From the NCBI GenBank assembly GCA_963676565.1, contig OY781089.1:1280001-1344000 (forward strand): a DNA stretch of 64,000 nt, given 5' to 3'. Positions 1-64,000 of this stretch are shown here, piece by piece. The position numbers were made by a program, and so were the translations under genes. The notes under the pieces were generated by a model. It had not been told where the DNA came from. It saw only the letters and a program-made list of their open reading frames with translations, and did no database searches. The DNA comes from Halarcobacter sp. Lineage in GTDB: Bacteria; Campylobacterota; Campylobacteria; Campylobacterales; Arcobacteraceae. The stretch's first letter is position 1; every line of letters starts with the position of its first letter.

Positions 1-100
1 TGTTAAAGATTTATTAAAAATCTATTTTTAGATACCTTTAAAAAATATTTGATAAAATCGCAACATAATTTACAAAAGCAAACTATAATAAAGGACTTTT

Positions 101-463
101 ATGGAAATGCCAGCAATTCCACAACCAACGTTTTACATTTTTAAATGTGAACAAAGTGCTCCTCCGGGTATGCCAAAACCTTCATGTGTAACTGATGAAT
201 CAAGGGATTTATTTAACCATTTAGCACAATCAATGATGCAAAAAGGTTTAATGGGACCAGTTCAACCAATCAGAACATCATGTTTAGGAAGATGCCAAAT
301 GGGACCTGTAATGTTAGTTGAGCCTGGACATCATATGTATTGTAAATTATCTAAGGAAAAAATAGATAAAATTGTGGAAGAACACATAATTGGGGGCAAC
401 CCTGTACAGGAATATTTAATACCTGAACAATTCTGGGGAGAGCCTATTAATTTAGCGCAATAG
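101..463 (+). CDS. Thioredoxin-like [2Fe-2S] ferredoxin
   Basis: Cys pattern C-x12-C...CLGRC then GPVMLVEP; RBS AAGGA upstream. Confidence 0.85.
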   Translation: MEMPAIPQPTFYIFKCEQSAPPGMPKPSCVTDESRDLFNHLAQSMMQKGLMGPVQPIRTSCLGRCQMGPVMLVEPGHHMYCKLSKEKIDKIVEEHIIGGNPVQEYLIPEQFWGEPINLAQ

Positions 464-475
464 AGGACGTTATTG

Positions 476-859
476 ATGACATTTGATATGCTTTATAGCA
501 AAATTCATAGAGCAACTGTTACAGATGCAAATTTAAACTATGTTGGTTCAATTACTATTGATGAAGATTTAATGAAAGCTTCAAAATTAAGAGTTGGACA
601 AAAAGTTGAAATTGTAAATGTAAACAATGGGGAAAGATTTGCTACTTACGTTATAAAAGGGAAAGCTGGTAGCAAAGATATGTGCCTAAATGGTGCTGCT
701 GCAAGAAAAGTAGAAATTGGTGATAAGATTATTGTTATTTCATATGCTTCATATTCTGAAGAGGAGTTGGAAAACTATTTACCAACAGTTGTAATTGTTG
801 ATGAAAAGAATAATATAGAAACAATTACAAATGAATTAGTAGGAAGTGATCATGTTTGA
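476..859 (+). CDS. panD: Aspartate 1-decarboxylase
   Basis: SKIHRATVT...YVGSITID (G-S autocleavage site), [18 protein letters not shown] at 476 preferred over TTG at 473. Confidence 0.97.
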
Positions 860-1172
860 TGGAATAGACTTAAGTAAGATAGACCTAAATCAAGTTATGG
901 GACAAGTTCAAGAAATGGCTGAAAAGGCAAAAGAGGAAAATGCCCAAAAACTTTTCACTGCAAAAGCTGGTGGAGGAATGGTTGAAATATCTATAAATGG
1001 AAATTCTGAAGTTGTTGATTTACAAATTGATGACTCACTTTTAGATGATAAAGACTCTTTACAAATATTACTTATTTCTTGCATGAATGATGTAATTAAG
1101 CAGTCTGATGAGAACAAGAAAATGATGGCCATGAATATGATGGGTGGTTTTGGTTCTTTTGGACAAAAATAA
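852..1172 (+). CDS. YbaB/EbfC family nucleoid-associated protein
   Basis: [12 protein letters not shown] motif, ~106 aa; ATG at 852 after AGGAAG. Confidence 0.9.
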
Positions 1173-1175
1173 AAA

Positions 1176-2042
1176 ATGGAAAAACTTTTAAAAAGATTTG
1201 AAGATTATCTTCTTGATAATCTTCCTGTTTCAAAAACTTTTCACCCTTATTTTGAAGATGCTTTAGCTGATATGCTAAAAGCTGGTGGTAAAAGATTTAG
1301 ACCAATGCTTTTACTTTCTGTTTTAAAATCTAAGAAATCTTTACTTATTCCTAATGCTATGCCTGTAGCACTTGGAATAGAGATGTTACATACTTATTCT
1401 TTAGTTCATGATGATTTACCTGCAATGGATGATGCAGACCTTAGACGAGGGTTTCAAACTTTACATAAAAAATATGATGAAGTTACGGCTATTTTAGTTG
1501 GTGATGCACTTAATTCAGAAGCTTTTAATTTAGTGGCTTCTGCACCTTTACATAATGATATAAAAATTGAATTAGTTAAATGTTTATCAACTAATGGTGG
1601 AATTGATGGAATGATTATTGGTCAAGCAATTGACTGCTATTTTGAAAATCAAAAATTGGAATTAAAGCAATTGGAGTTTTTACATATTCATAAAACTGCA
1701 AAACTGATTGCTGCAAGTCTAAAAATGGGTGCAATTATTGCTGAATATGATTTAGCAACACAAGAAAAACTTTTTAATTTTGGAATAGATATAGGATTAT
1801 TATTTCAAATACAAGACGATATTATTGACGAAACACAGTCTTCAGAAGAAGCTGGAAAAACAACTCAAAATGATGAATCTAAAAATTCATTTGTAAATCT
1901 GCTTGGTCTTGATGGAGCAATTAAAGCAGCTGATGATTTAGCAAATAAGTGTGAAGAGCAGTTAAATAGTTTAGATGAAAATTTAAAAAATTCATTATCT
2001 GAATTACTTTTAATATATATTTCAAGACATAAAAAGCAATAA
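1176..2042 (+). CDS. ispA: Geranyltranstransferase / polyprenyl synthetase
   Basis: GGKRFRP, HDDLPAMDDADLRRG, FQIQDDIID motifs. Confidence 0.92.
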   Translation: MEKLLKRFEDYLLDNLPVSKTFHPYFEDALADMLKAGGKRFRPMLLLSVLKSKKSLLIPNAMPVALGIEMLHTYSLVHDDLPAMDDADLRRGFQTLHKKYDEVTAILVGDALNSEAFNLVASAPLHNDIKIELVKCLSTNGGIDGMIIGQAIDCYFENQKLELKQLEFLHIHKTAKLIAASLKMGAIIAEYDLATQEKLFNFGIDIGLLFQIQDDIIDETQSSEEAGKTTQNDESKNSFVNLLGLDGAIKAADDLANKCEEQLNSLDENLKNSLSELLLIYISRHKKQ

Positions 2043-2051
2043 AAAGCAAAA

Positions 2052-2072
2052 CTTTAGTCAAATTAACTCACA
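2052..2072. promoter_or_regulatory. HAIR-like (HspR) operator upstream of groES
   Basis: CTTTAGT-N7-ACTCACA resembles CTTGAGT-N7-ACTCAAG, immediately upstream of the -35. Confidence 0.55.
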
Positions 2073-2076
2073 CTAC

Positions 2077-2105
2077 TTGACATTTAATCAAATTTTTTTT
2101 ATAAT
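2077..2105 (+). promoter_or_regulatory. sigma70 promoter of groESL
   Basis: TTGACA (2077-2082), 17 nt spacer, TATAAT (2100-2105). Confidence 0.9.
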
Positions 2106-2132
2106 TTGGCACTCTAAAAAAATGAGTGCTAA
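2106..2132. promoter_or_regulatory. CIRCE element (HrcA operator)
   Basis: TTGGCACTC-N9-GAGTGCTAA, one mismatch to TTAGCACTC-N9-GAGTGCTAA, upstream of groES. Confidence 0.92.
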
Positions 2133-2174
2133 AATTTAATAAATATAATAACAAAAATTTATAGGAGAATAGAA

Positions 2175-4063
<1,889 letters not shown>

Positions 4064-4186
4064 GTTAGGGTAAAGAAAACGTGAATAGTTTCACGTTTTA
4101 CCTAACGCAGACTAATGTGATGTGCGTAAGCACCACCGTGTCCGAAAAAATCTGTTAAAAAAACGTGACATGTGTCACGTTTTTTA
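4064..4186. repeat. Multi-hairpin element after groEL (two related AAAACGTGA/TCACGTTTT palindromes plus a GTAA-loop hairpin); includes the probable terminator
   Basis: Inverted repeats at 4064-4106 and 4157-4186, with GTGC-GTAA-GCAC between them. Confidence 0.6.
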
Positions 4187-4314
4187 CTTTCTTAGTCATA
4201 TAATAAACTACTTTTTTTCTAAAATATAATAAATCAATTAAGTGCAATTTCAAACCTAAATTACAAAATGTAATATTTTCTTTAATTTTTAATTTATTCA
4301 GTTAATATACGCCT

Positions 4315-6132
4315 ATGAATTTAACAAAACAACAAAATGAAATAATAGAAGCAATTCCAAAATATAAAAATATAAAAATTAATGCCTTTGCAGGAACTGG
4401 TAAAACAACAACTTTAAAACTTATTGCAAATAAATATAAAGAAAAAAAGATTTTATATTTGGCATTTAATTCAAGTATTAAAAATGAAGCTAGTAAAATC
4501 TTTCCATCAAATAGTTATGTTAAAACTACCCATGGCTTAGCATATTCTGCAGTGAGTAAATATACAGATATAGACTTATCCACATTAGTAAATTATAGAG
4601 CAATTGATATTTCAAAAGAGTTTAAAATAAACTACAATCAAGCAATTAGTGCCTTAAAGATATTTGAGAACTTTTGTAATAACAAACATGATACCATTGA
4701 AAAAGATGATATTGAACATAAAACTGCAAAAAAGATGTTTGATAATATGTTGCTTGGTATTATGAAGCCAAGTCATAGTTTTTATTTAAAATATTATTAC
4801 TTATTGCTGAAAAATGAGCAGATTCCTCAATTTCAATATGATATTTTAATGTTAGATGAAGCCCAAGATACAAATGAAGTAACATTAGGAATTTTTGAAA
4901 ACCTTTATGCAAAAACAAAAATTTTTGTTGGTGATAAACATCAACAAATTTACTCATTTAGAGGTAGTAAAAATGCCCTTGAAAAAATAGATTGTGATGT
5001 AGAGTTTTATTTATCAACAAGTTTTAGGTTTAATGAATCAATTTGTGAATATGCAAATACTCTTTTAGATAATTTCAAAGGTGAAGAGGTAAAAATAGAT
5101 TCAATTGGTGATAATACAGATATTAATATAAAATCAAGTGGATATATTTCAAGAACAAATGCTTCTTTAATTTCAATAATTGCAAAAAGAATTGAAACAA
5201 GAAAACCCTTTGTAACAGTAAGAAACCCAGAGGAAATTTTTAACCTTACAATTGAAGTTTATTATTTTTTGAATAACGATTCTAATTCAATAAAAAGGAA
5301 TAGATTTTTAAAAGATTTTTCAAGTGAAGATGATTTGAGTGATTATGCTAAAGAGGCTGAAGATTTTGAATTAAAAGCTGCTATAAAGGTTGCAAAGGAA
5401 TATAAAGAAAATATTTTTCATTTTAAAGATATTGCAACAAAGTTTTATAAAGCCTGGCAAAACAAAGAGTTAAATGGTTTTGAAAAAAGAGTAGAGGAGA
5501 TTTTATTTTTAACTACAGCTCATACAAGTAAAGGTCTAGAATGGGATAAAGTGTTTATTGCAGATGATTTTAATGATTTTGCTGATTTAATTTTAGATAT
5601 GGGATTTACTTCATTAGAAGAGTTTAAAAAAGAGCAAAAGAAAAATTCAAAGTTGGAACTTCTTGACGAATTTAATCTCTTTTATGTAGCAATTACAAGG
5701 GCAAGAAAAGTTTTAGTAAAAGATAGTGAAAACTTCCATTATCTTATGTCAAAAAATATAGAAAAATTAATTAATAGTAGAATTAGTGAATTAAATGAAA
5801 ACATTGAATCTAATTTAAAAGATAAAAAAACAAATTTCAGGAAAATGGATCAAGAAGAAAAAAATGAACTTAGAAAAGAGAAAAATTTAAAAGAGGGTAA
5901 AGCAAAAAAAAGTGGCTTTAAATGGACTCTAGAAGAGAAAATAAAAGTGAAAAGTTTATATAAAAAAGATGAAACTATAAACAATATTGCAAATAAACTT
6001 GATAGAAGTACAAGTTCTATCTTAGGTGAATTATTAAAAAGTGAAGTTATTACCAAAGATGAACAAATAAACTTATCAAAAATTATAAAAAATGGGAAAA
6101 TCGCAAAAAGAAGTGCTTTAGTATTTCTTTAA
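4315..6132 (+). CDS. UvrD-like SF1 helicase with C-terminal Myb/HTH-like domain
   Basis: AFAGTGKTT, LDEAQD, VGDKHQQIYSFRG, TAHTSKGLEWD, YVAITRA. Confidence 0.9.
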   Translation: MNLTKQQNEIIEAIPKYKNIKINAFAGTGKTTTLKLIANKYKEKKILYLAFNSSIKNEASKIFPSNSYVKTTHGLAYSAVSKYTDIDLSTLVNYRAIDISKEFKINYNQAISALKIFENFCNNKHDTIEKDDIEHKTAKKMFDNMLLGIMKPSHSFYLKYYYLLLKNEQIPQFQYDILMLDEAQDTNEVTLGIFENLYAKTKIFVGDKHQQIYSFRGSKNALEKIDCDVEFYLSTSFRFNESICEYANTLLDNFKGEEVKIDSIGDNTDINIKSSGYISRTNASLISIIAKRIETRKPFVTVRNPEEIFNLTIEVYYFLNNDSNSIKRNRFLKDFSSEDDLSDYAKEAEDFELKAAIKVAKEYKENIFHFKDIATKFYKAWQNKELNGFEKRVEEILFLTTAHTSKGLEWDKVFIADDFNDFADLILDMGFTSLEEFKKEQKKNSKLELLDEFNLFYVAITRARKVLVKDSENFHYLMSKNIEKLINSRISELNENIESNLKDKKTNFRKMDQEEKNELRKEKNLKEGKAKKSGFKWTLEEKIKVKSLYKKDETINNIANKLDRSTSSILGELLKSEVITKDEQINLSKIIKNGKIAKRSALVFL

Positions 6133-6138
6133 GGCATT

Positions 6139-6178
6139 AAAAAAGGGAAGTTGATTTCAAACCATCTTCCCTTTTTTT
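6139..6178. terminator. Bidirectional intrinsic terminator
   Basis: AAAAAAGGGAAG...CTTCCCTTTTTTT. Confidence 0.85.
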
Positions 6179-6237
6179 ATATAAATTGTAAATAAACTTT
6201 CATTTACAAATTTACTTTGTAGTAAATTATTGTTTAT

Positions 6238-6276
6238 CTAAATGTTAACAATAAAAAGTAGTGAATCGTTTGTCAT
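6238..6276 (-). CDS. Candidate 12-aa peptide MTNDSLLFIVNI within a small stand-alone transcript
   Basis: GGAGGT RBS (6281-6286), TATAAT (6306-6311, minus strand), terminator at 6139-6178. Confidence 0.45.
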   Translation of the reverse strand: MTNDSLLFIVNI

Positions 6277-6396
6277 TGACACCTCCACTAAATGTTCTTA
6301 AAAGTATTATACTCCTTTTTAAAATTAAATTTCAATTAAATTTATCTATTTTCTAAACAAATTTCAATATAATTTCAAAAAAATTAGGTTTTAGCA

Positions 6397-7173
6397 ATGA
6401 TAGATAGATTAAAAGATATAGTTAAAGAGGCTGGTGAGATACTAAAAGAAGGGTACTTTTCAACAAAAGAGATAAGTTTTAAAGCAAAAAAAGATTTAGT
6501 AACAAAATATGATGTAGGTATTGAAAATTTTTTAAAAGAAAAGTTCTCAAATGAGTTTAAAGAGTTCAATTTAATAGCAGAAGAATCAGATAATAGTGAT
6601 ATAAAGTTTAATAATTCAATAATTATAGACCCAATTGATGGTACAACTAATTTTGTAAATGGTGTGCCACACACTGCAATATCTGTTGGAGTATATAAAG
6701 ATAAAAAACCTTTTTATGGAATTGTTTATAATCCTATTTTAAATGAATTATATGAAGCCCAAGTTGAAAAAGGTGCTTTTTTAAATGGAAAGAAAATTGA
6801 AGTTTCAAAGGAAAATGATTTTCAAAAGGCTTTAATTGCAACGGGCTTTCCATATACAAGTGGAACAAATCAAGATGATTTAGATTCTGTTTTAACAATG
6901 ATGAAAAATGTTTTACCAAATTGCCAAGATATAAGAAGGTTAGGTTCAGCTTCACTTGATTTGTGTTATGTGGCAAAGGGTGTATTTGATTCTTATTATG
7001 AGATGAATTTAAAGCCTTGGGATGTAAGTGCAGGAATTATAATTTTAAGTGAAGCAGGTGGAGAGTTTACAAATGAAAAAGGTGAGCCTTATTCACTTTT
7101 TGATGATAAATATATCGTTGCTACAAATGGCTTTTTGCAAGATAAGCTAATAAGTATTTTAGAAGCAAAGTAA
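6397..7173 (+). CDS. suhB: Inositol monophosphatase family protein
   Basis: IDPIDGTTNF, RRLGSASLDL, WDVSAG. Confidence 0.88.
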   Translation: MIDRLKDIVKEAGEILKEGYFSTKEISFKAKKDLVTKYDVGIENFLKEKFSNEFKEFNLIAEESDNSDIKFNNSIIIDPIDGTTNFVNGVPHTAISVGVYKDKKPFYGIVYNPILNELYEAQVEKGAFLNGKKIEVSKENDFQKALIATGFPYTSGTNQDDLDSVLTMMKNVLPNCQDIRRLGSASLDLCYVAKGVFDSYYEMNLKPWDVSAGIIILSEAGGEFTNEKGEPYSLFDDKYIVATNGFLQDKLISILEAK

Positions 7174-7233
7174 ACTCATAAGATATTTTTAGTTAAAATA
7201 TCCAATCAAAAAAAGAACTGTAAGGGTTGATTA

Positions 7234-9039
7234 ATGTGTGGAATAGTTGGTTATATAGGTAAAAACGATACTACGAAGTTTTTACTAGATGGGTTAAAGG
7301 AGTTAGAATATAGAGGTTATGACTCTGCTGGTATTGCTCTTTTAAATTGTGATAAAATTGATGTTTTTAAAGCACTTGGAAAATTAGATAATTTAAAAAA
7401 TAAAATAGATAGTGCTAAACTTTCACCTTCATATGATATTGGTATTGGTCACACTAGATGGGCAACACACGGAAAACCAACAGAATTAAATGCCCACCCA
7501 CACCTTGGTGAATACTCTTATGTTGTTCACAATGGTATTATTGAAAACTACAAAGAGTTAAAAGATGAATTAATTAATAAAGGGCATAATTTTGTGTCTC
7601 AAACAGATACAGAAGTTATAGTTCATCTTTTTGAAAACTATAATAATGAATTTGAAAATTGTGAAGAAGCTTTTAAAACTACAATCTCAAGATTAGAAGG
7701 GGCTTTCTCTATCCTTTTAATCTCAAAAGCAGACCCTGAAAAAATATTTTTCTTTAAACATGGAAGCCCCTTAATTATTGCAAAGGGTTATGAAGATGGT
7801 GAGGTTTTATTTGCCTCTTCAGATGCTCCATTAATTGGTCTAGCAAATGATGTTGTTTATTTAGAAGATGGAGTTGGTGGAATTGCAACTTCAAGTGGGA
7901 TTACTTTTTTAAATGACAATTATTCATGGTCAACTTTACCAACATCAAAACAGTTTGCTCAAAAAGATGGCTTTAGATTTTTTATGGAAAAAGAGATTTA
8001 CGAGCAAAGTGATGTTGTAAGTGATTGTATGTTAGGGCGTTTAAAGGATGAAGAGATTTTATTTGATGAGATTGATAAATCTTTAATTGATGGAATCAAA
8101 GAAATTAAAATTTGTGCTTGTGGGACATCATACCACGCAGGACTTACCTCTTCATATCTTTTTGAAAGATTATCAAAAGTTAAGTGTAATGTAGAGATTG
8201 CAAGTGAATTTAGATATAAAGATCCACTTTTAACTAAAGACACTTTATTTATAGTTATCTCTCAAAGTGGTGAAACAGCTGACACTTTAGAAGCTTTAAA
8301 GATGGCTAAAAATGCAGGATTGAAATCACTTGTTATTTGTAATGTTGATAATTCTTCTATGACAAGAACAGCAAATAATACGATTTTAACAAGAGCAGGA
8401 ATTGAAAAAGGTGTTGCTTCAACAAAAGCATTTTCAACTCAAACCGTAGTATTATGGATGTTGGCTTTATATTTTGCAAAAGCAAAAAATGTTATTTCAA
8501 AAGAGAAATTACAAAGTGAGATACATGCACTAAGAGAGGTTCCAAAATCTTTAAAGGTTTTAGATAAGGTACATGAAAAAACAAGAAGACTTTCAAAAAG
8601 ATATCTTCATGGCCATGGATTTTTCTTTATTGGACGAGATGTATTTTTCCCACTTGCTTTAGAAGGTGCATTAAAACTAAAAGAGATTTCATATTTACAT
8701 GCAGAAGGTTATCCTGCTGGTGAAATGAAACATGGTCCAATTGCCCTTGCTGACCCAGAGTTATTTACAATTGCATTGATGCCTGAAAATTTACTATATG
8801 ATAAAATTAAATCAAATGTGGAAGAGCTAAGTGCTAGAGACAGTACTATTTGTGCTATCTCTCCGCTTGATTTTGATCTTGCAGATGATTTTGTAAAAAC
8901 ATGTAAAACAGACCACTATATGCTTGAATTTTTTGAGATGTTAGTGGTTCTACAACTTCTTTCTATGGAGATATCAATTAGACTTGGAAATGATGTTGAT
9001 ATGCCTAGAAACTTAGCTAAAAGTGTTACTGTTGAATAG
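7234..9039 (+). CDS. glmS: Glutamine--fructose-6-phosphate aminotransferase
   Basis: MCGIVG, GHTRWATHG, SQSGETADT, PRNLAKSVTVE. Confidence 0.99.
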   Translation: MCGIVGYIGKNDTTKFLLDGLKELEYRGYDSAGIALLNCDKIDVFKALGKLDNLKNKIDSAKLSPSYDIGIGHTRWATHGKPTELNAHPHLGEYSYVVHNGIIENYKELKDELINKGHNFVSQTDTEVIVHLFENYNNEFENCEEAFKTTISRLEGAFSILLISKADPEKIFFFKHGSPLIIAKGYEDGEVLFASSDAPLIGLANDVVYLEDGVGGIATSSGITFLNDNYSWSTLPTSKQFAQKDGFRFFMEKEIYEQSDVVSDCMLGRLKDEEILFDEIDKSLIDGIKEIKICACGTSYHAGLTSSYLFERLSKVKCNVEIASEFRYKDPLLTKDTLFIVISQSGETADTLEALKMAKNAGLKSLVICNVDNSSMTRTANNTILTRAGIEKGVASTKAFSTQTVVLWMLALYFAKAKNVISKEKLQSEIHALREVPKSLKVLDKVHEKTRRLSKRYLHGHGFFFIGRDVFFPLALEGALKLKEISYLHAEGYPAGEMKHGPIALADPELFTIALMPENLLYDKIKSNVEELSARDSTICAISPLDFDLADDFVKTCKTDHYMLEFFEMLVVLQLLSMEISIRLGNDVDMPRNLAKSVTVE

Positions 9040-9168
9040 TAACACTTAGTTTTTACTTTTCAAATTACTAAAAGAATAATTTAGATAAAATATGCGCTAC
9101 TTTTTTGCAATTTTGTAGAAGAGTATTCAAACTTTTATTTTTTATTAATTTTTTAACTTATTTTTAGT

Positions 9169-9259
9169 TGGAAAACGAAGATGGAAAACAAAGGAATGGA
9201 AAACAATAAGGTTAAAAGACCTTTGGAAAACAAAAGGATGGAAAACAAAAATGGAAAAC
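9169..9259 (+). repeat. Six TGGAAAAC repeats in the metK leader, the last overlapping the metK start codon
   Basis: Copies at 9169, 9182, 9197, 9224, 9239, 9252. Confidence 0.85.
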
Positions 9260-10459
9260 AAGACTCAATACTTATTTACTAGTGAAGTAGTAAGTCCAGG
9301 ACACCCTGATAAATGTGCAGATATTATTGCAGACTCAATTGTAGATAAACTAATTATTGAAGATAGCGAAAGTAGAGTAGCTTCTGAAGTGTTTGTAGCA
9401 GGTAAACATGTTGTAATTGGTGGTGAAGTAAAATCAAAAACTCAATTAACTCAAGAAGATTATGAAAAGATTGTAAAAGATGCACTTGCAAAAATTGGAT
9501 ATGATGGAAAATCAAGCTTTACAAAAGAGCAATGCTTACATCCAGATGATGTACAAGTTCAAGTATTATTAAATCAACAATCTCCTGATATATCTCAAGG
9601 GGTTGATCAAACTACAGGTGAAATTGGAGCAGGTGACCAAGGTATTATGTTTGGATTTGCTTCAAATGAAACTGCTGATTTAATGCCAGCAGCTATCACA
9701 TATGCTAGAATGCTTGCTGATAAAGTTTATAATTATGCTTTAAATCATAATCATAAACTTGGTGTTGATATTAAAACTCAAGTAACAGTTGATTATGGTA
9801 CAAAAGAGAATTTTGAAAACTGTAAACCTCAAAAAATTCATACAATTGTTGTAAGTGCTCCTTCTGTTGAAGGAATGCCAATTGAAGAGGTAAGAGAACT
9901 TATTCAAGGTTTAATTGATGATACAGGATTACCAACTGATATGTATAAAAAAGATGAAACAATTATTCATATTAACCCAACAGGAAGATATGTAAATCAT
10001 TCATCTTTACATGATAGTGGATTAACAGGAAGAAAACTAATTGTAGATTCATTTGGTGGTTATTCTCCTATTGGTGGAGGAGCACAATCTTCAAAGGATT
10101 ATACAAAAGTTGACAGAAGTGGATTATATGCTGCAAGATGGATTGCAAAAAATATTGTTGCCGCAGGACTTGCAAAAAAAGCGATTGTACAAATTTCATA
10201 TGCAATAGGTGTTGCAAAGCCTACTTCAGTTTCTATTGATACTATGGGTACATATACAAAGCTAGATGATGATAAACTATCAGAATTTATTATGAACGAG
10301 TACTCTTTAACTCCAAGATGGATTACTGAGAAGTTTGGTTTAGATAAACCTTCAGAGGAAACATTCCTTTATGCAGATGTTGCTTCTAGAGGACAAGTTG
10401 GTCAAAGTGATTACCCTTGGGAAAAACTTGACGAAGTTGAAAAACTAAAAAAACTATAA
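9251..10459 (+). CDS. metK: S-adenosylmethionine synthetase
   Basis: FTSEVVSPGHPDK, GAGDQG, GLTGRKLIVD. Confidence 0.98.
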   Translation: MENKTQYLFTSEVVSPGHPDKCADIIADSIVDKLIIEDSESRVASEVFVAGKHVVIGGEVKSKTQLTQEDYEKIVKDALAKIGYDGKSSFTKEQCLHPDDVQVQVLLNQQSPDISQGVDQTTGEIGAGDQGIMFGFASNETADLMPAAITYARMLADKVYNYALNHNHKLGVDIKTQVTVDYGTKENFENCKPQKIHTIVVSAPSVEGMPIEEVRELIQGLIDDTGLPTDMYKKDETIIHINPTGRYVNHSSLHDSGLTGRKLIVDSFGGYSPIGGGAQSSKDYTKVDRSGLYAARWIAKNIVAAGLAKKAIVQISYAIGVAKPTSVSIDTMGTYTKLDDDKLSEFIMNEYSLTPRWITEKFGLDKPSEETFLYADVASRGQVGQSDYPWEKLDEVEKLKKL

Positions 10460-10571
10460 TATAACAGGCTTTATTCTTAAAGCCCTTTAGTTTTTCTCAA
10501 AGAGAGTTTAGCAACAAGCTACTTTTAACAATTTTTTATAAATTGTGTTAAAAAGTAGAAGAATATAAAAT

Positions 10572-10601
10572 GGTCCCTTTTAATGGGGACAATTAAAAGG
10601 A
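10572..10601 (+). promoter_or_regulatory. Candidate RBS-sequestering leader motif (accD copy)
   Basis: GGTCCCTTTTAATGGGGACAATTAAAAGGA; near-identical copy at 49486-49517 (-). Confidence 0.55.
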
Positions 10602-10608
10602 AAAAAAT

Positions 10609-11481
10609 ATGGATTTAAAAAACCTGTTTAGTAAAATTTCATTTGACAAAAGTGAGAAAGAACAACCAACACAAAAAGATGCCCCTACACACTGGGTAAA
10701 ATGCCCAGAATGTGCTTCTTTAATGTTTTTTAAAGAGGTTGAAAATCAAAATAATATTTGTCCAAAATGTAATTTTCACATGAGAATTGGTGCTAAAAGA
10801 AGAATTGAAATTTTAGCAGATCTTGACTCATTTGTAGAATATGATGCTGAATTAAAACCCGTTGACCCTCTAAAATTTGTAGATAAAAAATCTTACAAAA
10901 AAAGAGTTGATGAAGCTGTGAAAAAAACAGGTAGAACATCAGCTGTTATAAGTGGTGAATGTACTATAAATGATGTTCCAGTTCAAATTGTTGTATTTGA
11001 TTTTGCTTTCATGGGTGGAAGTTTAGGTTCAGTTGAAGGTGAAAAAATCGTAAGAGCTGTTGATAGAGCTATGGAGAAACACCAAGGTTTAATTATTGTA
11101 TCTGCTTCAGGTGGAGCTAGAATGCAAGAATCAACTTTTGCATTAATGCAAATGGCTAAAACATCAGCAGCATTGAAAAAAATGGATAAAGCTAAGCTTC
11201 CTTTTATTTCGGTTTTAACAGACCCAACTATGGGTGGTGTTTCTGCATCATTTGCCTTTTTAGGTGATATTATTATGGCAGAACCAGGTGCACTTATTGG
11301 TTTTGCAGGTCAAAGAGTTATTAAACAAACAATTGGTGCAGATTTACCAGAAGGATTTCAAAGAGCTGAATTCCTACTTGAAAAAGGTTCAATTGATATG
11401 GTTGTTAATAGAAGTGATATGAAAAGAACATTATCAGATCTTTTAACAATGTTTAAAAAAGCACCTGTACACGCAAGCTAA
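10609..11481 (+). CDS. accD: Acetyl-CoA carboxylase carboxyltransferase beta subunit
   Basis: WVKCPEC zinc finger, [21 protein letters not shown]. Confidence 0.98.
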
Positions 11482-11487
11482 TTTAAT

Positions 11488-11524
11488 ATGAAGTCTTAGT
11501 TTACAGGTTCTAAGACTTCATTTT
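11488..11524 (+). terminator. Stem-loop / intrinsic terminator after accD
   Basis: ATGAAGTCTTAG...CTAAGACTTCAT followed by T-run. Confidence 0.7.
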
Positions 11525-11531
11525 CTAATTT

Positions 11532-11990
11532 ATGAATAAAATAAATATATACGCAATTGTAAAACCATCAAAAGATGAGTTTGACAAAATCTCCAACGAT
11601 TTTATAAAGATGTGTTTAAAATATGCAAAGGTTGAAGTACATTGTATTTTTAATAAAAATATTGCAAAAGCCCAAACAATATCTGAATCTGAAGCTCAAA
11701 AGTCATATACCCAAGCCTTTGAACCATATATGAAAGGTTACTGTATTGCCCTTGATGTTTTAGGAAAAAAGCTTGACAGCTTTGAGTTTTCAGAAATTAT
11801 TAGTAATAATAATGAAGTTAATTTTTTTATAGGTGGCGCATTTGGTTTTGAAAGAGATTTTTTAAAAAAATGCAATAAATCTATAAGTCTAAGTTCTTTA
11901 ACAATGGCTCATAAAATCGTTACTCTTGTATTACTTGAACAAGTTTTCAGAGGATTGGCAATAAAAAATAATCATCCATATCATAAGTAA
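11532..11990 (+). CDS. rlmH: 23S rRNA pseudouridine-1915 methyltransferase
   Basis: FFIGGAFG, SLSSLTMAH, LLEQVFR, HPYHK. Confidence 0.95.
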   Translation: MNKINIYAIVKPSKDEFDKISNDFIKMCLKYAKVEVHCIFNKNIAKAQTISESEAQKSYTQAFEPYMKGYCIALDVLGKKLDSFEFSEIISNNNEVNFFIGGAFGFERDFLKKCNKSISLSSLTMAHKIVTLVLLEQVFRGLAIKNNHPYHK

Positions 11991-12038
11991 TTTATGTAAA
12001 TTTCAGTATAATTGCGAAATTTTTTTATAGGGAAAAAT

Positions 12039-12392
12039 ATGGCTAACACAAAACAGATTGATGAGTTAAAGATAATCTTACAAGAAAGAAAAGAGAAAAT
12101 CACTAAGAATATTCAAGGAAGTAGGGACAGTATTGATTCTTTAAAAGATTCTGAATGTAAAGATGAGTATGATTATGCTGAAGTTTCTAGTGATAGTTTT
12201 AAAGAAGGTATTATTGCTAATCAGCAAATAAAAGAACTTGAAGAGATTGAGGCAGCGTTAAAAAGAATTGATAAAGGTACTTATGGTATTTGTGAGATGT
12301 GTGACGAGTCTATTGCAATTGGTAGATTAAGAGCTAAGCCTTTCGCTAAGTATTGTACACCTTGTAGAGAGATTCACGAAAAAGAACAATAA
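12039..12392 (+). CDS. dksA: DksA/TraR C4 zinc-finger protein
   Basis: DEYDYA, GTYGICEMC...RLRAKP...CTPC; ATG at 12039 preferred over TTG at 12012. Confidence 0.9.
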   Translation: MANTKQIDELKIILQERKEKITKNIQGSRDSIDSLKDSECKDEYDYAEVSSDSFKEGIIANQQIKELEEIEAALKRIDKGTYGICEMCDESIAIGRLRAKPFAKYCTPCREIHEKEQ

Positions 12393-12407
12393 AAAAAAGG
12401 ATTAAGC

Positions 12408-13418
12408 GTGGGACTTAAAAAATATATAGGATTTTCGTTATTATTGATTATTGCCGTAGGGCTTTATGTATTCAGTATTGAAAATGGAGATTATAGATTA
12501 ACATTCTTAGATTTTTCACTTTTACTACCAACTGTAATTTGGATACTAGTTCCACTAGTAATACTATTTATTTTTTCGGTTTTACACCTTTTATTTTATG
12601 GCTCAATAAACTATTGTAAAAATAGGTCATATATTAAAGATGAAGAAGCGATAATTGATGTTTTAAAATCAATGCTACTTCAAAAGAATGACAAAAAAAG
12701 ACTTAAGACTCCAGGTTTTAAAAATCTTAGTTCAATTTTAAAACAATTTAAACTTGAAGTTGGTGACTCAACATTTACTTCAACAAATGAAGGTTTAAAT
12801 TTAGTTGTTTCTCAAATTAAAGATATTAAAGCTGGAAAATACGTAAATGAAAAAACTCTTAAATTAGATCCAAATAGTGAACTTGCTAAACAAAATCTAA
12901 TTAATAAGATGAATGAACAACCTGATTTTTCGTTAGACATTCTAAAAAAATCAACTAACTATTCTACTGACATTGTTAATAAAGCTTTTGATAATGTTGT
13001 AGAAACAAAAACAATGACAACTATAAAAAAAGTTTATAACAATATCAAATTAGATAGAGAAAAAGCATATAAACTATTTTTAAAAGATATTGAAAATATT
13101 GAATTTGGTTTAACAAAAGAAGAGATTTTAAAAATTACAAAATCACTAAATTATACTCAAGAAGAATATGTTAATTTGGCAAGACTTTACAAAGAAGTTT
13201 TATCTCCAGATAAATTACTAGAGCTTTTTGAAACATTATCAAATGAAAATGATGAAGCTACAACTGCATATTTTTATGTTTTATGTGAGCTTGAAATGAT
13301 TGAAAAATTAAGAGATCTTTTAAGTGGATATAATGATGATGAGATGGTGCCATTTAGAGCTATTTTAGATCTAAAAGAGGCTGGTAAACACTACTCACTT
13401 GATGATATTATAATTTAA
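12408..13418 (+). CDS. Membrane-anchored hypothetical protein (two N-terminal TM segments)
   Basis: Hydrophobic N-terminus, RBS AAGGA, GTG start, operonic position. Confidence 0.75.
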   Translation: MGLKKYIGFSLLLIIAVGLYVFSIENGDYRLTFLDFSLLLPTVIWILVPLVILFIFSVLHLLFYGSINYCKNRSYIKDEEAIIDVLKSMLLQKNDKKRLKTPGFKNLSSILKQFKLEVGDSTFTSTNEGLNLVVSQIKDIKAGKYVNEKTLKLDPNSELAKQNLINKMNEQPDFSLDILKKSTNYSTDIVNKAFDNVVETKTMTTIKKVYNNIKLDREKAYKLFLKDIENIEFGLTKEEILKITKSLNYTQEEYVNLARLYKEVLSPDKLLELFETLSNENDEATTAYFYVLCELEMIEKLRDLLSGYNDDEMVPFRAILDLKEAGKHYSLDDIII

Positions 13419-13421
13419 TAT

Positions 13422-14354
13422 ATGACTAATAAAATTGATTTTAGCCAGCCCCTTATGGTGCTGGCTCCCCTTGCTGGATATACTGACTTACCCTTTCGTG
13501 CTGTTGTTAAAAAGTTTGGTGCAGATATTACAATATCTGAAATGATATCATCAAATGCTCTTGTTTATAAATCTGAAAAAACAAGAAAAATGATTGAGAA
13601 AGCACCATCTGAAGATCCATATATTGTGCAAATTGCAGGGAATAAACCTGAACTAGTTAGAGATGCTGTACAAATATTAAATGATATTGATGGTATTGAC
13701 GGCATTGATTTAAATTGTGGTTGTCCTGCTCCAAAAGTTTTTAATCATGGAAGTGGTTCTAACCTTTTAGGTGATTTGAAAAAGCTTGAGGAGATTTTAA
13801 CAACTGTAAAAAAATACAATAAAAAACAATACACTACAGCAAAAGTTAGAATTGGGGTAAATGAAAAAATACCAGTTGAAATTGCAAAAGTTGTTGAAGC
13901 TTGTGGGGTTGATTATATCGCTGTGCATGGAAGAACAAGAGCAGGTAAATATAAAGCACCAGTTGATTATGATGCAATAAAAGCTATGAAAGAAGCAGTT
14001 TCTATCCCTGTTATTGCAAATGGTGATATTACAGATTATGAGAAAGCAAAAGATGTTTTAGCTCATACAAATGCAGATGGTCTTATGATTGGAAGAGCTG
14101 CAATTGGAAAACCATGGATTTTTTATCAATTAAAATATGGTATTGAAAATATTACTGAAGAAAAGAAAAGAGAAATTATACTTGAACATTTTGATGAAGT
14201 TTTAAAGTTTCATGGAGAACATGGAGCAATTATGTTTAGAAAACTTCTTCACTCTTACTCTAAAGGCTATAAAGGTGCAGCTGAATTTAGAGATATTATA
14301 AATCGTGTAAATGATAAACAAATTATGCGGGATATGATAGAAAACTTTTTTTAA
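13422..14354 (+). CDS. dusB: tRNA-dihydrouridine synthase
   Basis: LAPLAGYTD, IDLNCGCP, VHGRT, ANGDI. Confidence 0.92.
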   Translation: MTNKIDFSQPLMVLAPLAGYTDLPFRAVVKKFGADITISEMISSNALVYKSEKTRKMIEKAPSEDPYIVQIAGNKPELVRDAVQILNDIDGIDGIDLNCGCPAPKVFNHGSGSNLLGDLKKLEEILTTVKKYNKKQYTTAKVRIGVNEKIPVEIAKVVEACGVDYIAVHGRTRAGKYKAPVDYDAIKAMKEAVSIPVIANGDITDYEKAKDVLAHTNADGLMIGRAAIGKPWIFYQLKYGIENITEEKKREIILEHFDEVLKFHGEHGAIMFRKLLHSYSKGYKGAAEFRDIINRVNDKQIMRDMIENFF

Positions 14355-14397
14355 AAACTTTTTAGATAGAATATTAAACTTTTTACAAAGGAAATAT

Positions 14398-15204
14398 TTG
14401 CCTGAATATTATTATGAATTAATTATTAAACCTTCAAATAACTATGAAATATTTGTTGATCTTTTAACATCTCTAACTGGCGATGCAATTGAAGAGTTGG
14501 ATGACACAATTATTGCAAGAAGTGAAGAGGACTTAAGTGATGTAGAGTTTGGGATAAAACAGTTCTCAAAGGCTACTAATATAGAGTGTGAAACTATATT
14601 GTCAAAAAAAGAAAATATCGATTGGATAAAAAAATATCAAGAATCAGTTAAATCAATTGAGATTGATAGATTTTACATAAGACCATCTTGGGAAGAGCCT
14701 AAAGAGGATAAAATAAATATTATCATTGATCCTGCTTTATCTTTTGGTTCAGGTCACCATGAAACAACATACAGTTGTATAAAAGCAATCAATAAATATG
14801 TTGATGACAAAAAAAATGTTTTAGATGTAGGAACAGGAAGTGGTATTTTAGCATTAGCTGCAAAGAAACTAGGTGCTACAGTTGATGTATGTGATACAGA
14901 TGAAGTTTGTGTAAAAGATACAAAATCAAATTTTGAATTAAATAATGAGACATTTGATGATTCATGGTTAGGTAGCGCAAATAATGCAACAAAAAAATAT
15001 GATGTAGTTATTGCAAATATTGTTGCTGATGTTTTAGTCTTCATATCAAATGATTTAAAGAAATGCTTAAATGATGATGCTATTTTAATTGTATCAGGGA
15101 TATTGGATAAACATATTGATAAGGTTTTAAGGAAATTTCAAGACTTAAAACAACTAGAACTTATTCAAAAAAATGAATGGGTTACTGTAGTATTTAAAAA
15201 ATAA
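14398..15204 (+). CDS. prmA: Ribosomal protein L11 methyltransferase
   Basis: DPALSFGSGHHETT, LDVGTGSGIL, ANIVADV. Confidence 0.96.
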   Translation: MPEYYYELIIKPSNNYEIFVDLLTSLTGDAIEELDDTIIARSEEDLSDVEFGIKQFSKATNIECETILSKKENIDWIKKYQESVKSIEIDRFYIRPSWEEPKEDKINIIIDPALSFGSGHHETTYSCIKAINKYVDDKKNVLDVGTGSGILALAAKKLGATVDVCDTDEVCVKDTKSNFELNNETFDDSWLGSANNATKKYDVVIANIVADVLVFISNDLKKCLNDDAILIVSGILDKHIDKVLRKFQDLKQLELIQKNEWVTVVFKK

Positions 15205-15219
15205 AGGGAGTTATATTTA

Positions 15220-17304
15220 ATGAAAGACAAAAACAACAAAAATGGTGGAGATAATAACAATAATTTTTTTAATAACAATCCACTTTTAGTATTTGTAATT
15301 TTTTCTATAGTTACAATTTTTGTGTTTAAAGCAATTTTTCCAGAGGGAAGTTCAAGCCCTATGGATACACAAACAAGTTCATCTGCATTTGGACAAGCTG
15401 CTAAAAAAACAGTTCCATATTCTGATTTAAAGAAATTAATTGAAAATGGACAAATTGAGTATGTAGGTATTGGTAACACACAAATTAAAGCTGTTAGTAA
15501 ACCTTCAGGTGGAAAAGTTACAACTTATACAGCAAGAAGAGTTATACCTGATGAAACATTAGTTCCTAGTTTAGAGAAAAAAGGTATTGCTTATGGTGGA
15601 ATTAATGAAGAAAATCTAATTGCAGACATTCTTTTTGGATGGGTATTGCCAATTTTTATCTTCTTTGCTATTTGGATGTTCTTAGCAAAAAGAATGTCAA
15701 AATCAATGGGTGGAGGTTCAGGAGGAATCCTTGGAATTGGAAGCTCTAAAAAAATGATTAATTCTGAAAAACCAAATGTAAAATTTGATGATATGGCAGG
15801 AAATGTAGAAGCAAAAGAAGAGGTTCAAGAGGTTGTTGATTTCCTTTCTGACCCTGATAGATATGTTAAACTTGGAGCACAAATCCCTAAAGGTGTGCTT
15901 TTAGTAGGACCTCCTGGAACAGGTAAAACATTACTTGCAAAAGCAGTTGCCGGAGAAGCTAGTGTTGAATTCCTATCTGTTTCAGGTTCTGCATTTATTG
16001 AGATGTTTGTAGGTGTTGGTGCATCGAGAGTTAGAGATTTATTTGAACAAGCAAAAAAAGTTGCACCTGCAATTATTTTTATTGATGAGATTGATGCCAT
16101 TGGTAAAAGTAGAGCTAGTGGTGGACCAATGGGTGGCAATGATGAAAGAGAGCAAACATTAAATCAGCTTTTAGCTGAAATGGATGGTTTCTCAACTGAA
16201 AGTGCACCAGTTATTGTACTAGCAGCTACAAATAGACCAGAAGTTTTAGACCCAGCATTATTAAGACCAGGAAGATTTGATAGACAAGTACTTGTTGATA
16301 AGCCTGATTTTGAAGGTAGAAAAGAAATTTTACAAGTTCATATCAAAAAAGTTAAACTTGGTCGTGATGTTGACTTAGTTGAAGTAGCTAAAATGACTGC
16401 AGGTCTTGCTGGAGCGGATTTAGCAAATATTGTAAACGAAGCAGCACTATTAGCTGGTAGAGGAAAAAAAGAAGAGGTTTCGGCAAGTCATTTTAAAGAA
16501 GCAGTTGAAAGACAAATTGCTGGACTTGAAAAGAAATCAAGAAGAATCTCTCCAAAAGAAAGAAAAATTGTTGCATACCATGAATCTGGACATGCTGTTA
16601 TTGCAGAAATTACAAAGGGTGCTAAAAAAGTAAATAAAGTATCTATTGTTCCAAGAGGTCTTGCAGCACTAGGTTATACATTAAATACTCCAGAAGAGAA
16701 TAAATACTTAATGCAAAAACATGAGTTAATTGCTGAAGTTGATGTTTTACTTGGAGGTCGTGCAGCCGAACAAGTATTTATTGGTGAAATAAGTACTGGT
16801 GCAGGAAATGACTTAGAAAGAGCAACTGATATTATTAAATCTATGGCTTCTGTATATGGTATGAGTGATATTGCAGGTCTTATGGTTTTAGAAAAAAGAA
16901 CTAATCAGTTCTTAGGTGGTCAAACACAAAAAGATTTCTCTGATGAAATGGCTAAAAATCTAGATAGGTATGTAATTGATTTACTAAATGAAAGATATGA
17001 AGTTGTATTAAAGTCTTTAGAAGATAATAGAGATGCCATTGAAGAGATGACAGCTGAGTTATTGGATGTTGAAGTTATTTCAGGAGCTAGAGTTAGAGAA
17101 TTAATTAAAGCTCATGGTGGAGTGGTTTTTGAAGAAGAGGATTTACATTCTGGTGCAATAGATGAAGAAACAAATGAAGAGAAAGATCCCCATACTCCTG
17201 AAAATGATGGTGAAGAAAAAAACCTAGATACAAATGAAAATAGTGAAGAAAAAACTGAAACTTCAGAAGAAGTATCTGAAAATAGTGAAGATAAAAAAGA
17301 ATAA
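15220..17304 (+). CDS. ftsH: ATP-dependent zinc metalloprotease FtsH
   Basis: GPPGTGKT, DEIDA, HESGH, two TM segments. Confidence 0.99.
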   Translation: MKDKNNKNGGDNNNNFFNNNPLLVFVIFSIVTIFVFKAIFPEGSSSPMDTQTSSSAFGQAAKKTVPYSDLKKLIENGQIEYVGIGNTQIKAVSKPSGGKVTTYTARRVIPDETLVPSLEKKGIAYGGINEENLIADILFGWVLPIFIFFAIWMFLAKRMSKSMGGGSGGILGIGSSKKMINSEKPNVKFDDMAGNVEAKEEVQEVVDFLSDPDRYVKLGAQIPKGVLLVGPPGTGKTLLAKAVAGEASVEFLSVSGSAFIEMFVGVGASRVRDLFEQAKKVAPAIIFIDEIDAIGKSRASGGPMGGNDEREQTLNQLLAEMDGFSTESAPVIVLAATNRPEVLDPALLRPGRFDRQVLVDKPDFEGRKEILQVHIKKVKLGRDVDLVEVAKMTAGLAGADLANIVNEAALLAGRGKKEEVSASHFKEAVERQIAGLEKKSRRISPKERKIVAYHESGHAVIAEITKGAKKVNKVSIVPRGLAALGYTLNTPEENKYLMQKHELIAEVDVLLGGRAAEQVFIGEISTGAGNDLERATDIIKSMASVYGMSDIAGLMVLEKRTNQFLGGQTQKDFSDEMAKNLDRYVIDLLNERYEVVLKSLEDNRDAIEEMTAELLDVEVISGARVRELIKAHGGVVFEEEDLHSGAIDEETNEEKDPHTPENDGEEKNLDTNENSEEKTETSEEVSENSEDKKE

Positions 17305-17306
17305 TT

Positions 17307-17897
17307 ATGTTTGATAATATGATAGCAAAAGAGGGACACAAGAAAATTTTAGTGGCATTTATTGCCTTTTTGTTTTTTACAGTTTTAGAGTGTGGTTTAT
17401 TAACCTTTATCTCTTTTGCATCATTTATCTTCTTCCTTTATGCCTATAGGTATAAATATATAGATTTTAATACTTTAGAAAAGAATAAAATCTATGCACC
17501 TATATCAGGAAAAATTTCAGCTATAGATGTAAAAGATTTTAAAAAATCTATTTATATAGATGTTTCTTTATGTGATTCTCATATTTTAAGAAGTTTAGAC
17601 TCTGGTTTAGTAAAAATTAAAATTAAATATGGTCTTAATTTAGTTTTATCTTCACTTAGAGCAAAAAAACTTAACAGTAAAGCAATCTTTGAATATAAAG
17701 ATACAAAAATGGAAATTATTTCATCTTTATTTAATGACTCAATTGAAATAGAAAAAAAAGATGAATTTATCAAAGGTGAAAAAATAGGGACATTTTTAAA
17801 TGGACAAGTGATTATCACTTTAGATGAAAAATATGAAACTAACTTAAAGATAGGGCAGAAAGTAGAATCTGGTATTACTATTTTGGCAATAAAATAA
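17307..17897 (+). CDS. Phosphatidylserine decarboxylase-related membrane protein (probably non-catalytic)
   Basis: YAPISGKI and GQKVESG Psd-like blocks, position after ftsH; no (F)GS cleavage motif. Confidence 0.7.
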   Translation: MFDNMIAKEGHKKILVAFIAFLFFTVLECGLLTFISFASFIFFLYAYRYKYIDFNTLEKNKIYAPISGKISAIDVKDFKKSIYIDVSLCDSHILRSLDSGLVKIKIKYGLNLVLSSLRAKKLNSKAIFEYKDTKMEIISSLFNDSIEIEKKDEFIKGEKIGTFLNGQVIITLDEKYETNLKIGQKVESGITILAIK

Positions 17898-17904
17898 TAA
17901 ATCC

Positions 17905-17933
17905 TTGACAAAGAGAAATAAACACATTATAAT
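17905..17933 (+). promoter_or_regulatory. sigma70 promoter of leu leader/leuA
   Basis: TTGACA (17905-17910), 17 nt spacer, TATAAT (17928-17933). Confidence 0.9.
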
Positions 17934-17962
17934 TTCTAACTTAAAACTTATAGGAGAGTAAA

Positions 17963-18040
17963 ATGAAAATATTTGATTTTTATAATAACCATTTCATCAA
18001 AAGTGTTAACTCTCTGCTGCTTCTTACAAAATCACTCTAA
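17963..18040 (+). CDS. Leucine leader peptide MKIFDFYNNHFIKSVNSLLLLTKSL
   Basis: AGGAGA RBS; four consecutive Leu codons CTG CTG CTT CTT; between a consensus promoter and leuA. Confidence 0.85.
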   Translation: MKIFDFYNNHFIKSVNSLLLLTKSL

Positions 18041-18135
18041 TATTTAATTATAAATATTTAAAATAATCAAAATACAGTTTTTCTTTTTTTATAGAAAAAA
18101 AGATATAATAATCGACTTTTTAAAAGGTAATAACA

Positions 18136-19689
18136 ATGGATAAAAATAAAATTATAGTTTTTGATACAACTTTAAGGGATGGTGAACAATCGCCAGGTTG
18201 TTCTATGAATACAGAAGAGAAAATTAAAGTTGCATTACAGTTAGAAAAATTAGGTGTAGATGTAATTGAGGCAGGATTTGCAGCGGCAAGTCCAGGTGAT
18301 TTTGATGCTGTTAGTAGAATTGCAGAGATTGTTAAAAACTCTTCAATTTGTTCTTTATCAAGAGCAATAGAAAATGATATTAAACAATCTGGTTTAGCAG
18401 TTTCAAAAGCTCCATTACATAGAATTCACACATTTATTGCTACTTCACCAATTCATATGAAGTACAAATTAAAAATGGAGCCTGATGAAGTTATTAAAAG
18501 AGCAGTACATGCTGTCGAATATGCAAGAACATTTGTTGATGACGTAGAGTTTTCTTTAGAAGATGCAGGTCGTTCAGAAATATCATTTATGAAAGAGGTT
18601 ATGGATGCGGTAATAGCTGCTGGTGCTTCAACAATTAACTTACCTGATACTGTTGGATATAGATTACCAACTGAATTAGGTGCTATGGTTAAAGAATTAT
18701 CTGATTTTGCAGGAGATAGAGCAATAATCTCAGTTCACAATCATAATGACTTAGGTTTAGCAACAGCCAACACTTTATCCGCTGTTATTAATGGTGCAAG
18801 ACAAATAGAAGTTACAATTAATGGTTTAGGTGAAAGAGCAGGAAATTCATCTTTAGAAGAGGCTGTTATGGCAATTAAAACTAGAAAAGATGCATTTGGT
18901 GAACTTTATACAACTATTAATACTCCGGAGATTTACCCAACATCTAGATTAGTTGCTACAATTACTGGTGTTGAACCACAACAAAATAAAGCAATTGTTG
19001 GTAAAAATGCCTTTGCTCACGAAAGTGGTATTCACCAAGATGGTGTATTAAAACACCAAGAGACATATGAGATTATGAAACCTGAAGATGTAGGTGTTTA
19101 TAAAGATTCTACATTAATTTTAGGTAAACATAGTGGTAGAGCAGCATTTAGAGATAAAATTAATCATTTAGGTTTTGATAAAGTTAGTGATGAAGAGTTA
19201 AATGCAGCTTTTGAAAGATTTAAAGTATTAGCAGATAAGAAAAAAGAAGTTACTGATGATGATGTAAGAATGTTAATTACTGATGAATCTTTAAATCAAG
19301 ATAAGACTTATGAATTAATTGGTTTACAAATCTCTGATTGTTCATCAGGTACTCCAATGGCAGCAGTTACAATTAAACATAAAGATGAGATTTTAAGTGA
19401 TGCAAATATTGGTGATGGAACAATGGATGCAATCTTTAAAACAATTGATAGATTAACGGGGATTTCTGGTGATTTACAAAGCTATAATGTAACTTCTGTA
19501 ACAGAAGGTAAAGATGCATTAGCAAAAGTTACAACCAGAATTGCCTTTGAAAAAAACACTCCATCTTTTGTTGGACATGGATTAAGTATTGATACTATGC
19601 TTGCAACCGCAAAAGCTTATTTAGGAGCTGTTAACTCTTATCTTTCTCAAAAAGAAAGATTATCTAAAAAAACAGAACATCAAGTATAA
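18136..19689 (+). CDS. leuA: 2-isopropylmalate synthase
   Basis: [36 protein letters not shown]. Confidence 0.98.
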
Positions 19690-19690
19690 G

Positions 19691-19711
19691 AGAGTACGGG
19701 AGTACTCTTTT
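19691..19711 (+). terminator. Intrinsic terminator after leuA
   Basis: AGAGTAC-GGGA-GTACTCT-TTT. Confidence 0.75.
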
Positions 19712-19716
19712 ATACT

Positions 19717-21270
19717 ATGAATAATATTCTTATATCCTTATCTTATAAAATTCAATCCTCAAGAGGATATAAGAGTTTTAAAAATTTTACTTATTCAATT
19801 TTAGAAGACAACTCATTCAAGTATAAAAAATACTTTGATATTTTTATGATTTTTTTAGTACTTAGTACTATTGGAATTTTAATTTTTGAAGTAAATCATC
19901 CAAAACAAGCAATATTTGATAAATTTGAATTTTTTGCAATTGTTATATTTATCATAGAATGGTTAGGAAGATTGTGGGTTTCTTCTGATATGCATACTGT
20001 AATAATAGACGATTTTGAAAAAGCAAATCTAACTGATAAAAAATATTATGTTATAAAATCATTAAAAAAAATTGCTTATCAAAAATTTGATTTTATACTA
20101 TCTCCTATGTCTATTATTGATCTACTTGCTATTTTACCTTATTATAGACCATTAAGAGTTCTTAGAATATTTCTTCTTTTTAGACTATTTAAAATATTAA
20201 GATATACAAATTCAGTAAAACAATTTGGAGAGATATTCAAAGAAAGAAAGTTTGAGTTTTTAACACTGTCAATGCTTTATGTAATGGTTGTATTTTTTAG
20301 TTCAACTATTATGTATATTTATGAAGGCTCAGGTGTAAATGACAAAGTTACAAGCTTTCTCGATGCAATTTACTGGTCAATAATTACTCTATCAACTGTT
20401 GGTTATGGAGATATTACTCCCATGACTATAGAAGGAAAGGCAGTAACGTTAGTTTTAACTATTAGTGGATTTTTAGTAATTGCTTTTGGTACTTCTATTA
20501 TTACCACAGGACTTAGTGATAGGATGCAAGTAATCAAAGAAAATAGAGTTGAATCAGAAGTTTCTAAAATGAGTAACTTTATTGTTCTTTGTGGTTATGG
20601 AATTATGGGAAAAAACCTTGCAGAACAGCTTATAAAATTAAAAACAAAGTTTTTAATCCTTGATATTGATAATAAAAACGTAACAGAAGCTAGAAAAAAT
20701 GGCTATTTATGTTTAAATGCAGATGCAACGAACATGGAAACTCTTCAAAATGTTGGAATTGGTAATGGTGCTACAACTATTATTGCACTTACAAGTGATG
20801 ATGCAGTAAATTTATCTATCATTTTAAGTGCAAGAACACTAGATAAAAAAATAAATATTATTTCAAGAGTTAATAGACTTCAATCAAAATCAAAACTTAA
20901 AATTGCAGGAGCAAATCATGTAATTTCAGCAGATGATATTACTTCATATGTTGCAACTGAATATGTAGGTCAACCCGTTGCTTTTGAAGCTATTGATGAG
21001 ATTTTGTTAAATGATGATATTGGTGCAAATGTAGATGAAATAGAAGTTTTAGAAAATTCAAATTTCATTGATTATTCACTTGATAGAATTGATTTTAAAA
21101 AATATAATTTAACACTAATAGGAATAGTTGATAAAGAAAGAAATTTTATTTTTAATCCTGTAAATAAGGCTCATGTTATTAGAGAAAAAGATATATTTAT
21201 TATTATTGGATATCCAGAAGATATTGTTGAGCTTAAAATTGATTTGATTAACTTAAAGCCAAAGGTTTAA
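19717..21270 (+). CDS. Voltage-gated-type potassium channel with RCK (TrkA-N/C) domains
   Basis: S4-like RPLRVLRIFLLFRLFK, TVGYGD filter, CGYGIMG. Confidence 0.93.
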   Translation: MNNILISLSYKIQSSRGYKSFKNFTYSILEDNSFKYKKYFDIFMIFLVLSTIGILIFEVNHPKQAIFDKFEFFAIVIFIIEWLGRLWVSSDMHTVIIDDFEKANLTDKKYYVIKSLKKIAYQKFDFILSPMSIIDLLAILPYYRPLRVLRIFLLFRLFKILRYTNSVKQFGEIFKERKFEFLTLSMLYVMVVFFSSTIMYIYEGSGVNDKVTSFLDAIYWSIITLSTVGYGDITPMTIEGKAVTLVLTISGFLVIAFGTSIITTGLSDRMQVIKENRVESEVSKMSNFIVLCGYGIMGKNLAEQLIKLKTKFLILDIDNKNVTEARKNGYLCLNADATNMETLQNVGIGNGATTIIALTSDDAVNLSIILSARTLDKKINIISRVNRLQSKSKLKIAGANHVISADDITSYVATEYVGQPVAFEAIDEILLNDDIGANVDEIEVLENSNFIDYSLDRIDFKKYNLTLIGIVDKERNFIFNPVNKAHVIREKDIFIIIGYPEDIVELKIDLINLKPKV

Positions 21271-21271
21271 T

Positions 21272-21982
21272 ATGAGTTCAAAAATTATAATTTATGGATA
21301 TGAATCTTTAGGCTATAAAATAGCAAAACTTTTAGAAAAAAAAGATTATGAAATTATAATTGTAGATCCTATACAATCAAATTATGAGAAGGCCTTAGAA
21401 AATGGTTTTAAAAGTTATAATTATGATTTGATGGATGATGAACAATTACTTGATTTAGGAATTAAAAAAGATATAGATGCAATATTTTGTTTAAGTAAAT
21501 CAGAAAACAATAATTTATTTGTTGTTTTATCTAGTAGAAACTTAAATAAAAAACTAAAAATAATCTCCCTATCAAGTACTAAGCAAAGTAGTAAAAAAAT
21601 GATTCTTGCTGGGGCTTCAAAAGTTTTAAATCCTTATGAAGTTGGAGCTTTAAGAATTTTTAGACTTTTACACAGACCTTTGATATTAGAAGTACTAGAT
21701 AATATTTTATTTAATAAAACAGATTTAAAGGTAATAGAATACCCTATAACAAAAGATTCAATTCTAAATGAAAAGTTTGTAGAAGAGGTTGATTTTTCAA
21801 GAAGGTATAATTTAGTCCTAGTAGGAATTATGGATAAAGAACTTAGTGAAAAATTTATATTTAACTCAAAAGGGATTAATCACAAAATCGATGAAGGCGA
21901 TACTCTCGTTTTAATTGGTTATCAAAAAGATTTAGATATATTTAAAGAATTAACTAGGGGCATAGAAGGGGATAATGTATGA
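21272..21982 (+). CDS. TrkA-family NAD-binding (RCK) regulatory subunit
   Basis: IIYGYESLG Rossmann motif, AGASKVLNP, C-terminal TrkA-C. Confidence 0.88.
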   Translation: MSSKIIIYGYESLGYKIAKLLEKKDYEIIIVDPIQSNYEKALENGFKSYNYDLMDDEQLLDLGIKKDIDAIFCLSKSENNNLFVVLSSRNLNKKLKIISLSSTKQSSKKMILAGASKVLNPYEVGALRIFRLLHRPLILEVLDNILFNKTDLKVIEYPITKDSILNEKFVEEVDFSRRYNLVLVGIMDKELSEKFIFNSKGINHKIDEGDTLVLIGYQKDLDIFKELTRGIEGDNV

Positions 21983-24006
21983 CGCAATTTAATTTCTTTT
22001 TGAAATTATTGAAGGAATCTTTTAGAGATTTATTACCTATTATTATTGTAATCTTATTTTTTCAGCTTGCTATTATTCAAGCAGTTCCTGAAGGATGGGT
22101 TAGTACAGCGATTGGTTTAGGTATTGTTGGTGTTGGTTTAGCAATCTTTTTACAAGGTCTAGAAATAGGGGTATTTCCTGTTGGTGAAGGACTCGCTAGA
22201 GATTTTGCAAAACATGGAAACATGAAATGGGTATTGTTTTTTGGTTTTTTAATAGGTTTTGGTACAACCATTGCAGAACCTGCACTTGCAGTTATTGCTG
22301 ATAAAGCAGCATCAATTTCAAGTGGAAGAATTGATGCAACAGTTTTAAGACTAGTTGTTGCTGGTTCAGTTGGGTTTGCAATCTTTTTAGGGGTCTTTAG
22401 AATTTATAAAGGTCACCCAATTCACTATTATATTATTGCAGGATATATTGCTGTTGTAGGTGTAACATTTTTTGCACCGCAAGAGATTATTGGACTTGCA
22501 TATGACCTTGGCGGGGTTACAACTTCAACTGTAACTGTTCCGTTAGTTGCTGCACTTGGTATTGGTTTAGCTTCATCTATCAAAGGAAGAAATCCTGTCG
22601 TAGATGGCTTTGGACTTATTGCTTTTGCTTCATTAACTCCGATGATATTTGTGCAGATTTATGGAATAGCAGTTTATAATTTGGTTGAAGCAAAAGATGT
22701 TGCAGCTATCGCAATTGAAACAAGTGTTTCTGTTCCAACTGATATTACAATTAGTTCTATAATTACTGGAATTATAAATGTTGTAAAAGATGTTGCACCA
22801 ATTTTATTAATTATTCTATTTTTTCAATATGCAGTTATAAAGAAAAATATTGAAAAAATTAAAACTGTATTTTTTGGGTTTTTCTTAGTAGTTATTGGTC
22901 TTTATGCATTTATTCTTGGACTTGAAATGGGTCTATTTTCTCTTGGTGAGACTATGGCTTATCAACTTACAAAAAGAGACTCTGTATTTGTAATTTATGC
23001 TTTTGCTTTTGCAATTGGTTTTTCAACAACAATGGCTGAACCAGCATTAATGGCAATTGCTAAAAAAGCTAGAGAGATATCTGATGGTAAGATAAACGAT
23101 TTTGCCTTAAGAATCTTTGTTGCAGGTGGTGTTGCTATTGGTATTGCTTTAGGTGCTTTTAGAATTGTTGATGGTGGACATATCCATTACTATATCATTT
23201 TTGGATATATTTTAGTAATTGTTCTTACTTTTATTGCTCCAAAATATATAATTCCTATCGCATATGATAGTGGAGGGGTTACCACTTCAACAGTAACAGT
23301 TCCATTAGTTGCTGCACTTGGTATTGGACTTGCAACAAATATTGAAGGAAGAAGTCCTCTTATTGATGGTTTTGGACTTATTGCTTTTGCTTCATTATTT
23401 CCAATGATTACGGTTATGCTTTACGGTGTTATCACTGAGAAACTGGGAGTTAAATCTGATACTGAAATTGAAGCTCAAAATATCTTAAGAGATGCTCTTA
23501 TTGATGCAGAGAATATGGACTTAGCAACTGTAAATATTGATGGTAGTGATAGACGACATTCTTTACCAATGGACTTTTCAGCAGTTGTTATATTAGTTCC
23601 AAAAGAGAAAAAAATAGATGCAATTCAAGCTGCCAATAAAGCAGGAGCTCCAGGGGTTACTGTATTAAGAGCAGATGGAATAGGGCTTGGTAAAATAGAT
23701 AACTTTTATAGGTCTGGTTTTGAAGCAAATGATGTAATGTTATTATTCCTTTTACCTCAAAGTATGGTTAATCCTGTTATTAAATCGATTATTCATTCTT
23801 TACATATTACAACTACAGGAAAAGGTATTGCTTTTGCCTTCCCATTAACACATATGAAAGGGATTAGTTTAAGTAGACATGATATCTTTGTAAATAGAAA
23901 AGACCATAAGAATCTTGATAGTGAAGAGTTAATTAGACAAGAAGAGGAAAAATTAACAGAAAAGTTTAAAGAGACAGCAGTAGTTCATGAAGATATTAAC
24001 AAGTAA
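21979..24006 (+). CDS. Double DUF1538 membrane protein fused to a C-terminal P-II-like domain
   Basis: Two repeats of AEPAL...AYDxGGVTTSTVTVP...DGFGLIAFAS; C-terminal AGAPGVTVLRADGIG...GKGIAF. Confidence 0.85.
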   Translation: MTQFNFFLKLLKESFRDLLPIIIVILFFQLAIIQAVPEGWVSTAIGLGIVGVGLAIFLQGLEIGVFPVGEGLARDFAKHGNMKWVLFFGFLIGFGTTIAEPALAVIADKAASISSGRIDATVLRLVVAGSVGFAIFLGVFRIYKGHPIHYYIIAGYIAVVGVTFFAPQEIIGLAYDLGGVTTSTVTVPLVAALGIGLASSIKGRNPVVDGFGLIAFASLTPMIFVQIYGIAVYNLVEAKDVAAIAIETSVSVPTDITISSIITGIINVVKDVAPILLIILFFQYAVIKKNIEKIKTVFFGFFLVVIGLYAFILGLEMGLFSLGETMAYQLTKRDSVFVIYAFAFAIGFSTTMAEPALMAIAKKAREISDGKINDFALRIFVAGGVAIGIALGAFRIVDGGHIHYYIIFGYILVIVLTFIAPKYIIPIAYDSGGVTTSTVTVPLVAALGIGLATNIEGRSPLIDGFGLIAFASLFPMITVMLYGVITEKLGVKSDTEIEAQNILRDALIDAENMDLATVNIDGSDRRHSLPMDFSAVVILVPKEKKIDAIQAANKAGAPGVTVLRADGIGLGKIDNFYRSGFEANDVMLLFLLPQSMVNPVIKSIIHSLHITTTGKGIAFAFPLTHMKGISLSRHDIFVNRKDHKNLDSEELIRQEEEKLTEKFKETAVVHEDINK

Positions 24007-24316
24007 GGAAGAACTAGATAGGTATATAAGTGAAGAGGATGCTTTACTTGTATACTTTTCTGGCGTTGATTGTTCCGTTTGTAAGGTTTTAAAACCAAAA
24101 ATAGAATCTGAAATTTTAGAAAATTTTCCAAAGATTAAAACTTTTGAAGTTGAAGCTTCTAAGTATAAAGAGATAGCAAGCAATTTTTCGGTATTTTCTA
24201 TTCCAACAATCTTGGTTTTTTTTGATTCAAAAGAGTTTAAAAGGTATGGAAGAAATATCTCTATAATGCAATTTAAACAGGAATTAAAAAGACCATATAG
24301 CTTATTTATGGAATAG
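23987..24316 (+). CDS. Thioredoxin family protein
   Basis: CSVC active site, SIPT cis-Pro motif. Confidence 0.9.
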   Translation: MKILTSKEELDRYISEEDALLVYFSGVDCSVCKVLKPKIESEILENFPKIKTFEVEASKYKEIASNFSVFSIPTILVFFDSKEFKRYGRNISIMQFKQELKRPYSLFME

Positions 24317-24320
24317 GAAA

Positions 24321-24740
24321 ATGAAAAGAGCAATTTTAATAATTTTTTCAATATTAGTGTTTATGCAGTTTTTTCAAATAGATAAAGAAAATAAAGAGAT
24401 TGATAAAACTTTAGAGATAAAAGCTCCTGATAATATTATGGCAATGTTAAAAAATGCATGTTATGATTGTCATTCAAATCAAACAAAATGGCCATGGTAT
24501 TCAAATATAGCACCATTTTCATGGGCAATAAACACCCATGTAAAAGAGGGAAGAAAAGCCTTGAATCTTTCAACTTGGGAAGAGTACTCTCCTGAGGAAA
24601 AGAAAAAAAAGATGAAAGAAATATTTAGAACTGCATATGCTTCTATGCCTTTATCTTCATATATTAAGTTTCATGAAGAAGCAGATTTAACAAGAGAACA
24701 AAGAACACAAATCAGAGATTGGACTGGAGTAAAAAAATAA
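24321..24740 (+). CDS. Periplasmic haem-binding (cytochrome c-like) protein
   Basis: Signal/TM segment, ACYDCHSN...WPWYS. Confidence 0.9.
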   Translation: MKRAILIIFSILVFMQFFQIDKENKEIDKTLEIKAPDNIMAMLKNACYDCHSNQTKWPWYSNIAPFSWAINTHVKEGRKALNLSTWEEYSPEEKKKKMKEIFRTAYASMPLSSYIKFHEEADLTREQRTQIRDWTGVKK

Positions 24741-24741
24741 A

Positions 24742-27702
24742 TTGAGAGAAGAAGTTCAAGAACTATTAAATGATAAAAAAACCTTACTTACAATCACTTA
24801 TTTTAAACTTCAAAAACTTTTAGAAAAAAAGTATGGGAACAATGCAGTTGTTCTTATGGAGATAGGAACATTTTTTGAAGTTTATGAAGTAAATAATGAT
24901 GAGGAACAAGTAGGAAAAGCAAAAGAGATTGCAGAACTTCTAAACATCCAGTTAACAAGAAAAAATAAATCTATTTTAGAAAACTCACAAGAAAATCCTA
25001 TTATGGCTGGAGTTCCAGCAATTTCATTTGAGAAACATTTAGCAAGAATAATTGCCGAACAAAAATATACAGTTGCAATTGTTAGACAAAAGGGACTTCC
25101 TCCAAATGTTAGTAGATATTTAGATACAGTTGTAAGTCCTGGTACAAACTTTGATTTTGTAGTTGACCAAGATGAAAACAATATCACTTCTTTAGTAATT
25201 GACCAAATAAGAGGTATCTATTTAGTTGGTTATAGTGCCATTGATGTAACAACAGGAAAGTGTTATTATAATGAAATACATGGTACTAGTGAAGATAAAT
25301 TTTATGCACTTGATGAAGTATTTAATTATATGAATATGCATAAAACCAATGAAGTAGTAATAAGCTTTGCAGATAAAAATATAAATCAAAAAGAGGTTAT
25401 TGATTACCTTGAATTAAAACTAAAAACTTTTCATATAGGAACTTTTAGACCAAAGATAAACTATCAAAATGAACTTTTTAAAAATGTATTTAGAATAGAG
25501 TCTTTATTAACAGCAATTGAACATCTTGATATGGAAAGGGTTCCCTTAAGTACAGAATCATTAGCTATTTTAATTGATTTTGTTATTGGACACGATTCAA
25601 ATATTATTCAAAAACTTTCATACCCTCAAAAACTTGATGTAAGTAGATATATCTATTTAGGAAATAATGCCTTAGAGCAATTAAATATAATAGAAACAAC
25701 CCACAATCCAAGTTTAATTAAACTGATTAATAACACTTCAACAGCTATGGGGAAAAGGCTATTAAAAGAGAGATTAACCCATCCTGTTAAAGACTCTAAA
25801 GAGATACTTAGACGATATGCCCTTTCAAAAGAGCTTTTTGATTTCCATACTCCAATTGAAAACGAGTTAGCAAATATTTATGATATTGAAAGATTAACAA
25901 GAAGAATAAAGTTAAATAGGCTACACCCTTTTGAGTTAAACTATTTATATGATTCTCTATTAAGTATTAAAGAAGTAGTTTCTTTTATGGAAAACTATAA
26001 GTTTTTAACTCCACCTTGTAGTAGTTCTGAATTACAACTTTTTATTCAATCTATTGATTCAACATTTGATTTAGCAATTAGTGGAAAATATATGCTAAAA
26101 GATGTTGAAGGAAATATGGTTTGTGAAGGGATTAATACCCAAATTGATGAACTAAATAAAGAAAATGAAGAGCTTTATACAAAACTTGAACTTCTTCAAA
26201 ATCATATATTAGGATTTTTAAAAACAAAAGATCCAAACTATGTTGGAATAAATAGATTAGATAAAGAGGGTTTCTTTCTAACTCTAACAAAGAATAGATT
26301 TAATCTAGTAAAAGAGGAGTTATTAAACTCACATATTATTATTGATGATGAATTACATTTATTTAAAGATTTTAATATAAAAATTCAAACAAACAATGTA
26401 AAGATTTTTTCTAAAATTAGTGAAGATGTTTCTGACAAATATGTTCATAATTTACGAAAAATAGTTGAACTAAACAAATTAGTATTTAAAGAAAAGATTT
26501 CAGAATTTGAGAAAAAGTTTGCAACACTTTTAGAAGAGTTAGTTCAATTTATTGCAGAAATTGATTTAACAGTTTCAAATATAAAAACAGCCAAAAAGTT
26601 CAACTACACTTGCCCAAAAATTGTAAAAACAAAAGATGAAGAGAACTTTTTAGAGCTTATAGACTTAAGACACCCAATTATTGAAGCAAATGAAGAACAA
26701 GGTATTTATGTACCAAATGATATTATCTTAGGTGAACTTAGCCTTGCTTCTAAAGAGTATAAAGATAATGTAATAGTAAAAAACTCAAATCCAATTAATA
26801 TGTTTAATAATAAGATGCATGGAGTTTTACTTTATGGTATTAACTCTTCAGGTAAATCATCTCTTATGAAAGCAATTGGTATCTCTGTAATTCTTGCACA
26901 AGCAGGTTTTTATGTGCCAGCAAAATCTATGAGATTTTCAATTTTTGATGCAGTTTATACTAGAATTAGTGGAGCAGATAATATTGCAAAAGGTTTATCT
27001 TCTTTTGCTGTTGAGATGTTAGAACTTAAAAATATTTTTAATAGAGCAACTAAAAACTCACTTGTATTAGGTGATGAAATCTCTCATAGTACTGAAACTA
27101 TGAGTGGTCTTTCTATTGTAGCTAGTGCTATATTGAAATTGGCAAAATTAGAATCAATTTTTGTATTTGCAACACACCTACATCAATTACCAGAAATTGA
27201 AGAGATTCAAAAGCTTAAGAATATAATAGCTCTTCATTTATCGGTTATGTATAAAGATGAAGAGGATAAATTAATCTTTGATAGAAAGTTATCATATGGG
27301 AGTGGTTCATCTATGTATGGTTTAGAATATGCGAAATCACTTCATATGGATAGAGAGTTTTTATCTGTTGCCAATGATATTAGAAAAAGACTCACTGATG
27401 ATTATAATCCACTTGAAAGATTGTCTCAGAGAAAGACCTCTAAATATAACAAAGATGTTTTTGCTGCATCATGTGTGATTTGTGGTAAAGCTTGTGATGA
27501 TGTACACCACATAAAAGAACAAGCAAGAGCAAACAAAGATGGCTTTATAGGTCATGTAAATGCAAACCATAAATACAATCTAATCCCACTTTGTAAAAAA
27601 CATCATAAGATGGTTCATGATGGAACAATAAATGTAAATGGTTTTGTTGCAACTTCGACTGGTCTTGAACTTCACTATACTATGGTAGATGAAGATAAAT
27701 AA
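24742..27702 (+). CDS. MutS-family ATPase with C-terminal HNH domain (MutS7-type)
   Basis: GTFFEVY mismatch motif, GINSSGKS, LGDE, FATH; C-terminal CVICG...VHHIKEQ...NLIPLCKKHHKMVH. Confidence 0.92.
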   Translation: MREEVQELLNDKKTLLTITYFKLQKLLEKKYGNNAVVLMEIGTFFEVYEVNNDEEQVGKAKEIAELLNIQLTRKNKSILENSQENPIMAGVPAISFEKHLARIIAEQKYTVAIVRQKGLPPNVSRYLDTVVSPGTNFDFVVDQDENNITSLVIDQIRGIYLVGYSAIDVTTGKCYYNEIHGTSEDKFYALDEVFNYMNMHKTNEVVISFADKNINQKEVIDYLELKLKTFHIGTFRPKINYQNELFKNVFRIESLLTAIEHLDMERVPLSTESLAILIDFVIGHDSNIIQKLSYPQKLDVSRYIYLGNNALEQLNIIETTHNPSLIKLINNTSTAMGKRLLKERLTHPVKDSKEILRRYALSKELFDFHTPIENELANIYDIERLTRRIKLNRLHPFELNYLYDSLLSIKEVVSFMENYKFLTPPCSSSELQLFIQSIDSTFDLAISGKYMLKDVEGNMVCEGINTQIDELNKENEELYTKLELLQNHILGFLKTKDPNYVGINRLDKEGFFLTLTKNRFNLVKEELLNSHIIIDDELHLFKDFNIKIQTNNVKIFSKISEDVSDKYVHNLRKIVELNKLVFKEKISEFEKKFATLLEELVQFIAEIDLTVSNIKTAKKFNYTCPKIVKTKDEENFLELIDLRHPIIEANEEQGIYVPNDIILGELSLASKEYKDNVIVKNSNPINMFNNKMHGVLLYGINSSGKSSLMKAIGISVILAQAGFYVPAKSMRFSIFDAVYTRISGADNIAKGLSSFAVEMLELKNIFNRATKNSLVLGDEISHSTETMSGLSIVASAILKLAKLESIFVFATHLHQLPEIEEIQKLKNIIALHLSVMYKDEEDKLIFDRKLSYGSGSSMYGLEYAKSLHMDREFLSVANDIRKRLTDDYNPLERLSQRKTSKYNKDVFAASCVICGKACDDVHHIKEQARANKDGFIGHVNANHKYNLIPLCKKHHKMVHDGTINVNGFVATSTGLELHYTMVDEDK
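27591..27702 (+). repeat. Left 112-bp direct repeat (3' end of MutS-HNH gene)
   Basis: 102/112 identical to 33203-33314 by manual alignment. Confidence 0.95.
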
Positions 27703-27866
27703 TCAAATTACTAAATTTGTACATGAATGAGGCTCTTAGTAGCTATAATTTTTAGCTCAATTTATTTATAATAAAGTTATTACATTCTAATCAAAATACA
27801 GCTATTATAATAATTGAAACTTGTACTATGTTAGTAATAAAAATATAAACCGATTGTGAGTAATTT

Positions 27867-30020
27867 ATGAGAACTTGTAAATATTTTCAAGCTAAAGGGA
27901 TTGACTATAAAGGTCAATTACAAAAAATTCCTAAAGCTAGTGTAAAACTTCAACCTTTGTATGAGGCTTTAACAAATTCAATTGAAGCAATAAAACTTTT
28001 AAAAGAAAAAAATGATGAAGCAAAAATCATTTTAAGTTTTTTCTTTATTAATAATTTATTTGGAGATGATGATTCTCTTGAATTATCAAAAATAGAACTT
28101 TTAGATTATGGAGTTGGATTTAATGATAAAGAGTTTGAAAGATTTACACAACTACATGATAATACAAAAGGATTTCATAATCAAGGTTCAGGACGTATTC
28201 AATATATGCACTTTTTTGATGAAACAAAATTTGAAAGTGTATATCAAGATGATAGTTCAGAAACAGGCTTTTTAAAAAGAATCTTTTGGTTATCAAAAAA
28301 TGATACTTTTTTAATCAATAAAGCTATAGTTTGTTTTGATGATCCAATTGCTGAACAATCTAAAGAATCCTTTACAAAGATTACATTTAAAAAATTTTTA
28401 GAGGAAGAGGATGCAAAATACTATAGTTCATTTTCTGCTGAAGAGTTAAAAGAAAAACTAATAGAACACTATTTATACTATTTTTGTGAGAATAGAAAGA
28501 ATTTACCAAAAATAGAGATTAAAACCTTTGTAGATGAAAAAATAAAAGAGTCTGCTGAAATAACACTAGATGATATTCCTTCCGAAGATAAAAGTGATAA
28601 TATTGAAATAAACTATAAAAAGCTTACAAGTGACAAAAAATTAATTACTCTAGAAGATGAAACTGAGACTTTTCATATTAAAGCATTTAAACTAAATAAA
28701 GAAGTCCTGCCAAGTAATGATTTGAAACTAACAAGCAAAAAAGAAATTGTTAGAGGTAAACTTGCCAAAAAATTTGAATTAAATGTTTTAAAACCTACTG
28801 ACACAATTGATGACAACAGATATTTGTTTTTAGTTTCAAGTTCTTATATAGATAAAAGAGACTCTGACAACAGAGGTGACCTTAAACTTTATACAGATGA
28901 AGAATTTAAAGAGAACACTTCATTATTTATTGAAGATAAAATCATTTCCTTAAATGATATTCAATCAAATATTAACAATCATGTTTTAACACTTTATTCA
29001 GAAATACTAGAAAAAAAGAATGAACATAATACAGATATAGCTAAGTTACAAGAGATGTTTTTAATTGATGAGGATAATATTAAAAGTGTAAATATCAATG
29101 TTCAAGATACTGATGAGGAAATATTAAAAAAAGTATATAAACATAATGCAAAAAGAGCTGCTGAAAATGATGCCAAGCTAAAAGAGGAAATTGAAAAAAT
29201 TAATAGTGAATTAGATGAAATGAATCCATCAGATAATACTTATAGGGATGATTTAAGTAAGAAAGTCACTTTATTAGTTAAGAAGATACCTTTACAAAAT
29301 AAAAATGAACTTGCACATACTGTAGCTAAAAGAAAACTTGTACTAGATTTATTTGATAAGATTCTTGATAAGGAACTTAGTATTCAACAAGGTGATACAA
29401 GGAATATAGATGAAGAGCTTTTACACAACCTAATATTTAAGCAGTCATCAACTAATCCTGAAGAAAGTGACCTTTGGTTGGTTAATGAAGATTTTATATA
29501 CTTTAAGGGTACCTCTGAAAAGAAATTGAGTGATATTACAATTGATGGTGAAACAATTTTAAAGGATTATGATAGTTTAACTAAAGAGCAAAAAGACTTT
29601 AGAAATTCTTTAGAAGAAAATAGATATTCAAAAAAACCTGATATATTACTTTTCCCTGATGAAGGTAAATGTATTATTTTAGAGTTTAAAAATCCAAAAG
29701 TTAATATTTCTTCCCATTTACAGCAAATTCAAAACTATGCAACTTTGATATGGAATTTTTCAAAAGATAAATTTCAATTCAATACTTTCTATGGCTATTA
29801 CATTGGCGAGAAGATAAATAATTTAGATGTGAGAAGTAAATATCCAAGCTTTGTAGAGTCTTATCATTTTGATTATTTATTTAGACCAAGTGAAGTTGTT
29901 GCAGGGTTCTTTGGTAAAAGAGATGCAAATATCTATACTGAAGTTATAAAATACTCTACACTTTTAAAAAGAGCAAAACGAAGAAATGAACTTTTCATTG
30001 AAAAGTTAGGGATTAAATAA
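27867..30020 (+). CDS. GHKL (HATPase_c/MORC-like) ATPase fused to C-terminal PD-(D/E)XK nuclease
   Basis: LYEALTNSIEA (N-box), DYGVGF (G1), NQGSGR (G2), central coiled-coil-like region, KPDILLF...IILEFK. Confidence 0.8.
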   Translation: MRTCKYFQAKGIDYKGQLQKIPKASVKLQPLYEALTNSIEAIKLLKEKNDEAKIILSFFFINNLFGDDDSLELSKIELLDYGVGFNDKEFERFTQLHDNTKGFHNQGSGRIQYMHFFDETKFESVYQDDSSETGFLKRIFWLSKNDTFLINKAIVCFDDPIAEQSKESFTKITFKKFLEEEDAKYYSSFSAEELKEKLIEHYLYYFCENRKNLPKIEIKTFVDEKIKESAEITLDDIPSEDKSDNIEINYKKLTSDKKLITLEDETETFHIKAFKLNKEVLPSNDLKLTSKKEIVRGKLAKKFELNVLKPTDTIDDNRYLFLVSSSYIDKRDSDNRGDLKLYTDEEFKENTSLFIEDKIISLNDIQSNINNHVLTLYSEILEKKNEHNTDIAKLQEMFLIDEDNIKSVNINVQDTDEEILKKVYKHNAKRAAENDAKLKEEIEKINSELDEMNPSDNTYRDDLSKKVTLLVKKIPLQNKNELAHTVAKRKLVLDLFDKILDKELSIQQGDTRNIDEELLHNLIFKQSSTNPEESDLWLVNEDFIYFKGTSEKKLSDITIDGETILKDYDSLTKEQKDFRNSLEENRYSKKPDILLFPDEGKCIILEFKNPKVNISSHLQQIQNYATLIWNFSKDKFQFNTFYGYYIGEKINNLDVRSKYPSFVESYHFDYLFRPSEVVAGFFGKRDANIYTEVIKYSTLLKRAKRRNELFIEKLGIK

Positions 30021-30038
30021 AAAAGGAATGGAGATATA

Positions 30039-33000
30039 ATGTATTTAGAATCATTACAAGAAAAAGATTTATATCTTGCCTATAAAAAGACAAAATTTGA
30101 ATTATTTAATGATAATATATCTACTTCTACCGTTCAACTATTTGAATATGAAGAGAATTTAGAAGATAATATTGATAAATTATATAAGAACATAAAAGAA
30201 GAAGGATTGTTTAATATTTGTTCTTATAGTTATTATGAAATACCTAAATCATATAATGAGAAGCAATCAGAAATTCAAGATGAAGTCCATTTCTTTTCAA
30301 GTTCTCTTATTCACCATAAGGGAAATAAACAAAAAAACATAGAACTAAAATTTAGAAAAATAATTGATGCTAATATTAATTTTCATATAATATCTACATT
30401 ATGGATAGATAAAATAGGACAATACATAGATGAAAAGTTGTCTCATGATGTTTATGGTTCACGGTTAGTGAGAATTAAACCTGTAGATATTAGTTCCTGC
30501 GAATATGATTTGACAATGCAAAGTTATAATTTAGAAAGCCCAAGAATTTTTGAACCATATCAATACAAATATCAAAAATGGAGAAATAATAGTTTTAATA
30601 CAATTAGAGAATTACATAAGTCTTCTTCTGTAATTGCAGTTACTATGGATATAACATCTTTTTATCACCAGATTGATATTGAGGAGTTTATTTCAAAAGA
30701 GTTTTATGACAATTTTGGATTAAGTGATTTATTTGAAGATAATGATGAATTAAAAATTTTTCATGAAGATTTTATTGCATTATTAAAAAAATGGAATAGT
30801 TCAATAAATTCAGAGGATGGACTTCCTATTGGTATTTCAGCTTCTCCTATATTAGCAAATGCTGTAATGAAAGAATTTGATAACAATATTGAAAATAAGT
30901 TAAAACCCACTTATTATGGAAGATATGTTGATGACATTTTATTAGTCTTTCCTGATTCAGGTAACATCCGAAATGGTGAAGATGTTATAAGATATTTAAT
31001 ATCAAAAGACATAGTAAAAAGAGATATAAAAAAAGATCCTAATAGTATCTTTTATAAAAAGTTCACTTTCAAAAAAAATAAACAAAAGATTTTTTATTTA
31101 GATAGAAACTCTGATTTAAGTATTATAGATGCAATTGAAAGTGAAATTAATTCTATATCAAGTGAATGGCGATTTATGCCTGATTTAGTTGATGACAACT
31201 CAACTTTTCTACAGAAAATTATAGGATTTTATGCTGATGGGAATGAGTTTAATGATGCTTTGAGAAAAGTTGATTCTACCACTATTAAAAAGTTGGGATT
31301 GTCTTTATTAATTGGACATGCACATTCTTTAAATGAATATATATCTCCATCAGAATGGAAAAATAAAAGACATGAAATATATGATTTAATAGAAAACCAT
31401 ATATTTATTCCAAGTAATTTTTTTAATAATTATATGTTTATAAGTAGAATCTTTAAACTAATGATTCATAGTGGAGATGGAGAAAGGGCTTATTGCTTTT
31501 TAGAAAAGACTATATCTATTATTGATTCATTTAGAGAAATCTCTTCTAAAAATTGTATAGCTTCAAATGGTAAAGATGTTGAGTTTTATAGATTTGAAAA
31601 ATATCATTATTCTCTACTGCAACAAGTGTTTCTAGAAACTTGTAATATATTGTCTAATATCAAAAAAAGGCATCTTTTAAAGATAATTAATACTTTATTT
31701 AATCAAGAAGTCTTTTGCGATTATTCTAATGTACTGATAACTTTCTATAATAGGGTTATGACTAAAGAAGTTGATAAAGAAGGTTTAATAAGTTTTGATA
31801 ATTTACATATACCTGCAACTGAAATAAATGAAGACGTAATAAAAGAAATAAATGCCCATTTATTTTTTAGGGATTTAGCTTTTAACTCTTTTTCAAGTTC
31901 TTGTACAGAATATGTTCTTACAAAAAACAATTATAATTTACTAAAAATGAATAGAAAGTTTTTATATAATAGATATAAAGACAGTAACCTTGAAATTAAA
32001 CTTAGTGAAGAGGATACTTATTTACTAGTTATTGATAATTTTAAAGAAAAAATTATAGAGGGTCTTTCTAATAGTCCTTTTTTATTCCCGACAAGAGTTT
32101 TTTCTGCAAATGATATATCTATAGTAAGTTGTATGTCAGATGGGAATCAGAACTCATTATTAAAAGCTTATGTGAATTGTTTAAGAGGAAATCATAATAA
32201 TTATTTTACAGATTCTCCCTTAGATAATAACAATAAAGAAGTTCTAACAATACCATATAAGAAATTTAGTAAGAGCGACAATATAAATATTGCAATTACT
32301 AATTTTAAAGTGGATGAAAGCTTTTGGAAAAAATCAGTCATAAAAAAACCTGTTAAAAGTTTATCTAGATATTTACAATTAGAGAGAATTATAAAAGATG
32401 CAGTTAAAAAGAAACCTGACTATTTAATACTTCCAGAGTTATCTATACCACAAGAGTGGGCTTGGAGAATATCTAAAAAATTACTATCTAATGGCATATC
32501 TTTGATTACAGGGGTAGAATATATTCACTCAGAAGTAAATTCTCAGAAATATGTTCATAATCCAATAATGATGTTCTTAATTTCAGATGATATTGGATTT
32601 AAGTATATGAAATATTTTAGACAAGACAAACAAGTTGGTGCACATGGAGAATCATTTGAATTAAAAAAGATTGCAAATATTGAACTTATTGCAGATAAGC
32701 TATATAAAAAGAAATATATTTATTCTCATGGTGATTTTTTCTTCTCATGTTTAATTTGTAATGAGTTAACAGATATTGAAAATAGAATGAGACTTAGAGG
32801 TAATATTGATACTCTATTTATAGTAGAATGGAACAAAGATATAAAATCTTTTAATTCATTAGTAGAGTCGGCTTCATTAGATATTCATTCGTATATAGTA
32901 CAAGTTAATAATAGAAAATATGGAGATAGTAGAATAAGAGCACCTTTTAAAGATGATTTTAAAAGAGATATTGTACAAGTCAAGGGTGGAAAGCATGACT

Positions 33001-33152
33001 ATCTAATAGTTGGTGAAATAAATGTTAATAGTTTAAGAAATTTTCAATCACACAATATTTCACCATCAGTACCTTTTAAGCCTGTTCCTACAGGGTTTAA
33101 AATGTTAAAAGCTAGAAAAAAATGGGAAAATGAAATAAAAGAAGATTTATAA
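30039..33152 (+). CDS. Reverse transcriptase-nitrilase fusion (defence-associated RT, DRT1/UG1-like)
   Basis: RT: MDITSFYHQID, GLPIGISASPILAN, YGRYVDD; nitrilase: LILPELS (E), RQDK (K), LICNELTD (C), VQVNNRKYGDSRIRAP. Confidence 0.9.
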   Translation: MYLESLQEKDLYLAYKKTKFELFNDNISTSTVQLFEYEENLEDNIDKLYKNIKEEGLFNICSYSYYEIPKSYNEKQSEIQDEVHFFSSSLIHHKGNKQKNIELKFRKIIDANINFHIISTLWIDKIGQYIDEKLSHDVYGSRLVRIKPVDISSCEYDLTMQSYNLESPRIFEPYQYKYQKWRNNSFNTIRELHKSSSVIAVTMDITSFYHQIDIEEFISKEFYDNFGLSDLFEDNDELKIFHEDFIALLKKWNSSINSEDGLPIGISASPILANAVMKEFDNNIENKLKPTYYGRYVDDILLVFPDSGNIRNGEDVIRYLISKDIVKRDIKKDPNSIFYKKFTFKKNKQKIFYLDRNSDLSIIDAIESEINSISSEWRFMPDLVDDNSTFLQKIIGFYADGNEFNDALRKVDSTTIKKLGLSLLIGHAHSLNEYISPSEWKNKRHEIYDLIENHIFIPSNFFNNYMFISRIFKLMIHSGDGERAYCFLEKTISIIDSFREISSKNCIASNGKDVEFYRFEKYHYSLLQQVFLETCNILSNIKKRHLLKIINTLFNQEVFCDYSNVLITFYNRVMTKEVDKEGLISFDNLHIPATEINEDVIKEINAHLFFRDLAFNSFSSSCTEYVLTKNNYNLLKMNRKFLYNRYKDSNLEIKLSEEDTYLLVIDNFKEKIIEGLSNSPFLFPTRVFSANDISIVSCMSDGNQNSLLKAYVNCLRGNHNNYFTDSPLDNNNKEVLTIPYKKFSKSDNINIAITNFKVDESFWKKSVIKKPVKSLSRYLQLERIIKDAVKKKPDYLILPELSIPQEWAWRISKKLLSNGISLITGVEYIHSEVNSQKYVHNPIMMFLISDDIGFKYMKYFRQDKQVGAHGESFELKKIANIELIADKLYKKKYIYSHGDFFFSCLICNELTDIENRMRLRGNIDTLFIVEWNKDIKSFNSLVESASLDIHSYIVQVNNRKYGDSRIRAPFKDDFKRDIVQVKGGKHDYLIVGEINVNSLRNFQSHNISPSVPFKPVPTGFKMLKARKKWENEIKEDL

Positions 33153-33202
33153 GACTATTTATATTTTCAAGTAAATCTTGGAATATTCATATTATACCTT
33201 TA

Positions 33203-33314
33203 TTGTAAAAAATATCATAAGATGGTTCATGATGGAACAATAAATGTAAATGGTTTTGTTGCAACTTCGACTGGATTAGAATTACATTATACAATGGTGG
33301 ATGAAGATAAATAG
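33203..33314 (+). pseudogene. Right 112-bp direct repeat: orphan copy of the MutS-HNH 3' end
   Basis: Translates CKKYHKMVHDGTINVNGFVATSTGLELHYTMVDEDK*, no start codon context. Confidence 0.92.
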
Positions 33315-33398
33315 AATAATATTTCTACAAAAAATTTAAAAAAATCATCTTTTTAATGTTAAAATACATAAAATATTTGTAGATTAAAAGGCTATTTT

Positions 33399-33791
33399 GT
33401 GAATGAACAAATAAAACATTATGAAGATAAATTAAAATATGAAATTGATTCATATGACCTATCAGTGCTTTTAGAAAAAAAAGAAAAAGTTATTGTAATA
33501 GATGCAAGGGCGACTGAAGTTTATAATCAATCACATATTCCAACTGCTATTAGTTTTCCCCACAGAACTATGAATGAAGAAACAACAAAAGATTTAGATA
33601 AATCATTTTTATATGTAACCTATTGTGATGGCATAGGATGCAATGCTTCAACAAAAGGAGCATTAAACATGGCAAAGCTAGGGTTCAATGTAAAAGAGCT
33701 TCTAGGTGGTTTAGATTGGTGGAAAAGGGATGGTTATGAAACCTTAGGAACAAAAGGAACTGCGAAACAAAATATTCAGTGTGGATGCTAA
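33399..33791 (+). CDS. Rhodanese-like domain protein
   Basis: VIDAR, SHIPTA, YCDGIGCNAS, GGLDWW. Confidence 0.92.
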   Translation: MNEQIKHYEDKLKYEIDSYDLSVLLEKKEKVIVIDARATEVYNQSHIPTAISFPHRTMNEETTKDLDKSFLYVTYCDGIGCNASTKGALNMAKLGFNVKELLGGLDWWKRDGYETLGTKGTAKQNIQCGC

Positions 33792-33814
33792 TTAGTTTTA
33801 ATCTAATTAACATC

Positions 33815-35137
33815 CTACTCTGAAGTTACATCAGGTAGTTTTGATGCCATAAAAACTCCAGCTAATCCTACAATTGCTAGTAGTAAAATAATTCCATTTA
33901 GACCAATAATTGAACTTAAAATACCAATAAATCCACTAAATAGTAAAATAAAACCAATAACAGTATTTGAAACAGCTACATAATCTGTTCTTTTATTTCC
34001 CCCTGCAAGGTCAACTAAATAGGTTTTTCTTCCTATTCTAATACCTTGATATCCAATAGTTAAAATAAAATAGATTAAGGGCATTAACCAAATAGTTGCA
34101 AAAATATTTTCAAAAAAAGTGTCTAAAAAGAATACTAGAAATCCTAAAATAGAAGCAATAGTTGCCCCAATAATCATAGAGTTTTTACTTGATTTATCTG
34201 ATAGTTTTCCCCAAATAATTGAAGAAGAAAAATCAGCTAATCCTCCTGCAAGTATAAAAAGGCCAAGTAAGTAGTTATTTGATTCACTTTGTTGTTGGGC
34301 TAAAATTACAAAAAATGGAGCAGATAAAACAGAGCATAAAAAAAGTGCCCTTGATATTACAAAATTTCTAAAATCTTTATCTGTTTTAAGTAATTTTACT
34401 TTTTTTAGTGCAACACTAATTGCATTTCCTCCACCATCAGTTTCCCCTTCAAACTCATTTATTCTTGAATATATCAGCCCTGCTATTATCCAAAAAGCAC
34501 CAGCAGAAAATAAAATTATTCCAAAGTTTTGAGGCGAAAAAGGCTTTTCTCCAACTATTAAAAAATAGATTCCAAGACCTATTATTAAAAGTCCAGCTAA
34601 ACTTCCAGAGTATCCATTTAATACCCCTCGTCTAGTTTTAGGAATAGTTTTTCCTAAGACATCCTTTGCGGCAACTGAGCTAAGACCCCTTGCAAGTGAA
34701 AAAACAATAATTAATGCAATGATTGCAATTCCTGCATTAAGTCCTGTCATATTCCAAGCAACAATTCCAATTCCTATCATAGAAAGCGCTTGTAAAAAAG
34801 CACCACTCACCCAAACATATTTTCTAATAGGCATTTTTCTAACATAAGCAGCAATTAAAAGTTGAGGTAGAAGTGAACCTGATTCTCTAATAGGAACAAG
34901 GAAACTTATTAAAAAAAGAGGTACTGAAATTGATTCCATAATCCAAGGTATAATAACCTTCGTATTTGCAACTGAGTCTGCTAATTTATTAAAAAAGTAG
35001 CTAATTATTGTAAGAAAAAAGTTTCCAGGAACTACTTTACAAGCACTTTCATCAATTGCTTTACAAACTCTAGCATCTTCTTCATTCATCAGTTTTTCAT
35101 AAACTGATTCAGTTTTTTTTCTAATTCTTTCTTTCAT
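33815..35137 (-). CDS. MFS transporter
   Basis: About 12 hydrophobic segments, WGKLSDKS loop motif. Confidence 0.88.
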   Translation of the reverse strand: MKERIRKKTESVYEKLMNEEDARVCKAIDESACKVVPGNFFLTIISYFFNKLADSVANTKVIIPWIMESISVPLFLISFLVPIRESGSLLPQLLIAAYVRKMPIRKYVWVSGAFLQALSMIGIGIVAWNMTGLNAGIAIIALIIVFSLARGLSSVAAKDVLGKTIPKTRRGVLNGYSGSLAGLLIIGLGIYFLIVGEKPFSPQNFGIILFSAGAFWIIAGLIYSRINEFEGETDGGGNAISVALKKVKLLKTDKDFRNFVISRALFLCSVLSAPFFVILAQQQSESNNYLLGLFILAGGLADFSSSIIWGKLSDKSSKNSMIIGATIASILGFLVFFLDTFFENIFATIWLMPLIYFILTIGYQGIRIGRKTYLVDLAGGNKRTDYVAVSNTVIGFILLFSGFIGILSSIIGLNGIILLLAIVGLAGVFMASKLPDVTSE

Positions 35138-35306
35138 CTTTTTTATTTTCTTCTTTTCTTCGTTTTTTTTCTTTTAAAATATTTCTAGTCATTAGTAATA
35201 AAAAAAGTAGGGCAATTGAGATATTTATATAAAAGCCTAACATATTGTTTTCTATAAAAAACATATATGCAAGGCTAGAAAAGATTAGTGAGATTATTAA
35301 GCACAT
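35121..35306 (-). CDS. Small membrane hypothetical protein (start uncertain)
   Basis: Hydrophobic segments plus basic tail; fills the hisA-MFS gap. Confidence 0.45.
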   Translation of the reverse strand: MCLIISLIFSSLAYMFFIENNMLGFYINISIALLFLLLMTRNILKEKKRRKEENKKDERKN

Positions 35307-35322
35307 AAAGTATATGTGCCTA

Positions 35323-36036
35323 TTAGTTTTCTAAAACTTTAAACCCTTCTTCTAAGTCTAAAGTTCCTTCGTAAAATGCTTTACCAACAATTACTCCAGC
35401 AATATTTCCATTGGCTTTACAAGAAGTTATATCGTTAATATCTTTTACTCCACCGCTTGCAATTGTATCAACACCACTAGCAAGGGCAATTGATTCAGTA
35501 AATTCTACATTTACACCACAAAGCATCCCATCTTTTGAAATATCAGTACAAATAATTGCCTCAACGCCAGCATTTGCAAACTCTTTGGCTAAATCAGTTG
35601 CCCTCATTGTTGAAACTTCAGCCCAACCTTCAACTGCAACCATTCCATCCATAGCATCGATTCCAACAGCAATTGGATATTTTGAAGCCATATCTTTTAC
35701 AAATTGTGGATCTTTTACTGCAATTGAACCTAAGATAAGTCTGTCAATTCCTAGTTCAACATACATTTTGATAGTTTCTTCATCTCTAATTCCACCACCA
35801 ACTTCAATATTTAGATTACAGTTTTCTTTGATTTTTTTGATTTGTTCTAAGTTTGCTGGTTCCCCTGCAAATGCTCCATTTAAATCAACTACATGAACCC
35901 ACTTAGATCCTAACTCTTCAAATCTTTTTGCTACTTGCCATGGCTCATCTGAATAGATTTTTGCACTATCCATAAGTCCTTTACTTAATCTTACAGCTTT
36001 TCCATCTTTTAGGTCGATTGCTGGTAAAATATCCAT
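35323..36036 (-). CDS. hisA: ProFAR isomerase
   Basis: [34 protein letters not shown]. Confidence 0.98.
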
Positions 36037-36048
36037 TATTATATTTCC

Positions 36049-36663
36049 TTAATGTGTTAAATTTATAAAGTTTTTTAATATTTTGAGCCCATTGTCATGT
36101 GATTTTTCAGGGTGTGGTTGAAAACCATAAATATTTTCTTTATGTACAGCACTTACAAACTCATATCCATATTCAGTTGTTCCTATAACATTTTTTTTAT
36201 CTGTTACTGCATGGTAAGAGTGTACAAAATATAAATAAGGGTCTTTTAAGCCTTCAAATAAAGTATGCTCATCTTGTGTTTTTATTACATTCCATCCCAT
36301 ATGAGGGATTTTAGTATCTTCATGCATTTTAGATTTATCAAATTTTATAATATTTCCATCTATTAGCCCAAGACCTTCATGATTTCCAAATTCCTCAGAG
36401 CTTTCAAAAAGTAATTGCATACCTAAGCAAATACCAATCATTGGTTTACCTGTCTTAGCAAATTCATAAATAGCTTCTTTCATCCCTGTTTTATTTAAGT
36501 GTTCCATCGCATCACCAAATGCCCCAACACCAGGTAAAATAACCCTGTCAAAGTTTTTTAAATCTTCTGGGTTTTTTACAAATGAAGCTTTAGTATCAAG
36601 TAAACTACAGGCATTGTATACACTTGCTAAATTCCCCATATTATAATCGATAATTCCAATCAC
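36049..36663 (-). CDS. hisH: Imidazole glycerol phosphate synthase glutaminase subunit
   Basis: PGVGAF, GICLGMQ, PHMGWN, FVHSY, QPHPEKS. Confidence 0.98.
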   Translation of the reverse strand: MIGIIDYNMGNLASVYNACSLLDTKASFVKNPEDLKNFDRVILPGVGAFGDAMEHLNKTGMKEAIYEFAKTGKPMIGICLGMQLLFESSEEFGNHEGLGLIDGNIIKFDKSKMHEDTKIPHMGWNVIKTQDEHTLFEGLKDPYLYFVHSYHAVTDKKNVIGTTEYGYEFVSAVHKENIYGFQPHPEKSHDNGLKILKNFINLTH

Positions 36664-36793
36664 ATATAATCCTTTATTAAAAAGAAGATATTATACAAAA
36701 AAATTTCATTGCATAGAGTTAAAAGAAGATTTAAATTCTTTTTTGAGCTTTAATATAATTTTTTATATAATTTTATTTGAAAGGAATAAAAAT

Positions 36794-37225
36794 ATGTATA
36801 TATCTTTTAAAAGATATTTTTTAATATGCTTTATTGTTGTATTTACAGGATGTAGCTATCAACAGATTGATAAAAAAACAATAGTTTCTCCCAAAGTAGT
36901 AGATAAAAAGCCTAAATATAAGTTTTGTCATAATCATATAGAAATTATGAGACATGCTTCAACTTATATTTTTAATGAGTTTGAAAAAGGGTATTTTGCT
37001 CAAGAGGATGATATTGGTGCGAAGGCACAAGTTTTTTTGATTGAAAATAGATCTCCTACACCATTTTCTAAAAACATCAATGCTGCGCTGGATTCTTATA
37101 AGAAACAGTACAATTTAGCAAAAAAATATAAATGTGATTTAAACGATTTTGGAATAAACCCACTTGATAAAATCAAAGATAGAATTAAAACTATTGAAGC
37201 AAAGAAAGAAAAGGATAATAAATGA
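36794..37225 (+). CDS. Hypothetical lipoprotein
   Basis: ATG after AAGGA; lipobox FTGC. Confidence 0.75.
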   Translation: MYISFKRYFLICFIVVFTGCSYQQIDKKTIVSPKVVDKKPKYKFCHNHIEIMRHASTYIFNEFEKGYFAQEDDIGAKAQVFLIENRSPTPFSKNINAALDSYKKQYNLAKKYKCDLNDFGINPLDKIKDRIKTIEAKKEKDNK

Positions 37226-37476
37226 ATCCTTTAAAAATTTTTGCTTTTATAGTTTTTTTAGTTACTGTATCATTTGGAGAAGTTAAAGAGGTAGATAAAC
37301 TATTTGAAAAGGTTAATCATGCGTCTGATCCAAAAGAGAAAAAACAATTAATTGAAGAACTTAAAAAAAAGTTAGCTCAAGAAAATATCAAAAAACGTGA
37401 AGAGGCTGATGCTATTTTAAAAGCAAAAGAAAAGCTACCTAATAAACCCTATAAAGATATCTCTTTATCTAAATAA
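37222..37476 (+). CDS. Small secreted helical protein
   Basis: Signal peptide, RBS AAGGA, overlaps the upstream stop. Confidence 0.75.
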   Translation: MNPLKIFAFIVFLVTVSFGEVKEVDKLFEKVNHASDPKEKKQLIEELKKKLAQENIKKREEADAILKAKEKLPNKPYKDISLSK

Positions 37477-37485
37477 AGAAGCATT

Positions 37486-38130
37486 ATGAATAAAAAAATT
37501 AAAATTTTACTTTTAGAAGATGATACTATCTTAGCTCAAACAATGGTTCAAATTTTAGAGCAAGAGAACTATGATATTACCCTTGCAATTGATGGAGAAG
37601 AAGTTCTTGAATATACATATGAAAATAGATTTGATTTATATCTATTTGATATAAATGTACCATTGTTAAATGGAAAGGATGTCTTAAATTTATTAAGAGA
37701 AGCTGAGGATAACACACCAACTTTTTTTATTACAGCTTTAAGAGATACTAGATCAGTTTTGGATGGATTTAATTGTGGCTGTGATGATTATATTAAAAAG
37801 CCATTTGATATTGATGAATTATTAGCAAGAGTAAAAGCTACTTTAAAAAGAAAAAATCCAACACTTACATATAAAGATATAAGTTTTGATTTACTTGAGA
37901 ATAGAGTTTTAAAAGCAAATGAAGAGGTTCCTTTGGGAAACGTTGAAAAAGATATCTTTTCTTTACTTATAAGAAATATTGGTATGACAGTTAGTAAATC
38001 TTCTTTTTTTGATTATATGAATAAACCTAGTGAACCAGGACTTCGAGTTTTGATTAGTAAGTTAAAAAAAGTTTTAGAAATAGAGATTACAAATACAAAA
38101 GGTATAGGATATAAACTTGAAAAATTATGA
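37486..38130 (+). CDS. OmpR-family response regulator
   Basis: LLEDD, FDINVP, DDYIKKPF, winged-helix KGIGY. Confidence 0.96.
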   Translation: MNKKIKILLLEDDTILAQTMVQILEQENYDITLAIDGEEVLEYTYENRFDLYLFDINVPLLNGKDVLNLLREAEDNTPTFFITALRDTRSVLDGFNCGCDDYIKKPFDIDELLARVKATLKRKNPTLTYKDISFDLLENRVLKANEEVPLGNVEKDIFSLLIRNIGMTVSKSSFFDYMNKPSEPGLRVLISKLKKVLEIEITNTKGIGYKLEKL

Positions 38131-39148
38131 AAAAAAGTCTTTTTTTACCTCAGTTTATCTTTTCTTTATACCTTTAATGGTTTTTTCAAGTATTGTTTTA
38201 TACATGTATCATCAAGATAAGGTCAAAGATTTGAATCAAACAATTCTTTATCAAATGAAAGATTATACTTTTGATTTTAAAGGGGATACTTTTTCTTTAG
38301 ATATTGTTGAAGATAAAAAAGAGAAAGAGACTTTCAAAACATATTTTTGTGAAGAAGGACTTTGTGCATATTTTAAAACAAGCACTTCAGGACCATATCT
38401 TCTAAAAGTGATTTTTGATAAGCAAAAGTATAATGTTCTTTACAATGAGTTATTGCTTAGGATATTAAAATTTGCAATTATAGTATTTATCTTATTGTTT
38501 CTTCTATCTGTTGGTTTTGCAATGTACTCTTTAAGACCTATGAAAGAAGCTTTAACTTTATTGGAAACCTTTTTAAAAGATTTAATTCATGATTTAAATA
38601 CTCCTGCCACATCAATTTTATTAAATTCGAAACTTTTAAGAAGACGTGGAGATTTTGAAGAGATTGATAGAATAGAACTTAGTGCAAAAAGCATTGCTTC
38701 TTTATATAAAAACTTAGAATTTATTAATCCTAATAATATCACAACAGATGAAAAAGTTGATGTTTCAGAGTTAGTGAATAATAAAATAGAAATATTAAAA
38801 AAAATATATCCTAATATTAAATTTATTAACAACATAAAAAGTTTTGTTGTAGATAGCAATAAAAATGGACTTGATAGAATAATTGATAATTTATTAACAA
38901 ATGCATGTAAATACAATAAAAAAAATGGAGAAATAATTATCACAATAAAAGATAAAAAACTTATTATTGAAGATACAGGTATTGGAATTAAAAATACTAA
39001 AAAAGTTTTTGAAAGATATTATAAAGAAAACGATCGTGGATTAGGTTTAGGTTTGAGTATTGTAAAACAATTGTGTGATATTTTAAATATAAATATTTTT
39101 ATAAAAAGTGAACTTGGTAAGGGTACAAGTGTCGAATTAACTTTTTAA
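38117..39148 (+). CDS. Sensor histidine kinase
   Basis: Two TM segments, HDLNTP, NLLTNACKY, DTGIGI, GLGLGL. Confidence 0.96.
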   Translation: MKNYEKKSFFTSVYLFFIPLMVFSSIVLYMYHQDKVKDLNQTILYQMKDYTFDFKGDTFSLDIVEDKKEKETFKTYFCEEGLCAYFKTSTSGPYLLKVIFDKQKYNVLYNELLLRILKFAIIVFILLFLLSVGFAMYSLRPMKEALTLLETFLKDLIHDLNTPATSILLNSKLLRRRGDFEEIDRIELSAKSIASLYKNLEFINPNNITTDEKVDVSELVNNKIEILKKIYPNIKFINNIKSFVVDSNKNGLDRIIDNLLTNACKYNKKNGEIIITIKDKKLIIEDTGIGIKNTKKVFERYYKENDRGLGLGLSIVKQLCDILNINIFIKSELGKGTSVELTF

Positions 39149-39156
39149 AAAAAAGT

Positions 39157-39186
39157 ATACAGATTACCTATTTTGGTAATCTGTAT
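39157..39186. terminator. Terminator hairpin between convergent genes
   Basis: ATACAGATTACC...GGTAATCTGTAT flanked by A/T runs. Confidence 0.8.
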
Positions 39187-39232
39187 TTTTTATAGGGACT
39201 TAATTTTTTGTATAGGAAAGAGTGTTATGGGT

Positions 39233-39481
39233 TTAGTTGTTTTTTGTTGTTTCTACGGTTTTTAAGTTTTTGTTAACTAACTCATGTGCTTTTTTAAGAT
39301 TTTTTTTCTCAACTTGTCCAATCTCAATATCTAATTTGTCAAGCAATTTAGCTCTTTCTTCTTGATTAGTTGTATTGTTAATTTTCTCAACTAACATACT
39401 AATACCTTCTAGTCCAGTAGCTGCAAATACTGTAGTAGCAGTAACTATTAATAGTAATGCTAAATTCTTTTTTAAATTCAT
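39233..39481 (-). CDS. Small secreted helical protein
   Basis: Signal peptide ending VFA; AGGAGA RBS. Confidence 0.8.
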   Translation of the reverse strand: MNLKKNLALLLIVTATTVFAATGLEGISMLVEKINNTTNQEERAKLLDKLDIEIGQVEKKNLKKAHELVNKNLKTVETTKNN

Positions 39482-39568
39482 CTTTTTTTATCTCCTTTTA
39501 ATTTAGATGTATGGAATTATATATTTACAGTGTTAGTTAAGTGTAAGTTTATAAAAAAATCAAATTTT

Positions 39569-40138
39569 TTAGAGTTTTGCATCTGCTAAAGTAAGAGAAA
39601 ATAGAATTTTATTGTTTCTTTTTTCTAAAACTTTTTTTGCTTCTAATATGGTAGTTCCTGTTGTAATCATGTCGTCAACTAAGATTATATTTTTATTTGT
39701 AAGTTGTGTATTGAATTTTCTTTTATTTTTTTTTCTAAATTCTAGGTCATGACCTGCATATTTTACTATATTTGTTGCTATTAGTTTTGAATATAAAGGT
39801 TTGATAGCCTTTGATTTTAAATGACGTGAAAGAATTGCTGTTTGAGAAAAATCATGGCGTGTATGTTCATCTATACCTATTGAGTAAATCAATTCATCAA
39901 ATTCAAAATTTTGTGCAAATTTTTTAAATGAAAGTTTTGCCAAGATATTAAAAACTCTATCTCCATGGGAATAGTATTTTGAAGAGATTAAATCTTCGAT
40001 TTCACTAAATGAGTAAAATGAATAGTTGAAAAAATCTTTTTCAAGTTCTCTTTTATGAAAAGAGGGTGAAAGTAGATTTTCTTGACAAGATTTACAAATG
40101 ATTGATAAAGATAGGGTTTCACATAATAAACATTTCAT
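39569..40138 (-). CDS. comF: ComF family phosphoribosyltransferase-like competence protein
   Basis: CLLC...ICKSC, ILVDDMITTGTT. Confidence 0.85.
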   Translation of the reverse strand: MKCLLCETLSLSIICKSCQENLLSPSFHKRELEKDFFNYSFYSFSEIEDLISSKYYSHGDRVFNILAKLSFKKFAQNFEFDELIYSIGIDEHTRHDFSQTAILSRHLKSKAIKPLYSKLIATNIVKYAGHDLEFRKKNKRKFNTQLTNKNIILVDDMITTGTTILEAKKVLEKRNNKILFSLTLADAKL

Positions 40139-40229
40139 AATAAAAAACATTATATCATCTTTTTAATTTTAGATGATACAATTTATTATATTTATGATAC
40201 TATCCAATAAAATTTTTTAAAGATAAAAA

Positions 40230-41558
40230 ATGCTTGATTCTAAACCTTTTATTTTATTTTTCAAATATGTAATCCCTTCTATGTTGGGTTTTTTAGCAAT
40301 ATCATCTGCAAGTATTATTGATGGATATTTTGTAGGTAATTATATTGGCTCAGTAAGTTTAGCGGCTATTACTGTTTCTTTCCCTTTATTTAATATTTTA
40401 TTTGGCTTTGCTTTGATGTTTGCAGTTGGAAGCTCAGTTATTACAGGTAAATTAATGGGGGAGGGGAATAAAGAAGAAGCTTCTAATGTTTTTTCAAAAG
40501 CTATATATGTTATTGTTGTACTTTCAATCTCTTTGAATTTGTTACTTTATCTAAATATAGACAATATCTTAGACTTAATAAATGTAAAAGATCAATTAAG
40601 AGTTGAGACTTTAAATTATCTTCCTATTATTCTAAAGTTTTTACCATTTTTGATGATAGGAATTACACTTGATTACTTTGTAAGAGTAGATGAAAACCCA
40701 AACTTATCTTTTCTAGCCTTACTTGTAAGCTCACTTATTAACATAGTTTTAGATTATATTTTTATAGTAAAATTTGATTGGGGTATAAATGGTGCTGCAT
40801 ATGCAACTGGTATTTCACAAGTTTTTATTTTACTAGTATTAATTCCCCATTTTTTTCTAAAAAAGACAACATTAAGACTAGTAAAACCAAGGGGAAGTTT
40901 TTTGAGTATGTTTAATGCTTTGAAAAATGGTTCTTCAGAATTTGTTAATGAATCTTCTGTAGGTATTACTATTTTGGTTTTTAACTATATTTTATTAAAA
41001 ACCTTTGGTCCTTTAGGAATTGCTTCTTTTACTATTATTGGATATTTTATAACTATTAGTATCATGACAAGTTTTGCTGTTTCTGATTCTTTGCAAGCTA
41101 TTATTAGTAAAAATTTCGGCGCACAATATTTTAATAGAATGAAAAGTTTTCTAAAATTAGGAGTAGTAAGTATTTTATGTGTAGAGATATTTTTAACACT
41201 GTTTGCAATAATCACACCAGAGTCATTGATAAATATATTTTTAAATGATAGTGATATAAAAACAAAGCAGATAACAATAGAGTTCATCTCTTATGTCTGG
41301 CCTGCTTTTATTTTTTCAGGATTGAATTTATTAGCAAGTGCATATTTAACATCAATACAAAAGCCACTTTATTCAGGACTAATAGCTATTATGAGAAGTT
41401 TAATCTTTCCAATAATATTTATTTTTATATTGCCTCTTATTTTTGGAAATATAGGAATATTTATAGCTTTATCATGTGCAGAGATATTAACTTTTATTTT
41501 TGCATTTAGATTTTTTATGCTAAATAGACCAAGTGTACTTTCTAGAGTTTCTAAATGA
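40230..41558 (+). CDS. MATE family efflux transporter
   Basis: IDGYFVG, NIVLDYIF...GINGAAYAT, ISKNFGA. Confidence 0.93.
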   Translation: MLDSKPFILFFKYVIPSMLGFLAISSASIIDGYFVGNYIGSVSLAAITVSFPLFNILFGFALMFAVGSSVITGKLMGEGNKEEASNVFSKAIYVIVVLSISLNLLLYLNIDNILDLINVKDQLRVETLNYLPIILKFLPFLMIGITLDYFVRVDENPNLSFLALLVSSLINIVLDYIFIVKFDWGINGAAYATGISQVFILLVLIPHFFLKKTTLRLVKPRGSFLSMFNALKNGSSEFVNESSVGITILVFNYILLKTFGPLGIASFTIIGYFITISIMTSFAVSDSLQAIISKNFGAQYFNRMKSFLKLGVVSILCVEIFLTLFAIITPESLINIFLNDSDIKTKQITIEFISYVWPAFIFSGLNLLASAYLTSIQKPLYSGLIAIMRSLIFPIIFIFILPLIFGNIGIFIALSCAEILTFIFAFRFFMLNRPSVLSRVSK

Positions 41559-41627
41559 AACTTGAAATATTAATTTAGGAAATAATGACTTAAAAAGATA
41601 GTTTTAATGTAGAAGATGTGCTGAAGA

Positions 41628-43415
41628 TTAAATCTTCAACACTGCCATGAAAGCTTCTTGTGGTACATTTACTTTACCTATAGCTTTCATTCTTTTCTTA
41701 CCTGCTTTTTGTTTTTCTAAAAGTTTTCTTTTTCTTGTAATATCACCACCATAACATTTAGCAGTAACATTTTTACCCATAGATTTTACAGTTTCTCTAG
41801 CAATAATTGTATTTCCAATTGATGCTTGAATTGCAACTTCAAATAGTTGTCTTGGGATTAATTCTTTTAAGGCTTTAATAAACTCTCTACCCCTTGAAAC
41901 TGCTTTTTCTTCAGGAACAATAATTGATAAGGCATCAACAACATCCCCCGCAACTCTAACATCAAGTTTTTTAAGATTTCCTGGTCTAAATTCAATTGGT
42001 TCATAATCAAAAGATGCATAACCTTTTGTAGTTGATTTTAATTTATCATAAAAATCCATAACAATTTCATTCATTGGAATATCATAATCTAAAAGAACTC
42101 TTTTACCTAAGTAATCCATTTTATTTTGAACGGCTCTTTTATCATTTAACAATTTAATTACATTTCCTAAAAACTCATCTGGAACTAAAATTGTTGCTCT
42201 TACATATGGTTCAAATATAGTATCAATATAGTTTGGTTCAGGAAGTTCAGATGGATTTTCTATAGTTAATTTTTCTCCATCAGTTTTTAAAATTTCATAA
42301 ACAACTGTTGGCGCAGTTGCTATTAAGTCAAGATTAAATTCTCTTTCTAGTCTTTCTTTTATAACTTCCATATGAAGCATTCCAAGGAAACCAGTTCTAA
42401 ATCCACTTCCAAGTGCAGCTGAGGATTCTGGTTCAAAAGAGATTGATGAATCGTTTAACTGTAATTTAGTAAGAGCTTCTCTTAAATCTTCAAATTTATC
42501 TGTTTCAATTGGATAAAGTCCTGCAAATACAAAAGGTTTTGCTGGTTCAAATCCATCAATTGCAATTTTAGTTGGATTTTTTGCATCAGTCATAGTATCA
42601 CCAACGGCAATTCCATCTAAAGTTTTAAGACCAAGAACAACAATTCCAATTTCACCCGTTTGTATTTCATTCGTTTTTTCTCTTTTTATTGGGTGAGGAT
42701 ACATTAAGTCTAATACTGGGTGTTCAACTTTTGTATTCATCATTTTAAGCATTTGACCTTTTTTAATACTACCTTCATAAACTCTTACTAGTGCTAAGGC
42801 ACCAAGGTAGTTATCAAACCATGAATCGTATATCAAAGCTTTAGTTGGTGCATTTTCATCACCATTTGGAGCAGGAACTCTATCAACTATAGAATCAATT
42901 AATTCTTTAACCCCTAAACCTGTTTTTGCCGAGATTAAATTGTGTTCAGTACAATCAAGTCCAATTGCTTCTTCGGTTTCTTCAAGTACCCTCATAGGAT
43001 CTGCACTTGGTAAATCGATTTTATTTACAACAGGTAATAGTTCTAAATCATTATCAAGTGCAATATAAACGTTTGCAATAGTTTGTGCTTCAACACCTTG
43101 TGTTGAGTCAACAATTAAAAGTGCACCCTCTGATGAAGCTAAAGAACGACTCACTTCATATGAAAAGTCAACGTGACCTGGAGTGTCAATTAGGTTTAAG
43201 ATGTATGTCTCACCATCTTTTACATATTTTAATCTTACACTTTGAGCTTTAATTGTAATTCCACGCTCTTGTTCAATATCCATTGTATCCATCATTTGTG
43301 AAGTAAGTTCTCTATCTGTAACAGCTCCACACTCTTGAATTATTCTATCTGCAAGAGTTGATTTACCATGGTCAATATGAGCAATAATACTAAAGTTTCT
43401 AATATTTTTTTGCAA
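41628..43415 (-). CDS. lepA: Elongation factor 4
   Basis: [30 protein letters not shown]. Confidence 0.99.
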
Positions 43416-43495
43416 GGTTATTCCTATATGTTTATTAAGTTCGCGATTATATCTAAAAAATTGTTAGTAATGAGTTAAGAAAAAAAAGTAAGTTT

Positions 43496-43529
43496 TTTCA
43501 GATTTTAGACAAAAGCCTAAAATCTGAAA
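43496..43529 (-). terminator. Terminator hairpin after the OmpA-family gene
   Basis: TTTCAGATTTTAG...CTAAAATCTGAAA. Confidence 0.75.
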
Positions 43530-43540
43530 TTTAAAATAAA

Positions 43541-44620
43541 TTATTGTTGAATAGAACCTTCAACTCTTCTGTTTTGTGCTCTACCTTCAGCAGTATCATT
43601 AGATGCTTTAGGTTTAGTTTCACCATAACCAATTGCATTTAATCTATCAGTTTCTACACCGTAAGCTTCAATAGCTTTAACTGCAGATGCTGCTCTTCTT
43701 TCTGATAATTTTTGGTTATATTTTTCAGAACCAACTGAGTCAGTATGAGCTTCAATTTTTCCTTTTACAGATGGGAAAGCTTTCATAAAGTCAGCAAATT
43801 TTTTGATTTTTGAATCATAAGAATTGTTAATTACTGCAGAGTCAGTCTCAAAGTTAATATTTAAGTCAACTTTTAAAGAACAACCATTTTCATCAACAAT
43901 ATTACCTTTTGGAGTATCTGGACATTTGTCTTTTGAATCAACTACACCATCTCCATCAGTATCAATTTCACAACCTTTTGCATCAACAACTGCACCAGGT
44001 GCTGAGTTTGGACATTGGTCATTTGCATCAATTACACCATCATTATCAGAATCCATTGGTTTTGGCTCTGGTTTTGGTTCTGGAGCAGGAGCTGCTTTTT
44101 TACCAAATGGAATTGCTAAACCTACTGTATAAAGAAGGTTATTGTCTCCACCATCAAAAGAAATTAAATGTCTTACGTCAGCTTTTAAAGCCATTGCTTC
44201 AGAAATTTTATATTTGATACCAACACCGTAGTTAGCAAATAATCCATTGTCATTATTAAATTGCTCATCATCAAACCATTCAACACCAGCACCTGCTAAT
44301 GCATATAAAGAAGTTGAATCATTTAATCCATAATCTTTTACTAAGTTAGTAAATACTCTAGTTACACCAGTATCATCACCATTGTCATAATCAACATCTT
44401 CAAAAGATCTTAATATTCCAACTTCTATTTGATCAAACATAGAATCATCTAAGTTAAATCCTAAAGATAAACCTGCATTTGCATAATTTTGATCATCAAA
44501 GTTTAAGTTACCCTCAGAATAAGTACCACCTATCATTGGTGTAATTTCATACTTATACTCACTATTTGCTGCGAACATCATAGAAGCACAAAGTGCTGCT
44601 GATAAAACAATTTTTTTCAT
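43541..44620 (-). CDS. cadF: CadF/OprF-like outer membrane protein (beta-barrel, TSP3 repeats, OmpA domain)
   Basis: KYEITPMIGG N-terminus, PEPK linker, DxDxDGVxDxxDxCP x2, HTDSVG...NQKLSERRA...NRRV. Confidence 0.85.
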   Translation of the reverse strand: MKKIVLSAALCASMMFAANSEYKYEITPMIGGTYSEGNLNFDDQNYANAGLSLGFNLDDSMFDQIEVGILRSFEDVDYDNGDDTGVTRVFTNLVKDYGLNDSTSLYALAGAGVEWFDDEQFNNDNGLFANYGVGIKYKISEAMALKADVRHLISFDGGDNNLLYTVGLAIPFGKKAAPAPEPKPEPKPMDSDNDGVIDANDQCPNSAPGAVVDAKGCEIDTDGDGVVDSKDKCPDTPKGNIVDENGCSLKVDLNINFETDSAVINNSYDSKIKKFADFMKAFPSVKGKIEAHTDSVGSEKYNQKLSERRAASAVKAIEAYGVETDRLNAIGYGETKPKASNDTAEGRAQNRRVEGSIQQ

Positions 44621-44692
44621 AATTTGCCTTTGTTTTTTTGTGTGTTTTATTATTATAACTAAAATAAATTAATATTAAATTTATTATAAAAA

Positions 44693-45625
44693 TTAATCTA
44701 TAAAAATAGAATTAACTGATTCATTATTAGTGATTCTTCTAATAGTTTCACCAATAATTTTTGTTGCACTTAATACAGTGATTTTATCACATTTACCATG
44801 CATAGGTATTGTATCAGTAATAATTAACTCATCTAATGTTCCATTATTTATTCTTTCAAATGCTGGTCCACTTAATACACCATGTGTACAACATGCCATA
44901 ACTGAAGTTGCACCTTTTGCTTTTAAAACTTCTGCTGCTTTAACTAAAGTTCCTGCTGTATCAACCATATCATCAACTAAGATAACATCTTTACCTTTTA
45001 CTTCACCGATGATATTCATTACTTCAGCAACATTAGCTTTTTCTCTTCTTTTGTCAACGATAACTAAGTCATATCCTAATTTTTCAGCATAAGATCTAGC
45101 CCTTGCAACACCACCAATATCTGGAGATGCAATAATCGGATTTTTTAAGTTTTTAGCTCTTAAATGATCAACAAATAATACTGAACCATAAAGGTTATCT
45201 ACTGGGATATCAAAGAATCCTTGAATTTGAGCAGCATGTAAATCAATAGTGATAATTCTATCAATTCCTACTGTTTCAAGCATATCTGCAACTAATTTTG
45301 CCGTAATTGGAACTCTAGGTGCTGCTTTTCTATCTTGTCTTGCATAACCAAAATAAGGCATAACTGCAGAAACAGATTTAGCACTTGATCTTTTTAGTGC
45401 ATCTACAATAATTAGTAGTTCCATTAAATGATCATTTGTTGGAGCACAAGTTGGTTGTACGATAAACACATCTTGTCCCCTAACACTTTCATGAATTTGA
45501 ACAGATATTTCACCGTCACTAAACTTATTTATAGATGCCCCACCAACATTTACATTAAGATACTTTCCTACTTTTTTTGCAAATTCAGGATTGGCAGTAC
45601 CACTAAAAAGTTTAAATTTCGCCAT
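44693..45625 (-). CDS. prs: Ribose-phosphate pyrophosphokinase
   Basis: FSDGE, YARQDRK, DLHAAQIQGFF, VDDMVDTAGT. Confidence 0.99.
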   Translation of the reverse strand: MAKFKLFSGTANPEFAKKVGKYLNVNVGGASINKFSDGEISVQIHESVRGQDVFIVQPTCAPTNDHLMELLIIVDALKRSSAKSVSAVMPYFGYARQDRKAAPRVPITAKLVADMLETVGIDRIITIDLHAAQIQGFFDIPVDNLYGSVLFVDHLRAKNLKNPIIASPDIGGVARARSYAEKLGYDLVIVDKRREKANVAEVMNIIGEVKGKDVILVDDMVDTAGTLVKAAEVLKAKGATSVMACCTHGVLSGPAFERINNGTLDELIITDTIPMHGKCDKITVLSATKIIGETIRRITNNESVNSIFID

Positions 45626-45699
45626 TAGATTTTTCCTTGTGTGATTGTGTAAGTTTTGCTGATTTTATCTAAATTTATCTTATACAAAATTTAGTTGCT

Positions 45700-46743
45700 T
45701 TATTTTGCACTTTTTATCCAACCACTTCCTATTACTTTATCACCTTGATAAAACACTGCAAGTTGACCAGCAGCTACTCCAAAAGCAGGTTCTTCTAAGT
45801 AGATTGTTCCACTATTTTCTTCAAGTTTAACTTTACATGCAGTTGAAACAGCTCTATATCTTAGCTTTACATTACAAGTAAACTCTTTTTCATCAATAAA
45901 CATATTTAGATTTTCAATTTTAACTTCATTTATCTCTAAGGCTTGTTTTTTTCCCACAACAATAGTATTGTTTTCAGGATTTAATTTTGTAACAAAATGT
46001 GGTTCATGGGCACCATGAACTGTAAAGCCTCTTCTTTTTCCAATGGTATAATGCATATATCCTTTATGTTCACCAATCTCATTTCCATCTTCATCTAAAA
46101 CTTTTCCTGGAATGTCAATATTTGCATGTCTTTTTACAACATCTGTGTAAACTGTTTCAACAAAACATATCTCTTGTGATTCATTTTTTTCTGTAATTCT
46201 TTTATAGGCTGAATCTAATTTTGCTGCAAATTCAATAATATCTTCTTTTTTTCTTTCGCTTAATGGAAACATCATATATGGCAATGCTTCTTTATCAACT
46301 TGAGATAAAAAATAGCTTTGATCTTTTGTTTTATCTCCTGCTTCATAGAAAAATTTGCCATCGGTTTTTGCATAATGACCAGTTGCTAGATAAGATGCTC
46401 CATGTTCCTTTGCAAAGTCTAACATTTTTCCAAATTTGATTTGCCTATTACATTTAACACATGGATTAGGGGTTGTTCCTTCTAAATAAGAGTCTACAAA
46501 ATAATCATAAACCTCCTTAGAAAAATCATCTGATAAATCTAAAATATGATATTTAATCCCGAGAAATTTTGCTACATCTTCAATATATCTAAGGTTTTTT
46601 TCATGATAACCATCAGTTCTATCATGAAGTTTTAAATAAACACCTTCAACTTCGTATCCATCTTTTTGTAACATATAAGCAGTTACAGAAGAATCAATTC
46701 CTCCACTCATACCCACTATTACTTTCTTTTTCTCACAACTCAT
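45700..46743 (-). CDS. mnmA: tRNA 2-thiouridylase MnmA, CXXC-type
   Basis: SGGIDS, TPNPCVKCN, ATGHYA, KDQSYFL, ESQEICF. Confidence 0.95.
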   Translation of the reverse strand: MSCEKKKVIVGMSGGIDSSVTAYMLQKDGYEVEGVYLKLHDRTDGYHEKNLRYIEDVAKFLGIKYHILDLSDDFSKEVYDYFVDSYLEGTTPNPCVKCNRQIKFGKMLDFAKEHGASYLATGHYAKTDGKFFYEAGDKTKDQSYFLSQVDKEALPYMMFPLSERKKEDIIEFAAKLDSAYKRITEKNESQEICFVETVYTDVVKRHANIDIPGKVLDEDGNEIGEHKGYMHYTIGKRRGFTVHGAHEPHFVTKLNPENNTIVVGKKQALEINEVKIENLNMFIDEKEFTCNVKLRYRAVSTACKVKLEENSGTIYLEEPAFGVAAGQLAVFYQGDKVIGSGWIKSAK

Positions 46744-46754
46744 TTTAATCCTAC

Positions 46755-47855
46755 TTACTTATAGTCACTTATAAATCCACCACCTAGACAATAATTTCCA
46801 TCGTATAAAACTAGACTTTGTCCTAAGGTTACAGCTCTTTGAGGGGTGTCAAATTTAACAAGTACTCTATTTTCATCTGCTTCTATTACTGTACAAGCTT
46901 GTTTGTGTTGTCTATATCTAACTTGTGCCATCAATTTTTCACCAACTTTTGGTGCCTCTTCTAATACCCAATGCATATGACTAGCTTCTGTATATTCACT
47001 CATAAGTAAAGGATGGTTTGTATCTTGAACTACTGTAAGTGTATTATTTTCAATATCTTTTTTAGCTGCAAACCATGGTTTGTGTGTATTGTTCTCACCT
47101 TCATTATCTTTAATTCCACCAAGACCAATACCTTTTCTTTGACCTAGTGTGTAACAAATAAGACCTTTGTGCTTTCCTAAAACTTTTCCATTTTCATCTA
47201 TCATATCACCAGGAATAGCTTTTAAATGTTGTGTGATAAAATCATCAAATCTTTGATTACCAATAAAACAAATTCCTGTACTATCTTTTTTATCACTTAC
47301 AGGAAGATTATGCTCTCTAGCTATTTCTCTAACTTCTTTTTTTGTTAAATCTCCAAGGGGAAACATCGCATGACTTAATTGTTCACTTGATAATGCATGT
47401 AAAAAGTAACTTTGGTCTTTTGAACTATCTTTGGGAGTATCAAGAACATAATGGTCTTTATAAAAAGCAATTTTGGCATAGTGTCCAGTTGCAATCATAT
47501 CTGCACCCATTTTTTTAGCTTCATTTAAAAATACATTAAATTTAATTTCACGATTACATAAAATATCTGGGTTAGGAGTAAGTCCTTTTTTTAAACCTTC
47601 TAAAAAAACATCAAAAACTTTTGTTCTATACTCTTCAACAAAGTCTTTACCCTTTACCTCAATTCCTATTAAGGCACCAACTTTTTTTGCATCTTCAAAT
47701 TCAATACGATTAGGGCATTGGCTACCTTTTATTCCATATTCCCAATTTCGCATAAATAGACCAACTACATCATAACCTTGTTGTTTTAACAATAGTGCTG
47801 TAACTGAAGAATCAACACCACCTGACATTCCTACAACAATTTTCTTTTTTTTCAT
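46755..47855 (-). CDS. mnmA: tRNA 2-thiouridylase MnmA, DXXC-type
   Basis: SGGVDS, TPNPDILCN, ATGHYA, KKDSTGICF. Confidence 0.95.
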   Translation of the reverse strand: MKKKKIVVGMSGGVDSSVTALLLKQQGYDVVGLFMRNWEYGIKGSQCPNRIEFEDAKKVGALIGIEVKGKDFVEEYRTKVFDVFLEGLKKGLTPNPDILCNREIKFNVFLNEAKKMGADMIATGHYAKIAFYKDHYVLDTPKDSSKDQSYFLHALSSEQLSHAMFPLGDLTKKEVREIAREHNLPVSDKKDSTGICFIGNQRFDDFITQHLKAIPGDMIDENGKVLGKHKGLICYTLGQRKGIGLGGIKDNEGENNTHKPWFAAKKDIENNTLTVVQDTNHPLLMSEYTEASHMHWVLEEAPKVGEKLMAQVRYRQHKQACTVIEADENRVLVKFDTPQRAVTLGQSLVLYDGNYCLGGGFISDYK

Positions 47856-47913
47856 TTTTTACCTTTAAAAAAGTTCTATTTTAAGAACTGTATTTACAAC
47901 AATAAGTTGTTTT

Positions 47914-48390
47914 TTATAAATGTTTTAAAGGAATAAGCACAGACTCTCTATTTGCCCAATCTTTGTGAGGGATAATAAGTTTTTTAGTATTAATTTTTTT
48001 ATTATCAAAAAAGATTATATCTATATCTAAGGTTCTAGGCGCATCTTGAAAGGACCGCTTTCTTCCAAATCTTTTTTCTAATCTATTCATGTTTTTTAAA
48101 AATTCATTTGGTGATAGATTAGTTTTAAGTATTATTATACCATTTAAAAACTCATTTTGTTCTAGGTATCCAAAAGGGGGATTAAGAAGAAGTGGGGAAG
48201 TTATAAGTAAATCAAATCTAGAATCACCTTTTAAACATAAGATTAACTTATCAAATAATTTCTTTGTATCCCCAATATTTCCCCCAATTCCAATAGTTAC
48301 ATGATATTTCTTATTTGATTGTGATTTAAATTTTTTTGGAAAATTAGGGGTTTTAAAAAGGGTTAAATCATCTCGTAATTTTTTTTTCAA
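47914..48390 (-). CDS. folK: 2-amino-4-hydroxy-6-hydroxymethyldihydropteridine diphosphokinase
   Basis: IGIGGNIG, FLNG, PRTLDIDI, IPH. Confidence 0.96.
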   Translation of the reverse strand: MKKKLRDDLTLFKTPNFPKKFKSQSNKKYHVTIGIGGNIGDTKKLFDKLILCLKGDSRFDLLITSPLLLNPPFGYLEQNEFLNGIIILKTNLSPNEFLKNMNRLEKRFGRKRSFQDAPRTLDIDIIFFDNKKINTKKLIIPHKDWANRESVLIPLKHL

Positions 48391-48453
48391 ATTTCTCCTT
48401 AAAAAGTAAACTTATTAAATAAGTCAAGTATAAATATTTTAAATTTTTATAAT

Positions 48454-49479
48454 TTAAAGTATTAGTGCTTTACCATTTTTCATAACAACTGTATCTTCTA
48501 TTCTAACACCAAACTCTTTTGGCAAATAAATTCCTGGCTCAATTGTAAAAACCATATTATCTTCAATAATTACATCACTTTTAGAGTTAATATTTGGGAA
48601 CTCATGAATGTCAAGTCCCACTCCATGGCCAGTACTGTGAACAAAATATTTTCCAAAACCTGCTTTTTCAATTACATCTCTAGTTAATTTATCAATTTGA
48701 GAAGCTTTCATTCCAACTCTTGCATTATTAATAGCGTTTAATTGGGCTTTATAAACTAAATCATAAATCTTTTGATGTTTTTTATTTTTGAAAGTTTGTT
48801 CTCTTTTAAAAGAAAACTTTTCAAAATTTGCATTTGATGTGCAAGTTCTATCTGAACAATATCTTTTGTACTTTACCCCTGCATCAACTAGTATTAAATC
48901 ATTTAATTTTAATTTTTTTGAAGTTGGTAGGGCATGGGGTTTTGCTGCATTTTCATTTATTGCAACAATTGGATCGAAACTTAAATCATATTTTCCAAAT
49001 GAACTCATTTTTTCTATAGCTTTAAAATGTAAAAAACTCTCTTTTTCATTAAAGCCATTTTTAGCAATATATTTTGCAAGTTGCTTAAATCCATCTCTTC
49101 CAATACTAGCAGCTTTTTTTAAGTATTTTATCTCTTCATCAGTTTTTATAATTCTTTTTAGTTTAGAAAAATTTTCTTGAGGTTTAAAATCAGTTTTTAA
49201 ATCAGCTGTCAATTTTTGATAAAAACTTAGGTTAAAATCGTTTGGATCAAAAACAATTTTTTTGATTTTATTTTTCTTTAGTAATAGTTTTGTATCTTCT
49301 ATTAGATTTGAGCTTTCAATCACTTCACATTTCTTTGTGAACTCTTTTGCTTCAACTGTATATCTTGCATCTGTTATAAAATATTTTTCATTATTTAAAT
49401 TTAAAAATACAACATTGTCACAAGAAAAACCACATTCATAAAAAACAGCATTTTCATTCAGTAATATATAGTTTTTCAT
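48454..49479 (-). CDS. M24 (Xaa-Pro) aminopeptidase
   Basis: TDARY, HSTGHGVGLDIHE, TIEPGIY, GVRIED; ATG at 49479 after AAGGA. Confidence 0.93.
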   Translation of the reverse strand: MKNYILLNENAVFYECGFSCDNVVFLNLNNEKYFITDARYTVEAKEFTKKCEVIESSNLIEDTKLLLKKNKIKKIVFDPNDFNLSFYQKLTADLKTDFKPQENFSKLKRIIKTDEEIKYLKKAASIGRDGFKQLAKYIAKNGFNEKESFLHFKAIEKMSSFGKYDLSFDPIVAINENAAKPHALPTSKKLKLNDLILVDAGVKYKRYCSDRTCTSNANFEKFSFKREQTFKNKKHQKIYDLVYKAQLNAINNARVGMKASQIDKLTRDVIEKAGFGKYFVHSTGHGVGLDIHEFPNINSKSDVIIEDNMVFTIEPGIYLPKEFGVRIEDTVVMKNGKALIL

Positions 49480-49485
49480 TGGTAT

Positions 49486-49517
49486 TCCTTTTAAATAGTC
49501 CCTATTTAAAAGGGACC
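49486..49517 (-). promoter_or_regulatory. Candidate RBS-sequestering leader motif (M24 peptidase copy)
   Basis: GGTCCCTTTTAAATAGGGACTATTTAAAAGGA on the minus strand; matches the accD leader. Confidence 0.55.
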
Positions 49518-49660
49518 TTATTTGTTTAACTTCTTTTATCAGCAAAAGTAAATTTTGCTTAAAGAAGGAAATTCTAAAGAGAACAACGAGTTGTTCTTGT
49601 GTTACTTTAACTAAAATTTCAATATAATCTTACCTAAAATTTATAAAAGGAAAATATAAA

Positions 49661-50143
49661 ATGAAAATTGCAGTTATCCAAGGTCCAAATCTAAATATGT
49701 TAGGTGTAAGAGAACAACATATTTATGGTCCAATGACTTTAGAACAAATCCATGAACAAATGAAAGGTAGTGCACAACAAAATGGTGTAGAACTTGAGTT
49801 TTTTCAATCTAATTTAGAGGGTGAAATTGTTGATAGAATCCAAGAGTCTTTAGGTACAGTTGATGGAATTTTAATTAATCCAGCAGCATTTTCTCATACA
49901 TCAATTGCTATTAAAGATGCACTAAGTGCAGTAAATCTTCCAACAGTTGAAGTTCATATTTCAAATATCTATAAAAGAGAAGAGTATAGACAAAAATCGA
50001 TTACTGCAGGTGCAGCAACAGGTGTAATTACAGGTTTTGGACCTTTTAGTTACCATATGGGTCTTATTGCATTAACTCAAATTATTTCAGAAGTTAAGGC
50101 TGTTGAAGCTCAACAAAAAGCACAAGCTGAAGCTCAAGCTTAA
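49661..50143 (+). CDS. aroQ: Type II 3-dehydroquinate dehydratase
   Basis: [11 protein letters not shown]...[18 protein letters not shown]. Confidence 0.98.
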
Positions 50144-50165
50144 GCCTTATTTTTAATCTAAAAAA

Positions 50166-51395
50166 ATGAAAATATTAAGTGCATCTTGGGTTATTACTTG
50201 TGATGCAAATAGCACCATCATTAAAGATGGTGCTATTGTTTATGATAAAACAATTATAGAAATTGCTTCAAAAGAATTTATCCAAGAAAAATATAAAAAT
50301 ATAAAAATCGAAGATTTAGGTGAAAACTCTGTTTTAATGCCAGGTCTTATTAATTCACATGTTCATTTAGAATTCTCATCAAATAGTACAACATTAAAAT
50401 ATGGTAATTTTATGTTATGGTTAAACTCTGTTATAAAAAATAGAGAAACCTTGATTGAAAAAGCAAACACAAAACTTATAAGTACAAAATTAGCTAAGAT
50501 GAAAAAAACTGGAACTACAACTATAGGAGCTATCTCTTCATATGGATTAGAGATTGAAGCTTGTCTTAAAAGTTCTATTAATACTGTTTTTTTTAATGAG
50601 GTTATTGGAAGTAAAGCAGAGATGATTGATAATCTTTTTGCAGATTTCAAAGCAAGATTAAACTCTTCTAAGAAAAATAAAAATAAAAATTTTATTCCTG
50701 CAATTGCAATACATTCACCATATTCAGTTCATCCAATACTAATTAGAGAAACATTAAAAATTGCAAAAGAAGAAAATCTAAGTGTTAGTGCTCACTTTTT
50801 AGAATCACCAGAAGAGTTTGAATGGTTACATAAAGATGAGGGTGGTTTTTTAGAATTTTTTAAAAATTTTTTAGGTCAAGAGAAAGCTGTTACTAAACCA
50901 ATGGAGTTTCTAGAACAATTTAAAAATCTTGATAATCTTTCTTTTACCCATTGTGTAGAAGCAAGTGAAAATGATTTAGATAAAATTAAAAAATTAGGGG
51001 CGATTATAAATCATTGTCCTACATCAAATAGATTTTTGAATAACAATAAACTTGATTTAACTAAGTTAATAGATAAAGAGATACCTTTTTCAATAGGTAC
51101 AGATGGACTTAGCTCAAATAATTCTTTATCTATGTTTGATGAGTTAAGAAACGCTTTAATGGTTCATGAAAATATTAATATAATAGAATTATCGAAGATA
51201 TTAATTAAAGCAGCTACAAAAAATGGAAGTGATGCTTTGGGCTTAAATAAAGGTGTTTTAGAAGAAAATAAAGATGCAGATATAATTTGTATTAAGTTAC
51301 CAGACATGATTGAGGATGAAGAGGATCTATATATGAACGTGATTCTTCATACTAAATTTGTGGAAAAAACAATTATTGGAGGTTTAGATGATTAG
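50166..51395 (+). CDS. mqnF: Amidohydrolase, probable aminofutalosine deaminase (futalosine pathway)
   Basis: PGLINSHVHLEF, HSPYS, HFLES, GTDG; aroQ/sppA neighbourhood as in Campylobacterota. Confidence 0.75.
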   Translation: MKILSASWVITCDANSTIIKDGAIVYDKTIIEIASKEFIQEKYKNIKIEDLGENSVLMPGLINSHVHLEFSSNSTTLKYGNFMLWLNSVIKNRETLIEKANTKLISTKLAKMKKTGTTTIGAISSYGLEIEACLKSSINTVFFNEVIGSKAEMIDNLFADFKARLNSSKKNKNKNFIPAIAIHSPYSVHPILIRETLKIAKEENLSVSAHFLESPEEFEWLHKDEGGFLEFFKNFLGQEKAVTKPMEFLEQFKNLDNLSFTHCVEASENDLDKIKKLGAIINHCPTSNRFLNNNKLDLTKLIDKEIPFSIGTDGLSSNNSLSMFDELRNALMVHENINIIELSKILIKAATKNGSDALGLNKGVLEENKDADIICIKLPDMIEDEEDLYMNVILHTKFVEKTIIGGLDD

Positions 51396-52278
51396 TATTA
51401 TAAAAAAACTTTTTTATCCGATTATTGCTATATTAGATTTTATTACTAAATATTTTAAAACAGTAGTATTTTTAACTATAGTTTATTTCTTTGTTTCAAG
51501 TTCAAATGAGTCAGCAATAAACGGTGAAAGTTTTGAGATGGCAAATTTACAAAAAATAGAACTTGTAGGACCTATTTTAAATGTTGATAAAGTTCTAGAG
51601 CAAATAAATCAAGCAAAAAAGAATAACAACATTAAAGGTGTTCTTTTAATTGTAAATTCTCCAGGTGGAGCTGTTGCTCCTTCAGTTGAATTAGCTTATG
51701 CAATTAAAGAATTAAAACAATTAAAACCTGTTGTGGCATATGCAAGTGGAGTTATGGCAAGTGGTTCATACTATGCTTCAATTTGGTCAAATAAAATTAT
51801 TGCAAATCCTGGGGCTATGATTGGATCTATTGGTGTAATTTTTCAAGGAACAAATGTAGAAGAACTTATGGAAACTATTGGTGTTAAGACACAAACTGTA
51901 AAAGTTGGGAAATACAAAGAAGTAGGGACACCTACAAGACCTTGGAAAGATTATGAAAGAGAAGAGTTAGAAAAAGTTATAAATGATACATATGATATGT
52001 TTATAACTGATGTAGCAAATGCAAGAAAATTGAAAAAAGAAAATCATACTCAATTTGCAGATGCACATATTTTTACTTCAGGACAAGCAAAGAAGCTTGG
52101 ATTAGTTGATGAGGTGTCAACATTAAGTTTTGCAAAAGAAGAGATAATAAAACTTTCAGAAGTTGAAACCCCAATTTGGAAAAAAGAGGATAAGTTTGAT
52201 AAATTCCTTGACAAAATAATGCAAGAAGCAGTAACAAACTTTAGTGTTTTATTTACAAGTGGATTAAAAGCTTATTAA
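51388..52278 (+). CDS. sppA: Signal peptide peptidase SppA
   Basis: NSPGG, MASGSYY, GSIGV, GKYK. Confidence 0.95.
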   Translation: MISIIKKLFYPIIAILDFITKYFKTVVFLTIVYFFVSSSNESAINGESFEMANLQKIELVGPILNVDKVLEQINQAKKNNNIKGVLLIVNSPGGAVAPSVELAYAIKELKQLKPVVAYASGVMASGSYYASIWSNKIIANPGAMIGSIGVIFQGTNVEELMETIGVKTQTVKVGKYKEVGTPTRPWKDYEREELEKVINDTYDMFITDVANARKLKKENHTQFADAHIFTSGQAKKLGLVDEVSTLSFAKEEIIKLSEVETPIWKKEDKFDKFLDKIMQEAVTNFSVLFTSGLKAY

Positions 52279-52288
52279 AAAAGGCTAA

Positions 52289-52777
52289 TTGTATATGAGA
52301 AAGCAAGACATAATTGCAAATAAGTTTAAACGTGAAAACTTAATTAATATAATGGCTACATATCAATTGTATTATCAAATTACCCTTGGTGAGATAATTG
52401 AAAAAAGTAGTTTTGACAAAGAAAAAGTTGCAGATCTTAATTTAGATATTGACCCAGAAAATGTATTAAATACTATGACAGAAGTTATTAATACATTTAG
52501 AAAAGAAGATGATTTTGATTCTATTTTTGAAGATAATATGAAAATAAATGCAATGATTCATGCTTTAAAAGATTTTACATTAAAGTATGAAGAATTAAAT
52601 AAAAAAGAAAACATTTATGATGATTTCTATGAAAAAATCATGAATGATCAATTTTTTACTCTAAGTATGCAAGTATTTTTTTCTGAAGAATTAAAAAGTA
52701 GAATTGATTATTGGAAAAAATTAATTAGTAATGAAACTGCTAAAGAGTTAAAGCAATCGGCTTTAAAAATTATATAA
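52289..52777 (+). CDS. Hypothetical protein
   Basis: 162-aa ORF co-oriented with sppA; no motif recognised. Confidence 0.65.
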   Translation: MYMRKQDIIANKFKRENLINIMATYQLYYQITLGEIIEKSSFDKEKVADLNLDIDPENVLNTMTEVINTFRKEDDFDSIFEDNMKINAMIHALKDFTLKYEELNKKENIYDDFYEKIMNDQFFTLSMQVFFSEELKSRIDYWKKLISNETAKELKQSALKII

Positions 52778-52811
52778 AAAAAGGGGCAAGTTTTTCACTC
52801 CTTGCCCCTTT
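52776..52811. terminator. Bidirectional terminator
   Basis: AAAGGGGCAAG...CTTGCCCCTTT between convergent genes. Confidence 0.85.
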
Positions 52812-52842
52812 GTCTTTCCCTAGATTAGATATTGAGTAATTT

Positions 52843-54042
52843 CTACTCAAGACCCTTAACGATTTTATAAGTATCGTTTGCAATAACATATTCCTCATTT
52901 GTAGGAATAACGAAGATTCTACCTCTTGAACCATTTGTAGAGATATCTCTAGCATCACCAGATCTTTTATTGTTTTTAACTGGATCAATATTTAATCCCA
53001 TATAATCTAAACCAGCACAAACTTTTTCTCTGATTAATGCAGCATTTTCACCAATACCACCTGTGAAACATAATGCGTCAACACCATCAAGTGCTGCAGC
53101 GTATGCACCAACATAATGTTTGATTTTATAAGCAATCATATCAACAGCTAATCTACATCTGTCGTCACCAGCTTCAGCACCTTCTAATACTTCTCTTAAG
53201 TCTGAAGATTTACCAGAAATACCAACAATACCAGATTTTTTATTTAATACATCAAGCATCTCTTTGATATTCCAACCTTCAGTTTCCATCATATACTGAA
53301 TAGCACCTGCACCAATGTCTCCAGCTCTTGTTCCCATCATTAAACCTTGAACAGGAGTAAGACCCATTGATGTGTCAATACATTTACCATCAAATACAGC
53401 TGAAACAGATGAACCATTTCCTAAGTGACAAACAATAATTCTTGTATTATGTTTTTTATCTAACATTTTTGCTGCTTCATTTGATACGAAGAAGTGTGAT
53501 GTACCATGGAAACCATATTTTCTTACACCATTTTTAGTATATTGCTCATGTGGTAATGCATACATATAAGCATAATCTGGCATAGTTTGGTGGAATGCAG
53601 TGTCAAATACAGCTACATTTGGCTTACCTGGCATTAATTCTTGACAAATTTCCATACCCATAATATTTGCAGGGTTATGTAAAGGAGCAAGTGGAATAAG
53701 TTTTTTCATAGTTTCAATTACTCTATCGCTTACCATAACAGAACCAGCAAACTCTTCTCCCCCGTGAACTGCTCTGTGTCCAATCGCCTCAATATCATCA
53801 ATTGAGTCAATAACTTTACCTTCACCATCAGTTAATGTTTTTAAAACTAATTCAATAGCTTCTTTATGAGTTGGTAAATTTGAATCAACTTTAATTTTTT
53901 GACCATCACCAAATTCATGTTTTAATACACCATCAATACCAATTCTTTCACAAATACCTACTGCTAAAACTTCTTTATTAATTGGATTCATTAATTGATA
54001 TTTTAATGATGAACTTCCCGCGTTTAAAATAAATACTAACAT
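52843..54042 (-). CDS. ackA: Acetate kinase (copy 1)
   Basis: NAGSSSLK, HRAVHGG, APLHNP, FDTAFH, HLGNG, PTNEE. Confidence 0.97.
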   Translation of the reverse strand: MLVFILNAGSSSLKYQLMNPINKEVLAVGICERIGIDGVLKHEFGDGQKIKVDSNLPTHKEAIELVLKTLTDGEGKVIDSIDDIEAIGHRAVHGGEEFAGSVMVSDRVIETMKKLIPLAPLHNPANIMGMEICQELMPGKPNVAVFDTAFHQTMPDYAYMYALPHEQYTKNGVRKYGFHGTSHFFVSNEAAKMLDKKHNTRIIVCHLGNGSSVSAVFDGKCIDTSMGLTPVQGLMMGTRAGDIGAGAIQYMMETEGWNIKEMLDVLNKKSGIVGISGKSSDLREVLEGAEAGDDRCRLAVDMIAYKIKHYVGAYAAALDGVDALCFTGGIGENAALIREKVCAGLDYMGLNIDPVKNNKRSGDARDISTNGSRGRIFVIPTNEEYVIANDTYKIVKGLE

Positions 54043-54076
54043 ATGTCTTTTCCCTCTTTTAAATTAGTTTTTTTAA

Positions 54077-55069
54077 TTAACATTGTGTTGCAGTAATTGC
54101 AACTAAATTTGAAATGTCTTCAACTGAACAACCTCGTGATAGGTCATTAACAGGTTTATTTAATCCTTGTACAATTGGTCCATGAGCTGCTGCCCCTGCA
54201 AATCTTTGAACTAATTTATACCCAATATTTCCTGATTGTAAATCAGGGAATACTAGTACATTTGCTTTTCCAGCAACTGAAGAATTTGGTGCTTTTTTAG
54301 CTCCAATAGCTTCAACGATAGCAGCATCAGCTTGCATCTCTCCGTCATATGCAAAATCAACTTCTCTATCTTCTAAAATTCCGCAAGCAAATTGTACTTT
54401 ATCAACTAATGGATGTTTTGCACTTCCCATAGTAGAGAATGATAACATTGCTACTCTTGGCTCTAATCCAACAACGCTTTTTGCAGTAGCTGCTGTTGCA
54501 CTTGCAATATCAGCTAATTGTTCCGCATTTGGCTCTGGATTTACTGCACAGTCTGCAAATAAAATTAAACCATTATCACCAAATTTTCCATCTGCAGTTT
54601 CCATAATAAATGTAGATGATACAGTGTTAATACCAGGTGCTGTTTTAATTACTTGAATTGCAGCTCTTAAAACATCTGCAGTTGGTGAATTTGAACCAGC
54701 AACTAAACCATCAGCATCTCCAAGTCTTACCATCATACAACCAAAAAATCTTGGTTCTGTTGTCATGATTTCAGTAGCTTCTTCTTTAGAAAGACCTTTT
54801 TTCTTTCTAAGCTCAACTAATTCATCAATATAAGCATCAATTTTATCAAAAGATTTTGGGTCTATAATAGTAGCACCCTCAATGTTTGCACCGCATGAAG
54901 CAGCATCACTTTTGATTGTTTCTTCATTTCCAATCAAAATAACATTTGCAGTTTTTTCCTCTAGAACAATTTGAGTAGCTTTTAATACTCTTTCGTCCTC
55001 AGATTCTGGAAGAACTATTGTTTTTAGCTCTTTCCTTGCATTCTCTTTTATACTTTCAATTAAACCCAT
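54077..55069 (-). CDS. pta: Phosphate acetyltransferase (short form)
   Basis: IVLPES, FADCAVNPEP, LSFSTMGS, DGEMQADAA, DLSRG; ATG at 55069 after AGGAAG. Confidence 0.97.
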   Translation of the reverse strand: MGLIESIKENARKELKTIVLPESEDERVLKATQIVLEEKTANVILIGNEETIKSDAASCGANIEGATIIDPKSFDKIDAYIDELVELRKKKGLSKEEATEIMTTEPRFFGCMMVRLGDADGLVAGSNSPTADVLRAAIQVIKTAPGINTVSSTFIMETADGKFGDNGLILFADCAVNPEPNAEQLADIASATAATAKSVVGLEPRVAMLSFSTMGSAKHPLVDKVQFACGILEDREVDFAYDGEMQADAAIVEAIGAKKAPNSSVAGKANVLVFPDLQSGNIGYKLVQRFAGAAAHGPIVQGLNKPVNDLSRGCSVEDISNLVAITATQC

Positions 55070-55116
55070 TAAAGCTTCCTTTTTTGTAAAAATCATAAAA
55101 TTATATTATTCAAACA

Positions 55117-55143
55117 TAGCAAAAACATAGCATTAGTGTAGCA
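55117..55143. promoter_or_regulatory. Three TAGCA direct repeats at 11-bp period upstream of pta
   Basis: TAGCA at 55117, 55128, 55139; same motif upstream of both actP operons. Confidence 0.6.
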
Positions 55144-55263
55144 TTTTGTAAAAAAAATTGTTCAAAAAAACCTAGTGTGTATCAATATTGTACATATTTG
55201 ATCAACTAGTATAAGTTTTGTATAGTTTTGTTGTGTATATTAGAATTGAGTTTAGTAAAAGGA

Positions 55264-56451
55264 TTAACCTTTTACTAACTCATAAGTGTCATGTGCGATT
55301 ACATATTCTTCATTAGTAGGGATTACATAAATTTTAACTTTTGAGTCATCGCTATTTATTTCTCTAGCTTCCCCTGATCTAATTGCATTTTTTTCATCAT
55401 CAAGTTTTATTCCCATAAATTCAAGATTTTCACAAACTTTTTCTCTAACTAAGTTTGCATTTTCTCCAATACCTGCAGTAAAGCAGATTGCATCAACACC
55501 ACCTAGAATTGCTGCATATGATGCAATATATTTTTTAATTCTATTTGTCATCATTTCAATTGTAATAATAGCTCTTTCATTACCTTCTTCTGCTTCTTCA
55601 ATAACCTCTCTTAAGTCTGAACTAATCCCAGATACTCCTAAAAGACCTGATTTTTTATTTAAGTAGTTATTAACTTCATCTCCACTCATCCCTTTCTTTT
55701 CCATTAAGAAAGTTACAACAGTAGGGTCTAAATCACCAGATCTAGTACCCATTATTAAACCTTCCAGTGGAGTAAGTCCCATTGAAGTTTCAACTGATTT
55801 ACCATCTTTAATAGCACAAACAGATGAACCATTTCCTAAATGGCAAACGATAATTTTAGACTCTTCTTTATTTAATAGTTTTTGTGCTTCATTTGAAACA
55901 TAATAGTGAGAAGTTCCATGGAAACCATATTTTCTTATTCCAAAATTTTCATAATCTTCATATGGTATTGCATACATAAAAGAACTAGCAGGCATAGTTT
56001 GGTGAAATGCAGTGTCAAATACAGCAACATTTGGTTTTGTTGGCATTAATTCTCTTGTTATTTTCATACCCATGATATTTGCAGGATTATGTAATGGTGC
56101 TAAGGGAATAATAGATTCAAGTTTTGCAATAACATCTTCATCAACTATTACTGATCTATCAAAAAACTCTCCACCATGAACAACTCTATGTCCAATTGCT
56201 TGAATATCATCTATTGAGTCAATTACTTTATCTTCACCATGGGTTAATATATTTATTACATTTAAAATTGCTTCTTTATGTGATGGCATATTATGATCAG
56301 TCTTTGTTTTATGGCCATTTGCTATGTGAACTATTTTACCATCGATACCAATTCTTTCACAAAGTCCAGTTGCTTTTACCTCTGCAGTTTGTGGATTCAT
56401 TAGTTGATATTTTAGGGAAGAACTACCCGAGTTAAGTACTAAAACTAACAT
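55264..56451 (-). CDS. ackA: Acetate kinase (copy 2)
   Basis: NSGSSSLK, HRVVHGG, FDTAFH, GTRSGDLDP. Confidence 0.97.
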   Translation of the reverse strand: MLVLVLNSGSSSLKYQLMNPQTAEVKATGLCERIGIDGKIVHIANGHKTKTDHNMPSHKEAILNVINILTHGEDKVIDSIDDIQAIGHRVVHGGEFFDRSVIVDEDVIAKLESIIPLAPLHNPANIMGMKITRELMPTKPNVAVFDTAFHQTMPASSFMYAIPYEDYENFGIRKYGFHGTSHYYVSNEAQKLLNKEESKIIVCHLGNGSSVCAIKDGKSVETSMGLTPLEGLIMGTRSGDLDPTVVTFLMEKKGMSGDEVNNYLNKKSGLLGVSGISSDLREVIEEAEEGNERAIITIEMMTNRIKKYIASYAAILGGVDAICFTAGIGENANLVREKVCENLEFMGIKLDDEKNAIRSGEAREINSDDSKVKIYVIPTNEEYVIAHDTYELVKG

Positions 56452-56523
56452 TTCTCTACCTTTAAAAAAATTTGGAATTATTATAACACAGGGATACTAA
56501 ATTAATATATTAGTCTAAAATTT

Positions 56524-57144
56524 TTATTTAATTTTAACTTTGGGTTGATTTTTTAGTTTTAGGAACATAAGGGCAGTCATAGTTGCATCATTATAAGCAT
56601 CATGTTTACCCATAATTGGAATTTTTAAGTCATTCATTATAGTATCAAATCTCAGGTCGATATTACTTTGAGGAATCATCTCTATTTTATAGTCATGGTA
56701 TATAGCTGAAACTTCATATGTTTTGTTCGGTAGTTTTATTCCTAATTTGGGTTTAATATATTTATTAATCATAGCAATGTCAAATTCTAAATAGTATCCA
56801 ACTAATTTCCTATTTCCTATAAACTCTAAAAAGTCTTCTATCACTTTATCAATCTCTTCAGCATTTTCTAAATCTATTTCTCTGATATGATGAACTTTAA
56901 TTGCTTCGATTTGAAGTCTTGTTTTTGGTTTAACAAATCTAACAAATTTTTTACTTGCTACTATTGTATTATCTTTAATTATTACTGCTCCAATAGATAT
57001 AATATCATCCTCTTTAGGATTTAAACCTGTTGTTTCACAATCAAAACAAACATACTCATTTTCCACTGGTTTGTCAAAAAGATATTCATATTTTAAATCT
57101 TTTAGATTTTTTTTATTAAAATGATTTTTGATTTTATTAAACAT
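56524..57144 (-). CDS. DEDDh 3'-5' exonuclease (DnaQ-like)
   Basis: FDCETTG, FDIAMI, HDAYNDA. Confidence 0.92.
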   Translation of the reverse strand: MFNKIKNHFNKKNLKDLKYEYLFDKPVENEYVCFDCETTGLNPKEDDIISIGAVIIKDNTIVASKKFVRFVKPKTRLQIEAIKVHHIREIDLENAEEIDKVIEDFLEFIGNRKLVGYYLEFDIAMINKYIKPKLGIKLPNKTYEVSAIYHDYKIEMIPQSNIDLRFDTIMNDLKIPIMGKHDAYNDATMTALMFLKLKNQPKVKIK

Positions 57145-58978
57145 AATTCAACTTATAATGCATTTCTAGTTTTTTCTTTAATTTATTTACAATTTTAAAA
57201 CTATCTTTTAAAAGATCTTTTTCCATTGTTGTTAAATTATCAGGATTAATAAAGTTATCTATTTTTTCTCCACTATCAAGTTTTTGTAAATTTGATTTTA
57301 ATTTAATTGTTAGAAAAAAGTTAAATGCTTGACTAAGTTCTGAAGCGAATTCATCATCTAAAACATTTAGTTTATTTAACTCTTTTATTCTTTTCTGGGT
57401 ACTTGACCTTAAGATTTTATTTTCTAAAGATAAACTTCTAATACTTTGAACTAGTATAAAGATTCCACCTTTTTTTATATCAATTTCATTTTTATGCTCT
57501 TTATCATCTGAGTTAAAAACAAAACCATCAAAAAAACCTAAAGGAACATCAAAATCCATAATGATTTTTGCAAAATGCATATAAAATGTTTTTGATGTAG
57601 AGCCTATTTTAAATAGGTATTCTTTTAGATTATCCAATAAGGTTCTGTCATCTGTTACAGCTAATGCATCATAAAAAATTGCAAGGTTCATAAAATTATC
57701 ACCACTTGGTTTCATAATCCATTCATAAATTAAATCTTTAAAATCTTTTTCTCTTCTACACCAATATGGATTTGAAACCATAATATTACCTTCACATCTA
57801 GGAAAACCAAAATCAACTAAATGTTCAGTATACTCATGGGTATATTTTAAAATATCTTCATCACTTAAACTACAATCATCAGAAATAATAAGTGCATTAT
57901 CTTGGTCAGTTTTTAAAATCTGCTCACCTCTACCTTCACTTCCCATTACTACTAAACAAGCTTTATCTTTTAGTCCATCAGGTGCAGTGATTTTAAAAAG
58001 TTTATTCATCATTTTTCTATTTAATTGATTAATTAATTTAGAAATAAATTCTACTTTTACCCCTTTTGCATTTAAAGATTTAATAATTTTAATAAATGAC
58101 TTAGAAGCATTTTTTAACTCTTCAATAGTTTCAGCTTTGTCAATTTCATTTGATACAGAAAATGTATGTGTAGCAAAAAATGATGATAAGGAGATTTGGT
58201 CAATTATTCCAACAATCTCATCATTATTGTTAACAACAACCAATCTTTTTAATCCATGTTGAGACATTATTAATTGGGCATTAAATAAAAAGTCATTTTC
58301 ATTTACATATTTAATTCCTGAGTTTGAAATCTTACCTACTATCTCATCAAAATCCATTCTGTTTAATATCACTTTTTCTCTAAAATCTGAATCAGTAACA
58401 ATATGAATTTGTCCTCCATTGTCTCTTAAAAGTAGAGTAGGGACTTTTTCTTTTTTTATGGTTTTAACAGCTTCAAAAATTGAAGTTTCAAAGGGAACTA
58501 TTACTGCTCTGTGAAGATTTGCATCTTTAACCTTTGCAACCATAATATTTGCAAGTTCTTTATTTTTTTCATAATTAATGTTTGCATTCAACTTTTGTGA
58601 AATAGACTGGAAGAAAAAACTCTCTAAAGCTCTATTTTTTCTAAGGGTTTTAATAAAAATATCTTTTGGCAAAGAGTAACAAATAGTTTCTTGTGCTGTT
58701 ACGAAACTATTTTTTGAGAAGTCTTCAATTAATGAAATAGGGTCAAAAAACTCTTTATTTGAATATATTGAGATAACTTCATCTTCATAAAGTTCTTGAA
58801 CTAAACCTTTTATAATAAAGTATAAATTTTTAGGCTCCTCTTTTTCTTTTTGAAGAACTTCACCTTTTTTTAAATATATAATATCTATATTGTTTGAAAA
58901 CTCTTCTAGTTCAGCTTTTGTTAGGTTTTCAAAAGGGTGTATCCCTTTTATAAAATTACTTTGTTCATGTATACTCAT
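57137..58978 (-). CDS. cNMP-binding/CBS/DUF294 nucleotidyltransferase-like signalling protein
   Basis: N-terminal cNMP-like region, CBS pair, MGSEGRGEQ...DQDNAL, IDIKKGG. Confidence 0.92.
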   Translation of the reverse strand: MSIHEQSNFIKGIHPFENLTKAELEEFSNNIDIIYLKKGEVLQKEKEEPKNLYFIIKGLVQELYEDEVISIYSNKEFFDPISLIEDFSKNSFVTAQETICYSLPKDIFIKTLRKNRALESFFFQSISQKLNANINYEKNKELANIMVAKVKDANLHRAVIVPFETSIFEAVKTIKKEKVPTLLLRDNGGQIHIVTDSDFREKVILNRMDFDEIVGKISNSGIKYVNENDFLFNAQLIMSQHGLKRLVVVNNNDEIVGIIDQISLSSFFATHTFSVSNEIDKAETIEELKNASKSFIKIIKSLNAKGVKVEFISKLINQLNRKMMNKLFKITAPDGLKDKACLVVMGSEGRGEQILKTDQDNALIISDDCSLSDEDILKYTHEYTEHLVDFGFPRCEGNIMVSNPYWCRREKDFKDLIYEWIMKPSGDNFMNLAIFYDALAVTDDRTLLDNLKEYLFKIGSTSKTFYMHFAKIIMDFDVPLGFFDGFVFNSDDKEHKNEIDIKKGGIFILVQSIRSLSLENKILRSSTQKRIKELNKLNVLDDEFASELSQAFNFFLTIKLKSNLQKLDSGEKIDNFINPDNLTTMEKDLLKDSFKIVNKLKKKLEMHYKLNYV

Positions 58979-59108
58979 ACTGACTCTTTTTATGTAGATG
59001 ATAAATTTTAACAGATTATTTATAAAATTTTATTATTTTTTAGTTTCACTAAAGGGCCAAAAACCCTTTAGTATTTGAAGTTTTTAGTAAAAGTACTAAA
59101 ATTTAAGT

Positions 59109-60755
59109 TTAGTGGTCAACCGCTCCTGCTGAACCAATACCTGTATTTGCTCTAACATTTTGAGCTCTAAATAATTCTTTTTCTGCTTTTCCTCTTTCAC
59201 TTGCATCAATTTTAGAGAAGAACCAAATTGAAACAAATGCAACAGTTACAGAGAATAAAGCAGGGTGTTTATAAGGGAATAATGCTTCAGCATTTCCTAA
59301 AATTTGTACCCAAACAATTGGCCCAATAATTACAAGTGTAACTGCAGTTAATAAACCACATAATCCACCTAAGAATGCACCTCTAGTTGTTAAACCTCTC
59401 CAATAAATTGATAAGAAAAGAATTGGGAAGTTTGCAGATGCTGCAATACCAAATGCTAATCCAACCATATATGCAATATTTTGTTGTTCAAAGGCAATTC
59501 CAAGTGTAACTCCAACAATACCAACAACAACAACTGTAAATCTAGAGATTTTAACAACTTGCTCATCAGTAGCATTTGGATTAATTACATTTGAATAAAG
59601 GTCATGGGCAATAGCTGATGAACCAGCTAATGTAAGACCAGATACAACTGCTAAAATTGTAGCAAATGCAACTGCTGAAATAAATCCTAAGAATGCATTT
59701 CCACCTAACATATGTGATAAGTGAATTGAAGCCATATTGTTTCCACCAAATAGTTTACCATCTGTGAAATATTGAGCACCATCTGCACTATTTAAAAATG
59801 CAATTGCACCAAATCCAACGATTGTAATAATAACCCAGAAATAACCAACAAAACCTGTTGCATAAACAACAGATTTTCTAGCTTCTTTTGCATTTCCTAC
59901 TGTAAAGAATCTCATAAGAACGTGAGGTAAACCGGCTGTTCCTAACATTAAAGCCATACCAAGTGAGATTGCTGAAATAGGATCAGAAATAAAACCACCA
60001 GGTGCTAAAATAGATTCACCAGCTTTGTGGTTTTCAGTAGCTTTAACTGCTAAAGATTCAAAAGAAAACCCAAAGTGATATAAAACCATGATTGCCATGA
60101 AAGAAACACCAGTTAATAGTAAACATGCTTTGATAATTTGAACCCAAGTAGTTGCAAGCATACCACCAAAAGTTACATAAATAATCATCATTACACCAAC
60201 TAAGATAACTGCATATTCATACTCAAGTCCAAATAAAACTTGGATAAGTTTTCCAGCCCCAACCATTTGTGCAATAAGATATAAAACAACAACAGATAGC
60301 GTACCAAATGCAGCAAGTGTCCTAATCTCTTTTTGACCTAGTCTATAAGCTGCAATATCTGCAAATGTAAATTTACCTAAGTTTCTTAATTTTTCAGCCA
60401 TAAAGAAAAGAATAATTGGCCATCCTACTAAGAAAGAAACAGCATAGATTACTCCATCATAACCTTTTAAATAAATTAAACCTGAAACACCAAGGAATGC
60501 AGCAGCTGACATATAATCCCCTGCAATTGCTAAACCATTTTGGAATCCTGTAATTCCTCCACCAGCAGTATAAAAGTCAGATGCTGATTTTGTTTTTCTT
60601 GCTGCCCAAACAGTTAAACCTAAAGTAAAAACAATAAATGCAAAGAACATAACAATCGCAGGAATATTAAGTTCTCTTTTTGTTGCCTCAAATGTTGCAT
60701 CTCCCGCTGCAAATGCACTTAGTGCAACAATAAAAATTAGTGCTAATATTCTCAT
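59109..60755 (-). CDS. actP: Cation/acetate symporter (copy 1)
   Basis: [39 protein letters not shown]. Confidence 0.95.
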
Positions 60756-61069
60756 TATATTAGATCCTTTACATCTTCTTTAATCTCATTATTTAAGTCT
60801 TCAAACTCACCATTTGCTCTTTTAACATAAATTAGTGTTGTTAAAAAGCTAATAATTAAGATTGCAAGTGCAATAGGAAATGCTATTGTAGTAACACCTT
60901 CACCAATTTTTGTAGCTAATATTTCTTTGTTAAATGCAATTGTTAAAATATATGCATAAAACATAACAAGTACAAAAATACCTAACTTAATTCCAAAGCT
61001 ATTTTTCTTTGAAACAAGCTCTTGATACTTAGGATTGTTTTCAATCCTTTCAACTAGTTCATCCTTCAT
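60755..61069 (-). CDS. DUF485 (YjcH-like) membrane protein (copy 1)
   Basis: NPKYQELV, two TM segments, YVKRANGEF; directly upstream of actP. Confidence 0.93.
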
Positions 61070-61160
61070 CTTTTCCCCTTCTATCTCTTATGTTTTCACG
61101 CCATAAGAGAACTTTTTTGATGATGTAAGTCAAAATATAAGCTATTTTTCTGCGACTCTA

Positions 61161-61176
61161 TAGCACAGAAATAGCA
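61161..61176. promoter_or_regulatory. TAGCA-N6-TAGCA box upstream of DUF485-actP copy 1
   Basis: TAGCA at 61161 and 61172. Confidence 0.55.
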
Positions 61177-61326
61177 AATTAGACAAAGTATTATTACATA
61201 AAAAATTGGTTAATGAACAAAAATTATACTAAATATGTAAAAAAGATGTAAAAGATGTAGAAAAGTAACAAGTAATAATATTTATAAGTAGCCCTAATAA
61301 TGGGGCTTTGTGAGCATTTTTTGTTC

Positions 61327-61350
61327 AAAGAGGGTAAGCGTACCCTCTTT
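61327..61350 (-). terminator. Terminator after actP copy 2
   Basis: AAAGAGGGTA-AGCG-TACCCTCTTT. Confidence 0.8.
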
Positions 61351-61379
61351 TATGTACAATAATTGTACAAAATGTATTT

Positions 61380-63029
61380 TTAATGGTCAACTGCTCCAGC
61401 AGCTCCAAAACCAGTTTCCGCTCTAATGTTTTGAGCTTCAAATGCTTTTTTCTCATCTTTTGCTCTTTGTGAATTATCAGTTTTAGAAAAGAACCAAATA
61501 CCAATAAATGCAACAGTTACAGAGAAAAGTGCAGGGTGTTTATATGGAAATAAAGCTTGCTCATTTCCTAAGATTTGAACCCATACAATTGGTCCAATAA
61601 TTACAAGAACTACAGCTGTAATAAGACCTAATAAACCACCTATGAAAGCACCTCTTGTTGTTAAACCTCTCCAATAAATTGATAAGAAAAGAATTGGAAA
61701 GTTTGCAGATGCAGCAATTGCAAAGGCAAGACCAACCATAAATGCAATGTTTTGTTGTTCAAAGGCAATACCTAAAATAACTCCAATAATACCAATAACA
61801 ATTACGGCATATTTAGAGATTTTAATCTCTTGTTCTTCTGTACAATCTGGATTAATAACTGATGCATAAAGGTCATGTGAAATTGCCGATGCTCCAGCTA
61901 ATGTAAGACCAGAAACAACTGCTAAAATTGTAGCAAAGGCAACAGCTGAAATAAATCCTAAGAAAATATTTCCCCCAACAACATGTGATAAGTGAATAGC
62001 AGCCATGTTATTTCCACCAAATAGTTTTCCATCTACAAAATATTGAGCTCCTGCATCAGAATTTAAAAATACAATTGCACCTAAACCAATTACTGCAATT
62101 ACTAAATAAAAATATCCAATAAACCCAGTAGCATAAACAACAGATTTTCTAGCTTCTTTTGCATTTCCTACTGTAAAGAATCTCATAAGTACATGTGGTA
62201 AACCTGCTGTTCCAAGCATTAATGCTAGTCCTAAAGATATAGCAGAAACAGGATCTGAAATGAATCCACCAGGTGCCATAATATCTTGCCCTAATTCATG
62301 TGTTTCAACAGCTTTTGTTGCAAGTGCTTCAAAGCTAAATCCAAAATGACTTAATACCATGAATCCCATAAATGTTACCCCTGAAAGAAGTAAAACTGCT
62401 TTGATAATCTGAACCCAAGTAGTTGCAAGCATACCACCAAAAGTTACATAAACAATCATCATAATACCAACTAAGATAACAGCATATTCATATTCTAAAC
62501 CAAATAATACTTGAATAAGTTTTCCAGATCCAACCATTTGTGCAATTAGATATAAAGTTACAACTGCTAAAGAACCAAGTGCTGCTAACGTTCTAATCTC
62601 TTTTTGAGCAAGTCTATAAGCTGCAATATCAGCAAAAGTAAATTTACCTAAGTTTCTTAATTTTTCAGCCATTAAGAATAAAATTACAGGCCATCCAACT
62701 AAAAATCCAACTGCATAAACTAAACCATCATAACCTTTTAAATAAACAAGTCCTGAAAGTCCTAAGAATGAAGCCGCTGACATATAATCCCCAGCAATAG
62801 CCATACCATTTTGGAACCCACTAATTCCTCCACCAGCTGTATAGAAATCACTAGCAGATTTTGTTCTTTTAGCAGCCCAATAAGTAATACCTAATGTACC
62901 ACCAACAAAAATAAAGAACATAATAATTGCAGGGATATTAAGCTCTCTTTTTGTTGCTTCAAAAGAAGCATCACCTGCTGCAAATAGTGCAACAGAAAAT
63001 ATTGAAATAAGTGTTATTAATCTTATCAT
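61380..63029 (-). CDS. actP: Cation/acetate symporter (copy 2)
   Basis: Same motifs as copy 1. Confidence 0.95.
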
Positions 63030-63343
63030 TATAATTCGCCCTTTACATCATTTCTTACTTTTTCTGTTAATTCTTCAAACTCACCGTTTGCTCTTCTTAC
63101 ATAAATAAGTGTAGTAATGAAACTAATTACAATAATAGCCGCTGCTATTGGAAAAGCAATTGTCATAACACCATCACCTGTTTTCATACCTAAAATGCTA
63201 GGTTCAAATGCAATAGTTAAAATAAATGCATAAAACATAACAAGTACAAAAATACCAAGTTTTACTGCAAAGCCAGTTCTCTTTTTTACTAATTCCTGAT
63301 AATTAGGATTAGCTTTAATTTTTTCAACCAATTGGTCATTCAT
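63029..63343 (-). CDS. DUF485 (YjcH-like) membrane protein (copy 2)
   Basis: NPNYQELV...YVRRANGEF. Confidence 0.93.
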
Positions 63344-63388
63344 ATACGCCCCTCTTTTAATAAATTTTCACCCACTTTAATACAAACG

Positions 63389-63534
63389 TAGCATTAAAGT
63401 AGCACCTAGAAAACATTTTTGATTATAACAGCAATTAGTTTTGTTTATAGTGAAAACGAATAGTTATTCATTAAATAATAAGTGAGATTTTTTCATAAAG
63501 TAACAGTTAAAGGAAAAATGCTACGTTAATGCTA
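63389..63534. promoter_or_regulatory. Two oppositely oriented TAGCA-N6-TAGCA boxes upstream of DUF485-actP copy 2
   Basis: TAGCA at 63389 and 63400; TGCTA at 63519 and 63530. Confidence 0.6.
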
Positions 63535-63547
63535 TTTTTCCCTATTT

Positions 63548-64000
63548 TTAGCCTGTGTAAAAGGTAGAATTAGCTGGAGACATATCCCTAAGTTTTAGAA
63601 AAATCATTGAGGTCATTAGTGCATCATTTAATGCATCATGTTTTCCTAATTCTGGAATATCAAGTTCTTTCATGATAGTATCAAATTTTAAATCTACAAA
63701 TTCATAATCAGAACTTCTTTTTCTTGTTTTAAAATACATTGAACTAACTTCAACTTGATGATTTGGTAATGAAATACCAATATATTTTTTTGTATATTTT
63801 GAAATCATAGCAATATCAAATTTTATGTAATAACCAACTATTGGTCTATTTCCAATAAATTCAAGAAGTTCCATAATCGCAACTTTAGGTTCAACGGCAT
63901 TTTCTAAATCTATAGGTCTTATTTGATGGATTTTAATTGATGCTTCTGTTACTTTTTGTGATGGCTTAACAAAAATATTAAGTGTTTGTCTCATTAATAT
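63548..64000 (-). CDS. DEDDh 3'-5' exonuclease paralog (5' part outside the window)
   Basis: FIGNRPIVGYYIKFDIAMI, HDALNDA; paralog of 56524-57144. Confidence 0.88.
   Translation of the reverse strand: MLMRQTLNIFVKPSQKVTEASIKIHQIRPIDLENAVEPKVAIMELLEFIGNRPIVGYYIKFDIAMISKYTKKYIGISLPNHQVEVSSMYFKTRKRSSDYEFVDLKFDTIMKELDIPELGKHDALNDALMTSMIFLKLRDMSPANSTFYTG

Follow-up and report, generated by a model that had tools for sequence, protein, structure and literature searches.

A repeat-bounded island in Halarcobacter sp. as a probable mobile cassette of a GHKL ATPase-nuclease and a UG5-large reverse transcriptase-nitrilase

Does a small genomic island that carries only two genes, one for a GHKL ATPase joined to a nuclease and the other for a reverse transcriptase (RT) fused to a nitrilase, encode a single defence system with two components or two systems that travel together? 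The island lies in a 64,000-nt stretch of DNA from Halarcobacter sp. (contig OY781089.1, positions 1,280,001 to 1,344,000), hereafter the window; the features located below are on its plus strand and are numbered from its first letter. A preliminary description of the locus had proposed an undescribed two-component DRT subtype. The reading that we favour, with a probability of about 0.6, is that the island is a mobile defence cassette composed of two modules of kinds already described, each able to act alone.

The layout of the island is as the preliminary description had it. Gene 1 (27867..30020; 717 aa, ATG start) and gene 2 (30039..33152; 1037 aa, ATG start) are the two long co-oriented genes in the ORF calls, and the 18-nt spacer between them (30021..30038), which reads aaaaggaatggagatata, contains the expected ribosome-binding site, a GGAG 5 nt ahead of the ATG of gene 2. 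No terminator separates the genes: a simple scan of 27400-33500 returned no terminator-like site on the plus strand and a single one on the minus strand. The two genes are the sole cargo of a 5.6-kb insert bounded by a duplicated 111-nt segment, the 3' end of a mutS-HNH gene (24742-27702), such that the left copy of the direct repeat (27591..27701) is the genuine end of that gene and the right copy (33203..33313), 92% identical to the left one, is a leftover duplicate that still codes for the identical final 30 residues. Only 50 nt extend from the RT stop to the repeat, and neither there nor elsewhere in the island is there an ORF of at least 20 aa suitable for a membrane partner, so the small membrane-protein gene that had been reported as missing is indeed absent. 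An integrase-borne element was also considered and rejected, the two genes being the entire content of the island. The G+C content of the island is ~0.23-0.27, compared with 0.28-0.35 in the flanks, and no Rfam family matched within 27000-34000 at E up to 0.1. The promoter of the cassette presumably resides in the AT-rich spacer 5' of gene 1 (27703..27866), which shows no conservation with the upstream spacer of the divergent metagenomic copy L093 described below; a promoter scan, with 53 sites against 45.9 expected, is uninformative because the DNA is AT-rich. Gene 1 was searched for in two genomes of the same genus and is absent from both; the mutS-HNH gene is present in each and is directly followed by hisA/hisH.

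The location of the insert at the 3' end of mutS-HNH could be taken to mean that the two genes are not involved in defence at all, but rather are, for example, DNA-repair accessories of the adjacent mutS-HNH, or inactive passengers, and repair roles have been raised as possible for paraMORCs, the proteins that gene 1 resembles, outside restriction-modification (R-M) settings (Iyer, Abhiman and Aravind 2008, PMC2292703). We consider this very improbable given that mutS-HNH is found without the island in the two same-genus genomes, that the pair and the single genes are found elsewhere among R-M, BREX, DarTG, Pycsar-TIR and phage P2 hotspot genes, and that the catalytic residues of both proteins are all intact.

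Gene 2 is assigned by its sequence to the UG5-large RT-nitrilases and not, as the preliminary description had it, to UG1, the RTs of DRT type 1. The PADLOC profile RT_UG5-nitrilase (PDLC03780) matches virtually the whole protein (E 1.3e-243; residues 4-1034, profile positions 19-904 of 907), a far better fit than that of Drt1a (UG1), which aligns with the nitrilase end only (residues 775-1019, E 2.9e-30); the UG1/DRT1 assignment was rejected on these grounds. The RT domain is recognized by RVT_1 (E 2.4e-13) and carries the catalytic YVDD motif at residues 296-299 (30924..30935), and the nitrilase domain spans residues ~789-1021 (32403..33101; RTasNitrilase, E 1e-46), with its triad formed by E800 (32436-32438), K864 (32628-32630) and C907 (32757-32759). 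The motifs that had been read as an intact RT and an intact E-K-C nitrilase triad are corroborated by the alignment, in which Y296-V297-D298-D299, E800, K864 and C907 are invariant in 16/16 UG5-type RTs.

The product of gene 1 is a member of a conserved family of 700-720 aa proteins, widespread in its distribution and with the paraMORC3 architecture, in which a GHKL ATPase, a middle domain, a coiled coil and a PD-(D/E)XK nuclease are joined in a single polypeptide; the mean column identity of the family is 54%. The Bergerat ATP-binding motifs (27963..28193) comprise E33 and N37 (27963-27977), D80-G82-G84 (28104-28118) and G107-G109 (28185-28193), and the C-terminal nuclease domain (29430..30017) displays an E-D-ExK motif made of E541, D592 (29640-29642), E606 (29682-29684) and K608 (29688-29690). 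All 94 of the 94 full-length relatives keep E33, N37, D80-x-G82-x-G84, G107, G109, D592 and E606-x-K608, and within the nuclease domain E541, D592 and E606-x-K608 are invariant in the family, so both the GHKL boxes and the C-terminal nuclease motif recognized previously stand. Residues 1 to ~450 find their best fold match in SMCHD1 (6mw7; Foldseek E 7e-11), followed by Hsp90/TRAP1, with 400-470 alignment columns across the ATPase and middle modules of SMCHD1 and Hsp90. The fold matches of the nuclease domain are mainly PD-(D/E)XK nucleases and are weak (Z up to 4.9), and Foldseek returned none for the domain alone at E up to 0.001. At the level of sequence profiles, HATPase_c matched 8/20 and HATPase_c_3 2/20 family members, and HSDR_N was the best nuclease match (11/20); the family profile had no match among PDB sequences at E up to 1, and Pfam, NCBIfam and PADLOC hold no model of its own for this family. 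PADLOC, of which the release used presumably holds a Tiamat model, gave gene 1 no match except a weak one to Cas4, and no Shedu model was among its matches. One search recovered 103 relatives of gene 1; related stretches number 180 in genomes and 293 in metagenomes. Relatives on plasmids are only 22-29% identical, and phage records yielded none.

Are the two genes found together elsewhere? The preliminary description had named as refuting either a lack of adjacency in other genomes combined with independent protection by each gene, or a match to a named system. No named system matching the pair was found, and adjacency recurs, although in one small clade only: in the divergent metagenome locus L093 and in the sequencing runs X3 and X5, where the sequence spans the junction between gene 1 and gene 2. 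L093, whose products are 68% (gene 1) and 60% (gene 2) identical to those of the window, has a 2-nt gap between the genes, compared with 18 nt in the window, and holds the pair in another setting, a mobile element that also encodes ArdA and a Rep protein. Sequencing runs other than that of the window contain copies ~90-95% identical to its pair, with different flanks, and there the similarity starts at the ATG of gene 1 and stops at the stop codon of the RT; three further pairs are suggested solely by equally sized contigs. All the paired copies of gene 1 fall in a single 11-member clade (SH-aLRT 93) of a tree that also included the RT of the window, P0002, on a branch 5.05 long that is to be ignored, and all the paired RTs fall in a single 19-member clade (SH-aLRT 99), so far known mostly from short contigs. 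Taken together, these observations point to a linkage closer and of longer standing than chance stacking would produce, and they count against the reading that we favour.

This pattern can be read as that of a true two-component DRT variant in which at least one gene needs the other. The operon-like layout, with gaps of 18 nt and 2 nt and no terminator, the recurrence of the pair in one clade per family, its movement as a unit bounded by the ORFs and the absence of a membrane partner all conform to this possibility, as does the genome G321, where a different, unrelated GHKL and PD-ExK protein adjoins another UG5-large RT. The two families are, however, overwhelmingly found apart. A UG5 RT lies beside the gene 1 family in 0/80 genome loci and 1/80 metagenome loci (1/160 in total), or, when the count is restricted to loci whose downstream sequence reaches 1500 nt or more, in 0/68 and 1/55, respectively; a UG5 RT is also absent from all 4 whole genomes in which gene 1 is present. 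Conversely, gene 1 is found in 0/12 RT-centred loci, a small sample. A class-level genome search for RTs gave 2/400, and viral contigs contributed 7 full-length UG5/UG1-like RTs only, among 57 loci. For RTs of the sister clades on long contigs, no relative of gene 1 was found on an equally sized contig; the search for a truncated gene 1 on short RT-bearing contigs, word-based and thus apt to miss fragments, yielded 13 short relatives, none on a contig equal in length to an RT-bearing one.

The partners also show no adaptation to each other. Both keep the full set of catalytic residues, and neither the RT nor gene 1 has pair-specific indels or fixed residues. The gene 1 and RT trees agree only in part: P0005 and P0006 group together in the former, and their RTs, P0110 and P0108, belong to separate subclades in the latter. 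Furthermore, the membrane partner is optional in UG5-large RTs anyway (31/299 members, PMC9226505; none in DRT11, PMC13436386). A two-component DRT subtype is thus not supported as the main reading, contrary to the earlier proposal, because the families are mostly apart and relatives defend alone, and we consider it unlikely. Similarly doubtful is the mechanism that it would entail, in which the RT-nitrilase would act as the sensor of infection or as the source of a product, with the GHKL-nuclease serving either as the effector in place of the membrane protein or as a processor of the RT product.

The neighbourhoods of gene 1 open another possibility. Across 160 loci of this family, gene 1 is usually accompanied by type I or type III R-M genes and other defence genes, with hsdR directly downstream in 28/136 loci and hsdS directly upstream in 28/128; gene 1 sits between hsdS and hsdR in about one fifth of the loci; the remaining neighbours form 169 clusters, including type III Res, methyltransferases, DUF1016, Bro-N, TIR, RhuM, Fic and OLD. 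In others, gene 1 is directly upstream of Res or RT; the genes are on the same strand, and the ORFs often overlap or nearly touch. The neighbours interchange freely, and the partner varies even within the paired clade: in its P0012 branch (L096 and L097, 99% identical to P0012), a type III Res is found downstream of gene 1 in the place of the RT, which is another argument against the RT and gene 1 being obligate components of one system. Gene 1 could then be a portable second-line guard that is positioned beside a primary defence system and fires when a phage disables this neighbour. The PrrC anticodon nuclease inside type I R-M operons is an analogue of such a guard. In accord with this idea, gene 1 is placed between hsdS and hsdR or directly upstream of Res or RT, and paraMORCs were proposed to work with R-M components (Iyer et al. 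2008, PMC2292703). On the other side, the conservation of gene 1 is high regardless of its neighbour (54%) and involves no neighbour-specific signature, and this fits poorly with binding to such diverse partners; many gene 1 loci have neither an R-M gene nor an RT as a neighbour; and VcSduA, a protein of comparable design, works when cloned alone (PMC12137116). We judge the guard to be a still less probable explanation than a two-component system. A broader proposal, which we advance only tentatively and hold to be rather unlikely, is that the paraMORC3-type ATPase-nuclease has come to work jointly with a UG5-large RT-nitrilase in this lineage, and that the family at large would be a plug-in located immediately upstream of HsdR, type III Res or RT-nitrilase that aids or guards them.

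Under the preferred reading, a mobile cassette of two autonomous genes, gene 1 and gene 2 probably share a transcript, and one lineage inherits and transfers them as a unit. Gene 2 would act without a membrane partner, in the manner of DRT11, and, by analogy with the latter, probably via an abortive infection-like route that requires the active sites of both the RT and the nitrilase. In gene 1, an ATP-driven clamp dimer of the GHKL module would govern the C-terminal PD-(D/E)XK nuclease of the same protein, which may cut invading DNA, as proposed for VcSduA (PMC12137116). The sequences themselves establish the identity of the domains, the catalytic residues, the structure of the island, and the distribution and linkage of the genes; we infer the defence activity of both genes, their autonomy and their mechanism, and with these a layered protection by the pair, in which neither gene would depend on the other.

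If the genes are simply stacked, which we judge most likely, the locus is an ordinary small defence island; if they are working partners, it would be the first DRT with an ATP-driven nuclease in place of the membrane partner. Either way, the cassette is a compact natural pairing that has been held together across roughly 30-45% protein divergence and is convenient for testing synergy or dependence between RT-based and nuclease-based defence. Its two genes bear on how UG5 RT-nitrilases arrest phages and on how the GHKL-nucleases are activated. The survey also shows that members of the GHKL-nuclease family are often inserted in type I R-M operons, after the specificity gene and ahead of the restriction gene, a finding relevant to the long-standing question of whether paraMORCs cooperate with R-M enzymes or simply reside next to them.

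Among the known systems, gene 2 resembles UG1/DRT type 1 in that an RT is fused to a related nitrilase domain, and differs from it in the RT and linker parts, which have no Drt1a match. The likeness to UG5-large, a class 3 UG/Abi RT, encompasses the N-terminal YVDD RT, the long linker, the fused C-N hydrolase with its E-K-C triad, the size of ~1000 aa and the placement in a variable island, even if gene 2 is only ~30% identical to the proteobacterial members. In UG5-large, the downstream TM protein is optional, and the combination of an RT-nitrilase with a TM protein is known from E. coli E101 (work cited in PMC9226505). DRT11, the UG5-large system of Sinorhizobium meliloti RMO17, protects alone and, like gene 2, has no membrane partner; defence is lost when its RT or its nitrilase is mutated (PMC13436386). 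Unlike in the UG5-large and DRT11 reports, a GHKL-nuclease gene can precede the RT in the clade of gene 2, a neighbour that is mentioned neither in PMC9226505 (main text and search of the supplement) nor in the available part of PMC13436386.

Gene 1, for its part, shares with VcSduA and Shedu type I-D (GHKL + DUF4263; PMC12137116 and bioRxiv 10.1101/2023.08.10.552793) the combination of a GHKL domain, a clamp-like middle part and a C-terminal PD-(D/E)xK nuclease within one protein. VcSduA is a single-gene defence system that requires both ATPase and nuclease activities, and its E27A and K557A mutations abolish defence (PMC12137116). DUF4263 matched neither gene 1 (P0001, E up to 0.1) nor 20 of its relatives (E up to 0.01), and in fold the gene 1 nuclease is only weakly similar to the SduA of E. 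coli (Z 4.8, rmsd 3.7, 116 residues aligned) and to the Bacillus cereus Shedu (Z 3.3-3.5), values that do not discriminate, the similarity to SduA being no better than that to McrC or other restriction enzymes. Tiamat, a GHL ATPase with a PD-(D/E)xK DNase that defends as a single protein, follows the same general design, and its clade is separate from the MORC and paraMORC proteins (bioRxiv 10.64898/2026.09.30.754977). Gene 1 also agrees with the description of paraMORC3 (Iyer, Abhiman and Aravind 2008, PMC2292703), to which it is likened by architecture and context rather than by the sequence of a named member: both have a GHKL domain with intact ATP motifs, followed by what in gene 1 is probably a middle domain, and both end in an additional domain of restriction-endonuclease fold with the E-D-ExK motif; both are patchily spread over Bacteroidota and Proteobacteria-like groups, and both are often encoded in R-M operons, with some copies standing alone.

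The GHKL ATPase-nuclease gene (gene 1, 27867-30020, 717 aa) and the reverse transcriptase (RT)-nitrilase gene (gene 2, 30039-33152, 1037 aa) are co-oriented ORFs separated by an 18-nt spacer that contains GGAG, 5 nt ahead of the gene 2 ATG, and a simple scan of 27400-33500 found no terminator-like site on the + strand. The pair is the sole cargo of an island bounded by a 111-nt direct repeat (27591-27701 and 33203-33313, 92% identical), which contains no small membrane ORF and, by ORF inspection, no integrase; the gene layout, the repeat boundaries and the lack of a membrane partner are as given in the preliminary description. The left repeat copy is the true 3' end of the mutS-HNH gene (24742-27702), whose product is a MutS protein of 986 aa with an HNH region at its C terminus, and the right copy can still be translated into the same final 30 residues. 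The island, where the G+C content falls to about 0.23-0.27, lies between two sets of housekeeping genes, leuA, trk, thioredoxin and mutS before it and rhodanese, MFS transporter and hisA/hisH after it. In two same-genus genomes that lack gene 1, mutS-HNH (87% protein identity) is directly followed by hisA/hisH; the pair is therefore a recent insertion at the end of mutS-HNH.

In these two genomes, hisA lies within about 250 nt after mutS-HNH, and the rhodanese (33399-33791) and MFS (33815-35137) genes are likewise missing. The mutS-HNH end (window 24742-27702 and 33203-35137) looks like an insertion hotspot. A contig from another sequencing run, X5, joins 27608 to 33240 and resembles an empty site, a weak indication from a single contig with a 32-letter short side. 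Nothing in the aligned regions of the same two genomes corresponds to a 160-aa ORF, a response regulator and a histidine kinase (36743-39148), and the stretch at about 36765-39575 is a further variable segment.

The RT had been assigned to UG1, that is, DRT type 1. Among the PADLOC models (2023 release), RT_UG5-nitrilase covers residues 4-1034 of gene 2 (E 1.3e-243), nearly the entire protein, whereas Drt1a, the UG1 model, reaches the nitrilase end alone (residues 775-1019, E 2.9e-30), a difference that identifies the predicted product as a UG5-large RT-nitrilase and removes it from DRT type 1. Pfam detects RVT_1, and the YVDD motif and the E-K-C nitrilase triad are intact as originally noted: when 16 UG5-type proteins are aligned, Y296-V297-D298-D299, E800, K864 and C907 do not vary. 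Only 31 of 299 UG5-large members come with a downstream membrane protein (Mestre et al. 2022, PMC9226505). UG5-type RTs are rare, being represented in 5 of 401 genomes of the phylum and in 2 of 400 genomes of another class. One genome (G398; locus L092, 9046-11892) encodes a 948-aa UG5-large RT-nitrilase (E 2e-229) between a DegT-type aminotransferase gene and genes for polysaccharide synthesis or glycosyltransferases, with no evident defence island. On a viral contig (L177, 5656-8524), the form is split and UG5-small-like: the RT (646 aa) and, after it, the nitrilase (307 aa) are separate proteins, encoded between genes for a Pycsar-type TIR protein and a Schlafen group 3 helicase. In two further genomes, G744 (L230/L232) and G456 (L231/L233), both UG5-type RT matches are reported with one in-frame TGA; the G744 RT adjoins an MmeI-like methyltransferase split by an IS66 transposase, as well as a large helicase.

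Gene 1 yields only weak matches in Pfam, NCBIfam and PADLOC (HSDR_N, E 7e-4; Cas4, E 0.017). It belongs to a conserved family (103 relatives, about 700-720 aa long; species genomes contribute 180 stretches and metagenomes 293) that ranges over Campylobacterota, Bacteroidota, Acidobacteriota, Spirochaetota, Desulfobacterota, Lentisphaerota, candidate phyla and others, and 20 members give matches to HSDR_N (11), HATPase_c (8) and HATPase_c_3 (2). The Bergerat-fold residues E33, N37, D80-x-G-x-G84 and G107-x-G109, as well as the nuclease residues D592 and E606-x-K608, are kept in 94/94 full-length relatives, bearing out the GHKL ATPase boxes and the C-terminal nuclease motif recognized before; together with E541, the nuclease residues make up an E-D-ExK pattern. 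The AlphaFold model (mean pLDDT 80) resembles the ATPase and middle modules of SMCHD1 (E 7e-11) and Hsp90/TRAP1. For the C-terminal domain modelled by itself (pLDDT 81), Foldseek finds nothing at E up to 0.001; in a wide structure search, a methyltransferase (Z 5.2) ranks first and PD-(D/E)XK nucleases make up the majority of the best matches, including McrC (Z 4.9), E. coli SduA (Z 4.8), Can2 and FokI. These low-Z matches of the predicted structure agree with a PD-(D/E)XK fold and are too weak to place the nuclease further.

The pair recurs, in one small lineage. Locus L093 holds both genes, 2 nt apart (68% identity for gene 1 and 60% for the RT), on a different element (4512-6775 region), where their neighbours include genes for the anti-restriction protein ArdA and for a Rep protein (ORF2/G2P-like), suggesting that the carrier is a plasmid or an integrative element. 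In run X3, one contig spans 29157-33143 with 204 differences, bridging the gene 1/gene 2 junction; beyond that, about 2.7 kb of the contig do not resemble the window. Another X3 contig has 2 kb of dissimilar sequence and then a match from exactly the gene 1 ATG (27867) to 29159. Run X5 provides a 563-nt contig across the junction, and run X4 contains pieces of both genes. Four gene 1 relatives each have a longest contig equal in size to that of an RT relative (33089, 10697, 7407 and 5621 nt); the first match is the L093 pair (P0006 and P0108, identical to the L093 proteins), and the other three are further pairs only as we infer from the equal sizes. All five pair-bearing gene 1 proteins fall into one 11-member clade (SH-aLRT 93) of a tree that also held the gene 2 product, a branch we disregarded, and all pair-bearing RTs into one 19-member clade (SH-aLRT 99), outside of which lies every long-contig RT without a gene 1 match. 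Adjacency elsewhere, seen in L093, X3 and X5, is confined to this lineage.

The pairing is not general across the two families. Among 160 fetched gene 1 loci, a UG5-type RT (tblastn, E up to 1e-5) is found beside gene 1 relatives in 0/80 genome loci and 1/80 metagenome loci (0/68 and 1/55 among those extending 1500 nt or more downstream), and none occurs anywhere in four whole genomes carrying gene 1 relatives; the same RT family search does detect UG5 RTs elsewhere (2/400). A gene 1 relative is present in 0 of the 12 RT-centred loci (tblastn, E up to 1e-3; HMM on 9 of the 12). In the 160 loci, hsdR lies immediately downstream of gene 1 relatives in 28/136 cases and hsdS immediately upstream in 28/128; the remaining immediate neighbours form 169 very diverse clusters, including type III Res, Eco57I/MmeI-type and N6/N4 methyltransferases, AlwI, DUF1016/YhcG, Bro-N, TIR, DUF4062, RhuM, Fic, OLD-like ATPases and HepT. 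That gene 1 serves the system next to it, whichever that is, as a guard or accessory appears improbable to us. The RTs of the RT-centred loci are surrounded by other defence genes, comprising a phage P2 hotspot, BrxL, DarTG, Pycsar-type TIR, Schlafen-like and R-M genes, and the species-genome RT nearest to gene 2 (G245; 55% identity, full length) is preceded by DUF1016 and followed by a truncated RhuM; a role of the pair other than defence is very hard to credit.

A true two-component system of mutually dependent genes draws support from one of the 12 RT loci, a type I R-M operon of genome G321 (L091 3099-15726, minus strand) with three modules between hsdS and hsdR: a UG5-large RT-nitrilase (973 aa), immediately after it a different, 598-aa HATPase_c_3 (GHKL) protein with a C-terminal KRPD...ELK PD-ExK-like motif, and a Schlafen/AlbA_2-HATPase_c_4 protein. 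This arrangement is, however, equally explained by type I operons gathering single-gene defence modules. Moreover, in the P0012 branch, inside the paired gene 1 clade, a type III Res replaces the RT directly downstream, and the gene 1 and RT trees agree only in part, P0005 grouping with P0006 whereas their RTs belong to different subclades. The paired clade is not set apart by indels or fixed residues in either protein, every catalytic residue is retained, and relatives of each gene protect alone in published experiments (DRT11, PMC13436386; VcSduA, PMC12137116). Mutual dependence is accordingly unlikely. L096 (845-7186) and L097 encode proteins 99% identical to P0012; there, the gene 1 relative (59% identity) overlaps the type III Res start by 4 nt, with a DUF2130 protein and a UvrD-like helicase fragment encoded upstream.

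The two genes have stayed linked while their proteins diverged by about 30-45%, and such persistence speaks for some advantage in their staying together. We favour, with a probability of roughly 0.6, a cassette of two autonomous modules, in which gene 1 and gene 2 would act independently while being carried as one unit; readings beyond the four considered here have, combined, a slim chance.

Both modules have described counterparts. DRT11 is a partnerless UG5-large protein that protects Sinorhizobium, with both catalytic domains required and ncRNA not detectable (Sanchez-Nieto et al. 2026, PMC13436386); gene 2 is similar in that its locus has no match in Rfam. The architecture of gene 1 is that described for paraMORC3, a GHKL domain, a middle domain and a restriction-endonuclease-fold domain with E-D-ExK, which is patchily spread and frequent in R-M operons (Iyer, Abhiman and Aravind 2008, PMC2292703). 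VcSduA, a stand-alone anti-phage gene inactivated by ATPase or nuclease mutations, shares the design of gene 1 (PMC12137116) and differs in its nuclease, which is DUF4263 (Shedu), a domain that model searches did not detect in gene 1. A link between a UG5 RT and a GHKL or paraMORC protein was not found in the literature covered, mostly titles and the beginnings of abstracts for the paraMORC and VcSduA papers; the main text of PMC9226505 does not mention GHKL, HATPase, MORC, Shedu or restriction-modification, and HATPase, GHKL, Hsp90 and MORC are absent from the portion of its supplement covered, about 4.0 million characters. Each gene is a further member of an already known kind, and their recurrent pairing, which appears to be unreported, is most likely an instance of stacking.

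Follow-up and report, generated by a model that had tools for sequence, protein, structure and literature searches.

Reverse transcriptase (RT)-nitrilases of the UG5-large group were catalogued between 2008 and 2022; phage defence was shown for the group in 2022 and 2026, and template-free, protein-primed synthesis for its class in 2026. One described member, from Sinorhizobium meliloti RMO17, is DRT11, whose defence against phages requires both RT and nitrilase catalysis and resembles abortive infection (PMC13436386). This system is reported to act alone and without a transmembrane partner; in addition, RNA-seq is described as revealing no ncRNA flanking the gene, and deletion of the upstream DNA was tolerated (PMC13436386). 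A downstream transmembrane gene is an optional trait of UG5-large, recorded in 31 of 299 members (PMC9226505), and its absence from DRT11 means that it does not define the group.

A second class 3 RT-nitrilase is DRT1 (UG1) of Klebsiella pneumoniae (9YFD), in which an alpha-helical repeat domain separates the RT from the nitrilase and the substitution K1219A abolishes defence (PMC13275509). Filaments, priming on a serine, autoinhibition by a lid and triggering by Dda are features reported there for DRT1 alone. DNA synthesis that is template-free and protein-primed is described for DRT1 and for DRT5S/DRT5L (the purified enzyme being 'DRT5L'), and class 3 enzymes make DNA with RNase A present (PMC13275509). 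The term UG5 is not used in that paper; the name DRT5L and the phrase 'class 3' lead us to read DRT5L as UG5-large. In the class 1 UG/Abi proteins AbiK, Abi-P2 and AbiA, the RT is likewise followed by a helical repeat domain; these are template-independent, protein-priming polymerases, but they have no nitrilase effector.

The window analyzed here is a 64,000-nt stretch of DNA from Halarcobacter sp. An initial annotation, made from the sequence alone, had described in it an ORF for a 1037-aa RT-nitrilase with both catalytic centres intact. This observation is correct, and the ORF is an unexceptional representative of a kind already described. It begins with an ATG preceded by a good ribosome-binding site (AGGAATGGAG), and the 18-nt gap on its 5′ side was also placed accurately. 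The downstream gap, in contrast, had been given as about 50 nt, which is wrong: the next credible gene encodes a rhodanese and starts at 33399, after a spacer of 246 nt (33153–33398). The features of the locus are as follows.

27602–27701, + strand: left copy of a 100-nt direct repeat (family D1), which now serves as the 3′ end of mutS-HNH.
27867–30020, + strand: gene for a GHKL ATPase with a PD-(D/E)xK nuclease domain (P0122, 717 aa), paraMORC3-like by motifs, architecture and context.
30039–33152, + strand: UG5-large RT-nitrilase gene (P0001, 1037 aa), from the PADLOC profile and the AF2 model.
30039–31103, + strand: RT domain, fingers and palm (residues ~1–355), from Pfam RVT_1, fold alignment and invariant residues.
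30648–30650, + strand: codon of D204, the motif-A aspartate, invariant in 90/90.
31104–32264, + strand: alpha-helical repeat middle domain (residues 356–742), all-helical in both predicted models.
31161–31163, + strand: codon of Ser375, in an invariant SSEWR motif, hypothetical candidate priming residue.
32271–33101, + strand: C-N hydrolase (nitrilase) domain (residues 745–1021), from the fold match and the invariant Glu-Lys-Cys.
32436–32438, 32628–32630, 32757–32759 and 32826–32828, + strand: codons of the nitrilase residues E800, K864, C907 and the second glutamate, E930.
33075–33098, + strand: FKPVPTGF motif, the likely nitrilase lid, with K1014, P1015 and P1017 invariant.
33214–33313, + strand: right copy of the 100-nt direct repeat, the displaced 3′ end of mutS, which holds a relic ORF (33222–33314).

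Judged by its sequence, the RT-nitrilase is a full-length member of UG5-large (class 3 UG/Abi). The PADLOC profile PDLC03780 (RT_UG5-nitrilase) matches residues 4–1034 over profile positions 19–904 of 907, with an E-value of 1.3e-243 and 809.5 bits. The profiles of sister groups score lower: UG5_small reaches 122.1 bits and Drt1a 102.9 bits for the whole protein, the top-scoring stretch of the latter (residues 775–1019) covering the nitrilase end only. The traits of the group are present, namely an RT with YxDD and the motif-A aspartate, a C-terminal C-N hydrolase with Glu-Lys-Cys, and an extension separating the two in a protein of about 1000 aa. From 33152 to the start of the rhodanese gene (33399), where a transmembrane partner might be encoded, there is no ORF of at least 50 aa, but only the 30-codon relic of mutS. 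In all, 787 homologues were collected, and 533 loci were confirmed among species-representative genomes.

Other assignments were rejected. The protein is not a DRT1/UG1 member, since it gives no full-length Drt1a match and has 1037 aa versus 1200–1300 aa. The RT domain scores highest with UG/Abi models and far lower with those of retrons and group II introns; the NCBIfam retron RT model reaches only 55 bits (cut-off 235) and the group II RT model 33 bits (cut-off 300). Similarly, a retron, group II intron or DGR element was rejected because no Rfam family reaches threshold, the folding of the flanks is unremarkable and the mutS duplication is the only long repeat.

Both catalytic centres are intact: D204, Y296, D298 and D299 in the RT domain and E800, K864 and C907 in the nitrilase domain are invariant in 90/90 aligned homologues, which far exceeds chance. 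The RT motifs lie where they had been annotated, with TMDITSFY containing D204, GLPIGISASPILAN at residues 261–274, and YVDD at 30924–30935. Pfam RVT_1 matches residues 168–306 (E 2.4e-13). In the AF2 model of the whole protein (pLDDT 87.6, pTM 0.90), the RT fold aligns with the DRT2 RT at Z 14.7 (VIA-align; rmsd 4.4, 268 residues aligned) and with a DGR RT at Z 14.1.

The nitrilase motifs of the initial annotation are also found, as PELS (E800), QDK (K864) and LICNE (C907), and E930 is nearly invariant among the 90 aligned homologues. By VIA-align, the fold of this domain matches 2e11_A (Z 23.2, rmsd 2.6, 228 aligned), and 23 more chains of the nitrilase superfamily exceed Z 18. A Foldseek search of the PDB (entries released to 2026-04-08) gave the nitrilase domain at prob 1.00 and no match outside it, and 9YFD appeared neither among these matches nor among those by VIA-align; Pfam CN_hydrolase had no match in the protein at E <= 0.01. 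At the C-terminus, the FKPVPTGF motif is likely the nitrilase lid, which would complete the active site as the residues around K1219 and A1223 do in DRT1: profile alignment places K1014 on DRT1 K1219, the residue required for defence there, and P1017, G1019 and F1020 on P1222, G1224 and F1225. A complex prediction with two nitrilase domains (residues 740–1037) scored 0.05 against a mark of 0.42, and is uninformative on oligomerization either way.

The middle region, which had been annotated as about 400 uncharacterised residues, is confidently modelled as an all-helical, generic repeat domain. Folded alone, it has its best matches among designed helical repeats and HEAT/ARM-like proteins (Z <= 10.0). 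When the whole model was compared by VIA-align, the RT and helical domains together aligned with AbiA at Z 10.9 (380 residues aligned), Abi-P2 at 9.4 (403), AbiK at 9.2 (379) and DRT6 at 10.9 (407); because the values of 9.2–10.9 for AbiK, Abi-P2 and AbiA fall within the chance range of helical repeats, the likeness of the helical domain to these proteins is architectural only. By analogy with the DRT1 structure, we infer that this domain corresponds to the alpha-helical repeat domain of DRT1.

It is hypothesized that Ser375, near the start of this domain, is a protein-priming residue. It is invariant in 90/90 homologues and, in a second alignment, in 76/76, and the local pLDDT falls around it in the predicted models. 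A MAFFT L-INS-i alignment of 15 sequences places Ser402 of a DRT1 homologue on I373, S403 on S374 and I404 on S375, in a region of weak similarity. This comparison is by MAFFT only, since hhalign of the family profile against the DRT1 homologue aligned just the nitrilase domain. The proposal thus depends on an alignment offset by one to two columns, given that Ser402 is stated not to be conserved in other class 3 DRTs (PMC13275509).

Compared with DRT11, the locus is similar in having no transmembrane partner, no evident ncRNA and a location in a variable region. It differs in that the host is Campylobacterota-like, to judge by the names of homologues, and that the gene is chromosomal, lies at mutS and has a GHKL-nuclease gene as its neighbour; proteobacterial family members are about 30–33% identical to this protein. 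DUF4136, the connector named for DRT11 in PMC13436386, was not found here by Pfam scan. DRT1 is the nearest solved sequence (profile E 5e-24), but it is about 200 aa longer, and outside the RT palm and the final ~125 residues no sequence similarity can be detected.

Together, the RT-nitrilase and GHKL genes make up an insertion of 5.6 kb, with a duplicated 100-nt piece of the mutS 3′ end on either side. The two copies of the repeat are 92% identical at a spacing of 5612 nt, the right one starting 61 nt past the RT-nitrilase stop. Its relic ORF encodes the same 30 residues as the C-terminus of mutS, all nucleotide differences within them being synonymous, and in a same-genus genome mutS directly adjoins hisF. 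In one set of DNA contigs (X1), the entire stretch is covered evenly, with breaks at both repeat copies, and a further set (X2) contains short identical pieces of the island. The G+C content of the island (25.2% versus 28.9% for the window) is not distinctive, and a tblastn search with the RT-nitrilase found no match in 50,697 phage records. The gene is present in 3 of 301 genomes of the order, this one counted. The best explanation includes horizontal acquisition of the two genes as one insertion at the 3′ end of mutS. What is new here is local: the two-gene insertion flanked by mutS sequence, a recurrent but facultative gene pairing, and an invariant serine, Ser375, aligned one to two columns away from the DRT1 priming serine.

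On the strength of characterised relatives, we consider it probable that the gene encodes an intact, stand-alone antiphage RT-nitrilase of the UG5-large ('DRT11') type, acquired horizontally with the GHKL gene. Every biochemical step proposed for it is taken from those relatives. The RT domain would make short, semi-random single-stranded DNA without an RNA template, priming on a hydroxyl side chain of the RT-nitrilase itself, for which the invariant Ser375 is the candidate. The covalent DNA adduct would drive assembly into oligomers or filaments via the nitrilase domains, and the C-terminal K-x-x-P-x-G-F tail of a neighbouring subunit would close over the Glu800-Lys864-Cys907 site. Phage infection would release or activate the nitrilase, which would hydrolyse some essential amide- or amine-bearing molecule, so that the infection aborts. 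Template-independent or protein-primed synthesis coupled to a C-N hydrolase effector, as opposed to retron, intron or DGR behaviour, had already been suggested in the initial annotation. This suggestion is reasonable and agrees, by analogy, with the published family relatives, yet it is already in print for the family and hence not new. As a single copy the locus matters little, because the questions of nitrilase substrate, phage trigger and UG5 priming residue are family-wide and are not easier to answer here. The small leads that it offers are Ser375 as a candidate priming serine and the recurrent pairing with a GHKL-nuclease, with possible synergy; in addition, as a divergent, AT-rich member, it could help to define the conserved core of UG5-large.

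The upstream gene appears to encode a paraMORC3-like GHKL-nuclease. Described paraMORC3 proteins combine an N-terminal GHKL ATPase with a C-terminal domain of restriction-endonuclease fold carrying D...ExK (PMC2292703), and VcSduA, which has the same design as the upstream protein, defends alone (PMC12137116). The likeness to both lies in the GHKL motifs, the D...ExK nuclease domain and a gene that is often embedded in restriction-modification (R-M) operons. The motifs E33/N37, D80-x-G82-x-G84, G107-x-G109 and D592...E606-x-K608 are invariant in 26/26 sequences; HATPase_c is found on 11–23% of the members of its atlas neighbours, and a weak HSDR_N match (E 7e-4) falls below the Pfam cut-off. 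Because no PADLOC model matched, and at the thresholds applied neither DUF4263 nor HATPase_c of Pfam did, the assignment draws on motifs, architecture and context. Among its 632 homologues, some are named 'ATP-binding protein', and the names are mainly of Bacteroidota and Campylobacterota-type organisms.

The 18-nt junction with this gene and the recurrence of the pair elsewhere mean that the two products may be functional partners. It is therefore conceivable, but unlikely, that the RT-nitrilase and the GHKL nuclease form one two-gene defence system, in which the nuclease would replace the transmembrane partner of some UG5-large loci; for example, the DNA adduct of the RT or the nitrilase product could gate the nuclease, or the GHKL clamp could sense phage DNA and trigger the nitrilase. 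The genes share a strand, no signal for a promoter or terminator rises above background, and they came in together, between the two copies of the 100-nt repeat. In a metagenome locus of different context (L083), the same pair lies 2 nt apart (60% identity for the RT, 68% for the GHKL protein). Three more pairs of RT and GHKL homologues have longest contigs of equal size (7407, 10697 and 5621), which points to linkage through the equality of sizes and not through sequence; a fourth such pair (33089) corresponds to P0004, whose RT is identical to that of L083, and is not independent. Linked RTs are spread over the two halves of a clade of 15 rows (support 95) in a FastTree tree, for which 28 rows of the 67 sequences were used, 39 close-clade and outgroup rows having been dropped, and whose supports are local SH-like values and not bootstrap values.

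However, each gene is often found alone: none of 80 GHKL-family genome loci has an RT-nitrilase within 6 kb, and none of 67 RT-family genome loci has the GHKL gene. Nine distinct loci of close RT relatives extend 1 kb or more upstream; only one of them has the GHKL gene, and L090, inside the linked clade, is without it. Scanning the genomes again with the close-clade alignment yielded largely the distant loci already known and no further close relatives, so the close-clade census of upstream genes stands at these nine. Close GHKL homologues on long contigs (lengths 17775, 17698 and 47447) have no matching RT contig. The GHKL family is usually housed inside type I R-M operons, and both VcSduA (PMC12137116) and DRT11 (PMC13436386) are reported to defend alone. 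The pairing thus recurs in one verified metagenome locus, L083, but is facultative. We would give a similarly low chance to a conjecture in two separate parts: that a Campylobacterota sub-clade acquired the GHKL-nuclease as a mobile operonic partner, a coupled two-effector variant of UG5 that would be undescribed, and that Ser375 is the priming residue of UG5-large.

Much less probable than a two-gene system is that the RT copies a specific ncRNA, as DRT2, DRT9 and retrons do, from the 246-nt spacer, from the 164 nt of non-coding DNA upstream of the two-gene unit (27703–27866) or from within a coding region. The initial annotation had seen no evident template RNA, and indeed no ncRNA signal was detected in the flanks by Rfam, folding or spacer comparison. 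It had further argued that there was no room for one; the argument is weak because neither spacer is coding and either might in principle hold an RNA that is unstructured or of unknown type. In addition, it is DRT2, an enzyme templated by an ncRNA, that the RT core matches best in structure. Against this, an Rfam search over 27000–34500 found no family at threshold, its one sub-threshold chance match lying within the upstream ORF, and the flanks fold like shuffled sequences (z −0.86 and +0.54). In the downstream spacer, 100 nt are the duplicated mutS fragment, and no conserved block is common to it and L083, the sole related locus with the same gene pair, where a convergent gene begins 16 nt after the RT-nitrilase stop. 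Intergenic distances around relatives are highly variable and often negative. The RNA-seq and upstream deletion reported for DRT11 (PMC13436386) and the class 3 synthesis that persists with RNase A (PMC13275509) also argue against such an ncRNA.

Least probable of all is that the gene is carried along in a silent state or in decay, or that its nitrilase serves ordinary metabolism and not defence: although its neighbours are housekeeping genes (mutS, his, an MFS transporter and rhodanese) and no large defence island surrounds it, the frame is intact with every catalytic and family-invariant residue kept, the ribosome-binding site is good, the predicted model is confident, UG-associated nitrilases stand apart from metabolic ones in the published phylogeny (PMC13436386; PMC9226505), and relatives elsewhere lie in defence contexts, either within BREX loci, where pglX-like and pglZ genes flank them, or adjoining YhcG/DUF1016 nucleases.

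The RT-nitrilase is a member of the UG5-large group, within the class 3 UG/Abi reverse transcriptases. The PADLOC RT_UG5-nitrilase profile matches it along its full extent (E 1.3e-243, 809.5 bits, residues 4-1034, profile positions 19-904 of 907); in the same search the Drt1a (UG1) profile reaches 102.9 bits, its best stretch being the nitrilase end only, and retron-type profiles score lower still. The NCBIfam models for Drt3a, retron and group II intron reverse transcriptases (RTs) all fall far under their cut-offs, and the view in the initial annotation that this is neither a retron nor a group II intron RT is thus upheld. RVT_1 is the sole Pfam match. An index of 5.8 billion proteins contains 787 homologues at E <= 0.001, the nearest at 63% identity, with Aliarcobacter, Sulfurimonas and Sulfuricurvum as named close relatives. 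Among species-representative genomes, 533 of 613 candidate stretches were confirmed, and the organism's own genome (3.34 Mb) holds a single copy. The UG5-large group was described by Mestre et al. (2022) and traced to 'family F2' of an earlier survey (PMC9226505); the article also reports proven antiphage activity for an E. coli RT-nitrilase plus TM system. The Halarcobacter protein is an ordinary member of this known family and a putative antiphage enzyme, and the earlier interpretation agrees with the literature. The present additions are the anatomy of the insertion at mutS, a facultative pairing with a paraMORC3-like gene, a C-terminal lid correspondence, and the proposal of Ser375 as a priming residue.

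The features of the two-gene unit are the following:

27867-30020, + strand: gene of P0122, 717 aa, a GHKL ATPase fused to a PD-(D/E)xK nuclease
30039..33152, + strand: RT-nitrilase, open for 1037 codons from an ATG
30924-30935, + strand: RT motif YVDD
RT-nitrilase, around D204: RT motif TMDITSFY
RT-nitrilase residues 261-274: RT motif GLPIGISASPILAN
RT-nitrilase E800, K864 and C907: nitrilase motifs PELS, QDK and LICNE

The ATG follows a purine-rich ribosome-binding sequence and lies 18 nt past the stop of the ORF at 27867..30020, the gap first reported. Across 90 aligned homologues (31-63% identity), D204, Y296, D298, D299, E800, K864 and C907 never vary, and the second nitrilase glutamate, E930, is nearly invariant. 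The initial annotation was therefore largely correct, both on the 1037-aa frame and on the location of its RT and nitrilase motifs. It erred in allowing only about 50 nt downstream, where 246 non-coding nt extend to a rhodanese gene at 33399, and the middle region that it called uncharacterised is assigned a fold by structure prediction.

The AlphaFold2 model (90-row alignment) has a mean pLDDT of 87.6 and a pTM of 0.90. Residues 745-1021 match nitrilase-superfamily chains, with 2e11_A first (Z 23.2, rmsd 2.6 Å, 228 aligned) and 23 more above Z 18; Foldseek matches this region at probability 1.00. Residues 1 to about 370-419 resemble the RTs of DRT2 (Z 14.7), a DGR (14.1) and a group II intron (12.7), and when the RT is followed into the helical region (to about 560-616) the matches are DRT6 (Z 10.9, 407 aligned), AbiA (10.9, 380), Abi-P2 (9.4, 403) and AbiK (9.2, 379). 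Residues 356-742 are predicted to be entirely helical; folded alone with 76 homologous segments (pLDDT 77.9) and compared with 48,161 chains, they recovered only designed helical repeats and HEAT/ARM-type solenoids, at Z <= 10.0, which denotes a common arrangement and not kinship. The middle region is thus predicted to be an alpha-helical repeat domain without a recognisable catalytic fold. In the cryo-EM structure of the UG1 RT-nitrilase DRT1 (9YFD; PMC13275509), what lies between RT and nitrilase is described as an 'alpha-helical repeat domain', to which the middle domain here probably corresponds. Model confidence falls from about residue 371 and is lowest at 403-410; this stretch may likewise correspond to DRT1 residues 382-478, an unresolved segment that bears the priming serine (PMC13275509).

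Published work on relatives agrees with the template-independent or protein-primed synthesis suggested in the initial annotation. DRT11 (1005 aa), a UG5-large protein that lacks a TM partner, protects Sinorhizobium from podovirus-like phages in an abortive-infection-like manner that varies with multiplicity of infection (Sanchez-Nieto et al., 2026; PMC13436386). In that study, mutation of either the RT (DD-to-AA) or the nitrilase (C-to-A) abolished protection, RNA-seq revealed no flanking ncRNA, and removal of 179 bp upstream was harmless. DRT1 makes DNA template-free and protein-primed; through the DNA adducts its tetramer stacks assemble into dormant filaments, and the nitrilase site is closed by swapped C-terminal tails (Neville et al., PMC13275509). 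DRT1 defence is lost with K1219A and with A1223F, and activation requires a phage ssDNA helicase (PMC13275509). Purified 'DRT5S' and 'DRT5L', termed class 3 DRTs, carried covalently attached DNA made template-free with RNase A present (PMC13275509); we infer that DRT5L is UG5-large, a name that the article does not use. The Halarcobacter enzyme would, like DRT1, make DNA template-free and protein-primed, with the nitrilase as effector.

Its C-terminal motif and a candidate priming serine tie the enzyme to a DRT1-type mechanism. Profile alignment to 9yfd (E 5e-24) sets K1014 of the FKPVPTGF motif, invariant in the 90-homologue alignment, on DRT1 K1219, and P1017, G1019 and F1020 on P1222, G1224 and F1225. 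The candidate serine, Ser375 of the SSEWR motif, is present in every sequence compared (90/90 and 76/76) and lies where helix 361-376 ends and model confidence falls. When P0242, a genome-encoded close homologue of DRT1, was included in a MAFFT L-INS-i alignment, DRT1 Ser402-Ser403 coincided with I373-S374, one to two columns off S375, in a region that aligns weakly. Its invariance and its alignment near DRT1 Ser402 led us to propose Ser375, with modest confidence, as a candidate priming residue; according to the DRT1 authors, the other class 3 enzymes do not conserve Ser402 (PMC13275509).

Computational searches also sustained the claim of no evident template RNA. Across 27000-34500, Rfam (E <= 1) gave one sub-threshold snoRNA match, inside the upstream ORF (27.9 bits; gathering score 50). 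The spacers around the two-gene unit fold no better than shuffles (downstream 246 nt, z -0.86; upstream 164 nt, z +0.54), and no conserved block joins the downstream spacer to that of the metagenome locus L083, the sole related locus with the same gene pair, where a convergent gene starts 16 nt past the RT-nitrilase stop. Around 115 relatives, intergenic distances vary from overlaps up to gaps of several hundred nt. A duplicated gene fragment accounts for 100 of the 246 nt downstream.

This fragment is one copy of a direct repeat (100 nt, 92% identity, spacing 5612 nt) that brackets exactly the P0122 gene and the RT-nitrilase:

27602-27701: left copy, the present mutS 3' end
33214-33313: right copy, which keeps a 30-codon relic ORF for the same 30 C-terminal MutS residues

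Within the 30 codons all nucleotide differences are synonymous, and the stops differ (TAA versus TAG). Of the nine positions that differ, five have the nucleotide of related genomes in the right copy and two in the in-gene copy; these small numbers suggest that the right copy is the original end, now displaced, and that the insertion brought a mutS end of its own. The 5.6-kb island contains no integrase. Its G+C is 25.2%, against 28.9% for the window; contigs from the same organism's DNA run break at both repeat copies, with equal depth over island and flanks. The RT-nitrilase is accessory, matching in 3 of 301 genomes sampled from the order at E <= 1e-20 (its own genome counted) and not in the one other same-genus genome sampled. 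The target, mutS (24742-27702, + strand), encodes a MutS homologue of 986 aa that combines MutS domains I, III and V with a C-terminal HNH nuclease domain (DUF968/HNH matches) and is conserved at 84-87% identity in related genomes. The mutS-hisF interval varies among relatives (27703-36036 here, compared with L080, L081 and L082). It holds the defence pair, a rhodanese and an MFS transporter in the window; mutS-HNH directly adjoins hisF-hisH in the same-genus genome, and in two neighbouring-genus genomes unrelated genes occupy about 6.5 kb at this place (amino-acid permease, ethanolamine ammonia-lyase, GGDEF protein, response regulator).

P0122 carries the GHKL motifs E33/N37, D80-x-G82-x-G84 and G107-x-G109 and a C-terminal nuclease motif D592...E606-x-K608, all invariant in 26/26 homologues. 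Pfam gives HSDR_N alone, sub-threshold, PADLOC models give no match, and atlas neighbours bear HATPase_c families on 11-23% of members. By its architecture P0122 fits both the paraMORC3 family (Iyer et al., 2008; PMC2292703) and the design of VcSduA, a single-gene antiphage protein (PMC12137116). Its 632 homologues bear mostly Bacteroidota and Campylobacterota-type names. Among 241 neighbour ORFs from 80 genome loci (counted only where the family ORF was complete), three clusters recur: 11 HsdS-like genes, mostly in the place immediately upstream; 10 HsdR-like genes, mostly immediately downstream; and 7 HsdM-like genes, two places upstream. In other genomes a family member is often found in a type I R-M operon, with hsdS on one side and hsdR on the other.

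P0122 and the RT-nitrilase most likely act independently, each as a single-gene defence module, and travel together in one lineage, a conclusion drawn from neighbourhood counts, L083 and the tree. An RT-nitrilase occurs within 6 kb in 0/80 genome loci of the P0122 family, and a P0122-type gene in 0/67 of the RT family. Of nine distinct loci of close RT relatives for which 1 kb or more of upstream DNA was available, one has such a gene: L083, where the two genes are 2 nt apart in surroundings unlike the window's. Three further pairs are suggested solely by equal size of the longest contig in two homologue tables. In a 28-row FastTree, the two halves of a 15-row clade each include linked RTs, and the clade has an unlinked member as well. 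The main rival, a functional partnership of the two proteins, is considered improbable.

At the 115 loci where the RT-nitrilase ORF is complete, the genes next to it encode, among others, one cluster of 14 PglX-like proteins (Eco57I-type methylases), 5 PglZ proteins and 6 YhcG/DUF1016 PD-(D/E)xK nucleases. UG5-large genes thus often lie within BREX loci, as is typical of defence islands. Such BREX-like nesting, with a PglX-type methylase and PglZ, was seen at L004, L006, L029, L035, L041, L044, L046, L047, L053, L056, L057, L062, L065 and L066, in many Proteobacteria and other phyla, often with the YhcG/DUF1016 nuclease immediately upstream. The closest genome-borne relative (54% identity) is flanked by a YhcG nuclease, upstream, and a RhuM fragment, a truncated RhuM-family ORF (G206, L075:9997-10554) with a 4-nt overlap with the stop of the UG5-large gene; L075 is another mini-island of different make-up. 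Directly downstream of distant UG5-large genes (L098:7958-8476, L101:7378-7878, L105:7968-8453) recurs an ORF of about 160-172 aa with one predicted hydrophobic segment and no Pfam match, which may be the published TM partner. Elsewhere in the window, a single 675-aa ORF (21979-24006, + strand) matches both UmpA and UmpB, subunits of a Na,Li,K/H+ antiporter, has a P-II-like C-terminal domain and appears to be a fused form.
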